A DNA stretch of 64,000 bases, from IMG/VR virus record IMGVR_UViG_3300021400_000072. The stretch is one strand, 5' to 3'. The notes under the pieces are model-generated. The model had not been told where the DNA came from and made no database searches. It was given only the letters and a program-made list of their open reading frames with translations. Of this stretch, positions 1-64,000 are shown piece by piece; position 1 is the first letter of the stretch; each line of letters begins with the position of its first letter. The stretch is from a virus. The position numbers were made by a program, and so were the translations under genes.

Positions 1-1
1 G

Positions 2-160
2 AATGTTATTAATAATGCTAATAGTTCTACAGAAGGAATGGAGCAAAATATTACTATACATGCGGATTTCCCTAACGTTACCGAAAAATCTTAGATCGAA
101 GCCGCATTTAATAATCTTGTTAATAAAGCAAGTCAATATGCTTTTAGAAATAAGAGATAA
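2..160 (+). CDS. 3' end of an upstream gene (partial), probably virion structural; one in-frame TAG
   Basis: Frame 2 is open from the window edge to TAA at 158-160 (...NVINNANSSTEGMEQNITIHADFPNVTEKS-TAG-IEAAFNNLVNKASQYAFRNKR*). A terminator follows. Confidence 0.4.
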
Positions 161-163
161 TAT

Positions 164-198
164 AAAGGCAAAGATGTAAATTACATCTTTGCCTTTTA
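164..198 (+). terminator. Rho-independent terminator
   Basis: Inverted repeat aaaggcaaagatgta / tacatctttgccttt followed by a T-run. Confidence 0.6.
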
Positions 199-276
199 TT
201 TAAGGGCAATTATTTATAATATTTATTTTTATATTTTTATTATAAAATAATGAGAAAAAAGGAGGTTTTGTTTAAA

Positions 277-3200
277 ATGGGCAGTGAACAATATTCAAAT
301 AGTCTTTTATAGGCTATGTCTATTATTGCTAACAAAGCCGTATCAGACGCTAGCTTTAATAAAACAATTCAAGCGGTGATAGTGGAATGTAAAGATGCGA
401 CGATAGAAAAATATCGTGTGCGCTACCAAGATGGATTTTGGGAAGCGTATGGAAATGGATCAGGAGTAACATATTTGCCAGGAACAAGTGTTTATATTTT
501 AGTTCCAAATGGAGACATGTCTCAACCTAAAACAATAATAGGCACAGTTTAGAAATTGGGAATCAATTATATTAATACTATTTCTGAATAGAATCAATAC
601 TATGAAAACGGAAATAATACTTTAATAAATAATATTGCTCAATTTGAATTATGCTCTTATTAGACACAGACAATTTAGATATATAATAGAAACAAAAAAG
701 AAAATAAAATTAATATAAATGAAGAAGAGACCGCTTTTTATTTACAAACTTCTTCTCATTTAAAATGCTCTTTTAATATAAAGACTTCTTTAGATTTGCA
801 TCAAAGATTTAACGGAAATTATGGAATAAGATTTTATTTAACTTTTTTAGATAGAGCAAGAGAAGAAGAAGTAATAAGATAGTATACGTTTGATACTTAT
901 TTAATGAGCGGAAATCCTTATCTTTTTACAAATAAAGTACCTCAATCTACAGTTTTTGAAATTGATGGTGCTAATTTTTTAAATATAGATAGAATAGAAC
1001 TTTTTACGGAAGGTTTTCCTAAGCAAGCGGAAGGGCATCACCCAGACATTTTTATCTCAAATCTTGCTATTGTTGGAGTAAATCAATTATCTGAATAGGA
1101 AATGAATGGAGTTTCTCTTTCTTTTGTTGCTAAAAAAGGATATATTTTTAATGATACTAGCAGTGATAATGATACTAGAGAAATTCAAGCTATCGTTAGA
1201 GTTCTTGGAAAAACTGTAAATGATACAATTTCTCAAAAGCTATCTTTTTATTGGTTTGTTCAAAATATAAGTATTTCTAAAAGTAGTCCGTTTTATAATA
1301 AATATGGTGGATATGGATGGAAATGTTTAAATCCTTATAAAATTTTAGAGAAAGATGAATATGGTAATATTACATTAGTAGATTTTAATTCAATGGGATC
1401 TATCTTTACTATTGCTAAAGAAGATGTTCAAATTAAATAGCAAAAATATAAATGCGTAGTATTATACGGGAACGAATCTTTTTCTAAAGAATTTACTATT
1501 ATCAATCATAGCGCAAGTTATGAAATATAGATAGAGTCTGACAAAGGAACATAGTTCGTTTTAGACTCTGGTTATCCTAATTTAAAATGTATATTAAAAC
1601 ATAAAGGAGAAGAAGTATCAGTATATAACAACTATGTATTCCATTGGGGAGTAATTAATAATAAAGGAGTTTTTAGTTCTTTACCTTAGACAAATAAATC
1701 ATATTAGGTATGGCACGAAGCAGAAGAAAGGGTTAATAATTTATAGAAACTTTTTAAAGATAATCAAATAATAAAAAATGGTACTTATAAAAATTAGAAT
1801 GGACAAGTAGTAACTAATGAAGAGGCTTATAATGAAGCTAAAGACATTTTATAGAAATATCGAAATACTGAGATAATCCATAGTAATTATATTTACCATG
1901 TTAATATTAAAAAAATTATTAATTTTAGCACTTTTGTTTGTACCGTGTCAGATATTAATTTAAATGTAATTGGATCAAAAGAAATTACTTTAATAAATGA
2001 TTTAACTTCTAACGGCGGGTACTCTTTAATTATTAATAATGGAAAACAGTCTTTTAATTATAATGAACAAGGAATTAGTCCTTGTAAAAATGAAAAAATT
2101 AATTATGTTATTCCAGAATTATCATTTACTCTATTAAACGAAAAAGGTTAGGAAGTAGATCAAAATGAAATTAAACCAGATAATATTAAATGGGTTTTCC
2201 CAGATAAAAATAATAGTCTTTTAATACATCGTGAAAGAGAAAACGAGTAGCGGATTCCGCAAACAGATTATACAATAATATATCCTAAAGCGAGAGTTTT
2301 TACTTATGAGATTTCAGATAAGTATTTTAGTAATAAAAATGATAATGATATAGAATTACGAGTTACATATAATGGATATACATTAACTGCAAAAACAGAT
2401 TTTCTATTTAGTAAATAGGGCTTTTTAGGAACGAATGGAACAGGAACTGTTTTAAGAATTATTCCGTTATTTAATGGAAATCCTATTGATGAACTACCCT
2501 ATTTTAAAATAAATAAAAATAAGAGTGATGATAATATCGTTTGTAATTTTAATGAATTAAAAGCATAGTTATATGAAAACGGATAGTAGGTTTTTGCAGA
2601 AAATGAATCATCTTATATTTGGAGTATTTTAAAACCAAAAGAAACAGATTTTAGTAATTTAAAATTAAAAGCACCTTCTCTTGGGCAAAGAATGTCAGTA
2701 AGTTTTATAGATACTCCTATTGTCAAATAGAAAAATAGTTCTATTTATAATATTGTTAAAGTTTCAGTATTATATAATAATAATAAAATTTATGCTACTC
2801 TTCCGATTATCGTTTATGAAATTTGTTCAACTGGTTATGATGAAGATATTTATGATTTAAAATTAGTTCCAAATACTGGTTTTCAATATGTATTTTATGC
2901 AGAAGATGGTACTAGACCGTAGTATGATAATAAAAATCCTTTTACTTTTAAACTTACTGAAACATCTGCTGAAAGAACTAACGGTAGAGAATAGGATATT
3001 ACAAAAATTCAATTACCAGATTTTGAGCATTCTTTTGAGTATTAGGTAGGAGGCAATTTAACAATTAGAAAAAATTCTGATGATAGCAATATTTGTGATT
3101 TAGTTCCGAATACTACTTATGATGGTTCTATATTAGATAATTATTTAATTTGTAAAGTTAATAAAATAAAACAAGGAGAATTCCCAACAACAGTTGCACA

Positions 3201-4932
3201 ATGCTTAATTCCTATTCATATGATGCTTAATCGTTATGGGCATGCCGCCTTGAATGATTGGGATGGTAATAGTATTAAAATAGACGAAGAATCTGGAGAT
3301 ACAATCTTAGCACCACAAGTTGGAGCAGGTTAGAAAGAGGAAAATGCTTTTACTGGTATTTTAATGGGAACTGTTCAAAGTGGTAACGATAAAAAGAATG
3401 GTTTATTTGGATATAAAAAAGGTGCTCGTACTATATTTTTAGACGCTACAAATGGTAGTGCAACCTTTGGTCAGGCTGGAACGGGTCAAATTAAAATTGA
3501 TGCTGAATCTGGAGTTATTACTGGTGGAAGTTATCCTTATGATGAAAAAACAAAAAAAGGCTCTGGAATGGAGATAAATTTAGGAGAAAATCCATCAATT
3601 ACTTTTGGTTCAAAGAAGTTTTATGTTACTCCTGCGGGTTAGTTATATGCACAAGACGGTGGACAGATTGCAGGATGGAATATTGAAAAAGATAAATTAA
3701 GTAAGGGTACTGTCGGTATAAGTTCTAATGATACTCCTATTAAAACTAAAAACACAACAATACCTAATTTTGCTTTTTGGGCAGGAGATAAAGATGCTTC
3801 AAAAGCACCTTTTAGTGTTAATTTTAAAGGTGATTTAAAATCTACTTCTATAAATATTGGTGAAGATGTATTTATTAAAAATGGTCAAATTTATAGTCTT
3901 GGAGTAGATGAAAAAGATAAAAAAGGAAATTTAATTAAAAATAAATTTGATATTGTAAATGGTCGTGTAAAACATTTATCAGGAAATAATGGATTTTTAT
4001 TGGATGGAAATGGTTTATCAATAGGAGACAAATTTGCAGTTTCTTCTGGTGGTTTTATGAGAGCAAAAAGTGGTTATATTGGAGATGATACGACAGGATT
4101 TTCTATAAATGCTGATTCAATTTCTAATGGTACTCAAGGAACAAAAAAGAGTGTTTATTTAGGAACAAATTTAATATCTTTAGGAGATACTTTTAAAGTA
4201 GATAATAATGGAGAATTAACAGCTTCTAAAGGGAAAATTGCAAATTGGTATTTTACAGATGGTGCTTTTTATGATGAAACAGTAAGGACTTCAGGTAAAA
4301 CTGATTATGGAGATTATGATAAAAAGCAAGGAAAATATACTTCTGTTTATAGTAATGGAGTGTATTTTGGTCAAGGTGGAATAAGATTTGGTTCTAATTT
4401 TCATGTAGGAAGTAATGGTTGGATGTATGCTACTGCTGGAACTATAGGTGGATGGGAGATTGGAAGTAATACATTAAAGAGTCATAATAAAGATGGTAAA
4501 TTAATTTTAAATAGTAATGGTTCTATGTCAGGTCCTGGATGGAGTATAGAATCTGGAGGAAAAGCTAACTTTAATAATATACATATTACTGGAGAAAAAA
4601 GCTCTATGAGTAATGGTACTATTGGAGGCGGTACTTCAATGAAGGGTGGAACTATTCATCCTGGTAGTGTTGGAGTACCTGGTGGTGGAAATTTAAATGA
4701 TTGGTGCAAAAATATTGTTGCTGAAAGTGTTACTGCTGATTATATTAAGGGTAAAATTTAGCATTTAGGTGAATTATATGTAAGAAAAATTAAATGTAAT
4801 GATATAAAAATGACAAAAAATGGAAGATAGTTTAATTTTGCTTCAGAAAGTTTTGTTAATGAAAGAATAGGAGATGCAACGAGATCTATTTGGGAAGCAA
4901 TAAGTGATATACGAGGAAAACTTCCAAAATAA
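277..4932 (+). CDS. Very large tail fibre / host-specificity protein (about 1551 aa) read through about 28 in-frame TAG codons
   Basis: ATG at 277 lies 8 nt after AAGGAGG. ORF-track pieces 316, 904, 1102, 1945, 3364 and 4000 are all in frame 1 and separated only by TAG; there is no TAA or TGA until 4930-4932. Fibre-like G/S/T/N-rich sequence with repeated GGW.I....L motifs. Confidence 0.8.
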
Positions 4933-4952
4933 TTTAAAAAGGAGATAAAAGG

Positions 4953-5153
4953 ATGGAAAATATTAACTTAAAAATTGCGGAAGTAGATGCCGCTTTGACA
5001 TATTATCTACAGCAATTACCAATTGGTGTAGCTTATTATATATTAAAAGATAAAACAAAATAGTTTGAAACGTTATATTATAATCAAGCAAGAATAGAGC
5101 AAGAATCTATTCAAAAGCAAGAATAGAGTAATTAGCATAAGGAGGAAAACTAA
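4953..5153 (+). CDS. Small protein (about 66 aa) between the fibre genes; 3 in-frame TAG
   Basis: ATG preceded by AAAGGAGATAAAAGGAT. Same frame as, and 3 nt upstream of, the next gene. Ends in TAA. Confidence 0.4.
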
Positions 5154-5156
5154 CTT

Positions 5157-6845
5157 ATGAGTAGAATTACAAAATTGGCGAAAAAAGAAAACGGTGTCTT
5201 TCAAGAGCCAATTCCTATTGGAACTTCTTCTTAGTATGTTACTATTGACGATAATAAAACAATAACTTTAAAAGATATTATCGGTGATTATACAAAAATA
5301 CCAGAAGGGAAAATTTCGGAAGCAATAAAGGCCCTTGATGAAAAACAAGTAGAAATAGGGGATGCATCTGCAACAGAAAAAGGTCTTATGAGTTCTGTTG
5401 ATTTTAAAAAAATAAACCCTCAAATTTTAAGTAGAGAGACAGAAGATTTAAACGCAATTAAAACTCCTGGTTGGTATAGAATACTTTGTGATGAAAGCAG
5501 CGGCGTAATGCTTGTTAAAAATGTACCTAATTTTGTACAAGGAGGTTAGGATTCTTGTTGGTTAGAAGTACAACAAATAGATAATTTAACACTTTTCCAA
5601 AGATTAAGAACTTATTCAGGAGAGTATTTTGAAAGACAATATGACCCAAATACTTTATGGACAGCATGGAAACAAAAAGATGTTGTTATGAAGGGAGCTT
5701 ATCCCGCTGTCAAAGGTAGTGAAGGATTAGTTCCTGCTCCTGCGGCGGGAGATAACAATAGATTTTTAAAAGGTGACGGAACTTGGGCAATTCCTGCTAA
5801 TACTTGGGAATCTAATACAAGTTCTAGAGCGGGATATGTTGCAAGTCCTGCAGGCGCTGCTTCTAAAGTTTGGAAAACTGATGCAAGCGGAAACCCAGGT
5901 TGGAGAGATGAAAAAGATACTACTTATTCAAATATGGTAGGTGCGTCTGCGTCAGCGGCAGGTACAGCAGGATTAGTACCTGCTCCCGCAAGAGAGCAAC
6001 AGAATTATCTTCTTCAAGGTAATGGTACTTGGGTTGCTCCTAAAAAGACTGAAGGAGGGTCAACTTCAGGTTATTTATTATCTAGCACAGAACATGCAAA
6101 TTTAAAATCATTAACAAATAATTGGTCAAAATATTCTCTTGAATTACGGCCTCCGACTAATGCTAGTCACGGTGGTTTTATTGATTTTCATTATAATGGA
6201 AGCACAGCAGATCATACAGCAAGAATAATAGAAGATGAATCTGGTATTATTAAAATTGATGGAAAACTTGATGTAACAGGAACAAGTACAGTTAAATCTG
6301 TAACGGCTTCTGGAGCAGTGACAGTTAATGGTATTTTAAAAGCACAAAGTGCTCATAATGCAGAAAATGGTCATATTGTACCTGTCAGTTCTTCTTCTTC
6401 AAGAGGTATTACTTATATGTTTAATTCTTACCAATCTAATGTTTTAGATGTAACAGGCAGATGGGGGGCTACTTCTGGAGCATCTATTCGTCATATTGCA
6501 GCAAGTTCTTCTGATATTCGTTTAAAATAGAATATTAAATAGAATACTACTGGTGGATTGGAATTAATAAATAAAATTCCGTTATATGAATTTGATTGGA
6601 AAAATTCTGGTAAACATCAAAAAATTGGTTTTATTGCAGATGAATTAGAAAAAATAGACCCTAATTTAAGCATTGGAGATAAAACTTAGGATGAGAATGG
6701 TAATCCTATTTATAAAAGCGTAAATACTTTTTATTTACAAGGTTTTGAAATTAAAGCTATTCAAGAATTATCTCAACAAAATGATGAACTTAAAAAAGAA
6801 ATTAATCTTCTTAAAGAAGAAATTAAAGAATTAAAAAAGAAATAA
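5157..6845 (+). CDS. Tail fibre protein with tandem Phage_fiber_2-type repeats ([24 protein letters not shown], twice) and a C-terminal coiled coil; 5 in-frame TAG
   Basis: Continuous frame 0 from ATG 5157 to TAA 6843-6845, broken only by TAG. C-terminus ...[25 protein letters not shown]. Confidence 0.8.
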
Positions 6846-6847
6846 TA

Positions 6848-6890
6848 AAAAGGGAACGATATATTTAAAATATATCGTTCCCTTTTTTCT
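6848..6890. terminator. Bidirectional rho-independent terminator between convergent genes
   Basis: gggaacgatatat ttaaaa tatatcgttccc, flanked by A-run and T-run. Confidence 0.7.
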
Positions 6891-6892
6891 TT

Positions 6893-7375
6893 TTAAAAAG
6901 CACTCTTATGCTATTTAATATAAGCAACACCTAAACAAATAGCATCACTAATATCATCATTAACATCTAAGTTATAAATCATTTTAACTAAACGTTGACT
7001 ATTAGCTTTTAAAGTTTCTCTCTTTACTCTTGGTCCAGTTTGTATCCCACATAATCTTCGCCAATGTCCAACTACGCAAAAATCTACTTTATAACCTAAA
7101 ATACCTAATTTTGTAACAGTTTCTCCTTGAAGATATATTAATGCTTTATAAACAGATTGATTCTGTCTAACATCCTATGGTAAAACTTCTTCCATAACAA
7201 TATTAGTAGGTTTATATTTTTTACACATTTCTACAATTCTATTACTCATATTATCAATTCTTTTATATACGTTACGATCATTTTCTATTAAACATTCATA
7301 ATGTATTAATTTGCCCTACTAAAATATTGCAATCCCGCTAGATTTAGTAGAGGCGTCTATCGCTAAAGTTTTCAT
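6893..7375 (-). CDS. ruvC: RuvC-family Holliday junction resolvase (about 160 aa); 4 in-frame TAG
   Basis: MKTLAIDASTKSSGIAIF-Q-Q-GKLIHYECL...MEEVLP-Q-DVRQN...DAICLGVAYIK-Q-HKSAF. RuvC fold, including the N-terminal acidic Asp/Glu of the catalytic motif. Confidence 0.85.
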
Positions 7376-7440
7376 CGTTGAATCTACCTCCTTCAATCTA
7401 ACTTGAGTATATCAAAAAATTTTAAAAATGTCAAAAAAAA

Positions 7441-7466
7441 TAGGATGGATTTAAATATCCATCCCA
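7441..7466 (-). terminator. Hairpin with T-run downstream of dUTPase (minus-strand sense)
   Basis: aggatggat ttaaat atccatcct; the minus strand then reads TTTTTTTT. Confidence 0.5.
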
Positions 7467-7470
7467 TCAA

Positions 7471-7917
7471 TTATTTATTTCCACTACTTCCAAAACCACC
7501 CTCTCCGCGAGCAGTTTTATTCAATTCTTCAACTTCTTCAAAAGTAAGAGTATACTTTGGAAGTAAAGCAAATTGTGCAATCCTTTCGTATGGTTCAATT
7601 TTTTTCATACTATCTGAATCATTGTGTATTGCTACTTTGATCTATCCCCGATAATCAGGATCAATTACACCAATACAATTAGCAGGGCGGAGACTTTTCT
7701 TTGAAGCAATTCCGCTTCTTGGGAAAATACCTCCCCAATAATCCTTAGGAATTTCCATAGCTAAACCCGTGCCAATCATCTAAGTATGATGAGGCCAAAT
7801 ATATGTGTTCTTATCTACATTAGCATATAAATCCCACATTGCGGCGTCCTAGCTTCCGCAATAAGGAAGTTTAGCATTTTCATCAAGTCTTTTAACTTTA
7901 ATATTAATATTACTCAT
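7471..7917 (-). CDS. dut: dUTP diphosphatase (about 148 aa); 3 in-frame TAG, one at the conserved Gln of motif III
   Basis: ...GIFPRSGIASKKSLRPANCIGVIDPDYRG-TAG-IKVAIHN...RIAQFALLP...ARGEGGFGSSG. Compare E. coli DSDYQGQ. Confidence 0.9.
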
Positions 7918-8173
7918 CTATAGTATACCCCTCATCCGTATAAATAGGCATTAATTCACAATCAGGTTCTTTCTCTTGACAAAATTCTTTAGTAATAATA
8001 ACTCGTCTCCATTCATCAATAATCTAACCATTTTTCTTTTGTGTTTTAATTTCATTACTTGATTTTATTACAGTATATTGAGGATTTGTTTTGGCCTATT
8101 GAATAAGTTTCGTTGCTTCTGACTATGAATCACAACGGTACTGCTAAGTAACTTTAATTAAATATCTACTCAT
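7910..8173 (-). CDS. Hypothetical small protein (about 84 aa); 4 in-frame TAG
   Basis: ATG after AGGAGATAAA. Stop overlaps the dut start (ATGAGTAA). Confidence 0.4.
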
Positions 8174-8183
8174 TTTATCTCCT

Positions 8184-8447
8184 TTAAATTTGCGAATATA
8201 TAAAAGTTATATTATTATTGTTATTATCTAATATTTGTTTTTCTTTTGTCTTTTTCTCTATCCTCTATAAAAAATTTTTAGGGCCGCCGCTTAAATAAAC
8301 CTTTTTTAAAGTTTTATCTTTTGCGAAAAAATCAGGGAGATAAGACGTTGGAATTTGGTATTCTTCTGATGGAGAAAAAAATCCATTTTTGATATAAATA
8401 GTTTGTTTTAAATCTCCTATTTTTATTTTACAATATGCTGTTTTCAT
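8184..8447 (-). CDS. Hypothetical protein (about 88 aa); 1 in-frame TAG
   Basis: ORF-track 8265..8447 continues through a TAG to TAA. Confidence 0.4.
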
Positions 8448-8457
8448 TATTTACCTC

Positions 8458-8841
8458 TTAACATTCTATAACGGCATTGTCATATGGAAATAGATAATAA
8501 GCAAAAGGCTCATCATCAATTCTTAACCAAATTTCAAAATTACCATCAGGTTGTTTTTCAATAGAAAGTACGTCTCCTCTATTAGTGCAACATGCTAAAC
8601 ACTCTTTAGCCGCTATTGCGGGAGGATTGGGATTTTGATTTTCATACATGTGAAAAATAGTAAAATCGCTTCTATCTTTGCAATATAACATTCCATATGA
8701 ATCACAGTTCATATTAAAAAAATTTTCAATCTCATTTTGGGCGGCCGCTAATTCAAGATGATTCATAGGTTTAAATACCTATTTATTAGACATTAATTGC
8801 CGATTAGCAGCATATAACGTTCCCATATTTAATTCTGCCAT
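8458..8841 (-). CDS. Hypothetical protein (about 127 aa); 1 in-frame TAG
   Basis: GGAGACAATTA-ATG. MAELNMGTLYAANRQLMSNK-Q-VFKPMNHLELAAAQ... joins ORF 8458..8766. Confidence 0.4.
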
Positions 8842-8852
8842 TAATTGTCTCC

Positions 8853-9038
8853 TTATATTTCTATTTTTTTATATAATCCACAATGACATTCTCCTAAATC
8901 TTGCTCCATAAATTCTTTACAAATGCATTTAGTATCTTCATTTTTTATAGTTTTACATGGACAATACCCATTATTAGCTTTGAGCATTGCCCGTATCTAA
9001 TTAGCAAGGTCTTTATCCTCTGTCACTTTTATCATCAT
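8853..9038 (-). CDS. Small Cys-rich protein (about 61 aa); 1 in-frame TAG
   Basis: MMIKVTEDKDLAN-Q-IRAMLKANNGYCPCKTIKNEDTKCICKEFMEQDLGECHCGLYKKIEI. Confidence 0.35.
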
Positions 9039-9511
9039 AATATTAACCTTTCTGCATATTGATTATTGCTGGCAAGGTATACCCCTAATATTTCATCATA
9101 ATGTTTTTCTTGACCAGGGATAAATCTACCATATTTTATAATTATATTATCAAAATCTTTTAAAAAAGTCAAATACCATTTTATTTCATCTTTATTATAT
9201 CCAGTATAAATTACTATATCATCATTAGATACTTCTCGAAATTTTTTAATAAAATCAAGAATCTAATGAAAAGAATCAAATGGCTCTAAACCTTGAAAAA
9301 CAATAGCTTCAGAAATAGGATTATTTAAATATTTTTTTATAATATTCTCTGTTTCTATTTCTATCTTTGGCGCGGAAGCTAGGTCTGAGTTCTGACAGAC
9401 CTGCTTCCCGCATTCCTTATCACATTTAAATGTACAATAAGGCATCATTATTGTCATACAGGGTTTTTTATAATTTATAAAATCTTCATCTATAATATCA
9501 ATTACTTTCAT
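9036..9511 (-). CDS. nrdG: Anaerobic ribonucleotide reductase activating protein, NrdG-like (about 158 aa); 1 in-frame TAG
   Basis: Cys cluster CTFKCDKECGKQVC, GLEPFDSFH, IVIYTGYNKDEI (compare T4 NrdG IWVWTGYKLDEL). Lies immediately downstream of NrdD. Confidence 0.65.
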
Positions 9512-11460
9512 AATGTTTCCGCCGTATTATTAATTGGTTCCCAGCGTCGCATTTTATATTCTTTTACTCTTGATTTAGACCATGTGTTAATTGGTGTATA
9601 AAAACCTACAACACGAGTATATGATGTTTCAACTGGTTTCCCGCAAACTGGACATGTTGTACCATAAAAAGCATGATTTTCTTCACATGCTTGAATTATT
9701 GTATTAAAAGCAAAATATGTAACTCCCGCATCTGCAATATATTTTACCATTTTATATGCTTTCTCGTAAGAATCAAAAGGTGCATCAATATTAGCGTGAA
9801 GAATAGATCCACCATTACAAAAACTATCGAATAAAGCCTGTACTCTAACTCTCTCTTGTAATGTCGTCTTAATTCCTAATGGAATAAATTGATTTCCATA
9901 AAGAGGTAAATCATAAATGTTTGCATTTGGATAAAAGAACATATCTTTTTTCATAAGTTTTGCGGCAGCCGTTTCACCAGGAATTTGTTCTGTATTAATC
10001 ATATAATCACAGTTATAGTAACGAATAAATTCATCTGCGGTTTGTCTCATTACTTTAAAGATTTTTTCTCCGAATCGGCTTGCTTCTTCTGTATAAAAAT
10101 TGTTTCCTAATTCATCTTTCTAAACATAACCAAAACGTTTCATAGTTTCATAAATTCCAATAAAACCAATGGTATTATATAAATGCTCAAAATCAACGAG
10201 TTTATATGAAAAATTAGGAAGTAATTCTTTATCTACATCACGCTTAATGATATTACGAACTACATCAAGAGCTTTTAAATCTAAAAGAACTCTTTTTTCT
10301 AATTCTTCAAGATACTCTTGTTCTGAATTAGTATCAAGTGCTAAACGTGCTAAATTAATAGTAGAAACTTTTACACTACCAACTTTAAGTGCTGTACCAC
10401 CAATTGAATTAAAATACCCTAAATCTCTTATATCACTTTTTAATCTGCAACAATTACTTAAACTATTTACACTACTGTCTACAAAAATATTGCTATCTGA
10501 CCATTTCATATTATGACGAATAGCCCATTCCGCGAAATCAGGATCAACAAAATCTCCGTTTTGATAAAGTAATGAAATAGTATTTACAGGAAATGTAAAC
10601 ATATTTTCACTTCTCGTTTTCGCCATCTATTCCATATACCACTTTTGGAATTCAATGATTTCATCTTCATAATCAATCATAAAAGTGCCGTCTGGAAATT
10701 CTGCTCCACCAAACAATGCTTCAAAATAAGGCCTATCAAATACTGATGTATTAGTAAAGGCGGATTGTTGTCCATCACGAACATAAGGTTGATTTACAGC
10801 ATAAATAAAACGTTGAAAATTTTGACGAGCATACCCTTCCGCAGACTCTGATGTAGTTATACCAAGGTAGTCTACCTATTTATCTTTATTCCAAAAATAA
10901 AACATATATGGAATTAAGTTAGGTAAACCTACTGCTCCACTACTTCGATTACTTGCAAAACCAATAAATTCTTTTACAAAGTCAACAAAAGTAGTAAGAT
11001 GCTTTGCGGGCTTATAATTAAACGGATCTCCTATAAAATAAAGACCCTTTTCCGCCAAGTCTTTTAAATCATAAGCAAAACAATAGTGTTTAAATGTAGA
11101 TGTATCTGAATCATGTAAATATAATTCTCCAATCCATTCCGCACGTAACCATTCATTAGCTGTTTTAAATCCATATTTCTTTTGAATTTCATAATAAATT
11201 TTATTAAAAGCTAAAAGTTTTCTATGCGGCTTAGGCATTTCAGAAAGTAACGTTACCATATCTTTTCGTCTTACATTACTATTTCCATCTATTGAAACAT
11301 TAGCAACAGTTTTTTCATCAATAAAGTTATCTATAAAATCCGTATAACTTAATTGATCGTCATCAAAACCATTAATTCGTGCAATCTATGTTCCAAACTA
11401 TCCTTGCAGTTTATTATATTGTGTCGTAAAATTTTTTCCAAGTCTAATATTAATTTGCAT
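9508..11460 (-). CDS. nrdD: Anaerobic ribonucleoside-triphosphate reductase NrdD (about 650 aa); about 8 in-frame TAG
   Basis: ORF-track pieces 10876.., 10120.. and 9508.. are in one frame, joined only by TAG. C-terminal CPVCG zinc site and TRVVGFYTP glycyl-radical region. Confidence 0.85.
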
Positions 11461-11666
11461 TAGTTATAGTTCTCCTTTAACCATTTAACTGCTTGCCCAA
11501 AATCTAATATAGTATCATCTATTTGGAGGGCAGGAACCGATTGAATCCCTAACTATAGCATTTTATCTATGTTTTCATTTACAGTATACTATATATTAGT
11601 TTTATCTAATTTAGTTTTTAGCACTTTACATTTTGGACAATTTGTTGAATAAAATATAATCATCAT
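11460..11666 (-). CDS. NrdH / glutaredoxin-like redoxin (about 68 aa); 2 in-frame TAG
   Basis: MMIIFYSTNCPKCKVLKTKL... with a CPKC active site. Stop overlaps the nrdD start (TAATG). Confidence 0.6.
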
Positions 11667-11763
11667 TTTTCCTCCATTTTATATTTTAAAATCATAAAGC
11701 ATGAATTAATCAATTTTGTTCCTATCGAATAATATGAAGTAAATCAGTTATAATAGGTTGAAT

Positions 11764-12279
11764 CTAATTTGTTGAATTATCAATTACTTTATAGGAAAAA
11801 GGAAGATTTAAAAAATCTTTTTTATCTGATAAAAATCTTCGACATATTTCATTACAATTAGGATTACCTTCTCTATTTAATTGTCTTAATAATCTAATTT
11901 TATCAGGACACCAAATAAAAATAGGAGTACAATCAATTCTATCATTTTCTAATAGCTGTTTGATTGAATTAGGAGAAAAAACACCTACATTAATTTTATC
12001 TTCTTTTAAAACATCAATAGATGTACCATACCACCAATTATTAAAGCAAGAAAATTCTATCCACTTTTTTAAATTTTCTCCACTCATAAACTCATTTGCT
12101 GTATTAATAAAATGATAATGTATTCCATCTGCCTAATAAGGTCTTGCAGGACGAGTAGTAGAAGATACAATTTTATTTAAATTCATTTTTGCGTAAGGTG
12201 TCTGAAAAAGGTTGGAAAGGATATAATCCTTTCCAGACCCCGCAGGACCGAATAATGCTATAATTTTATATTTATTCAT
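11764..12279 (-). CDS. Guanylate-kinase-like nucleoside monophosphate kinase (about 171 aa); 1 in-frame TAG
   Basis: GPAGSGKDYIL...SSTTRPARPY-Q-ADGIHYHFI (compare GMP kinase STTRPPRPGEVDGVDYHFV). Confidence 0.65.
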
Positions 12280-12466
12280 TATCTTCTTCTCCTTTTAATA
12301 AATAGAGTAATATATCTTTGGCATTATAATTAAAAATATGATAAGGATAAAAACTAAAAACATTATTAAAAATTTTACATTCATGTTTCCATTTACATTT
12401 ATCTTCTTCACATTTACCACCATTATAACATTCAATACACATAATTATAAGATTATAAGGACTCAT
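12272..12466 (-). CDS. Small Cys-rich protein (about 64 aa)
   Basis: GGAGG 6 nt before ATG. MSPYNLIIMCIECYNGGKCEEDKCKWKHECK... Overlaps the pol stop. Confidence 0.35.
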   Translation of the reverse strand: MSPYNLIIMCIECYNGGKCEEDKCKWKHECKIFNNVFSFYPYHIFNYNAKDILLYLLKGEEDNE

Positions 12467-15400
12467 TATTTTCCTCCATTCCATATCTTGCGGAAGCTAG
12501 TTCAATCCTTCTCCCATTTACATTCGTTATCAAATAAAGCTGGTGCCCGCCTGTGCTTTTATATTTCTTAGCTACGAAAGTATCATCTCGTCTATAACCT
12601 GTAACTAAAAGTTTATTACCACGAGTAAACCAACCTTTTTCTTTTACTTTTTTAACTCCTTCTTCATTCACTTCACTTATCTGTCTATTGAACATTGCAT
12701 AATAATCACGAGTAAATTTAACATTAACAGTTCCTGTTGGTGTTAAAAGTGTAACTATATGACGGGTATCATTTTTACCGATAACAGTTCCCGCAATCCT
12801 TTGTAACTTATAAATAGGAATTTGTTTTCCATTACGTTTAAAGAAATAATCTACTACAGGAGTTGAAGAAAGATTATTAAAATCTACGATACCATAAAAA
12901 TTATTATCAATATTTTTTAACTCATGGTCGTGATAATAGAAACATAATGATTTCATTTCCCAGAAAGAAATATTTCCTTCTGCATATTTATTCCATTCTT
13001 CTTCAAAAAGTTTTAAATTTAATTGTTTTAAAACTTCTTGTTGATTAGACTGTAACCAGTTCCGCACTTTATCCATTACTTTTGAATAAATCTTATCCCA
13101 TACCTTTTGTTTTATTACAAAACAATTATTTATAATTTCAATATTCTCCATATCAAAATGGTCGGAATAAAAATTCATACCGTTTTGGTCAGGCATTACA
13201 TAATAATCTTGCCATTTTCTAGCTTTTAAATATTTATTAAAATAATAAATAGTTTTTTCAAAATCTAAAGATTTGGGTAAAAGGTTATAGTTAATAAGAG
13301 TTGACATATTTTGAAGATTTAAACGGGTTTTAGGATTACTAGTTATAGATAAATAATAAACCATAGTCCAAGTACGTGGATCAATATTAAGAGATTCTGC
13401 ATCTTCTTTTGATAATTCATCAAAAGCACCAGCTTTAATTAAACTAATCATTGCTGTTTTATTTAACTTACATCTATTCATAAAATCTTTAATAGATACG
13501 TATGGACGGTTTTGTTTAATCTGGTCAACAACAGATGCACCTACATTACTTAATGCTTTCATACCGAATAAGATTTGATTATTTTCTACATCGGGTTTAA
13601 AACCATAATCTGATTTATTAATATCTACTAAACTAACTTCAATACCCGCATTAATAATTTCACCTAATGCTTTTGCAACCTTACCATAATCAGTCGCATT
13701 TTCTTTTTTCTTAATAGGAGTATCATCTTCATCATATTCAATATCATCTTCTTCCTCAAGGCTTCCGCTATTTACTACAAGACATGCGGCATCCCAATAA
13801 ATTGGACTCCAATGTGTAGCAATATAAGCAGTTTGAAAACCGATAAAGCTATAAGCTAAAGCGTGAATAATCGAAAAAGAATATCCCATCTGAGGACCGA
13901 CGCCATTTTCCCACACATATTTCCCTAATTTTTCTGAAGTGGCTTGGGTTAAAATTTTCTGACGTAATTCAGGAATTTTACTCATTTGCTTTTTACCGAC
14001 AATTTTACGGGCAGCGTTAGCTTCCGCAAGAGTAAAATGACAAATATTTTTATCCATAAGCATTAACATTAATTGCTCCTGGCTGGGCGGGACTCCATAA
14101 GATGATTTAAAATATGGAATCAATGTTTGTTGCTCTTCCTTTGTTAAACCTGCGGAATCCATTTCTTTATACCAAAGATCAAGATTATTTTTAAAACGAA
14201 TATATTTTTCCATAGGTGTTTCTGCTCCCTTTTCCGCAGTCATTAATCTCATAAGACCATTGGCGTCCGTTAATTCAAGAATTGTTGTAGGTTTAATCTT
14301 TTTAGCAGCTTGACTACCAACTTCTGAATCAAACTGGAATACATTTATTACTGTACCATTTTGAATTGCTTTCCATACATCTTTATCGTTTATTGGTAAA
14401 ACATTTGGATGGAAATATTTATCATATACAGGGCGTAAGTTAATTCCTGTATCTTCAATTATACCATCTTCTTGTAAAAACCTAATTGCTTGAGCAAGTT
14501 TGTCTTGAACTTCTGTAACCAAAAAATCATATTTAACAAGACCTGCGGCTTCACAATCATGTAGATCGTACTGTGTAATTATTTCTCCTTTTGGAGTTTT
14601 CATAAAACATCCAAATTCATATGGATCTTCATCGAAAAGAATTACACCAGAAGCGTGACTACTACGTTTATTTACAAGACCAACAATACCAAAAATAATA
14701 TCAAGAAGTCCTGGATATTCATTTACTTCCTTAACAAAAGCATGAACAGGTTCTCTATCTTTATCTTTATTACCATTTATAACATCTTCAAGAGGCCATA
14801 AAAATCCTCTCTCTGAAGGAATTAATGATGCTATATATTGTGCTTCATCGTTATCAATTCCATCTGGGAATTCTTCTGACCTATATCCGCGGCAGGCTGT
14901 AAGAACTGCGGACTTCGTCTGTTCTGTACCATATGTAGCTACTAAGGTACAACCTAGATTCTTTCGAGATAAATCATCTATATCAGGATTGAACCTACTG
15001 CCGCGCTCTTCTTTTATCTTTCTTACTATTGTTCCTTTTTTCGATGGACATATATCAATATCAATATCACCTAATTCAGTTCTTTCATCATTCATATAAC
15101 GAAAGAAAGGAAGGTTCCATTCAATTGGGTCAAGCTGAGTAATACCTAAAAGATAATGATTTAATGCGGCACATGATGAACCTCTTCCGGCACCGACAAG
15201 ACTTCCGCATTCCCATATCATATCAATATAATATTTAAGTGTAATAGGATATTTAAACATGTTTGTTCCAAGTTTTTCTCCTATTATTCTTTTTACTCTT
15301 GCTTCTTCTTCAAGTTCTTTTCCATATTCTGGAGTTAATAAATTCTTTTCTCTACAAGCATTAAGACATTCATTTACCCAGTATCTATCATAAATATCCG

Positions 15401-16388
15401 ATGATTCCATTAGACTTTGAAGAATTGGATATTTATTTAATGCAGTAGTAGTTTCTGGAGGATAATTTTTAACGGGAACACTTGGAATTGTTTGACTATG
15501 AAGTAAATCATATATTTGAATCTTTTCAAACATTTCCATACTATTTTTACAAAATTCATCTATCAACAAGCCAACAGACGGTTCAAGATTTTTTCTTAAA
15601 TCATCTTCGTCCTGAAGATACGCATATTCATAAAAAGCATCAGTTTCTCTCTCACCACCTTTAGAATTAAGATAAGCCTTATGAATATATCTATCTTCCT
15701 TTCTAAGATAATGAGCGTCGTCACCGATAACAACTTTCTTTCCATATAATTGTGCAATTTGCACTAATTTATTATTTGCAATAATTTGTTCTTTAGATGC
15801 TCCTGGCGCAATCTCAACGTAAAAATCATCACCAAAAACTTCATCAACAAATTTCATAAAATCAATAATTTGATTATATTTAATCGTTGCAGTTTCTATG
15901 TCTTCCATCTGGCGGGCTCGTTCCATTTCAACGATACAGCTTGAAAGTTCACCACCAAGACACGCAGACGTTGCTATAAGATGACCTGGATTCCGCCCAA
16001 CAATTTCTTTTAATTCGCTCTTGAGAGTTGGCACACGTTCCATACCTCTATCCCAATAAGAATTCATCCAAGCACGAGAAGACAATTGACGTAATTGTTT
16101 ATGACCTTCCGCATCTTTAGCAATTAATATAAAGTGATAATACTTTATACCATTTTGTCTTACATCTGTAAGATATATTTCATTACCTATTGCGATTTTA
16201 AAATCTGGATTTTCCTTTTGAAGTTTACAAACACGAATAGATTGGGCAAGGGTTTCATGGTCTGTGATAGCCAATCCCGCAAGCCCAATCTCTTTTCCTC
16301 GTTTTATGAGGTCTGGTAATTTATTTATACAATCGAGAAGTCTAAAGTTTGACATCTCTGTATGACAGTGTGGAACAAAACGTTGCAT
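12453..16388 (-). CDS. dnaE: DNA polymerase III alpha-type (DnaE-like) replicative polymerase with N-terminal PHP domain; 1311 aa; no TAG
   Basis: HCHTEMSNFRLLD...GLAGLAITDHETLAQ PHP motif, 1311 aa intact ORF, ends in TAA. Confidence 0.85.
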   Translation of the reverse strand: MQRFVPHCHTEMSNFRLLDCINKLPDLIKRGKEIGLAGLAITDHETLAQSIRVCKLQKENPDFKIAIGNEIYLTDVRQNGIKYYHFILIAKDAEGHKQLRQLSSRAWMNSYWDRGMERVPTLKSELKEIVGRNPGHLIATSACLGGELSSCIVEMERARQMEDIETATIKYNQIIDFMKFVDEVFGDDFYVEIAPGASKEQIIANNKLVQIAQLYGKKVVIGDDAHYLRKEDRYIHKAYLNSKGGERETDAFYEYAYLQDEDDLRKNLEPSVGLLIDEFCKNSMEMFEKIQIYDLLHSQTIPSVPVKNYPPETTTALNKYPILQSLMESSDIYDRYWVNECLNACREKNLLTPEYGKELEEEARVKRIIGEKLGTNMFKYPITLKYYIDMIWECGSLVGAGRGSSCAALNHYLLGITQLDPIEWNLPFFRYMNDERTELGDIDIDICPSKKGTIVRKIKEERGSRFNPDIDDLSRKNLGCTLVATYGTEQTKSAVLTACRGYRSEEFPDGIDNDEAQYIASLIPSERGFLWPLEDVINGNKDKDREPVHAFVKEVNEYPGLLDIIFGIVGLVNKRSSHASGVILFDEDPYEFGCFMKTPKGEIITQYDLHDCEAAGLVKYDFLVTEVQDKLAQAIRFLQEDGIIEDTGINLRPVYDKYFHPNVLPINDKDVWKAIQNGTVINVFQFDSEVGSQAAKKIKPTTILELTDANGLMRLMTAEKGAETPMEKYIRFKNNLDLWYKEMDSAGLTKEEQQTLIPYFKSSYGVPPSQEQLMLMLMDKNICHFTLAEANAARKIVGKKQMSKIPELRQKILTQATSEKLGKYVWENGVGPQMGYSFSIIHALAYSFIGFQTAYIATHWSPIYWDAACLVVNSGSLEEEDDIEYDEDDTPIKKKENATDYGKVAKALGEIINAGIEVSLVDINKSDYGFKPDVENNQILFGMKALSNVGASVVDQIKQNRPYVSIKDFMNRCKLNKTAMISLIKAGAFDELSKEDAESLNIDPRTWTMVYYLSITSNPKTRLNLQNMSTLINYNLLPKSLDFEKTIYYFNKYLKARKWQDYYVMPDQNGMNFYSDHFDMENIEIINNCFVIKQKVWDKIYSKVMDKVRNWLQSNQQEVLKQLNLKLFEEEWNKYAEGNISFWEMKSLCFYYHDHELKNIDNNFYGIVDFNNLSSTPVVDYFFKRNGKQIPIYKLQRIAGTVIGKNDTRHIVTLLTPTGTVNVKFTRDYYAMFNRQISEVNEEGVKKVKEKGWFTRGNKLLVTGYRRDDTFVAKKYKSTGGHQLYLITNVNGRRIELASARYGMEENNESL

Positions 16389-16394
16389 ATATTA

Positions 16395-16445
16395 AACCTC
16401 TCTTTAATTTATTATATAAATATTATATCATAATTTTTATTAATT
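16395..16445 (-). promoter_or_regulatory. Sigma-70-type promoter upstream of the polymerase gene
   Basis: Minus strand reads TTGACA-17 nt-TATAAT, then AAAGAGAGG RBS and ATG. Confidence 0.45.
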
Positions 16446-16450
16446 GTCAA

Positions 16451-16672
16451 TTAAACCCAATCAGGAAATTTTGGAAGTGATTCAGTGTCTCTTGTCGTTG
16501 CAAGAGGTTTTCTTTCAAATTCTTTACAAAAAACATAAAATTCAATTATTTCAGGACAAGATTCATTATCTATCTTATTTTCAACTTGTGAAATAACTTC
16601 AGGTACTTCAATTTCTGTATATTTACATACGTTTACTTTTTTACATTCTTCACAATTAAAATTTTTATTCAT
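16451..16672 (-). CDS. Hypothetical protein, 73 aa
   Basis: Intact ORF. Confidence 0.35.
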   Translation of the reverse strand: MNKNFNCEECKKVNVCKYTEIEVPEVISQVENKIDNESCPEIIEFYVFCKEFERKPLATTRDTESLPKFPDWV

Positions 16673-16692
16673 TATAAATTTTCCCTTTTCTA

Positions 16693-16923
16693 TTAACGAA
16701 AAATACTAATAATTTCAAGAACTGTTCCACACTTATCACAAGAATAAATATATCCTGTATAAGATTCATGGCCCACAGCTTCTTGGTATACCCAATGCCC
16801 GCCACAGTTATTGTGTATACCATTATTATAATTTTTTCTATTTAAAAATACGATACCACTTATCATTAATATCATTAATCCAATTGTGGATAATATTAAT
16901 ATTTTATATTTTGTCTCTATCAT
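16693..16923 (-). CDS. Small membrane protein with C-terminal CxxC pair, 76 aa
   Basis: Hydrophobic helix ILILSTIGLMILMISGIVFL; CGGHW...CDKCG. Confidence 0.4.
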   Translation of the reverse strand: MIETKYKILILSTIGLMILMISGIVFLNRKNYNNGIHNNCGGHWVYQEAVGHESYTGYIYSCDKCGTVLEIISIFR

Positions 16924-16925
16924 AT

Positions 16926-18098
16926 TTACCTCACCAAAACTAATTTATCACTGGCTCTTGTAACTGCCGTATAAAGCCATCTTGCATGTTCTTCTCTATC
17001 AAAAGGAAAAGATTCTTCTAACACACAAACGTTATCCCATTCACTGCCCTGTGATTTATGACATGTAATGGCATATCCATAAGTAAATTCCATCGGAACA
17101 AGATGAGCAGTTTTACGATTAGAAGTAAGTTTATAAATTTTACGATAATCTAAACATCTTTCTCCCGTAAGAATTTGTTTTTCATCCATTTGAAGTGGAC
17201 CAAAATTTGCATTACTATCAGAAGTAAAGTCTGCTTTTAAAACTTTAATAATATCACCACCTGCCCAACCAGGTGTTCTATTATAAGTTTCATATATATT
17301 ACTAATATAACCGATAGTTCCATTTACAAGAGGGTCATAATTATCTGCTTGATAATCCCAATAATTTCTAAGACAAATAACTTTATCACCATCTTCTGGC
17401 TTGTTACCGCGTCCCATTAAATCTCTCATTTTATTATTAATGGTAACACGTGTTGCATTTGTTCCTACTAGTATCTGGTCTGCCCATTTAAGTACGCCAG
17501 TATTTAAATCCTTTTTAGGCATAACAATTACATCTGAGCCAACAGAATAATCGAAAGATTCTTTATTGCGGACTTGCATAGAAAGTCTGATAATTTCAGA
17601 ATCTAATGCCTGTCGCATAATTTCATCAAGAAATACATCTGGAGTATTTAATAAACCATTATCTTGATTTTTATCTACTGGCGGAAGCTGGAACGGATCA
17701 CCTAAAGCTATAATAAATACGTTATGAGAAAAAAGAAGTTCCATTAACTGTTTAGGAGCCATCGAAACTTCATCTACAATAACTACTTTATAATCTACAG
17801 TAGCTTTAGGAATACGGAAAAAAGTCCCATCAGGTTTAGGAATACTTTCATAAAGAAGTTTATGTAAAGTGTAAACATTTACATTACCCTTTTTAAGAAG
17901 AACTTGCGCAGCCTTTCCTGTATAACAAGCATATGCTACATCACACTCTTCTACTCCAGGTAAATTTTGAACAATAAACTTTACTAATGTAGATTTACCG
18001 GCGCCCGCGTATCCAGATATTACACAATATTTTTCACCATTAATATATTTTTCAATACAAGTTTTTAATCCTTGTTCCTGTTTTTTTGTAAGAATCAT
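16926..18098 (-). CDS. SF1 Dda/RecD-like DNA helicase, 390 aa; no TAG
   Basis: Walker A GYAGAGKST, Walker B VIVDEVSM, motifs AITCHKSQGSEWD and YTAVTRA. Confidence 0.8.
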   Translation of the reverse strand: MILTKKQEQGLKTCIEKYINGEKYCVISGYAGAGKSTLVKFIVQNLPGVEECDVAYACYTGKAAQVLLKKGNVNVYTLHKLLYESIPKPDGTFFRIPKATVDYKVVIVDEVSMAPKQLMELLFSHNVFIIALGDPFQLPPVDKNQDNGLLNTPDVFLDEIMRQALDSEIIRLSMQVRNKESFDYSVGSDVIVMPKKDLNTGVLKWADQILVGTNATRVTINNKMRDLMGRGNKPEDGDKVICLRNYWDYQADNYDPLVNGTIGYISNIYETYNRTPGWAGGDIIKVLKADFTSDSNANFGPLQMDEKQILTGERCLDYRKIYKLTSNRKTAHLVPMEFTYGYAITCHKSQGSEWDNVCVLEESFPFDREEHARWLYTAVTRASDKLVLVR

Positions 18099-18364
18099 TA
18101 TTCATGTTCTCCTATCGTTTCATCTAAAATTTCACAAAAACGTATTATATCTCGTTTAGCCGCATCATAATATTTAGATTTTTCAGATTTATGATCTCTT
18201 TGCCATTCTAATTCAGCCATAGCTTCCCTTGCTCTGATATATCTATATACTAAAGAATCATATTGGTAACCTTTTAATTTTTTTTCATCTTTTTTCGTAA
18301 ATAATTTAAAAACACTATCACCAATTCCTATTTCTTTTATTTCTGTGCCTACAAATTCTGCCAT
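18098..18364 (-). CDS. Hypothetical protein, 88 aa
   Basis: Intact ORF. Confidence 0.35.
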   Translation of the reverse strand: MAEFVGTEIKEIGIGDSVFKLFTKKDEKKLKGYQYDSLVYRYIRAREAMAELEWQRDHKSEKSKYYDAAKRDIIRFCEILDETIGEHE

Positions 18365-18429
18365 TATTTTTCTCCTTTTTATTCTTATATTATAATTTTA
18401 TCATAAAAAAATAAAAAATGCAAAATCGA

Positions 18430-18478
18430 AATAAAAAAGACCAAGACCTAATTTTAAATCAGAATCTTGGTCCAGCGC
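18430..18478 (-). terminator. Rho-independent terminator after the RecJ-like gene, followed by a promoter-like TTGCAT...TAAAAT/TATAAT
   Basis: gaccaaga...tcttggtc stem, then TTTTTTATTT on the minus strand. Confidence 0.5.
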
Positions 18479-18496
18479 GCGCCCAGCAGATTAAAA

Positions 18497-20278
18497 TACA
18501 AAATTGCCTCGGTCTATAACCTAATAGTCCTATATAAAAATTTGAGGAGTTACATTTCCCATCCATTCGTTTTGATGTGCTCTCCCTATTATATTTAATT
18601 CATAATAGCCAGAAGTATTCTGTAACATATAACACTCTTCATCAGTTGCTTTAAATTTAATTAATGATATACCTTGTGGAGTAGTTATTTTTAAAGTATT
18701 ATTTTTCTTAACATAAACTGTTACCATATCTGAAGTTACTTTTAAATGCTAAATACATATAAATGGTTCATCTATATCTTTTCCCCATAAATCCTACATA
18801 TTAGCAATAGTAAGTATATCATTTGGATTTATATTATTTCCTTGATAAATATAATCCACATAATACATTGCCTAATTAGGCATATCTTTTAATAGTTCAT
18901 CTGTCTTTTCTATAAAGGCGGGAATGTTTTCCTACAATATACCTAAACCAAATGCACCAGGATGACCTACCTAATACATCGTTAAACCTGTGTCCGCGCA
19001 TATACTTTTAAAATCATTTATTCCGACTTTATCACATCCTCTTGCGGAACCTTGATAAGATATAATTCCATTATCTATTACTTTTGTTAATAAACACGTA
19101 GGTCTTTGATATTTAGCCATAATTTTATTAGCAATTAAACCTGCAATATTCTTATCAACTTGGCCAGGTTCAAGTAAAAATAATAATACTTTATGGTCTA
19201 AAAGATGTTGCTCCTATATCATTCTTTCTATTGTTTGTAATCCACTATCTTGTGCTTTTGTTTGTCTGTTCTTTACGTTAGTAACAATTCTCATTACTTG
19301 CTAAACAAGTTGTTCTTGCTAACCTAAGAAATGTCCTCTTTTTGTAGAAGGTAACATTTTAAATGCTTTGTATTTTAACATAGATTCAAACGTTAGTGTT
19401 TTTTCTTCTACTGTACCACTTCTACAGATAGCATTAATATACGGAGCCACATAAAAAGCCACACTCATATGATTAATTTTATTATTCATAGAAAAGGCAT
19501 TTTTTTCAGATAAGTTTACAAAGAATGGGTTTTTAAGATTATGAAAACCTTTATTAATAAGATGTTTCGTTTCAATAGATAGCATAGACATCATATCCGC
19601 GCAATTGCCTAATGCCATTAAATCTGTATAATTATCAGCATTATTAATACCAAGTAATGAATCTAAATAACGACAAAATTGCCAAACTATACCTGCTCCG
19701 CTAAAATCTTTATTAGGATAATCTGATAATTGATTATTTATAACAATAGCATCAGGATTTTCAATATCACAAATATGATGGTCTAAAATAATTGTATCAA
19801 TACCATTTTGTTTTAAACGAGTACATTCATCTACATCATTTGAGCCTGCATCTGGTATAATAACAAGAGAATAGTATGAATACCAATTATCAGACAATGA
19901 TTCATTTTCTTTTAATATCTAATCTATATGGTCATTTAATCCGTGCTGTTTACCCTCATGAACGCGATAATCTATTTTATTTTTTACCCAAACTGGGAAC
20001 AAATCATATAAATAGTTAATCAAAATTGCAGAACTTGTAAAACCATCAGCATCACTATCTACTATTATTAAACATCTATGATTATCTTGAATAGTTTTCA
20101 TTAGAATTTTTGCGGCCGCTCGCAGTTTTAATACATCTAATTCTTTAAAAGAATTTATATCGTTATCGGTTGTATTAAGATAATGATATACTTCATTATA
20201 AGGAACTCCCCTATTAGTTAGAATTTGTTCTATTGTTGAATAACTCTGATTAATAGGATTTATTAATTGATATTTCAT
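18497..20278 (-). CDS. RecJ-like DHH-family ssDNA exonuclease (about 593 aa); about 12 in-frame TAG
   Basis: DSDADG and IILDHH motifs. ORF-track 19919.., 19319.. and 18530.. are one frame, joined only by TAG. Confidence 0.8.
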
Positions 20279-20335
20279 ATTTTTTGTTACCTTTCTTTTA
20301 TTATTTTTTCTTCTTTATATAATAACAAAAAAAAT

Positions 20336-20365
20336 TTGAGTTGTCAAATTTACATGACAACTCAA
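20336..20365 (-). terminator. Hairpin with T-run after the primase gene
   Basis: tgagttgtca aatttaca tgacaactca, then TTTTTTTT on the minus strand. Confidence 0.5.
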
Positions 20366-21513
20366 ATAATAATCCTATTCTTAAATAATTCTAGAAAAAT
20401 ATCAGGTCCATTATCAATAGGGGACATTTTAAAATCTAATAGATGTTCTTTATCCCATAAAAAACTTATTTGTACTTTTGTACAATATTTTTTATTAATA
20501 TCAATTAATTTTTTAGTCCATTTTTTCCAATTATCATCTCCAGTTTCTTCATATTGTCTATCGAAACCAATAATAATTTCTTGAACTCCAAGAGATAAAA
20601 GCATATCAATTTGATAATTAATTAAATTACTTCCACATGCGGCAACTGTAATATCATTCTCGATACCGAAATAACTTTCATATAGAAGCGGACTTTTTTC
20701 ACCTTCGAAAATAATAGCCTTTTTTATATTATGTATATTATTTTTACTAACGTTAATATTATATAAGTTAAAGCCTAAAGGATGATTATACATTTTTCCG
20801 TGAATAATAGCAGGAATATATTTACCTTTCGTTTCATTTTCTTTAAGGAGTGTCCGCTCTCTAATACCAATTAGTTCTCCATTAATATTATAATGGGGAA
20901 TAAGTATACCTTGAGTTATAGGATTGTAACGTATATTATGATATTGAATTACCTCTTGTGATATACCTTCTTTAATCCATGGGAGTATAATAGGCTGTGG
21001 AAAATTTTTTAAAAAATCGCATTGAAAAGTGTTGAGAGAGACAATTTGATTGCTTGATTTTTTATGTTTTTTTGCTTCTAATTTTGAGAAAATTTGCCAA
21101 TCTGGTAATTCTGAATGTTTCTCTGAAAATATTTCATTTGGCGGCTCAATATTAAAAAAGACTGCAACATAATGAACAGCATCAGGTAAATCCCATGGTC
21201 GAGAAACTTTTTTGCCTTCTTTAGACCAATAAACTATTTGTTCCTGTGCTGTTGCTTTTATTTTTAATGTTAATTCAAAAATATCAAATGTATCATTGCA
21301 TTGAGTAAAACATTTAAATAATTTTGTATTATCATAATAATATAATTTAAAAGAACCATGACCAGGCGGATTATGACAAATTGTACGTGATACAATTACA
21401 TCATGATGAATCTGTGGTTCTCCGCCCATATCAGTAAGGAATTCATATACCTGGTCAATCGTCAAATTGTTCTTTATATCTTCAAGATATTTTTTACGTT
21501 CTAATTCATTCAT
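20362..21513 (-). CDS. DNA primase (CHC2 zinc finger + TOPRIM), 383 aa; no TAG
   Basis: CHNPPGHGSFKLYYYDNTKLFKCFTQC zinc finger; IIFEGEKS TOPRIM. Confidence 0.8.
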   Translation of the reverse strand: MNELERKKYLEDIKNNLTIDQVYEFLTDMGGEPQIHHDVIVSRTICHNPPGHGSFKLYYYDNTKLFKCFTQCNDTFDIFELTLKIKATAQEQIVYWSKEGKKVSRPWDLPDAVHYVAVFFNIEPPNEIFSEKHSELPDWQIFSKLEAKKHKKSSNQIVSLNTFQCDFLKNFPQPIILPWIKEGISQEVIQYHNIRYNPITQGILIPHYNINGELIGIRERTLLKENETKGKYIPAIIHGKMYNHPLGFNLYNINVSKNNIHNIKKAIIFEGEKSPLLYESYFGIENDITVAACGSNLINYQIDMLLSLGVQEIIIGFDRQYEETGDDNWKKWTKKLIDINKKYCTKVQISFLWDKEHLLDFKMSPIDNGPDIFLELFKNRIII

Positions 21514-23051
21514 TAAAACGCACCTTTCTCTGGAATAACATTAACTTTAAAATCTTCCATTTCAATTAATTCATAAACATATGATGTAGCAAATATAGGA
21601 TTGATTCTACATGTACCTAAATCCGCTTTACACCATAAAAGAATATGATTGTACCTACCTCGTCTATTTTTATATATAGACATTTTAAGATTAGGAATTT
21701 CCATACCCTTTTCAGAACAAAGTTTATTTATAACTTCTTTATCTGCTTCCGTTAAATTAAGTAAGATACTGCCTGCATCAATTTTATCAGCAATGGATTT
21801 TGCACCACGAAGAAGGTTTTGGTCAAAAATTGTAACGCTAGTATAATCACCATTTAATTGTGTACTTGACATAATGAAAATATTATTTTCAACAGCAAGG
21901 TCTTTAAGTCTAACGCTAATCATAAAAAGAACATTATCTTCTCTTAAACCTTTTACGGACGCGCGAGATGCTACTTCATGAAGAATTTTCATACTACTAT
22001 GAATATAATCTAAAAAGAAATAACTAACGTTATAGCTTCTAATAGAAGTTTTAACTACATTTTCAATATCCTTTAAAGAGAAATCATGGAGTTCTTTTAA
22101 GTATAAAGGACTCTTTTCAATTAAATCAATAGCATGAAGAACTCTTTCTTCTTCGTCTCCAACATATTTATATGTCAGAATGTGCTCTTCATTTACGCCA
22201 GATAGGAAAGCCCACATCATAGTTTGAACTTCATCAAATTCTTGTTCCGTCATAACATACATAGTTGGTTGTGCGGGACCTGTACTTACCCATTGCTTCT
22301 TTTCTAAATCATAAATTTCATCACAACCAATATAACAAGCATCTGCGGCCATCGCTCTGGATTTACCTACATTAGTCGCTGCTGAGCGTAAATAAAATTT
22401 GCCAAGGCGAGCACCACGGAACACGGTATTGATAAGTCTTCCATATAGAGGATAACCAATATCAGGATTATTTTTTAATTGCTCAAATAACTGGCGGCCG
22501 CCTTTACCGGCTTGAATTATACCGTCTGCCGCTCCGCCAGAATGTTTTTGTTTAATATTATCAATTCTTTCATCAATTAAATCAATAATTTCTTGCTCAG
22601 TGTGATTATCTAACCAATCTTCTTGTGCCTGTTTTTTCTTTTGGTCAAAAATATTGTTTAAATCATATAACCAAGATAAATCCATACCTACTTCTTCATT
22701 ATATAATCTAAGTAGTGTCATTTTTTTTAAACGATGGTAATAATAATTAAATGCGGCAACTTGTGAATTTTCACTTATTTTTTCAAGATATTCTGACCCA
22801 CGGTTAGCTTTGTATACAGCTAATTTTTTTGGTCTTGATTCAAGATAATCTTCTATATTGGCGGAAGTTACTTGTTTTACTCCAAGCTGATGTAAATTAT
22901 AAATACTACCAAAAACAACTTGATGAAATTCTTCGATAAAATCTTCAAGAGTAAAAGTGTATTGCTCGTTATCTAATATATCGGGATTTTGATATACACT
23001 ACCTATAACTTGAATAATTGCTGATGTATCTATATATCTAACTTTACTCAT
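21513..23051 (-). CDS. DnaB-like replicative helicase, 512 aa; no TAG
   Basis: C-terminal RecA-like ATPase (SAATNVGKSRAMAADACYIG). Position next to primase, primase-helicase layout. Confidence 0.6.
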   Translation of the reverse strand: MSKVRYIDTSAIIQVIGSVYQNPDILDNEQYTFTLEDFIEEFHQVVFGSIYNLHQLGVKQVTSANIEDYLESRPKKLAVYKANRGSEYLEKISENSQVAAFNYYYHRLKKMTLLRLYNEEVGMDLSWLYDLNNIFDQKKKQAQEDWLDNHTEQEIIDLIDERIDNIKQKHSGGAADGIIQAGKGGRQLFEQLKNNPDIGYPLYGRLINTVFRGARLGKFYLRSAATNVGKSRAMAADACYIGCDEIYDLEKKQWVSTGPAQPTMYVMTEQEFDEVQTMMWAFLSGVNEEHILTYKYVGDEEERVLHAIDLIEKSPLYLKELHDFSLKDIENVVKTSIRSYNVSYFFLDYIHSSMKILHEVASRASVKGLREDNVLFMISVRLKDLAVENNIFIMSSTQLNGDYTSVTIFDQNLLRGAKSIADKIDAGSILLNLTEADKEVINKLCSEKGMEIPNLKMSIYKNRRGRYNHILLWCKADLGTCRINPIFATSYVYELIEMEDFKVNVIPEKGAF

Positions 23052-23283
23052 CCTCTACCTCTATTGTATAAAAGAATTCGCTATGAGAACCTACATCATA
23101 CCAAATTTTTTTATCGTTATTTTCATCTTTCCAAGTTCTATAGTAATGCATTACAAAAGGATAAACTTTTCCTTCATTACACTTATTGATAAAATTCTGA
23201 ATGTGTTTTATTACATGTTCTGCGGAACAGGTAGTAATTAAAGTATCATTTTCATATCTATCAGAAAAATAAAGTTTTACCAT
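23044..23283 (-). CDS. Hypothetical protein, 79 aa
   Basis: Intact ORF. Confidence 0.35.
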   Translation of the reverse strand: MVKLYFSDRYENDTLITTCSAEHVIKHIQNFINKCNEGKVYPFVMHYYRTWKDENNDKKIWYDVGSHSEFFYTIEVEDE

Positions 23284-23783
23284 TATTCATCTCCTAAATC
23301 TAAAAGGCGGGGCGCAGGTCTTTTGGGCTGAGGAGGTACAATATTAAACTCAACAACCTGCTGCCGCATTTGCTTGTTACTATTTTGGTATTGCGTTATA
23401 TATAATTGTTGATAATATTTCTTTACATCTTCGTAAATATAAGGAATAATACCAATTCCGCCATGGCCTTCTTCTAAATTACCATGATTAATATTATAAA
23501 ACCAATGTAGACATCCTGTCATACCGCTCCAGGTATAACCGTATTGTTTTATAAAATTTAAGGCTTGTTTATTAATCATTACATAATTATAACCTGGCCC
23601 GTATATACTTTTTACACATTTAAAAAAATTCTCTTTATCAATTTCCTCTTGTTTAACGCTATCGTCTTGAGACTCTGCACACTCTTTATGAGCATATCTT
23701 CGTGCTCCTACTTTAACAAAAGGTTCTTTATCTCGGTCAAAGGACTTTCCGCAATAAAGACATTTTACCATATGTACAGCCAT
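23283..23783 (-). CDS. Hypothetical zinc-finger protein, 166 aa
   Basis: CLYCGK...HKEC. Confidence 0.4.
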   Translation of the reverse strand: MAVHMVKCLYCGKSFDRDKEPFVKVGARRYAHKECAESQDDSVKQEEIDKENFFKCVKSIYGPGYNYVMINKQALNFIKQYGYTWSGMTGCLHWFYNINHGNLEEGHGGIGIIPYIYEDVKKYYQQLYITQYQNSNKQMRQQVVEFNIVPPQPKRPAPRLLDLGDE

Positions 23784-23825
23784 TTTATTTCCTCATTTTA
23801 TTTTTATTATATCATTTTTTTTATA

Positions 23826-23865
23826 AAAAAACAAGGTAGTGATTTATATCGCTACCTTGTTTTTA
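23826..23865. terminator. Hairpin terminator
   Basis: acaaggtagtgat ttat atcgctaccttgt with T-runs on both sides. Confidence 0.5.
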
Positions 23866-23866
23866 A

Positions 23867-24855
23867 TTATTGTCTATCTTTAAATAATTCTTTTAAATCA
23901 AAAACGATTAAAGATAACTGTTCTGTTTGGTCTCTTGTAATATTAGCAATCTTTTTACCTTTACCTAAATATTTGTCGGTAATTTCAGTAATATAAGGTG
24001 CATAATGTATTTCTTCTTCTTTTGATAGAGATGATAAAAGGTCACGACATTGTGCATAAAGATCGTCAAAGTTAACTTCTGTAGAATAAATACTAACATT
24101 TCTTTCATTAGTAACAAATTCTTTCCCAGTATATTTAGCTTCTTCATCTATTGCTTTATTTAAACCATCAACAAGAGCATCATAAGAAAAATTAACTTCT
24201 GACTACATATATTTAAAACGAGATCCACAATCAATTGTACCGTCAAGAGAACGTAAAGTTAGAACTCTTCTAGGCTCACCATCTCTAATTGTAAGATGCG
24301 CATAACCATAAATATCAACCATATCCTTGATAATTAAATTATAACTATTACCAAGAGTAGGAACAATTTGATTATATTCTGTTCCATCTTGTCTTTTAAA
24401 AGTTTTATCTTTATCGTGAGAAATAAAAAGTACAGCATATCCCATTTGAGTTACTTCTCTAAAAGTATCTTCTAACTATCGTTTTACTCTTGACCAACCT
24501 TGACCATAAGGAATTTGATTAAGAGTATCAACGCCTGCTTGTGAAATAATATATTTCTAACAGGCGGCAGCTGCTATGTCAATTGTATCTACAATAATAG
24601 AATGGAATAAATCTTTTACTTCTGGCTTTTTTAAATCTCGTAGAATTATTTTCATATCTGCCCAGGTTGTAACGTCCTGTGCATATACATTTGGTAAGGC
24701 ATTATAACCTTTCTAGAAAGCTAAAATAAGAGCACCTGGCATTTGACTTCCAAATGTTGTTTTACCAATTTTACCAGGGCCGTATATATAAGTAATATAA
24801 CCACTTAAATCTCTACTGACTTTATGTGGTTGAAGTTTTGTTAAATCAATCATGT
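23867..24855 (-). CDS. AAA_24 / Sak4-like RecA-fold ATPase (about 329 aa); 5 in-frame TAG
   Basis: Walker A GPGKIGKTT. ORF-track 24203.. is an internal piece. Confidence 0.65.
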
Positions 24856-24940
24856 TTTCTCCTTTACTATTTTCTTATTTCATACTCACAGTAAACACAA
24901 ATAACATAGGGAAGGTATCCTCCCTATGTTATCATTTTTA

Positions 24941-25935
24941 TTACCAGTTAGGCATACCGCCAAAATTAAAAGTTCCTTGAGGGATATTTCCCATTGTATT
25001 AGGTGTAGGCATTGCCTGAGGAGTAGGAGCTGCCGCCCCAGCATTTCTCTGTGCATAATATGCTTTTGCGTTAGCCTTAACTTCTTCCAAATGAATATTT
25101 CTATCAGTAAGAGCCTTATTTAATTCATCTTTTGTGATTGTTTCTGCAATATCAAAAACATAAGGCTGAGGCTGTGCCCATGTAATAACCCATTCTCTTT
25201 CTTGACGAATAGAAGAATCAACAATTGTTCCACCGAAAGCATTTTCCATTACTTTATCAATCTTAACAGTAGTATTGATAATTTCTCCCATAACCTTAGT
25301 ATAAACAGGATTACTTGCAGAAGCATTAAGACCAATAAAATAATTTACAGAACCAGGTGCTTTAGAATCTTTTGCAATTAAAACAACAGGTAAAATTGCA
25401 TTTTTAAAATCAAATACATATGCTTTAATTCTAACGAAATCTTCTGGAATATTATGGTCAGGATCCGCAGGAACTACAGTAGTATCATAAATGATAGTAT
25501 CAAAAGTAAATTTATTTCTTGCGTTTTCAACAGGATTTAAATCAGAAATAAAAGTTACAAAACCACCTTCACTTCTTTGCTGTGTTACAAGCTGGTCTCC
25601 GCCCTTAGGATAAAAATCATTAAGTGCAAGAGAAGGTTCTACTCTTAATTTCTGAGCGGCATCTTTACCAACATTAGTCCAAGTTTTTCCGCTTTCAATA
25701 ATCTGTTTTAAATTAACAAATGTACTATTGATAGCATTTGAATTTGTAAATTCTTTTACAAAGGTATAATGTACCGGAATTACATTTAAACCTTCTTCAT
25801 CTGTAGCAATAAAGATTTCTCCTGAAATAAAATCAATACCATAATTAGGTGAATTTTTATTAGTTACTTTCTTCATTACAAGTTTGTGGTCAAAAAGTCT
25901 TCCTTCAATTTTCTAAGCATTAATATTTTTTCTCA
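24941..25935 (-). CDS. Hypothetical protein (about 331 aa), possibly ssDNA-binding; 1 in-frame TAG
   Basis: ORF 24941..25876 extends upstream through one TAG to ATG MRKNINA-Q-KIEGRLFDHKL. The function call is weak. Confidence 0.35.
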
Positions 25936-25984
25936 TGTTTTTCTCCTAATAATTATTTTTTCATATTTATTATTTTCTTTTACT

Positions 25985-26012
25985 TTATATTAATATTATA
26001 TAATAAATTTTT
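25985..26012 (-). promoter_or_regulatory. Conserved promoter-like motif (copy 1)
   Basis: TAATATTATATAATAAATTTTT is shared with 44250-44290. The minus strand contains TATAAT. Confidence 0.35.
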
Positions 26013-26025
26013 ATAAAAATCAAAT

Positions 26026-26688
26026 TTACTGATTAAACAAAATTAATTCTTCGGCATAAGGTAAAGTTTTCACCCAATTACAAAAGTCTTGACTCCATTC
26101 TGTAAGTTTATGATTTTTACGTTGTCCATACATATTTCGTAAAGTTTCATAATTAGCTGTCCAAGTTCTTTTTTGCAACCATCCCTCTGGAAGCCAACGG
26201 ATAAGTTCTTTCCAATATCTTTTATTTTTTGTTTCAAGATAACGTTTTCTAAGAGTTTCACATATATCAATGATATAATCTACACAATCTTCTATAGTAT
26301 CATCAATAGTATATGGTTCACCCTCAAAAAGAATTAAGTCTGAACTAAAGTCTCCCATTTCAAAACAATCTTTAGTAATAGGAGTACTAGCTAATTTATG
26401 CATGGTTGATGTTGAATTAGCAACCGTTGCTACTTTATAAGTATCAGCTTCCTTCCACCAATATAACGGTGCAGTTATATCAACAGAGACAAAGATTTGA
26501 CGAAGAAATTTTCTATCACTTGCGCCAGCTTTAATCATACGTTGCGCTAAATCTAAATCTTTTGGACCTATTTGCTCTGGAGAACCAGGAATATATACAC
26601 TGTCACTTTTTGCCCAACTTTCAAGAGGATTACGTAATCCTCTTAATGCACCTTCGAAATTCATTACTTTAGTATTCTAAAATTTCAT
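26026..26688 (-). CDS. Hypothetical protein (about 220 aa); 1 in-frame TAG near the N-terminus
   Basis: MKF-Q-NTKVMNFEGALRGLRNP... Start overlaps the GIY-YIG stop (TAATG). Confidence 0.4.
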
Positions 26689-27023
26689 TATTTATTACCT
26701 TTCGTTACATTTAAACCAACTTTGTTTGATTGATACATCTAAATCCAAAACCGTTCTTTTTCATTTAACTTATCACGAGTACATTTCTAAAGAATTTCAA
26801 AAGTAAAATTCCATACTCCATATTTTTGCATATTATTATAAAGTTTATTCGTTGCGGAAGCATCTATACCAAGACCACATTTTACATGCTGTTTCCATCT
26901 ATCGGCAATATTTACACTTTGTCCAATGTAAATATCTCCAGTTTGTTTATTAGTAATTTTATAGATTCCACAAACTGATCCAGAACCTAATACACGATTG
27001 CATAAATCAGTAGTAGGTTTCAT
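26689..27023 (-). CDS. GIY-YIG homing endonuclease catalytic domain (about 111 aa from the ATG at 27023); 2 in-frame TAG
   Basis: SVCGIYKITNKQTGDIYIGQSVNIADRWKQH...EKERFWI. Confidence 0.85.
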
Positions 27024-27029
27024 TATAAA

Positions 27030-27644
27030 AGTAGACCAAATGACTTTAGAAACAATAGAAGGGTCATTAAGTTCCTTTTTCCATTCTTGAAGATGTGTAA
27101 TATCGTTAATCTATTTTTCAGATATTTTTATACGATAAAAAGATATTTTATCCTATTCTTCTTGCTACCTAAGACGTGCGGCGGTCGCAGCCTAATATAC
27201 AGATTTAAGCTAGGCCAAACTCGATTGAATCTAATTCCGCTATCTCTATATTTTACCTATCTATTGATATAATTGAGATTTCATTTCTATCTACTCTTGA
27301 CGAATAGACTAATGAAAGTCCTAACGATGTTTTATTCGTTGTTCTTCATAGTTTTGCTCTATTTGCTATAGTTCGTCTTGACGAGTTTTTTTTCTAGTGT
27401 CTAATATAGTTTGTTCCTATTGTTGTAATTGTTTCAACTATAAAAGTTTATTTTGTTTATTAATAATCTACTGATTTAAATTAGATATTTTAATCTATTT
27501 GCTTCTTATCTATATTTTTATATTCTATTTTTCTTTTTCTAATGTTATTTCTTGCTATTTTAATTGCCGCACCTTATTAAATAAATAATAAGCAAATATA
27601 AGCACTATAAAAAAGAAAATTATTAAAACTGCTCGTCCTATCAT
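27030..27644 (-). CDS. Membrane-anchored Gln/Lys-rich coiled-coil protein with 22 in-frame TAG; in frame with the downstream GIY-YIG domain, with no TAA/TGA between them
   Basis: Hand translation: MIGRAVLIIFFFIVLIFAYYLF (TM helix), then QLKQ QEITLEKEKQ NIKIQ IRSKQ...; frame is open from 27644 to 26689. Confidence 0.5.
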
Positions 27645-27653
27645 TATATTAAA

Positions 27654-27683
27654 GAACGGGTTAAGTATAAAAACTTAACCCGT
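27654..27683 (-). terminator. Perfect 12-bp hairpin, 10 nt upstream of the ATG at 27644
   Basis: aacgggttaagt ttttat acttaacccgtt. Confidence 0.5.
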
Positions 27684-27692
27684 TATAAGAAA

Positions 27693-28007
27693 AATTATTC
27701 GTCTGTTTCTGGGTCAAAGTTGCGGCCGGACTCAGTTAATTTAACAAACTTAACAGACTCATGCTTAATACTACCATCTTTATTTTCAATTTGAAGTTCA
27801 CCTTCAACTCTTGTAGCAAGCGGGTCTTTTACTTTTTCATCTCCTACTGTCTTAGTATGTCTTGAAAAAGCACCTGTGATAATACCATTTACTTGGCGAG
27901 GATCAAGATTAAGTGCTGCCGCAATATCTTTTGCGGTAATATCTTCTTCCTAATGTGCCTTAATGTAGTCAAATACTGCTTTTGTGTTTTCTTTAAATTT
28001 TGCCATT
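27693..28007 (-). CDS. Hypothetical protein (about 104 aa); 1 in-frame TAG
   Basis: MAKFKENTKAVFDYIKAH-Q-EEDITAKDIAAALNLDPRQVNGIITGAF... Confidence 0.4.
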
Positions 28008-28078
28008 TGTTTTTTCTCCTTATTTTAAAAAAATTAAATTATTTATATTTATAATTAATTATATACTTAATATAATTA

Positions 28079-28258
28079 TTATATTCCGTTTGAATATTTT
28101 TGAATAATGTCATTTATTTCTAACATCTCGGGAAGAGATAAAGAAGAATAAAGTTGCATTATTTTTATCTTTGTTTTAGTTGAATTTGTTTTAACAAGCT
28201 ACTTTTTTAAAGTATAAATTTCACTTGCTAACTTTTGAAGCTATTCTTTATTTTTCAT
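28079..28258 (-). CDS. Small protein (about 59 aa); 2 in-frame TAG
   Basis: MKNKE-Q-LQKLASEIYTLKK-Q-LVKTNST... Confidence 0.3.
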
Positions 28259-28280
28259 AATTTATTATACCAAAAATTTT

Positions 28281-30317
28281 TCAATTAATCAAGTCAATAA
28301 GTTGCTTTTCTGTAATAATCGGGATGTTCAATTCTTTCGCCGTTTTGTTTTTACTAGAAGTAGAATTAGCATCATTGTTTACGAGATAGTTGGTTTTTTT
28401 AGATACCGATCCCGTAACTTTTCCGCCATTACTTTCGATAAAATCTTTTAATTCATTTCTATTTTTAAATTCAATAGTTTTACCCGTAATTACAAAGATT
28501 TTATCTTTAAATTTTTTATCTTTATCTTTATCTTCTTCTGGAACTGAAGATATGATTTCAATTATATGGTTATCAAAAATATTATCAGCTTCGCTATAAT
28601 CAAAAGTAGTAAGAGTCTTTATCATAACATCACCGATGCCTTTAATATTATAAAGTCTATCATCTTCATCTGGGAAATCAACAGCATGTCTAAATCCATT
28701 ATATGTATGGTATACTTTAATTAAATCTTCTGAAGCTACCTTGCCTATCTGCGGAATACCAATTGCCGCAATAAATTTAGATGCTGTACAACAACTACCA
28801 CTATCTATTGCTGATAATATTTTATCAACGGAAGCTATACCGAAGCCCTCTTTTTCAATCCATTCATTACGATGCTCTTGTAATTTAAAAATATCTTCTA
28901 AAGAATTAATCCATCCCCAATCAATAAGTTTTTCAAGAGTTTTTTTAGATAATCCTTTTATATCAAGCCCTTTTTTACCACAGAAATGGTCAAGGCGATT
29001 AATTAATTTACCGCTACAAAGAGGGTTTTCACAATACGCTCTTTCTACACCATTTTCTTCTTTAAAAGATATTTCTCCATGACAAATAGGGCAGAACTCT
29101 GGAGAATCATTTGCGGAAACTCCTCCTTTAGAAATAACTTCTCCGTAATTATATTTAGGCCCTGCGGAATAAATTTGAGGAATTATCATATTGCTTTTAA
29201 ATACTTCAAGAGGTTCACCTACATAGGCGCAATCTCCCAAAGTTTCTCGCATAACACTAACATTATGAAGAGAAGCACGAGAAACTTCCGCGCCATCTAT
29301 TTCAATAGGGTCAAATACTGCTACTGGAGTTAGAACTCCTGTTCTTCCCATTGTCCAGTCAATATAACGGAGACGAGTTGGATATGTTTCATCGTAAAAT
29401 TTATAAGCGATACCGCCTTTAAAGTGATGATCGGTACGACCTGCCGCTTCATATTCAGCAATATTATCATATTTAAAAACAATTCCATCAATAGGATAAT
29501 ATCTATCTGTAGATTTGCCTTTTATGATATATATAGCATTATTAAGAGAAAGATTACTAACATTTTCTTCTCCAGAAAAAGTTGCATCCCAAGGGACTAC
29601 AGTAAAACCTAAAGGATTTAATAATCTTAATTTCGTAGATAGCTTTTCAATAGGAAACCCATCAGATATATTATATTTAGTATTATTAAAAAAACAATCC
29701 CAAGCTACAAAAGTAAGATGTCTATTTTTACATTCTTTAGAATCAAGAAGTCTTATACTCCCGCTTGCAAAATTACGAGGATTTTTAAAGAACTTTTGAA
29801 AAGGTTCAAAATCTTTTTTTGTGCAAATGATTTCTCCATCAACAATAAGTTCTTCTCCATCATTTTCACAATGAATATGTTTAGGAATAGAAGGAATTAC
29901 CATAGCGTTATGAGTAATATCTTCTCCAATCACACCATTTCCTCTTGTTTCTGCGGAAACTAATTCTCCATTAACATATCGTAAAGAACAAGTAAGACCA
30001 TCCATTTTAGCCATAGCTATCCAATTTTTATTACCAAGAAATTCTTTAATATCTTCTATATCTTTTGTTTTTTGAAGAGAAAGCATAGGATGATTATGAG
30101 TTACCTTTTTTAAATTGTTAATAATATTATAATGAATTGTTTGAGTAGGAGAATCGGGATAAATAAGACCAGTTGCTTCTTCAAGATGTTCTAACTTATA
30201 GTACATTATATCCCATTCCATATCAGTAAGATATGGTTTTCCTTTTTCATAGGCTTCTGTTGCTTGATTTAATTTATCTATAAAAGTTCTTATATCTTTT
30301 GAATTATTTATCATCAT
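28281..30317 (-). CDS. ligA: NAD-dependent DNA ligase LigA, 678 aa; no TAG
   Basis: AKMDGLTCSLRY adenylation lysine motif, CPICHGE...CENPLCSGK zinc finger, C-terminal BRCT-like region. Confidence 0.9.
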   Translation of the reverse strand: MMINNSKDIRTFIDKLNQATEAYEKGKPYLTDMEWDIMYYKLEHLEEATGLIYPDSPTQTIHYNIINNLKKVTHNHPMLSLQKTKDIEDIKEFLGNKNWIAMAKMDGLTCSLRYVNGELVSAETRGNGVIGEDITHNAMVIPSIPKHIHCENDGEELIVDGEIICTKKDFEPFQKFFKNPRNFASGSIRLLDSKECKNRHLTFVAWDCFFNNTKYNISDGFPIEKLSTKLRLLNPLGFTVVPWDATFSGEENVSNLSLNNAIYIIKGKSTDRYYPIDGIVFKYDNIAEYEAAGRTDHHFKGGIAYKFYDETYPTRLRYIDWTMGRTGVLTPVAVFDPIEIDGAEVSRASLHNVSVMRETLGDCAYVGEPLEVFKSNMIIPQIYSAGPKYNYGEVISKGGVSANDSPEFCPICHGEISFKEENGVERAYCENPLCSGKLINRLDHFCGKKGLDIKGLSKKTLEKLIDWGWINSLEDIFKLQEHRNEWIEKEGFGIASVDKILSAIDSGSCCTASKFIAAIGIPQIGKVASEDLIKVYHTYNGFRHAVDFPDEDDRLYNIKGIGDVMIKTLTTFDYSEADNIFDNHIIEIISSVPEEDKDKDKKFKDKIFVITGKTIEFKNRNELKDFIESNGGKVTGSVSKKTNYLVNNDANSTSSKNKTAKELNIPIITEKQLIDLIN

Positions 30318-30514
30318 GCTTCATAATCCTCATAATCTCTACTAACAGATTCTCCACAAAAAGGACAAATAGCTGTAATATATGGTTCATTTCTCCAATT
30401 GTGGTATGTATAAGAAGAATCATCTGCTTCAAAAATACAGTTACATTTAGAGCAAATAAAACGTTTTGTTTTATTAAGTTTTTTTAAGCTACCATCTTTG
30501 ATAATTTTAATCAT
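30314..30514 (-). CDS. Zinc-ribbon protein, 66 aa
   Basis: CSKCNC...CPFCG. Confidence 0.4.
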   Translation of the reverse strand: MIKIIKDGSLKKLNKTKRFICSKCNCIFEADDSSYTYHNWRNEPYITAICPFCGESVSRDYEDYEA

Positions 30515-32856
30515 AATACAATTACGGATTGAACCGTACTCCTTTCTATAATTTTTGTACCATAACCAAATTTAGTTTGTTCAGATAGTTCTTGGACAGT
30601 AGTACAAATAGAATTAGGTTTGCCTACAACTAAAAGAGAATCTTCTTTAGTTAAAGGAACAATAGAAGTAACATAATCTTTTTCTTCTAAAGGAATAATA
30701 TTGTTTCCTCTACCATTACGTTTTTGAATAGTAAAATTATTTATATCCATTTTTTTGCTATTTCCGTTATGAGTAAAGATTCCAAGGTATTTAATATCTT
30801 TAGAAACATAGAAAGCGGAAACCACTTCATCGTTTTCTTTCAAAGCGATGCCTTTTACTCCACAGGTTAATTTACCAATTGGATTAATATCATCTGATGG
30901 AACTTTTATAACATTACCAAATTTAGTTCCGATAATAATATTTTCCTCGTTCATAAAAGTAACGGATAATAATTCATCATCATCTTTGATTTTGATAGCT
31001 TGAATACCCGTTTTCTTTTTTGCTTTAGTATATTCTTCTATTTCTGTCTTTTTAATTAAACCATTTTTAGTAAAGAAAACTACATAATCCGCAGGTTTTT
31101 CTCCAGAAATAGCCGTAGCAGTTTGGAACATTTCATTATCAGCAAAAGGAAGAAGTAAATGTAAATTAGTTCCTCTTGAAGCATTTGTCCCTTCGGGAAT
31201 TTTATCTACTGCTAATTTATACATTTTACCTTTTGATGTAAATATCATTAAATCATCAAGAGTATTAGTAGATATAGTTGTTTTGATTGCGGCATCCATA
31301 GTTTTTACACCTTTACCGTTTCTTTTTTGTATTCTAAAACTCTTTTTAGGAATACGTTTAATATCTCCAGTATGGGTAATAATAACTACGACATCTTCAG
31401 GAGTTATATCAATTTTTTCTTTTTCTTCTTTTACATCGTCAATTTGAGTTAATTCTGTACGACGTTTATCTCCATATTTTTTAACTAATTCCGCCAAACG
31501 AACTTTTAATAATTCTATTTGTTCTTCTCTACTATTGATAAGGTTTTCCCATTTTTGAATATTATGAACTAACTCGTCTCGCTCTTTTTCTAATTCTACC
31601 CCTTCTAACTTTGCTAAACTTGAAAGTCGCATAGCAAGAATGGCTTTTGCTTGGTTTTCGGTAAAACTCCACTTTTCAATAAGTAAAACTTTTGCCACGG
31701 CTCCAGATTCACTTTGTTTGATAAGAGCAATGATTTCGTCAATATGGACAATAGCTCTAAGTAAACCATCAACAATCTCCTTTCTTAATTTAGCTTTTTC
31801 TAAATCAAATTGAGTTTCTTTAACGATACATTCGAGATTATGGTCTACATAGATTTTTATGGCATCCCGCAAGTTTAATTCAGTAGGAGTTTTATCTACT
31901 AAAGCTACCTGATTATAACTAAATGAAGTCTGAAAATTAGTTTTTGCATAAATCTGTTTTGCAATTCCATCAGGTGAAAATCCTTTTTGACAAGTTATAA
32001 CAATTCTAATTTCTTTAGAACTTTCATCGTGTATATCATGGATACCTTTTATTTCTTCCTTATCACAAATTTCGCCAAGTTCTGTAATTAACCCTTCTAT
32101 TGTAGTTCCATATGGGATTTCATAAAAGATAATCTTATTTTTATTTTTACCTTCTACTTTATAACGTGCTCTAATTTTTACTGAACCATGTCCTGTTTCC
32201 ATAATTTTAGGGATGTCATTTTTATTAATGATTAATCCGCCGGTAGGAAAATCAGGACCGGGCAAAGAAACAATATCTCCATTTAAATAATCATTGATGG
32301 CTTTTGCGACATCGTTAAGATTATGAGGGGCCCAATTACAGGCCATAGCGACACCGATTCCTGTATTTGGGTTACAAAGAAGATTAGGAAAGGCAGAAGG
32401 GAGAGTAATAGGCTCTTCAAGAGTTTCATCATAATTTGGAATAAAGTTAACATTCTTCTTTTTAATTCCATTTAACATACCTTCTTCTGCAATTTTACTA
32501 AGGCGTGCTTCAGTATAACGTGCGGCCGCAGGTCCATCCCCTGCAATGTTACCGTTATTACCATGCCAATCTATAAGAGGATAACGCATAACCCACGGTT
32601 GAGACAATCTAACCATTGCTCCGTAGATTGAACTGTCACCGTGAGGGTGGTATTTGCCCATAACGTCACCGACAATTCTTGCCGCTTTAACGTGAGGCTT
32701 TGAGGAAGTCCGCCCTTCTTCAAATGCTGACCAGAGAATACGTTTTGCTACAGGTTTTAAGCCAGATTTAGCATCAGGAATTGCTCTGTCGGTATTTACA
32801 GCTACCGCATATTCTATAAAGTTTGTACTTAATTCTTTTGTTAAATCATTCTGCAT
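30511..32856 (-). CDS. Type II topoisomerase A subunit (GyrA/ParC-like), 781 aa; no TAG
   Basis: YHPHGDSSIYGAMVRLSQPWVMRYPLIDWHGNNGNIAGDGPAAARYTEARL matches the GyrA signature including the catalytic Tyr region. Confidence 0.9.
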   Translation of the reverse strand: MQNDLTKELSTNFIEYAVAVNTDRAIPDAKSGLKPVAKRILWSAFEEGRTSSKPHVKAARIVGDVMGKYHPHGDSSIYGAMVRLSQPWVMRYPLIDWHGNNGNIAGDGPAAARYTEARLSKIAEEGMLNGIKKKNVNFIPNYDETLEEPITLPSAFPNLLCNPNTGIGVAMACNWAPHNLNDVAKAINDYLNGDIVSLPGPDFPTGGLIINKNDIPKIMETGHGSVKIRARYKVEGKNKNKIIFYEIPYGTTIEGLITELGEICDKEEIKGIHDIHDESSKEIRIVITCQKGFSPDGIAKQIYAKTNFQTSFSYNQVALVDKTPTELNLRDAIKIYVDHNLECIVKETQFDLEKAKLRKEIVDGLLRAIVHIDEIIALIKQSESGAVAKVLLIEKWSFTENQAKAILAMRLSSLAKLEGVELEKERDELVHNIQKWENLINSREEQIELLKVRLAELVKKYGDKRRTELTQIDDVKEEKEKIDITPEDVVVIITHTGDIKRIPKKSFRIQKRNGKGVKTMDAAIKTTISTNTLDDLMIFTSKGKMYKLAVDKIPEGTNASRGTNLHLLLPFADNEMFQTATAISGEKPADYVVFFTKNGLIKKTEIEEYTKAKKKTGIQAIKIKDDDELLSVTFMNEENIIIGTKFGNVIKVPSDDINPIGKLTCGVKGIALKENDEVVSAFYVSKDIKYLGIFTHNGNSKKMDINNFTIQKRNGRGNNIIPLEEKDYVTSIVPLTKEDSLLVVGKPNSICTTVQELSEQTKFGYGTKIIERSTVQSVIVL

Positions 32857-33098
32857 TTTTTATCGCCTTTTTTAATTCATTCTATGGTATTGGATGTATA
32901 TTACCTACCAAATTTATTTTATCTATTAAATCTTCAAAACTTTCTTCAAAATAATATAATTTTCTCATAATCTATTCTATAGCTTGAGGATTTAAATCTT
33001 CTACATAATCTCCCCAATTTCTATAAGTGCCTGTTTTATATTGACCTATATATAAAAAGTCTCCATACTGATTTATTTCAATTAGTCGATTATTCTAC
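32845..33098 (-). CDS. Small protein (about 84 aa); 3 in-frame TAG
   Basis: MQNNRLIEINQYGDFLYIGQYKTGTYRNWGDYVEDLNPQAIE-Q-IMRKLYYFEESFEDL... Stop overlaps the gyrA-like start. Confidence 0.35.
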
Positions 33099-33371
33099 AT
33101 CCTCTATTACCTCATATTCTACATCATCAATTCCGCCATAATCATCTACACGATAATCGTCTATAATTAAATCTAAATTAGGAAGAATTTCTTCTTCATA
33201 AATAAATTCTTTAGGATTTTTCTGAAGTCTTTCAAATTCTTCTGCCGTTAATTCTAAAACACCCTCTTTATGTCCATAACGAAGACGTCCTATTACATAT
33301 TCTAACGGAATATTAAACTTTACTTTTTTATTCTGCATTATGGGTAGTCTCCTTTCGTAATATTTTTCCAC
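33090..33371 (-). CDS. Hypothetical acidic protein, 93 aa
   Basis: Intact ORF. Confidence 0.35.
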   Translation of the reverse strand: MEKYYERRLPIMQNKKVKFNIPLEYVIGRLRYGHKEGVLELTAEEFERLQKNPKEFIYEEEILPNLDLIIDDYRVDDYGGIDDVEYEVIEDVE

Positions 33372-33627
33372 AAACAGGACAATATCTTATAGAAGGATAA
33401 GAATATGTACTATAAATAATTTTATCGTTTATATATCCATCATAAAACCATAACCAATATTTTTGAGATTTTATATCAAAAACTATTGTCGTTGTTCTAC
33501 CATTTTTTGGAATAAAATCTTTAGGAACTTTTTCTATATCTTCAATTTCTTCAATATTCTTACAAAAGCTACATGTAGATTGATTTAATTTTATCCAATC
33601 TTTTTCAGAAATTTTCTTACTCAGCAT
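33328..33627 (-). CDS. Zinc-ribbon protein, 99 aa
   Basis: CSFCK...CPVCG. Confidence 0.4.
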   Translation of the reverse strand: MLSKKISEKDWIKLNQSTCSFCKNIEEIEDIEKVPKDFIPKNGRTTTIVFDIKSQKYWLWFYDGYINDKIIYSTYSYPSIRYCPVCGKILRKETTHNAE

Positions 33628-53855: not shown

Positions 53856-56375
53856 ATGGCACAAATTACATATGGTTCAATAACATTAGTTGACCTTACT
53901 GATGTTGGGCAATTATCTGTATATCCTACAAGTAATATGCCTTTATCAATTATATATGACCCAGATCAAAATAGTTATACTCCTAACTGGGGAACTTCTA
54001 CAACAAATTTGATTTTAACGCCTGTTATTTATTATAATAATACTGTTTTAACAGCGACTACTTCAGGAGTAACTATTACATGGCGAAGACGAGAAGGGTC
54101 TGGAAATATAACAGCTTTAACCACAGGTGAAGCAAAACAATCTAATGGTTCATTAAAAGTAAATACTAATAAATTTACTTCTACTTCAACTATGATTAGT
54201 TATATAGTTACCGTGGAATATGTAGAACCAGAAACTCAAAGAACGTTAACAGCAGAAGGACAAATTACATTTAGTCTTGTAAAATTAGCATCTTCTGCAA
54301 AAACTTGTATTATTTCTGGTGATACAGTATTTAAATATAATACAAGCGGTACTTTAATTAGTGATTCAGTTATTACTTTGACTGCAAAAACAAACAATGT
54401 TTCTATTCAAGAATGGCAATATAAAGATGTTAATGGAGACTGGACAAAGGTTACTGGCTCGGGTACAGGAGAAACATTGATAATTAATGCATCTGATAAT
54501 TATCTATTTGTAAATGATGTTGCAACTATTCAAGTAATTACAGATGATACAAATGTTTATGATATTCATTGTATTACAAAACTTAGAGATGGCGCTCCTG
54601 GCGATAAAGCAGTAACCGCGGTTTTAACAAATGAAAACCAAATGATTCCTTGTAATTCTTCTGGTACACCTGTTTCGGGCGCTTTTAATGGAGCTACTTC
54701 TCAAATTATTATTTATAATGGTGGTGTAGATGATACTGCAAATTGGACTATTGCAAGTACAGCAACTGATGTTATTATAACTAGATCAACTACTACAAAA
54801 GCAAATGATACAGTTACGGTAACTGGATTAAGTGCATTAACTGGAAAAGTAACTTTTACATGTACACGGGCAGGTTATGATGATATTATTAAAGTATTTT
54901 CTTTAGTAAAAGTAACTGCAGGTGCTAATGGTACAACACCTACTATTTATTCTTTAGAGTGTGATTCAATAGCCATTAATAAAACTACACCAAGTGATGG
55001 AAGTGCTGTAACTTATACTCCATCTTCAATTGAAATTAGAGGATATAGTCAAACAGGAAATAATGCAAGAGCATCCTATGCAGGACGCTTTAAAATTACA
55101 TCTGGTTCTACAGCTATTTATACTTCAACTGCCAATGAATCTTCTTATACAATTACATCAAGTAATATAGCTTCTGCGGCAGCTAATGGACACATGATTG
55201 TAGAATTATATAAAGCGGGTGGTACAACAACTCTTCTTGATAAACAAACTATAGTTATTACTGCTGATGGCGCTAGGGGACAACAAGGACAGCAAGGACA
55301 AGCTGGTGCAGACGCTATTAATGTAGTTATGGGAAATTATGCAGATGTAATTCCTTGTACAACAGCAAATAAACCCCAAGCTGCTTTTACTATTGATATT
55401 CCTTTTGTTGGTTATAAAGGTACAACTCAAGTGACATGTACTGTAGCTACTCCAGCAGCGATTTGTGGCGTAAGTCCTACAGTTACACAAGCTACTGATA
55501 AAGCAGTAGGACATATAAAATATGCTTTAACTACAAGTACAGATATGAGCAGTACTTCTTCTGGTACTGTAACATTTACTTTTACTTGTGGAGGCAAACA
55601 AATTACTCAAAATTATACTTGGACACGTAGCACAGCTGCAACCAACGGAGTAAATGCTAAATTATTTGAATTATATACTGTTGGTGGTGATGTATTTACA
55701 AGTAGAGAGTCACAAGATATTACTATTATAGGTCGTTTAATGGACGGTTCACAAGATAAAACATCTTCTGCTACTAATTGGACATGGGCTAAATGGCAAG
55801 ATGGTGCTTATACTACTTTATCTACTACAACAGGTAAATATACAGTCAATGGTTCACAATTGACTGTTAATAATTCTGCTGTTGAAGGATTTGCATCATT
55901 TAGAGCTACATGTTCATATAGTAGTGTTACATATACAGCATATTATTCATTAATAGATAGACTTGATCCAATTCAAGCGGTAGCTTTTTGTTCTTTAGGT
56001 GAACAGATTGTTAATGGGCAAGGAATTGGCGCATTTTATGTTATTGTTACTGACACTGGCACTGGACAAGAGTTAGATGCTTTGAAATCTGATAGATTTT
56101 TAACTTCTGCTCCAGCTAATCCTGCTACTGGTGATTTTTATTATTACTTAAATACTACTAATAAAACTGTTACATTAAAAAAATATACTGGTAGCGCTTG
56201 GGCTGATGCGGGAAGCGGAGATTTACCTAAAGGCACTTATACTTGGACATTTAGAGATAGTTCTGGAAATGCAACAACATTTAATGGTTCTACAGAAGCT
56301 ACAGGTAAAGTAATTTATGTAGATGGTACATTAGTATCAAAGAAAATAATTGCCGATGTAAAGGTCGAAATTTGA
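53856..56375 (+). CDS. Tail fibre protein with Ig-like repeats and a short collagen-like stretch, about 840 aa; no TAG
   Basis: GAAAGGA RBS. GARGQQGQQGQAGAD Gly-X-Y run. Repetitive T/S/G-rich beta modules. Confidence 0.75.
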   Translation: MAQITYGSITLVDLTDVGQLSVYPTSNMPLSIIYDPDQNSYTPNWGTSTTNLILTPVIYYNNTVLTATTSGVTITWRRREGSGNITALTTGEAKQSNGSLKVNTNKFTSTSTMISYIVTVEYVEPETQRTLTAEGQITFSLVKLASSAKTCIISGDTVFKYNTSGTLISDSVITLTAKTNNVSIQEWQYKDVNGDWTKVTGSGTGETLIINASDNYLFVNDVATIQVITDDTNVYDIHCITKLRDGAPGDKAVTAVLTNENQMIPCNSSGTPVSGAFNGATSQIIIYNGGVDDTANWTIASTATDVIITRSTTTKANDTVTVTGLSALTGKVTFTCTRAGYDDIIKVFSLVKVTAGANGTTPTIYSLECDSIAINKTTPSDGSAVTYTPSSIEIRGYSQTGNNARASYAGRFKITSGSTAIYTSTANESSYTITSSNIASAAANGHMIVELYKAGGTTTLLDKQTIVITADGARGQQGQQGQAGADAINVVMGNYADVIPCTTANKPQAAFTIDIPFVGYKGTTQVTCTVATPAAICGVSPTVTQATDKAVGHIKYALTTSTDMSSTSSGTVTFTFTCGGKQITQNYTWTRSTAATNGVNAKLFELYTVGGDVFTSRESQDITIIGRLMDGSQDKTSSATNWTWAKWQDGAYTTLSTTTGKYTVNGSQLTVNNSAVEGFASFRATCSYSSVTYTAYYSLIDRLDPIQAVAFCSLGEQIVNGQGIGAFYVIVTDTGTGQELDALKSDRFLTSAPANPATGDFYYYLNTTNKTVTLKKYTGSAWADAGSGDLPKGTYTWTFRDSSGNATTFNGSTEATGKVIYVDGTLVSKKIIADVKVEI

Positions 56376-56420
56376 TAGTTGTATTAGTATTAAAAAATGC
56401 TGATACAACTATCAGCATTT
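56375..56420 (+). promoter_or_regulatory. Two mutually exclusive hairpins between the two fibre genes (attenuator-like)
   Basis: gatagttgtat ...18 nt... atacaactatc, versus local gctgata caac tatcagc followed by ATTTTAT. Confidence 0.35.
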
Positions 56421-56442
56421 TATGGAAGAAAGGGATAATTAT

Positions 56443-59400
56443 ATGATAACTTATGGTTCAACAACTCTTACTTCTTATAATACTATAACAAAAATAGAAG
56501 TATATTATTATAAATCAACAAGTGCCACGAGTCTAAGCGGAGGTTCGTGGTCTACTACAAAACCTACTTGGGAAAATGGTAAATATATTTGGCAAAAAAT
56601 AAAAACAACTTATGAAGGTAAACTTGAAAACGGACAATATTATTCTGAATCTGATCCTGTTAATATTACAGGACAACAAGGCGCAACAGGTACTGCCGCG
56701 TATTCGTATAAATTAAACTCTTCTGATACTGCTATAACAGTATCTAAGACAGGAGAATACTCCGTTAATAAAATTACATTTACCGCAACATATAAGCAAG
56801 GTACTGGAGCAGTCACCGCTTATGCAGGTAGATTTAAAATAGAAACAACAGCTAATGGAACTACTTGGACAACACAGTATACATCAAGCGGAAACGAATC
56901 TTCTAAAGAATATACAATTCCTGAAGATATTATATCTATTAGATGCTCATTATATCAATCAGGTGGTACGAGCACTTTACTCGATATTGTTACAATTCCT
57001 GTTGTTAAGGATGGTATTGACGCTGTTGGTTTAAGAGATAGTATTCCATATTATTTAGCATCGGACAAACAAACTGGGGTTACAAGATTGGATCAGGGTT
57101 GGACACGATTTAAGCCTGAACTAACTACAGAAAAAAGATATTTATGGGTTTATTATGTTTCAAGATATAGTGAAGGAGATACGCAGCCTGAATTAATTGA
57201 AATTAAAAATGATATTGTGAGTTTTGAAAATCATGGTGATGAATCTCCTGTTGAGAATTGTGTAATTGATATTGAACCTGTGCAGGATTTACATGGATAT
57301 GACAGCCCTTGGCCTGCAGGGGGTGGAGTGAATCTTGCCGAGAATGTGTCGCTTTCACTTAGCGACCTGCGTGGCATAACTGTAAACACCGCAGATGATG
57401 GAACTATTACCATTAATGGCACATCCGAAGGCACCAGCTTCATTCGAGGATATTTTCATTGCCCGGACCAGACAGCAACATACACGTGGGCGGTTTTCAA
57501 TGCGGCTGCTTCGACCGATTTGGAGTTCTCTGTAAGGAATTCTCGCTATAATCCTGCTGGGGGCTGGGCTCCGTTAAGAAGCGCTAATATGACGCTTACG
57601 TTTACAATTAACTCGGGAGAAACGGCGGTCTATTGGCAGTTTCAAGTAAAGAATGGTGCTACCATTAACAATGCGACATTGAAACCCATGATTGTTTCTG
57701 GTTCCACCGCTCCCACCTCCTACTCTCCCTACTCTAACATCTGCCCCATCACCGGATGGACAGGGTGTGAGGTGCAGAGGACGGGAAAGAACCTTGCCAA
57801 CGCAAAATTCAGAATAAAAGTGCCATCTATAACCAACGGACAGATGGTAAATGTAAGTGGATGGAGTACAGAGTATATCAAGGTTGATAATTCTAAAACA
57901 TATTGTGTTTCAGTCGGTAATAGCTCAACATCATATCTATTTTATTATGACTCCAACTTAGCTTTTATCGGTAGCAGACAGTTCAGTGTGAGTACAAGAA
58001 TTGGTGCAGAGTCATATTTCAGTAGAACGTCATATATTAAATTGAGAAATGATGCCGCAGAAAACAATGATCCGCATATTCAACTCGAACTCGGTTCCAC
58101 CGCAACTGACTACGAACCCTACACCGGACAAACCTACCCCATCACCTTCCCTTCCGAAGCAGGAACAGTCTACGGCGGCGTGCTGGACGTTACCAATGGC
58201 GTGCTGACGGTGGATAGGACGATGGTGGATTTGGGGACGTTGGATTGGAGAAAAGCTGTTACTGCTTGGACTACGTTTTATTCCGCAAACATTAAGAACC
58301 TTATCAGAAAATATGCCGATAAAATATACACAGGCGGTATTTGCTCTGTATATGCAACCGATGAGTCTAAAATTACTTCAAACGGTGATAACTATATCTA
58401 TGGGAGCACAACCGGGGAGTTGCGTGTGAAAGACACTTCAAAAGCTGATTTAAGCACATCCGAATTTAAAACCGCAATGGACGGCGTGCAATTCTGCTAC
58501 GAACTTGCAGAACCCATCCACTACCCTCTCACACCAATCGAGATCACATCCCTGCTCGGAGAGAACAATCTGTGGGCGGATACGGGTCAAACATCTGTCA
58601 CATACTATGATAACGAAAAATCAACTGATCCATATGTGGATTATTCTGCAACATCAGCGTTTGAATATTCTGTAAAAGCATATGAAGCAACGCAACCTTT
58701 ATATACAAACACTTATTCAGAATTGATTGGTTCTGCTAATGATGTGGCAGGAGCATCTTTTTATTTTGCAAAGATTCATCCTGACAGTTATATAACTAAT
58801 TATAAGGTTAAAATGAAAGTGCGTGTTATTGAGCCAGAATCATATGCAGAAACAATTGATATTCAATTTGGTGGTTATGGTAGTACTTTTAGTAGTTATG
58901 ATGCTTATACTACTCGTACAGGAAGTATAGGTATTTATTATATAAATCTTTATAGAGCGACTAAAGCGGGGATTGAAACTAATCATAAAGGTCATGCCTT
59001 AGGAATCGGATTAAGGTATGCAACAAATCCTATTAACATAGATTATAAAAGAACAGTTATTGTAGATATATTAGAATTAGATGGGTGTACCATTGAAATG
59101 TTTGATACTGCTGTTAAATATGCAGATATAGATGGTACTGGAAGTACTAATTATTCTGGCATTACAGAAATGGCAGTCGCAACAGTAGGTCAAAATGCTA
59201 CCAATAATACTAATACTAATTATACACAATATGCCAATGCTGTTAAAGCGGGTGTTTTTGGTGTTAAAAGGTATACATTATTAATGAAAGATAGTGAAAA
59301 TACTTGGTCATCTTTTATTAATCAAGCAAATTCTACTGCTACTACTAAAACAGTTTGTCAAGGTGGATTTTTATTAGGTAAATTATTATATTCAGCAGGT

Positions 59401-62400
59401 GGTGCAGAATATGCTTCTGGAGCAAATACGTCTACTGTTTATGATGCTTATCCTTTTGATTTTAGATATTCAACTAATTGTGGACAAACCCTTATTTCAC
59501 ATCAACCCGTTTACTTAGTAGGAACTATTGAGAATGATGGATTATTTCATTTAGATGTTAGTCAATGGTATACACAAACAGAACCGACTTACGCAGATGG
59601 AAAAGTGTATATATACGTAGGTATGGCATATAGTACTTATCAAGTATGGTTAAGTACAGAGAATCCTGCTTATATGTTTTATAATGGTGAATTTATTTTA
59701 TATGATAAAGCGCAAACATTACAAAATATAAATAGTTTAAAAAATTCTTTAGAAACACAAATCGACAATAAAGTTGAAACATGGTGTCAAAAAACCAATC
59801 CTGCAAGTAATTGGACTGCGGAAGAGAGACCGAATCATACTGGTGATCTTTGGTATTATATTGGTGAATCTGGTACCACTTATAAAAATAATACAACTTA
59901 TCAATATAATGGTGAAACTAATGTATGGTCTGCATATTCAGCTAATCCTGATTTGTTCGATAAAATTGATGGTAAGAGTGCTATTTATTATGGAACAACG
60001 AGTAGCGTGACTTCTGCTGAAGAAGGAGATTATTTAGTAGATTCAGAAAATGATTGTACTTATAGGTGGAATAATGGTGCTTGGATATTAGCTACTGATT
60101 ATAAGCAAGTCGCTATTGATGCTATTGAAATTGGTGGAAGGAATCTTTTATTAAATACTGGTGGTAATGATGCGATAAAAGTAACAACAATATCTTCTCC
60201 AAAGTCTCAAATATATAATATAAATTATAGTATGGAAAATGGAGAAATTCATTTTACTTCAGTAGCAACAACAGCAGAACGATATTATCGTTTTGTTACT
60301 CCAGCAAAAGAAAATCTTTGGGGAATAGAACCCGGTGAAACATACACTATTAGTTTTTATACAAAAGGAACTATTGATGCAAATGATAATGTTGGTTATA
60401 GAAGCCAATATACAATTGGTACTGGGAACTGGCTTACTATTTCAGACAATCGTTTTAAAGAAAAAGTAGGATCTGATTATCAAAAAGTATTTTTTACTGA
60501 AACAATTCCTTCAAACGCATCTTCATACTTTTTCTCAATTCAAATTTATGGAAGTAATGCAAGTGATTTTTATATAAAAAATTTAAAATTTGAAAAAGGA
60601 AACAAATCTACCGATTGGACACCAGCACCAGAAGATGTAGAAGAATCAATTAAAGCATACGCAGAATCTATTCAATCTCAAGTAGACGGTATGGCAGAAA
60701 TACATTATGGTATAGCTGTACCTACATTAAGTAATGCACCAGCTTCCGCATGGACAGATACTGCCACAAGAGATATGCATGTAGATGATTTATATTATAA
60801 TACATCAACTGGCTATTGCTATAGATTTATTAAGTCAGGCTCTACATATTCTTGGAGTAGAATTAAAGATAGTGATATTACAGCAGCAGCTACTGCTGCT
60901 GGTAATGCTCAAACGACAGCGAATAATGCCAATACATTAGCAGGACAAAAACGTAGAATATTCGTAAGTCAACCTACACCTCCTTATGAAGTTGGAGATT
61001 TATGGGTAGAAGGATCAAGCGGCGACATTAAGAAATGTAAGACCGCAAGAGCATCAGGAAGTTATACTGCGAGTGATTGGGAATTAGCTTCTAAGTATAC
61101 TGATGATACAACCGCTAATGAAGTAAATGATAAAATAGATAATCTGGAGATAGGTGGCAGGAATTTATTATTAAATACGAACAATTTTAGTTTGCATAAG
61201 TATGCTAACAGTTCTGGTGGAGGCACTTGGACTTTTAGTGGTGATGAAGCTACTTATACAGCGACTGCTAAAAGTTGGGCACGTTTAGATTTAAGTTATA
61301 ATCCTGATATGCCATCAGCAGATATTTCAAGTCAACCCAATATGGATTTATTAGGAGATACTACTATTACACTTTCAATTGAAGCAAAATGTGAAGGTGA
61401 GTGTAATGGTAGTTTATATCTTCAACAAATTATTTATGGAAATAATAATAACAGAAAATATTATCCTCTTACTAATCCAACTGCTGATTGTAGAAACACT
61501 TTTGTTTTAACAGAAAATTGGCAACGATATAGTGTAACAATTCCTGCAGATTATACAAATACAACATATTGGACTTCTGATTCAACGCAATTGTCCTATC
61601 CCAATACTGGGTTTGGAGCAACAATATATTGGAGTTCTACAGGAACGGTTCATGTCAGAAAGCCCAAACTTGAACGTGGGCAAAAGGCGACAGACTGGTC
61701 TCCCGCTCCTGAAGATGTGGAAACTGACATTAACGAGGCGGCCAAGACAGCCAATAACTACCTCTCTTCTGACAACACCGGCATCATGGTCGCTAACATG
61801 ACGGACGGGAACACTTACACCCCGAGTACTGTGCCCAGCGGAACAAAGAATACCTTTATTGACGAGGATAGTTTTCAGGTGCGAGACGGACAGGAGACTT
61901 TGGCATCGTTTGGTACCACTATAGTTATCGGTAAGAGTGGTACGAATAACTTGCGGGCAAAAATAGGATCTGGAAATTTTCAGATTATTGATAATAGTGA
62001 CAATGTACTTGTTAATATCGGCCGTGTGCCTGCTACAGCAGGAGAGGCGAAAAAGGTTCATTACGAATTCGGTCCACAGCAAAGCGGTACTCCATCTGGC
62101 AATTATTCATTCGCGCAGGGAACATATAATGCTGCTGTTTTTGATAATCAGGTTGTTATAGGCCAATATGGCAGATACGGGTATAGGTTTAATTATTCAG
62201 CTTCTGTAAGTTCTAATTCACCGACTTTTACAATCAACGTCAGCACTTATGTGGCAATGGGATTTACGGAAAACGATATAAATATAGAAATCCCCGGTTG
62301 TGATTATACATGGGTGCTTAATGATGGAACCATTACAGTTACAATAATAGGAGAAGGTATATACTGGAGCTTAAAACCTCTGGTCTATGTCAGAATTGGA

Positions 62401-62577
62401 AAAGATATTGCTTTTGCAGTCGGTAATGGAACGGAAAACTCACGATCTGATGCATTTGAAGTGACCTGGGATGGTAATGCAAGGATGGCACTTGATGAAA
62501 CAGCAACCACCGGCACAGACGCGGAGCTATACAGTGCCATTACCGCCCTCGGATGGGAAAGTGAGGTGATTGTATGA
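56443..62577 (+). CDS. Giant tail fibre / receptor-binding protein, about 2044 aa; no TAG; mosaic GC
   Basis: ORF 56422..62577 is intact. The more likely start is ATG 56443, after a GAAAGGGA RBS. Internal duplicated module boundaries (IGGRNLLLNT, TDWTPAPEDVE). GC-rich patches. Confidence 0.8.
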   Translation: MITYGSTTLTSYNTITKIEVYYYKSTSATSLSGGSWSTTKPTWENGKYIWQKIKTTYEGKLENGQYYSESDPVNITGQQGATGTAAYSYKLNSSDTAITVSKTGEYSVNKITFTATYKQGTGAVTAYAGRFKIETTANGTTWTTQYTSSGNESSKEYTIPEDIISIRCSLYQSGGTSTLLDIVTIPVVKDGIDAVGLRDSIPYYLASDKQTGVTRLDQGWTRFKPELTTEKRYLWVYYVSRYSEGDTQPELIEIKNDIVSFENHGDESPVENCVIDIEPVQDLHGYDSPWPAGGGVNLAENVSLSLSDLRGITVNTADDGTITINGTSEGTSFIRGYFHCPDQTATYTWAVFNAAASTDLEFSVRNSRYNPAGGWAPLRSANMTLTFTINSGETAVYWQFQVKNGATINNATLKPMIVSGSTAPTSYSPYSNICPITGWTGCEVQRTGKNLANAKFRIKVPSITNGQMVNVSGWSTEYIKVDNSKTYCVSVGNSSTSYLFYYDSNLAFIGSRQFSVSTRIGAESYFSRTSYIKLRNDAAENNDPHIQLELGSTATDYEPYTGQTYPITFPSEAGTVYGGVLDVTNGVLTVDRTMVDLGTLDWRKAVTAWTTFYSANIKNLIRKYADKIYTGGICSVYATDESKITSNGDNYIYGSTTGELRVKDTSKADLSTSEFKTAMDGVQFCYELAEPIHYPLTPIEITSLLGENNLWADTGQTSVTYYDNEKSTDPYVDYSATSAFEYSVKAYEATQPLYTNTYSELIGSANDVAGASFYFAKIHPDSYITNYKVKMKVRVIEPESYAETIDIQFGGYGSTFSSYDAYTTRTGSIGIYYINLYRATKAGIETNHKGHALGIGLRYATNPINIDYKRTVIVDILELDGCTIEMFDTAVKYADIDGTGSTNYSGITEMAVATVGQNATNNTNTNYTQYANAVKAGVFGVKRYTLLMKDSENTWSSFINQANSTATTKTVCQGGFLLGKLLYSAGGAEYASGANTSTVYDAYPFDFRYSTNCGQTLISHQPVYLVGTIENDGLFHLDVSQWYTQTEPTYADGKVYIYVGMAYSTYQVWLSTENPAYMFYNGEFILYDKAQTLQNINSLKNSLETQIDNKVETWCQKTNPASNWTAEERPNHTGDLWYYIGESGTTYKNNTTYQYNGETNVWSAYSANPDLFDKIDGKSAIYYGTTSSVTSAEEGDYLVDSENDCTYRWNNGAWILATDYKQVAIDAIEIGGRNLLLNTGGNDAIKVTTISSPKSQIYNINYSMENGEIHFTSVATTAERYYRFVTPAKENLWGIEPGETYTISFYTKGTIDANDNVGYRSQYTIGTGNWLTISDNRFKEKVGSDYQKVFFTETIPSNASSYFFSIQIYGSNASDFYIKNLKFEKGNKSTDWTPAPEDVEESIKAYAESIQSQVDGMAEIHYGIAVPTLSNAPASAWTDTATRDMHVDDLYYNTSTGYCYRFIKSGSTYSWSRIKDSDITAAATAAGNAQTTANNANTLAGQKRRIFVSQPTPPYEVGDLWVEGSSGDIKKCKTARASGSYTASDWELASKYTDDTTANEVNDKIDNLEIGGRNLLLNTNNFSLHKYANSSGGGTWTFSGDEATYTATAKSWARLDLSYNPDMPSADISSQPNMDLLGDTTITLSIEAKCEGECNGSLYLQQIIYGNNNNRKYYPLTNPTADCRNTFVLTENWQRYSVTIPADYTNTTYWTSDSTQLSYPNTGFGATIYWSSTGTVHVRKPKLERGQKATDWSPAPEDVETDINEAAKTANNYLSSDNTGIMVANMTDGNTYTPSTVPSGTKNTFIDEDSFQVRDGQETLASFGTTIVIGKSGTNNLRAKIGSGNFQIIDNSDNVLVNIGRVPATAGEAKKVHYEFGPQQSGTPSGNYSFAQGTYNAAVFDNQVVIGQYGRYGYRFNYSASVSSNSPTFTINVSTYVAMGFTENDINIEIPGCDYTWVLNDGTITVTIIGEGIYWSLKPLVYVRIGKDIAFAVGNGTENSRSDAFEVTWDGNARMALDETATTGTDAELYSAITALGWESEVIV

Positions 62578-63164
62578 TCAATATGAAAAAATTGCTTACG
62601 AAGATTTTGCAGGCACTTGGTAATACGGTAAGTAAAACCGGCGATACCATGACAGGAGATTTGCAGATCACGAGAGACGGCATAACGAGCTGTGTAAGAG
62701 TGACAAGTCTTAACGGTAACACAACCGTTGCAGATGGATAGCTTAGTGCAAATACGAGTGGAAATTTTGGTCTTTATGACCAAATTCATGACAAATGGTT
62801 AATCAGAAGTAATAAAAGTGCTAAAGAAATACTTTTTGGTATGCCATTACATATATCTACTATTTATAATACTAAACTTACTGCTCCATCTGCACAAAAT
62901 ACATGGGCAGAAGCCTCTGTTCCAAATATTGCAAACTATAATATTATTCTTATGCGTTGTGAATGTTTTAATTGTCGTCAGTTACTTGTTTTTTGCCGAA
63001 ATTTTGGAACAGGAGCACTGTATTTAACCGATAATGCAAGTACCTATGTAAGAGGTGGATACAGAATTGACTGGACAAATAATAAAGTAGGAGTGCAATG
63101 GTTAAATGGAACTACTACAACTGCTAGCACAGTATATATCCAACAAGTATATGGAATAGTATAA
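62574..63164 (+). CDS. Tail fibre tip protein, about 196 aa; 1 in-frame TAG
   Basis: ATGA overlap with the previous stop. KTGDTMTGDLQI fibre motif. ORF 62841.. is the in-frame C-terminal piece. Confidence 0.6.
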
Positions 63165-63182
63165 AAGAAATGAGGTGATATA

Positions 63183-63935
63183 ATGTTAACTCCAAAACAA
63201 TTATTAGTAATCATGTATCAATTCAGAGGCGCTAATGCAAAAAAAAATGTAAAAAAGACATATAATGATTATGCAGAAAAACATAAAAAATCTAAGGTAT
63301 CAAGTAATTCTGCGTGGTGTTCTGAAACAATTGCGGCCTCTTTTATTAAAGCAGGTGCTCTTGGACTTATTGGCGGTCTTGCCAGACAATCAGATACTTT
63401 TGTAAAACATTTTAAAGCAATAGGCATTTGGAAAGCAGGACATGACAGGATTCCTAAAGTAGGTGACATTCTTATTCGTGGTAAAAACAATGACCCTTAT
63501 CACAGTGAAGTTGTGTTTTCGGTTGATGAAAAGAAAGGTACGCTTAAAGCAGTTTCTGGCAATTATCTTGGAAATGTCGGTATTAGAACTAGAAACATTC
63601 ATGACAAACTTACTTATGGATATGGAAGTCCCAAATATGACGCTTATAAAACTGTGACTCCTTCTATCGTACAAAAAGTAATGATGGGGTTATATGGCAA
63701 GGGTGCTACTATCGGTACTGCCAGATATAACAAACTTGCACTTGAAGGTTATGATCCTGATGCTGTACAAGCTAAAATTAATTGGGTTGTTAATACAGCA
63801 CAAGCTATTAAAGACGGTAAAGAATGGGCTAAGGAGCATTATGGGAATGATGAAAAACGTAAAAAGGCACTTGGTTCTTGGTACCCTATAGTACAAAAAC
63901 AAATCAATGTATTATACGGAATTGATAAATGGTAA
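63183..63935 (+). CDS. CHAP-domain peptidoglycan hydrolase (tail-associated lysin), 250 aa
   Basis: AWCSETIAASF (Cys), GDILIRG...YHSEVVF (His). Located in the tail module. Confidence 0.7.
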   Translation: MLTPKQLLVIMYQFRGANAKKNVKKTYNDYAEKHKKSKVSSNSAWCSETIAASFIKAGALGLIGGLARQSDTFVKHFKAIGIWKAGHDRIPKVGDILIRGKNNDPYHSEVVFSVDEKKGTLKAVSGNYLGNVGIRTRNIHDKLTYGYGSPKYDAYKTVTPSIVQKVMMGLYGKGATIGTARYNKLALEGYDPDAVQAKINWVVNTAQAIKDGKEWAKEHYGNDEKRKKALGSWYPIVQKQINVLYGIDKW

Positions 63936-63955
63936 TTAAATGAGGTGAATAAACA

Positions 63956-64000: not shown

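Follow-up and report, generated by a model that had tools for sequence, protein, structure and literature searches.

A TAG-rich phage gene encoding a predicted membrane-tethered GIY-YIG nuclease, in a phage that probably reads TAG as glutamate

Results

The DNA analysed here, hereafter the window, is a 64,000-nucleotide stretch of the viral record IMGVR_UViG_3300021400_000072, in which TAG is a sense codon: open reading frames of 150 aa or more span 40.6 kb of it with the standard code and 62.4 kb when TAG is read through, and TAG codons lie inside conserved domains, as in TAG-recoded phages. The gene described in this study (26688..27644, minus strand) runs from an ATG at 27644 to a TAA at 26690-26688 and comprises 318 sense codons plus the stop, which overlaps the ATG of the downstream ThyX-like gene (26688-26686) as TAATG. 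The first-pass annotation had placed the start correctly and the end, at 26689, 1 nt off. Translation of the minus strand from ATG 27644 verified that this frame is open, with no TAA or TGA over its 318 codons, the alternative frames containing 15 and 22 TAA and 4 and 7 TGA. The frame is a single gene, from a membrane helix through to a GIY-YIG domain, and a fusion artefact is excluded. Full-length homologues are found at 50-100% identity, with 150 full-length representatives of family clusters, and the same architecture across the family upholds the earlier view that the membrane helix runs in frame into the nuclease. The gene is present, free of TAG, in standard-code and TGA-recoded phages too. 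No close relative of the window was found by nucleotide search among GenBank phages. A 198-aa gene call in contig L383, whose DNA is 100% identical to the window, was discarded as an artefact of the gene caller.

Upstream of the gene, a perfect 12-bp terminator-like hairpin (27655..27684, minus strand) ends 10 nt before the ATG, between this gene and a 103-aa gene whose stop lies at 27697-27695, and no Shine-Dalgarno (SD) sequence follows it. Both the hairpin and the missing SD had been noticed in the first-pass annotation and are borne out, 37/39 window ORFs having an SD. A hairpin with other stem sequences stands at the equivalent position ahead of the family gene in all the lineages inspected, in most of which a T-run and then an SD come after it; an SD is present for 44 of 65 family genes, and the subclade of the window is without one. 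A promoter-like match over the start codon was rejected, its -10 box running up to the ATG.

The product is built from four parts: an N-terminal membrane helix, a charged helical stalk of ~145 residues, a block of ~80 aa and a C-terminal GIY-YIG domain of the I-TevI type. The single membrane-spanning helix, AVLIIFFFIVLIFAYYLF (codons 5-22; 27579..27632, minus strand), is hydrophobic, helical in the AF2 model and predicted to be N-out by the positive-inside rule: in 65/65 family members the 15 aa that follow it carry more K/R (mean 3.5) than the residues preceding it (mean 0.06), so that the predicted topology is N-out/C-in and the nuclease would lie in the cytoplasm. The stalk (codons 23-169; 27138..27578, minus strand) forms part of one unbroken AF2 helix spanning residues 3-169, with pLDDT values of 78-94 at residues 11-140 and lower ones at 141-160. 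It is rich in E, K, R and Q if TAG encodes Glu, in which case the whole protein counts 40 Glu, 35 Lys, 23 Gln and 17 Arg residues. Its 3.45-residue hydrophobic periodicity is weak, the same value being reached by 40/500 shuffles, and the stalk, or spacer, could form a coiled coil or stand alone as one stable helix. The earlier description of an N-terminal transmembrane helix followed by a helical stalk therefore stands, whereas the label "Gln-rich" is probably wrong, since TAG aligns with Glu and not with Gln.

The conserved non-nuclease block (codons 143-224; 26973..27218, minus strand) consists, in the AF2 model, of the end of the stalk and two short helices (176-189 and 195-219) packing beside the nuclease. 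It contains the invariant columns L143, Y150, A152, A155, A156, R157, R159, F169 and Y170, followed by D181, L185, W188, K189, P195, W203, K209, C215, N216 and R217. Taken alone, the block gave no Pfam match, and none was found there over 56 family members, nor in PHROGs or PADLOC. The GC-rich run reported previously as odd does exist (codons 152-157, GCT GCG ACC GCC GCA CGT; 27174..27191, minus strand), and it encodes a conserved A-A-T-A-A-R motif in which, across the family, four positions (152, 155, 156 and 157) do not vary and the other two (153 and 154) hardly vary. The internal ATG at codon 208 (27021..27023, minus strand) does not serve as a start: its Met is replaced by L, I or Q in relatives, and the conserved block spans it without interruption, which speaks against a free-standing GIY-YIG gene starting at ATG 27023, as had been suggested.

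The nuclease domain (codons 225-312; 26709..26972, minus strand) retains an intact catalytic set. Residues 225-308 match PF01541 with 39.4 bits against a gathering cut-off of 22.6 (E 7.6e-10), a model also matched by 38/38 distant family members. Residues Y228, Y239, R249, H253, E297 and N312 correspond to Y6, Y17, R27, H31, E75 and N90 of I-TevI, R249 and E297 pairing with the positions mutated in 1LN0 and 1MK0, and the six are invariant or nearly so across the family. Residues 225-312 have the GIY-YIG fold, and the I-TevI catalytic domain is their top match by both sequence and structure; the second-best structural match is T4 EndoII, at 12% identity. By sequence comparison, the protein can be placed in the GIY-YIG nuclease superfamily.

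This architecture, with lengths of 295-340 aa, is shared by more than 150 clusters at 50% identity. The best 120 database matches all belong to the same family (120/120) and are nearly all full length, bar a few shorter or split forms. At E <= 1e-30, at least 836 cluster representatives (50% identity) were retrieved, the top 150 of which are nearly all full length, and none of the ten family clusters looked up carries a name. Divergence is graded, from 28 to 100% identity, and in all relatives stop codons are absent between the N-terminal part and the nuclease. The family gene recurs in 86 loci, and at every locus inspected for gene content its setting is constant: a small gene of 102-103 aa downstream of an NAD-ligase gene, then the family gene, then the ThyX-like gene. 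This is an SPbeta-like replication module, in which the family gene has nucleotide-metabolism genes around it, and it is the same in TAG-recoded, TGA-recoded and standard-code phages. Eleven family genes have no TAG at all, and some carry TGA at a family Trp. Some relatives do carry a genuine mobile GIY-YIG gene, inserted within the family gene. In one such insertion (L005), Rfam did not find a group I intron in either the whole locus or the 1.45-kb stretch, where a long ORF inside may mask one.

The gene has 22 in-frame TAG codons, many as had been noted but fewer than the 24 first counted, in the span 26739..27557 (minus strand; first TAG 27557-27555, last 26741-26739). Twenty of them precede codon 208, and the last two belong to the nuclease. 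They occupy codons 30, 40, 45, 50, 59, 69, 76, 93, 108, 112 and 118 and, in the second half of the series, 128, 133, 135, 138, 145, 151, 160, 164, 178, 286 and 302. This amounts to 6.9 TAG per 100 codons, compared with 0.76 in the rest of the window and 1.7-2.9 in the TAG-using tail genes. TAG-containing tail proteins of the window are encoded at 277-4932 and 44390-52625. The proposed excess over the tail genes is thus real, its size, given earlier as 4-5 fold, being 2.4-4 fold when the whole ORF is counted and 3.4-5.7 fold for codons 1-207. When TAG is grouped with the Gln codons, it accounts for about half of them, as claimed earlier (0.49); this share is ordinary for TAG-using genes, and as the Gln identity is itself probably wrong, a Glu-based analysis supersedes this one. 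On that basis the share is 22/40 (0.55), compared with 0.24 in the other TAG-using genes (P = 2e-5) and 0.11 in all others. The replication-core genes of the window are without any TAG, the family gene being the most TAG-rich. In 49/49 related recoded loci the family gene has a higher TAG share than its neighbours (0.33 vs 0.04). That expression depends on suppression, as first suggested, is true by construction and is in keeping with this recurrent enrichment; the excess fits suppressor-dependent expression without proving it. The TAG load may have been selected as a means of timing, or may only be a side effect of the gene being expressed weakly or late. As standard-code members of the family have no TAG, gating is no part of its basic mechanism.

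Comparison of homologous positions strongly indicates that TAG stands for glutamate, decoded by a tRNA-Glu-like tRNA(CUA) that the phage encodes. In the family alignment, the columns of codons 160 and 286 hold Glu in every non-TAG member, codon 286 pairing with a Glu of the I-TevI "ILEE", and the family columns score +24 log units for E and -48 for Q. In two loci (L049 and L080), it is the catalytic Glu position that carries TAG. In neighbouring genes, E is opposite 54% of the TAG codons, as it is opposite GAA/GAG (50%), whereas Q is opposite CAA in 32%, and site-level residue profiles opposite TAG match those of GAA/GAG, unlike those of CAA. The maximum-likelihood residue for TAG is E at 9/11 reference loci, across which Q lies 1.2-15.9 log units under the best-fitting residue. 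Among close relatives, the exchange partners of TAG over 109 sites are GAA (51), GAG (26) and CAA (14), with CAG never found. For the genome of the window itself, the counterparts of TAG are 16 Glu vs 2 Gln, and TAG sites in its AAA_24, YorF and ThyX-like genes face E in 30/30, 31/31, 34/39 and 14/17 relatives. The Glu content of the gene classes evens out (7.3% vs 7.8%) only with TAG counted as Glu. Codon 178 is CAA instead of TAG in the nearest relatives of the window. In PDB alignments of the window dUTPase and NrdD, with X at TAG, the TAG codons fall at variable positions, the dUTPase site "YRG@IKV" being opposite E in 3/5 and T in 2/5. Against the standard-code phage PMBT24, a distant comparison at 23-31% identity, TAG pairs with E at 5/20 positions and with Q at 2/20. 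The pattern of "code 15", i.e., TAG opposite Gln, exchange with CAA/CAG and a tRNA-Gln-like suppressor, is not what this comparison returned. With TAG as Glu, nothing is unusual about the stalk, an E/K-rich helix, and the conserved Glu residues of the nuclease are preserved.

A search with ARAGORN did not find a suppressor tRNA(CUA) in the window, in ~85 locus flanks or in the 10 kb past the right end, the sole tRNA in any locus flank being a tRNA-Ser(GCU) (L071). By synteny, the tRNA array of this genome would lie ~11-15 kb farther right, outside the sequence covered, and the suppressors were therefore read in relatives, among which there are at least three types. As whole-tRNA identity hardly separates the isotypes (0.71-0.74 vs 0.65-0.72), three elements were used instead, namely the D arm, the acceptor stem and the variable loop. 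The D arm of the suppressors on family contigs corresponds to tRNA-Glu in 63/73 bacterial tRNA matches, and these suppressors have the acceptor stem of the phage's tRNA-Glu(UUC) and a 4-nt variable loop, unlike the phage's tRNA-Gln(UUG). Suppressors were located at L388 5220-5296, L385 4633-4706 and L378 4917-4993.

Discussion

In this study, we have described a single TAG-laden gene, kept at a fixed place in a phage replication module, whose codons bear on the genetic code of a whole group of phages. The reading that we consider probable is that a clade of gut and rumen phages of Bacillota, with genomes of ~130-180 kb, decodes UAG as Glu through a tRNA-Glu-derived CUA suppressor charged by the host GluRS, and that it keeps the nuclease gene as a UAG island, which would make synthesis of the enzyme rise steeply with the level of the suppressor. 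Being without tRNA-Gln features, the suppressor would presumably escape Gln formation. Within this reading, the island, with up to 55% of Glu codons as UAG, may amount to a switch, built into the gene itself, that controls a dangerous enzyme. It could instead be that TAG encodes Gln ("code 15") and that the Glu signal is a by-product of frequent E-to-Q replacement via GAG>TAG, which we regard as improbable. TAG = Gln is the sole amber reassignment that we found reported for phages in the literature, and the case of phage phAss-1, published as TAG = Gln with a Gln-like suppressor (PMC10607447), supports it, as does the alternation with CAA (at codon 178, at 14/109 sites and in 6/25 reverse cases). 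Such a code is difficult to reconcile with the fact that CAG, the one-step synonymous neighbour, never alternates with TAG whereas GAG does so 26 times, or with a residue profile opposite TAG that equals that of GAA/GAG and not that of CAA. TAG is also present in columns where the family otherwise always has Glu, one of them, in two lineages, being that of the catalytic Glu; it is the Glu and not the Gln content that evens out between gene classes; and the suppressors are tRNA-Glu-like.

The glutamate reading has precedents outside the bacterial world: in the nuclear codes of peritrich ciliates and of Blastocrithidia (NCBI tables 30 and 31), UAR is read as Glu. These are eukaryotic systems in which UAA is reassigned as well, whereas here UAG alone is concerned, in a bacterial virus whose host presumably uses the standard code. 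One published account deals with reassignment of stop codons to glutamate in nuclear codes (PMC12153298). The "code 15" gut phages (Borges et al. 10.1101/2021.08.26.457843; PMC10607447) resemble the present group in using TAG as a sense codon, concentrated in late genes, with a phage-encoded tRNA(CUA), and phAss-1 even carries a homologue of the family gene beside its suppressors. Those studies assign TAG to Gln, whereas the comparative and tRNA evidence presented here favours Glu.

With regard to function, the best explanation of the whole, which we hold with somewhat more confidence than doubt, is that the protein is a membrane-tethered DNase, most likely excluding foreign DNA. The closest parallel is SNIPE, in which a transmembrane helix that stops self-cleavage is followed by an elongated region, then by a middle domain and, at the C-terminus, by a GIY-YIG domain (bioRxiv 10.1101/2025.11.03.685801). 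SNIPE/PD-lambda-1 from E. coli and the family have their parts in the same order, with a C-terminal GIY-YIG domain facing the cytoplasm (by prediction in the family), and both combine a conserved nuclease with N-terminal regions that vary greatly. The N-terminal anchor with a cytoplasmic remainder is predicted for the family protein from residues 5-22 and the charge pattern in 65/65 members, and its C-terminal GIY-YIG domain has an intact active site. The systems differ in that SNIPE is encoded by bacterial defence loci and the family by phages, and in that the middle block of the family is shorter and different, its nuclease is of the I-TevI type and its protein has 318 aa, compared with the 491 positions of the PADLOC PD-Lambda-1 profile. 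The DUF4041 domain was not detected by Pfam in 18 members at E <= 10, in 38 at E <= 0.01 or in the block alone at E <= 1. The PADLOC PD-Lambda-1 model does not match the window protein and matches 1/38 members (E 1e-4), in the N-terminal region only, where 160 aa of that member faintly resemble it.

The helix would hold the protein in the cytoplasmic membrane, and the rigid stalk would place the nuclease ~20 nm into the cell, where it might cleave DNA near the membrane. By analogy with SNIPE/PD-lambda-1, the likeliest target would be foreign DNA entering the infected cell, the outcome being superinfection exclusion or competition between phages, and the tether would hold the nuclease off the phage's own replicating DNA. 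The 22 TAG codons, the first of which comes right after the membrane helix, the missing SD and the terminator may together keep synthesis low and make it hinge strictly on plentiful suppressor tRNA; when suppression fails, only a 29-residue membrane peptide would be made. The early guess of an exclusion protein is reasonable. As a functional assignment in its own right, exclusion of incoming DNA is tentative, somewhat short of an even chance, followed in likelihood by functions other than those discussed here, by degradation of host DNA and by membrane-associated transactions of phage DNA; the nucleotide-metabolism neighbourhood also suits degradation of host DNA, and the structural match to T4 EndoII points the same way.

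Indeed, the nuclease might nick or cut the host chromosome and feed the adjacent nucleotide-metabolism enzymes, the TAG load delaying its action until the suppressor is present, and T4 endonuclease II (DenA), also a GIY-YIG enzyme, acts in this manner. We find this unlikely, as an anchor and a rigid 145-residue stalk are ill-suited to reaching the whole nucleoid: DenA is soluble, with neither transmembrane helix nor stalk, the tether of SNIPE is precisely what stops chromosome cutting, and we saw no sign of the phage DNA being shielded from a general nuclease. A role in membrane-associated transactions of the phage's own DNA, in which the GIY-YIG domain would nick or resolve replicating, recombining or packaging molecules, is less probable still. 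It has a precedent in p16.7 of phi29, a protein with transmembrane, coiled-coil and DNA-binding parts that organises DNA at the membrane, and it would suit a vertically inherited core gene, present in hundreds of lineages and fixed in a replication module that extends from ligase/topoisomerase to YorF/AAA_24/DnaB. Nevertheless, the replication-core genes of the window avoid TAG whereas the family gene is the richest in it, a terminator separates the family gene, and a DNA-binding module was not recognised in its product.

Two further proposals touch the nature of the gene itself. That the frame holds a gene for a small membrane/coiled-coil protein and, landed in frame behind it, a second one for a free-standing GIY-YIG homing endonuclease from ATG 27023, could draw on the ATG at codon 208 and on a nuclease closest to homing-endonuclease catalytic domains, but it is highly improbable: the most conserved block crosses codon 208, where M208 is L, I or Q in relatives, hundreds of clusters share the fusion, at 28-100% identity and with an unchanging locus, with no stop between the parts, and the mobile GIY-YIG gene of some relatives is an insertion inside the family gene. 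Homing endonucleases of the I-TevI type are mobile and sporadically distributed, in introns or between genes, and carry the nuclease as an N-terminal domain followed by DNA-binding modules, whereas here it is C-terminal, the neighbours are the same at every locus inspected, and Pfam scans of 56 members did not find NUMOD, IENR1, HTH or another DNA-binding module. A C-terminal GIY-YIG domain behind an unrelated N-terminal part is also found in UzuA of Uzume and in phrog_26160 (about 278 aa). The window protein matches phrog_26160 and does not reach UzuA at E <= 1; the UzuA model is matched by 28/38 members, at profile positions 181-278 of 278, i.e., the nuclease only. A lysis accessory, such as an i-spanin, an antiholin or a holin-like protein, is suggested by the transmembrane helix with a long helix and by weak matches to the Rz-like spanin phrog_89 (E 0.026, the sole spanin match) and to DUF2681 (E 0.003, under the cut-off), and it is the least credible of all. 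The predicted topology, N-out/C-in in 65/65, is opposite to the N-in/C-out anchor of an i-spanin, and outside the cell a nuclease would serve no purpose; the gene is part of the replication module instead of a lysis cassette, the holin and lysin being 9 kb away, and an o-spanin partner is absent. The strong SD sites, the tRNAs of Bacillota type and the GH25/CHAP lysin of the phage point to a Gram-positive-type Bacillota host without an outer membrane. The likeness to i-spanins or antiholins drawn by the first-pass annotation is thus not supported.

All together, our results define a large unnamed family of phage proteins, with at least 836 clusters at 50% identity, whose SNIPE-like design suggests that phages use membrane-tethered nucleases, probably against competitors. 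The gene is the clearest single-gene case in the window of recoding focused on one hazardous gene, and on it the idea of recoding as a translational switch becomes directly testable. If UAG is indeed read as Glu, this would be the first stop-to-Glu reassignment in the virus or bacterial world, and the list of natural code variants would gain an entry obtained via a simple change of the tRNA-Glu anticodon. In that case, the "code 15" annotation would give the wrong residue at thousands of positions in these phages, and the whole group would at present be mistranslated, by translation table 15, under the NCBI taxon "Caudoviricetes code 15 clade" and in the database proteins.

An intact gene for a predicted membrane-anchored nuclease

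Read with TAG as sense, the minus-strand ORF runs from the ATG at 27644 to the TAA at 26690-26688 and comprises 318 sense codons, with no in-frame TAA or TGA; the two alternative frames hold 15 and 22 TAA over the same stretch. Its in-frame TAG codons number 22 (20 up to codon 207, the other two in the nuclease part) rather than the 24 of the first-pass annotation, whose observation is essentially right once the counts are corrected. TAG is a sense codon throughout the window, where ORFs of 150 aa or more span 62.4 kb with TAG read through versus 40.6 kb in the standard code. An 87-kb ENA contig is 100% identical to the window.

The best 120 of 2,480 matches in a search of 5.8 billion proteins all belong to one family, being mostly 291-334 aa long, 49-100% identical and nearly all aligned over the whole query. 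Among 1.84 billion cluster representatives searched with a profile, 836 reached E <= 1e-30, and the best 150 of these are nearly all full length (295-340 aa); the ten family clusters looked up all lack a name. The N-terminal halves are variable, and residue 143 opens a nearly invariant block (L143, Y150, AATAAR at 152-157, F169, Y170, W188, K189, P195, W203, K209, C215, N216, R217), which continues unbroken into the GIY-YIG domain; block 143-224 matches no Pfam family. The full-length relatives and this unbroken conservation bear out a single in-frame protein from membrane helix through GIY-YIG. A free-standing homing endonuclease, starting at ATG 27023 and inserted in frame, had been offered as the alternative and is rejected, as conservation runs through the would-be junction and relatives carry L, I or Q in place of M208, the proposed start. 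No homing-endonuclease DNA-binding modules were found in the family protein, and the GC-rich run that had seemed odd is the DNA of the AATAAR motif.

The AlphaFold2 model (44-sequence alignment, mean pLDDT 83) shows one unbroken helix over residues 3-169, made up of a membrane segment (5-22) and a stalk of ~145 residues, followed by two short helices (176-189 and 195-219) and a GIY-YIG fold spanning 226-307. The membrane helix of the original description is borne out in the model, as is a long helical region after it, but its coiled coil does not gain from the sequence: heptad periodicity is weak, equalled by 40/500 shuffles, and a single charged helix is as likely. Basic residues average 3.5 beyond the membrane helix and 0.06 before it, a pattern holding in 65/65 family members, so the predicted topology is N-out/C-in with a cytoplasmic nuclease, and the suggested likeness to spanins or antiholins is rejected.

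Eleven family genes are TAG-free, and several more are broken solely by TGA, exactly at a family Trp, and thus come from TGA-recoded phages; the architecture is therefore independent of amber recoding. The TGA-cut ORFs (L067, L070, L074, 4268-4678 / 3980-4390; L083, 3956-4690) end at DIAKR/W and place the gene in TGA-to-Trp recoded phages too; TGA read-through also lengthens ORFs in L018, L032, L075 and L048, loci whose family gene is TAG-free. Public gene calls differ: L383 (13034-13630, 100% identical to window 26688-27284) carries a 198-aa fragment from an internal Met, other contigs a 318- or 326-aa call, and database proteins of the window's clade show Q at every TAG. In locus L005 (6745-7990), and also in L006, a ~1.25-kb insertion splits the gene within codon V244 (YIGQSV/NIADRW), and the remainder resumes in another frame; split forms include proteins P0055-58, P0067, P0068 and P0070 and cluster representatives P0267 and P0303. 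The L005 insertion encodes its own 313-aa GIY-YIG gene (6896-7837; Pfam GIY-YIG only), and its borders, U before the 5' junction and G at the end, are as in group I introns; Rfam found no intron model in it.

TAG is probably read as glutamate

In the family alignment, scored over 99 TAG-containing columns with residues from 13 non-TAG-using members, Glu stands at +24, Lys at -38 and Gln at -48 log units; TAG resembles GAA/GAG and differs from CAA. Columns with Glu in all non-TAG sequences, among them those of window codons 160 and 286, hold TAG in 13-19 recoded sequences; codon 286 pairs with Glu in the I-TevI 'ILEE', and in two lineages (L049, L080) TAG occupies the position of the catalytic Glu. 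Neighbouring genes of 46 recoded loci, compared with aligned positions of 11 non-TAG-using relatives, have Glu opposite TAG in 54% of cases, against 50% each for GAA and GAG and 32% Gln opposite CAA. The site-level profile opposite TAG (E 37, D 10, K 8, Q 6%) agrees with that of GAG. With each reference locus taken singly, Glu is the maximum-likelihood residue in 9/11, and across the 11 Gln lies 1.2-15.9 log units under the best-fitting residue.

Other genes of close relatives (85-100% identity) exchange TAG for GAA 51, GAG 26, CAA 14 and CAG 0 times (n = 109), the pattern expected of a synonymous Glu codon. The window's own genome gives 16 Glu versus 2 Gln, and at TAG sites of its AAA_24, YorF and ThyX-like genes Glu occurs in 31/31, 30/30, 34/39 and 14/17 relatives. 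GAA and GAG make up 5.4% of codons in TAG-using genes, 7.3% with TAG added, versus 7.7% and 7.8% in TAG-poor genes; TAG counted as Gln instead produces a Gln excess (4.7% versus 3.2%). The family alignment, neighbouring genes and codon exchange all favour Glu over Gln; the label 'Gln-rich' is probably wrong, and we consider it likely that TAG is Glu in the window.

No tRNA genes were found in the window. A pattern scan of IMG/VR recovered tRNA(CUA) genes on two contigs with a family gene, L109 (contig of L051) and L378 (contig of L013, a member of the window's subclade), and on L379, from the sample in which relative L007 (93% identical) occurs. The L379 sequence matches DNA 4.7-10 kb past the window's right end at 78-82% identity, which places the tRNA array ~11-15 kb right of the window. 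The arrays of two closer genomes were reached via a neighbouring DUF2828 protein: L388, on a contig with the 95%-identical family protein P0022, and L385, whose neighbour protein is 97% identical. Each has one tRNA(CUA), then tRNA-Ser(GCU), with tRNA-Gln(UUG) separate.

At least three acceptor-stem types occur among the clade's suppressors: GGCUCGG (L388 5220-5296, L378 4917-4993, L377 2901-2975), CGCCCNN (L109 4138-4213, L385 4633-4706, L212 1343-1418) and GGCCCCA (L089 1810-1885, L217 3448-3523, L236 790-865). A Glu-type D arm is common to all three; position 1/72 of the GGCUCGG type is G1.U72 or U1-A72, depending on 3' end placement. In L377 a tmRNA gene (3426-3735, tag peptide GNYSYAMAA) adjoins the suppressor within the tRNA array. 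The suppressor D arm, GTCRAGYGGTTTAAGAC, has 73 matches within ARAGORN-called tRNAs of bacterial genomes, 63 in tRNA-Glu, 3 in tRNA-Gln and 4 in tRNA-Cys. In acceptor stem and flanks (GGCUC.../...GGGCU-A) the L388/L378 suppressor matches the tRNA-Glu(UUC) that the phage itself encodes; it also shares the A13.A22 D stem and 4-nt variable loop of tRNA-Glu, and is unlike the phage's tRNA-Gln. In many Bacillota, Gln-tRNA is made by GluRS charging followed by GatCAB, whose recognition elements are the D loop of tRNA-Gln and U1-A72; a CUA tRNA of the Glu type would keep its Glu charge.

The sole GenBank phage with a family gene homologue, phAss-1 (NCBI taxon 'Caudoviricetes code 15 clade'), is annotated with TAG as Gln. 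Its TAGs in the homologue, of which GenBank annotates only a 145-aa fragment, likewise hit a family-invariant Glu column. Two Sup-CTA tRNAs lie ~400 nt after the homologue (L380 6878-6949 and 6956-7043; OQ749652), one Gln-like (5' UGGGG...) and a second, unusual one that combines a variable arm of ~17 nt with a Glu-like D arm.

A TAG-loaded gene among TAG-free neighbours

The gene order is identical in loci with listed gene content: topoisomerase subunits, NAD-ligase, a 102-103-aa protein, the family gene, a ThyX-like gene, YorF, AAA_24, YorH and DnaB. The family stop overlaps the next ATG (TAATG), that of the ThyX-like gene (weak Pfam Thy1 match, E 0.015). The perfect 12-bp hairpin first described lies at 27655-27684, 10 nt before the family ATG, and is terminator-like; as also described, the gene lacks a Shine-Dalgarno site, one of only two such among 39 window ORFs in a phage whose sites are strong (37/39). 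A terminator-type hairpin lies upstream in every lineage inspected, with differing stem sequences (dG -13 to -22 kcal/mol in L001, L003, L012-L017, L019, L032, L051, L081 and the window), usually followed by a T-run and Shine-Dalgarno site, both lost in the window's subclade.

Whether the gene is 'hyper-amber' depends on the residue counted. Measured against Gln codons, its TAG share (0.49) is no higher than in the tail genes, and Gln richness would explain the density; measured against Glu codons, the share is 22/40 (0.55), the highest in the window, versus 0.24 in other TAG-using genes (P = 2e-5) and 0.11 in the rest. The nearby replication genes (PolIII alpha, RecD-like helicase, primase, DnaB, ligase, topoisomerase subunits) have no TAG. 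In recoded loci the family gene's share averages 0.33 versus 0.04 in co-directional neighbours and is higher in 49/49; the positions vary between lineages. With its own hairpin and this excess, the family gene is a separately controlled, TAG-loaded island within a TAG-free early module.

Window TAG use falls sharply into two classes, with TAG-free blocks at 12453-16388, 16926-18098, 20362-23051 and 28281-35512 (the replication core) and TAG-using blocks at 277-4932, 18491-20278, 35949-37418 and 44390-53835. The users are tail genes, lysin (7), RecJ-like (11), NrdD (5), RuvC (4) and dUTPase (3); three TAGs seemingly within DnaB precede the true start of that gene. Two TAG-free tail-fibre-like ORFs (840 and 2045 codons) fill 53856-62577, where ORF G+C is 0.34-0.38 versus ~0.29 in adjacent TAG-using tail genes; the block looks acquired from a non-recoded source. 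Another TAG-free ORF, on the minus strand at 41124-43625, encodes a protein of 833 aa that contains a major-vault-protein shoulder domain (PF11978); its Gln codons are 26 CAG and one CAA, opposite to the preference elsewhere in the window.

Discussion

The proposal of a suppression-gated device stays plausible. With 22 TAGs, yield would scale roughly with the 22nd power of suppression efficiency, and without suppression only a 29-residue membrane peptide would be made; gating is plausible from the codon pattern, given a TAG share above that of the neighbours in all 49 loci. The TAG-free standard-code relatives indicate, however, that gating is inessential to the protein's job, and instead of selected gating the load may reflect relaxed codon selection on a gene expressed weakly or late.

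The family protein is conserved, non-mobile and predicted to be membrane-anchored, with an intact GIY-YIG active site, and we infer a DNase that a rigid spacer tethers to the cytoplasmic side of the membrane. Among systems of this design the best characterized is SNIPE/PD-lambda-1, whose TM helix prevents the nuclease from reaching the chromosome and which cuts phage DNA during injection (bioRxiv 10.1101/2025.11.03.685801). By this analogy we favour exclusion of incoming foreign DNA, and the exclusion role raised earlier is plausible, although membership of the SNIPE family itself is unsupported: DUF4041 was not detected in the family protein, the PADLOC PD-Lambda-1 model matches just one member, weakly and in the N-terminal part, and matches to UzuA, an Uzume protein with a C-terminal GIY-YIG, are limited to the nuclease part. 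Live alternatives to exclusion are breakdown of host DNA, in the manner of T4 EndoII, and participation in phage DNA metabolism at the membrane.

The literature searched reports no phage amber reassignment other than to Gln. The protein extends the theme of membrane-tethered GIY-YIG nucleases with a new form carried by phages. More unexpected still, TAG appears to stand for Glu in the window's phage group.

Follow-up and report, generated by a model that had tools for sequence, protein, structure and literature searches.

The window, 64,000 nt from an SPbeta-like phage (genome of ∼130 to 145 kb) that infects Bacillota of the rumen or gut and uses TAG as a sense codon, carries a run of tail genes followed by a stretch almost free of TAG (Table 1). 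Genes were counted as stop-to-stop open reading frames on the plus strand with TAG read as sense. The first-pass annotation had credited each upstream structural gene with 5 to 21 in-frame TAG codons, which fits T1 to T4 and T6 but not T5. Its description of two large fibre genes (F1 and F2) and a lysin gene without TAG, and of a small tip gene with one, agrees with the per-gene counts, coordinates, and sizes obtained here. The start of the tip gene overlaps the F2 stop.

Table 1. Features of the tail module and neighboring genes (window coordinates)
Feature	Position	Strand	Description
Holin-linked GH25 lysin	35949-37466		Outside the tail module
T1	44360-47257	+	18 TAG
T2	47247-49352	+	20 TAG
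T3	49362-50102	+	5 TAG
T4	50112-52625	+	14 TAG
T5	52630-52926	+	98 aa; 0 TAG
T6	53014-53835	+	273 aa; 6 TAG, the final one at 53722; left edge of the TAG-free island
F1	53856-56375	+	839-aa tail/fibre protein; 0 TAG
Inverted repeat	56372-56415	+	20-bp stem filling the F1-F2 spacer, without a clear U-tract
F2	56422-62577	+	2,044 to 2,051 aa by choice of start; 0 TAG
F2 N-terminal anchor	56422-56957	+	∼178 aa; conserved; a 92% nucleotide-identity alignment with L100 that begins upstream ends here
F2 distal part	56958-62577	+	∼1,870 aa; mosaic, TAG-free, GC3 of ∼0.25
F2 segment	58489-60144	+	94.6% nucleotide identity to L007, whose tail genes are TAG-free
Tip gene	62574-63164	+	196 aa; one in-frame TAG at 62739-62741
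Lysin	63183-63935	+	250 aa; 0 TAG
Collagen-like fibre gene (start)	63955-64000	+	474 aa; continues past the window end

The lysin matched Pfam PF08230 (CW_7) as a single C-terminal repeat (residues 162 to 200; E value, 1e-11) and PDB entry 5i8l, annotated as a lysozyme (E value, 5e-15); it is predicted to carry a wall-binding repeat as in Cpl-7-type endolysins. No Pfam CHAP match was obtained at E values of ≤0.01. Residues 15 to 166 nonetheless aligned with the Pfam CHAP region of the GH25-CHAP-GW lysin of the window (27% identity; E value, 1e-12), with conserved Cys (AWCSET/DYCDTT) and His (YHSEV/ADHIG) residues. The single-sequence AlphaFold model was unusable (pLDDT of 38). The protein initially labeled "CHAP tail lysin" has an N-terminal domain related to the CHAP region of the other lysin and a CW_7 repeat, and the one pointer to a tail-borne protein is its position among fibre genes. 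The holin-linked GH25 lysin is encoded elsewhere in the genome, and an r1t-type holin occurs in relatives.

Amino acid assignment of TAG

Long open reading frames covered 51,078 nt when the standard code was applied and 71,829 nt when TAG was read as sense, and NrdD, DnaB, a RecJ-like protein, the GH25 lysin, and the tail genes were full length only in the latter case. With in-frame TAG in conserved genes and coding density restored when it is read as sense, the phage is TAG recoded. TAA is a stop. No tRNA genes were found in the 64-kb window. The tRNA arrays of the relatives L149, L114, and L117, the first of which shares 90% nucleotide identity with the downstream block of the window genome, contain tRNA(CUA) genes without Gln-type features.

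From alignments, TAG appears to encode Glu rather than Gln, the assignment hitherto known in phages. At TAG positions of the window, standard-code relatives held Glu in 50% of cases, Asp in 10%, Lys in 7%, and Gln in <4%, and the log-likelihood was best for Glu by a margin of >200. With 2013 aligned residues pooled from 12 recoded loci, the proportions were 45% Glu and 4% Gln, and the tail-gene set alone likewise gave Glu. Genetic code 15, in which TAG is Gln, was rejected on these alignments. Among close relatives, exchanges between TAG and GAA or GAG predominate. Database homologues hold only Glu and Gln in TAG columns; by our reading, the Gln residues there are TAG codons translated under code 15. 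In the literature searched, no description of TAG as Glu was found for any phage or bacterium. The assignment could be achieved by a phage tRNA(CUA) with tRNA-Glu-like features (C1-G72, G2.U71, A73, U11-A24, and a 9-nt D-loop) that is charged by the non-discriminating GluRS of the host. GatCAB, which needs U1-A72 and is blocked by an additional D-loop base, would turn this tRNA down, so that it would remain a Glu-tRNA. The host code is presumably standard.

Extent and significance of the depletion

Because TAG appears to be read as Glu and not Gln, expected counts must be drawn from Glu codons. The Glu-class codons of T1 to T6 comprise 63 TAG, 148 GAA, and 33 GAG, a TAG share of 25.8%. Within the window, the island includes 139 Glu-class codons, of which 1 is TAG where 35.9 would be expected (P = 5e-17). 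The first-pass annotation had offered low Gln content as a refutation, a test unsuited to a codon that behaves as Glu; a Gln-based expectation would still be 47 TAG (P = 3e-25), and a per-codon one 70. The window matched ENA ERZ28612966 scaffold_493 with 0 mismatches over 10,818 nt. On this scaffold the TAG-free stretch goes on through six genes (474, 488, 134, 224, 80, and 91 aa; GC of 0.40 to 0.48) and ends at window-equivalent position ∼68,696, with TAG-bearing genes thereafter. The full island comprises 4,827 codons with 1 TAG; among its 245 Glu-class codons 63 TAG are expected (P = 1e-30).

An origin of this pattern in chance, or in a shortage of codons for the amino acid concerned, can be given next to no credence. 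Glu is scarce in F1 (2.4%), the tip protein (1.5%), and the lysin (3.1%), and each is only weakly significant alone, F1 moderately so (zero TAG in 20 Glu codons; 0.74^20, or about 0.002). The bulk of the signal, however, comes from the 107 Glu codons of F2, none of them TAG, and the pooled counts refute a compositional reading, with results no less extreme when expectations are drawn from Gln or from all codons.

Alleles, breakpoint, and codon usage at the locus

Three codes occur in the phage family, whose members are standard-code, TAG-recoded, or TGA-recoded. The partner sequences are all metagenomic contigs and may include chimeric assemblies at a hypervariable locus; the junctions were found again in independent assemblies (ENA, Logan, JGI, and IMG/VR). 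In the IMG/VR phages L001 to L005 the tail backbone is a different module without in-frame TAG, and the flanking tail genes of L001 are nonhomologous to T1 to T4, with no coding TAG. The C-terminal domain of T6 is common to a 1,020- to 1,040-aa tail protein of this TAG-free lineage. In the L003/L006 lineage, two upstream genes end in TAG and a 3,106-codon gene has no coding TAG; these gene sequences directly show TAG to be a true stop there. L001 and L007 have this backbone type, and they are assigned to the standard code from the lack of any TAG among >300 Glu codons in each locus, non-cassette tail genes included.

F1 alleles of L001 to L005 share 80 to 89% amino acid identity with that of the window phage, L001 being closest (89.4%; 82.6% at the nucleotide level). 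The recoded relatives L101, L106, and L009 have the same T1 to T4 backbone as the window phage, yet their F1 proteins are less alike (81%, 74%, and 67%) than that of L001; L100, the closest relative, is the exception (96%). In the F1 tree, recoded alleles are polyphyletic and occupy three separate places among alleles of TAG-free backbones: the window and L100 alleles group with L001, L101 stands alone, and L106 and L009 fall in a clade with L007. The suggestion that donors were standard-code phages agrees with the F1 alleles of L001 to L005 and the F2 segment of L007, which lie on TAG-free backbones, and with the TAG stops of L003/L006.

F1 itself shows no sign of recent acquisition. Codon usage in this gene is backbone-like (GC3 of 0.107) and its divergence from L100 and L101 parallels that of the backbone, which suggests a residence of some length. 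Among recoded phages, the five F1 alleles have 0, 1, 1, 1, and 0 TAG (3 TAG in ∼112 Glu codons), and the single TAGs of L100, L101, and L106, at three different columns, arose independently. Over synonymous divergence similar to that of F1, T1 to T4 replaced most of their TAGs. The small number in recoded F1 leaves scope for some selection against TAG there, or for gene flow at a higher rate than the sampled relatives show.

Beyond the F2 anchor, composition looks foreign. The N-terminal ∼290 aa of F2 share 60 to 64% amino acid identity with L001 and L014. L100 shares 94 to 97% nucleotide identity over the backbone and F1, and 92 to 95% up to position 56,957, a breakpoint within F2 at the 3′ end of the anchor, and has no similarity beyond; its counterpart of the F2 distal part is unrelated. 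Judged by its identity to L007, the segment at 58489 to 60144 is the most recently shared piece. Codon usage deviates from that of the genome in the F2 distal part, tip, lysin, and downstream genes, and relative synonymous codon usage of the F2 distal part, the lysin, and the 474-aa gene resembles that of the TAG-free lineage more than that of the backbone. GC3 of the downstream genes reaches 0.34 to 0.53, compared with 0.09 to 0.17 in the backbone, and L003, a standard-code phage, has a lysin homologue with 59% amino acid identity. The first-pass annotation had called for a codon comparison with the rest of the module and favored recent acquisition from donors that do not use TAG as sense. 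Usage is indeed foreign in the F2 distal part and downstream genes but backbone-like in F1. The alleles shared with L001 to L005 and L007 and the L100 breakpoint support such donors, but a single recent event does not fit an F1 that has diverged together with its backbone.

Flow in the reverse direction, from a cassette native to the recoded lineage out of which only TAG-free alleles could leave, is improbable. The backbone-like codon usage of F1 would suit it, and the F1 tree by itself gives no direction. It leaves unexplained, however, why alleles stayed TAG-free in a recoded lineage and why F2-distal, lysin, and downstream codon usage is nearer to the TAG-free lineage, with GC3 above that of any backbone gene. 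In the sampled loci, moreover, F1-bearing TAG-free backbones (L001 to L008) outnumber recoded ones.

The content of the locus varies even among close relatives, consistent with a hypervariable host-recognition cassette. L104 has one 866-aa SASA-domain protein there, L108 and L013 have a fibre of ∼580 aa with 8 or 9 TAG, and L014 has an F2-like gene with 6 TAG right after T6. These genes bear on whether selection excludes TAG, because of absent or inefficient suppression in a different expression class or because truncated subunits of trimeric fibres are harmful. In its favor, all five recoded F1 alleles carry little TAG even though their codon usage is backbone-like and their divergence follows that of the backbone, L100 and L101 likewise have no TAG in their F2-type genes, and published work describes recoded stops as selectively enriched or depleted according to gene class (bioRxiv 10.1101/2021.08.26.457843). 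Even so, selection is an unlikely explanation. The single F1 TAGs and the 6 to 9 TAG in other fibres of relatives argue that TAG is tolerated and accumulates in such proteins, and the window phage has 29 in a 1,561-aa tail protein and 5 in an S74-chaperone fibre, besides those of T1 and T2. F1 begins 20 nt past the stop of TAG-rich T6, and promoter and terminator motifs showed no excess over shuffled sequence, with none marking the island start; together with the 18 to 29 TAG of other long tail proteins, this speaks against the separate expression class put forward as an alternative in the first-pass annotation. Shared alleles, the breakpoint, and foreign codon usage would also be left unexplained by selection.

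Probable exchange across genetic codes

The probable explanation of the TAG-free island is a cassette whose alleles have been exchanged repeatedly with standard-code phages and have gained TAG only slowly afterwards. The cassette would consist of the two large fibre proteins, the tip protein, a wall-binding lysin with an accessory role, and the collagen-like fibres beyond the window, flanked by the conserved baseplate module (T1 to T6) and a conserved downstream block, with alleles drawn from a gene pool common to related standard-code phages. Recombination at conserved anchors, for which the T6 C terminus with the F1 N terminus, the first ∼180 aa of F2, and the downstream block are candidates, would repeatedly import alleles that evolved where in-frame TAG is lethal. 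What the sequences show is the depletion, the alleles held in common, the breakpoint, the variability of the locus, TAG as a stop in one TAG-free partner lineage, and scattered new TAGs in relatives; the direction of each transfer, the recombination route, and the pace of TAG gain are inferred. After entry into a recoded genome, TAG would be gained slowly because the one synonymous route is a G-to-T change in the rare GAG codon, GAA to TAA being lethal, and TAG density would therefore trail third-position composition and give a rough measure of residence time. The difference in code would act as a one-way valve, with TAG-free genes passing both ways and TAG-bearing genes barred from return to standard-code phages. 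Taken jointly, we regard it as likely that TAG is read as Glu, by the proposed route of a Glu-like tRNA(CUA), that the cassette records flow across three codes, and that TAG density would serve as a residence-time clock, in a lineage related to or within the "Agate"-type rumen and gut phages of Bacillota.

In the nuclear code of peritrich ciliates, which are eukaryotes, UAA and UAG are read as Glu genome-wide. To our knowledge, this is the only other code with UAG as Glu; unlike there, TAA stays a stop in the window phage. Recoded gut and rumen phages (the crAss-like, Lak, Agate, Garnet, and other clades of Borges et al.) have been described under genetic code 15, and Agate phages with standard-code, TAG-recoded, and TGA-recoded members have been reported (bioRxiv 10.1101/2021.08.26.457843). 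The window phage resembles them in its in-frame TAG in many genes, the rise in coverage (51 to 72 kb), genes left compatible with the standard code, suppressor tRNA(CUA) in relatives, and mixed codes. It differs in that TAG aligns with Glu and, being present in NrdD, RecJ-like, and DnaB genes, is not confined to late genes. The TAG-free block is a late structural fibre cassette, unlike the early or replication class of that study, and lies directly after TAG-rich late tail genes on the same strand.

Conserved N-terminal anchors with variable distal parts, a breakpoint just past an anchor, unrelated cassettes at one locus in close relatives, and alleles common to different backbones are all features of mosaic exchange among tail fibres and receptor-binding proteins. 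What sets this case apart is that flow would cross a genetic-code boundary, leaving the absence of the recoded codon as a signature and an asymmetry. As in amelioration, foreign segments keep donor-like codon usage, and in F1, the older resident, third positions resemble those of the recipient; unlike amelioration, the marker would be the gain of a reassigned codon, trailing GC3 since only GAG mutates synonymously to TAG. In recoded E. coli, unassigned or reassigned UAG is reported to obstruct horizontal transfer as a genetic-code firewall (PMC6207430). The window phage likewise has a code difference that would limit which genes work after transfer, but it is a natural system whose barrier would act in one direction.

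If TAG is Glu, pipelines that apply code 15 (prodigal-gv, geNomad, Pharokka-gv, and IMG/VR) put Gln for Glu, making ∼2% of residues in TAG-rich genes wrong across a large and widespread family of rumen and gut phages. Charge would be altered, and structure prediction and function calls may be affected; the misassignment is already on display in the public protein database as columns of Glu and Gln only. A Glu-inserting amber suppressor working through the GluRS and GatCAB of Bacillota would, if true, be a new natural route of stop reassignment and a candidate orthogonal tRNA for engineering. For this phage family, the recoded codon would provide a readable trace of gene movement by which the age of modules can be ranked within one genome, and the code barrier, instead of being a complete firewall, would be leaky and work in one direction.

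A near-TAG-free island in the tail module

In-frame TAG codons were counted per gene with TAG read as sense. In the six tail genes T1 to T6, TAG made up 25.8% of Glu-class codons. The genes that follow (the large tail/fibre genes F1 and F2, then the tip and lysin genes) form an island that, within the window, held 1 TAG among 139 Glu-class codons versus 35.9 expected (P = 5e−17); expectation was 47 on a Gln basis and 70 per codon. On a public contig (ENA ERZ28612966, scaffold_493) matching the window exactly over 10.8 kb, the TAG-free stretch takes in six further genes, two for collagen-like fibres and four small ones, and reaches ∼68.7 kb, beyond which TAG-bearing genes start again; this contig extends ∼27 kb past locus L016. 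The full island covers ∼14.9 kb and 4,827 codons, with 1 TAG versus 63 expected (P = 1e−30). The depletion is confirmed as real and not due to chance. The first-pass annotation had described F1, F2, and the lysin as TAG free and the tip gene as holding one TAG, as counted here; among the upstream genes, to which it gave 5 to 21 TAGs each, T5 has none as well.

Coordinates and in-frame TAG counts of features in the window and in related loci
Feature	Coordinates	Strand	In-frame TAG	Remarks
T1	44360-47257	+	18	
T2	47247-49352	+	20	
T3	49362-50102	+	5	
T4	50112-52625	+	14	
T5	52630-52926	+	0	
T6	53014-53835	+	6	
F1	53856-56375	+	0	
F2	56422-62577	+	0	
Tip	62574-63164	+	1	TAG at 62739
Lysin	63183-63935	+	0	
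F1-F2 spacer inverted repeat	56372-56415	+		
Tail-type protein, 1,561 aa	220-4932	+	29	
Fibre, 562 aa	5154-6845	+	5	Peptidase_S74 intramolecular-chaperone domain
GIY-YIG nuclease-domain protein	26688-27674	-	22	TAGs in N-terminal coiled-coil region
GH25 + CHAP + GW lysin	35949-37466	-	7	
Major-vault-protein-domain protein, 834 aa	41124-43637	-	0	Shoulder and repeat domains; Pfam E = 4e−21; GC 0.385
T2 homologue of L015	L015:10103-12844			Appears split into three ORFs with TGA as stop
Block downstream of island	L016:15239-17170			68.4-70.4 kb equivalent
tRNA(CUA) of L149	L149:4633-4706			Relative, beyond window right end; sequence CGCCCGATAGTGGAATGGTTAAACACGACGGTCTCTAAAACCGTAGAATCTCGGTTCGACCCCGAGTCGGGTGA
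tRNA(CUA) of L114	L114:4320-4396			Relative, beyond window right end
tRNA(CUA) of L117	L117:1789-1864			Relative, beyond window right end

The window has a GC content of ∼0.30, and its long-ORF coverage was 51 kb under the standard code, 72 kb with TAG as sense, and 63 kb with TGA as sense. NrdD (5 TAG), a RecJ-like DHH protein (11), DnaB (3), and an AAA_24 protein (4) are full length only if TAG is sense, as are the GIY-YIG protein, the GH25-CHAP-GW lysin, and all large plus-strand tail genes. The DNA polymerase III alpha subunit, helicase, ligase, two topoisomerase subunits, RNA ligase, and the major-vault-protein-like gene carry no TAG. The polymerase shares 39% identity with YorL of Bacillus phage SPbeta and with Enterococcus phage polymerases, and related contigs are 113 to 157 kb long. 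A megablast search of 44 to 64 kb against 50,697 GenBank phages gave no match. A host in the Bacillota is probable: CW_7 and GW wall-binding domains occur in the lysins, and the sole genome-collection matches were contigs assigned to two MAGs, one from the Bacillota and the other a rumen "Clostridiales" MAG.

F1 and F2 matched the PHROG families "tail protein," "host range and adsorption," and "PblB-type receptor binding." Pfam and PDB sequence searches with both proteins returned nothing, so the fibre label stands on the "tail protein" matches and synteny; tblastn with F2 gave domain-level matches alone, to tail proteins of Bacillus, Staphylococcus, and Eggerthella phages. Downstream proteins of 474 and 134 aa contain collagen repeats and matched many "tail fiber" PHROGs. 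The 250-aa lysin contains a single CW_7 repeat, and its N-terminal domain aligned with the CHAP-bearing part of the GH25 + CHAP + GW lysin encoded elsewhere in the genome (E = 1e−12), with Cys and His conserved; a single-sequence AlphaFold model of it was unusable (pLDDT 38). In relatives, an r1t-type holin gene lies near the GH25 + CHAP + GW lysin, which is rich in TAG; the window phage thus has one TAG-rich and one TAG-free lysin.

Other features were recorded outside the island. The 1,561-aa tail-type and 562-aa fibre genes lie near the left end of the window, apart from the main tail module. The GIY-YIG gene has the highest TAG density in the window (∼7% of codons). The 834-aa major-vault-protein-domain gene uses CAG 26 times and CAA once, the reverse of the remaining genome; its product is conserved (∼84%) in L014 at least, and L100 to L108 have equally long genes with this domain at the position.

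Apparent reading of TAG as glutamate

Five lines of sequence comparison agree on Glu as the apparent meaning of TAG in this lineage. In codon alignments of T1 to T6 among recoded relatives, in which in-frame TAG is likewise sense, non-TAG partners of TAG were E (33%), D (11%), N (7%), and Q (7%), a profile that fits true Glu columns and not Gln columns (log-likelihood gap, >400). In the polymerase region, where true E columns were 55% E and true Q columns 42 to 50% Q, window TAGs aligned in 19 standard-code relatives with E (50%), D (10%), K (7%), and Q (<4%), and across 12 recoded loci (n = 2013) TAG aligned with E at 45% and Q at 4%. For a 169-aa gene with seven TAGs, a TAG-free homologue showed E, E, K, Q, E, and D at six aligned TAG positions, and among close relatives TAG swaps chiefly with GAA or GAG. 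Many TAG columns among 120 database homologues of T2 held E and Q only, and true-E columns contained 18% Q versus 5% E in true-Q columns, as expected if the database had translated TAG as Q; public protein databases appear to have done so for this lineage. Alignment of NrdD with structures 4coi and 4u3e placed five TAGs opposite K, E, K, W, and T and was uninformative for decoding. Phage reassignments in the literature searched were TAG to Gln and TGA to Trp or Gly only, and a missing match is no proof of novelty.

tRNA scans of the window and ∼75 related loci yielded no tRNA genes. The tRNA arrays of relatives lie just beyond a 501-aa DUF2828 gene, with 16 to 22 tRNA genes adjoining the DUF2828/DUF7788 gene, and there the recoded loci L149 (90% nucleotide identity to the window genome in this region), L114, and L117 carry tRNA(CUA), directly followed by tRNA-Ser(GCU). 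The ARAGORN label "tRNA-Pyl" was rejected, as the D-loops are normal with G18G19. A tmRNA-like gene was also seen in L117 and L138. Of the arrays seen, those of recoded L114 and L149 were without tRNA-Glu(UUC), whereas standard-code L118, L119, and L146 have one.

Because whole-sequence nearest-neighbour typing was noisy and weakly discriminating (Glu among the top types for L114, L117, and L149; Gln or Trp for other phages), assignment of the suppressor leans on discrete features. The tRNA(CUA) of L149 and L117 has C1-G72, G2.U71, and A73, as in the phage tRNA-Glu(UUC) of L126 and L118; in L114, the first pair depends on how the register is set. U11-A24 is common to all three, as is a D-loop of 9 nt, one base longer than that of phage tRNA-Gln; in our reading, more distant phages have CUA tRNAs with a Gln-type D-arm. 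The L149 tRNA is mixed: its acceptor stem and the length of its D-loop are Glu-like, but its D-stem (G12-C23 pair) and 5-nt variable loop are atypical of Glu. Many Bacillota have no GlnRS and rely instead on GatCAB together with a non-discriminating GluRS. Bacterial GatCAB recognizes Glu-tRNAGln, as opposed to Glu-tRNAGlu, through the U1-A72 pair, and tRNA-Glu has an extra D-loop base that the enzyme rejects (PMC2811023). A CUA tRNA accepted by GluRS and rejected by GatCAB would insert Glu in a host with this non-discriminating system.

Within one phage family (polymerases 56 to 93% identical), ORF coverage in the polymerase region of L018 to L097 fits three codes: standard, TAG as sense, or TGA as sense. 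The relative represented by L075 (IMGVR_UViG_3300028832_000101, a contig that also holds L015) is probably TGA recoded, since its T2 homologue appears broken into three ORFs if TGA is a stop and its polymerase-region coverage is higher with TGA as sense (0.91 versus 0.85).

Fibre alleles on TAG-free and recoded backbones

An IMG/VR search with F1 identified two kinds of locus. L009, L010, and L012 have TAG-rich T1 to T6 homologues and therefore have the recoded backbone (the tail/baseplate genes flanking the island) in common with the window. In L001 to L008, a different tail module precedes F1 (proteins of 1,900 to 3,100 aa, ∼270 aa, and ∼1,030 aa). TAGs within long ORFs of these eight loci are all upstream of a ribosome-binding site and start codon, leaving no coding TAG in >6,000 codons per locus, and reading TAG as sense instead of using code 11 leaves coverage unchanged. 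In L003 and L006, extended upstream, two genes have long ORFs ending at a TAG 6 to 21 codons before the next TAA/TGA, an arrangement that marks them as genuine TAG stops. The same extension contains a gene of 3,106 codons with no coding TAG. The backbones of L001 and L007 share 80 to 82% amino acid identity, each being 57 to 60% identical to L003, and represent one type. In IMG/VR, the contigs of L001, L007, and L003 are 63 to 157 kb long.

At the amino acid level, window F1 is 89.4% identical to L001 and 80 to 85% to L002 to L005, and 81, 74, and 67% identical to the recoded alleles of L101, L106, and L009, respectively. A neighbour-joining tree scattered the recoded F1 alleles over three positions among those from TAG-free backbones. 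DNA identity was 82.6% between window 53601-57254 and L001, 94.6% between 58489-60144 and L007, and 80% between window-equivalent 63925-67059 and L002. Composition is also mixed: backbone GC3 is 0.09 to 0.17; F1 (GC3 0.107) has an RSCU profile closer to the backbone; F2-distal (1,873 codons, GC3 0.25), the lysin, and the 474-aa gene are closer to the TAG-free lineage; and the final island genes reach GC3 0.34 to 0.53. The island thus consists of pieces that differ in age and is not a single insert. The first-pass annotation had proposed recent acquisition from donors that do not use TAG as sense; such donors fit the alleles common to TAG-free backbones, the TAG stops of L003 and L006, and the codon usage of the distal genes, but neither a single event nor a foreign codon profile for F1 was borne out.

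The locus itself is hypervariable. L100, the closest recoded relative, is 94 to 97% identical to the window at the nucleotide level across T1 to T6 and F1; similarity ends at 56,957, ∼178 codons into F2, and past this point the F2 of L100 is unrelated. The F1-F2 spacer, ∼540 nt upstream of this breakpoint, is filled by a near-perfect 20-bp inverted repeat, which could be an attenuator, an RNA-processing site, or a mere structural feature. Relatives with the same T1 to T5 vary between T5/T6 and the conserved downstream block: L104 has one 866-aa SASA-domain protein, L108 and L013 a ∼580-aa fibre with 8 to 9 TAGs, and L014 an F2-like 834-aa gene with 6 TAGs directly 3′ of T6. The block just downstream is 95 to 98% identical between the window genome and L009, but their T1 to T4 proteins are only 43 to 67% identical, so the backbone itself is mosaic.

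TAG shortage and proposed exchange across codes

TAG is tolerated in such proteins, since fibres of other loci and other long tail proteins are TAG rich. That long genes avoid TAG was rejected from the 1,561-aa gene, and an early gene class for the island was considered and rejected. A different expression class, the alternative offered at first pass, is unsupported: F1 starts 20 nt after the T6 stop, the tip start overlaps the F2 stop, and promoter/terminator motif counts equalled those of shuffled sequence, the F1-F2 hairpin being the sole notable element.

The F1 alleles of L100, L101, and L106 carry one TAG each in three different columns; in the L101 column, the other sequences have E (11) or D (2). 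Five recoded F1 alleles together have 3 TAGs in ∼112 Glu codons, despite synonymous divergence matching that of T1 to T4, which exchanged most of their TAGs over an equal distance; for window and L101 F1, ≤1 TAG was observed versus ∼6 expected (P ∼0.01 by our own estimate). Either F1 is replaced from the TAG-free pool more often than sampling reveals, or selection acts mildly against TAG in F1. Selection that keeps TAG out of F1 and the island genes would account for this shortage, yet we consider it unlikely given the TAG-bearing fibres at the island locus, the single TAGs in three F1 alleles, and the lack of any promoter/terminator excess between TAG-rich T6 and F1.

The island is best explained as a host-recognition cassette exchanged across codes. 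Co-infecting phages would swap alleles by homologous recombination at conserved anchors. An allele evolved under the standard code could hold no in-frame TAG, and after entry into a recoded genome synonymous gain would require GAG to TAG, as GAA to TAA would make a stop. With GAG at ∼18% of GAA + GAG, TAG would therefore rise more slowly than third-position composition shifts. Alleles that gain TAG would fail in standard-code phages, making the flow asymmetric. Cassette exchange of this kind joins two known phenomena, phage fibre mosaicism and stop-codon recoding; the apparent reading of TAG as Glu is the more novel result.
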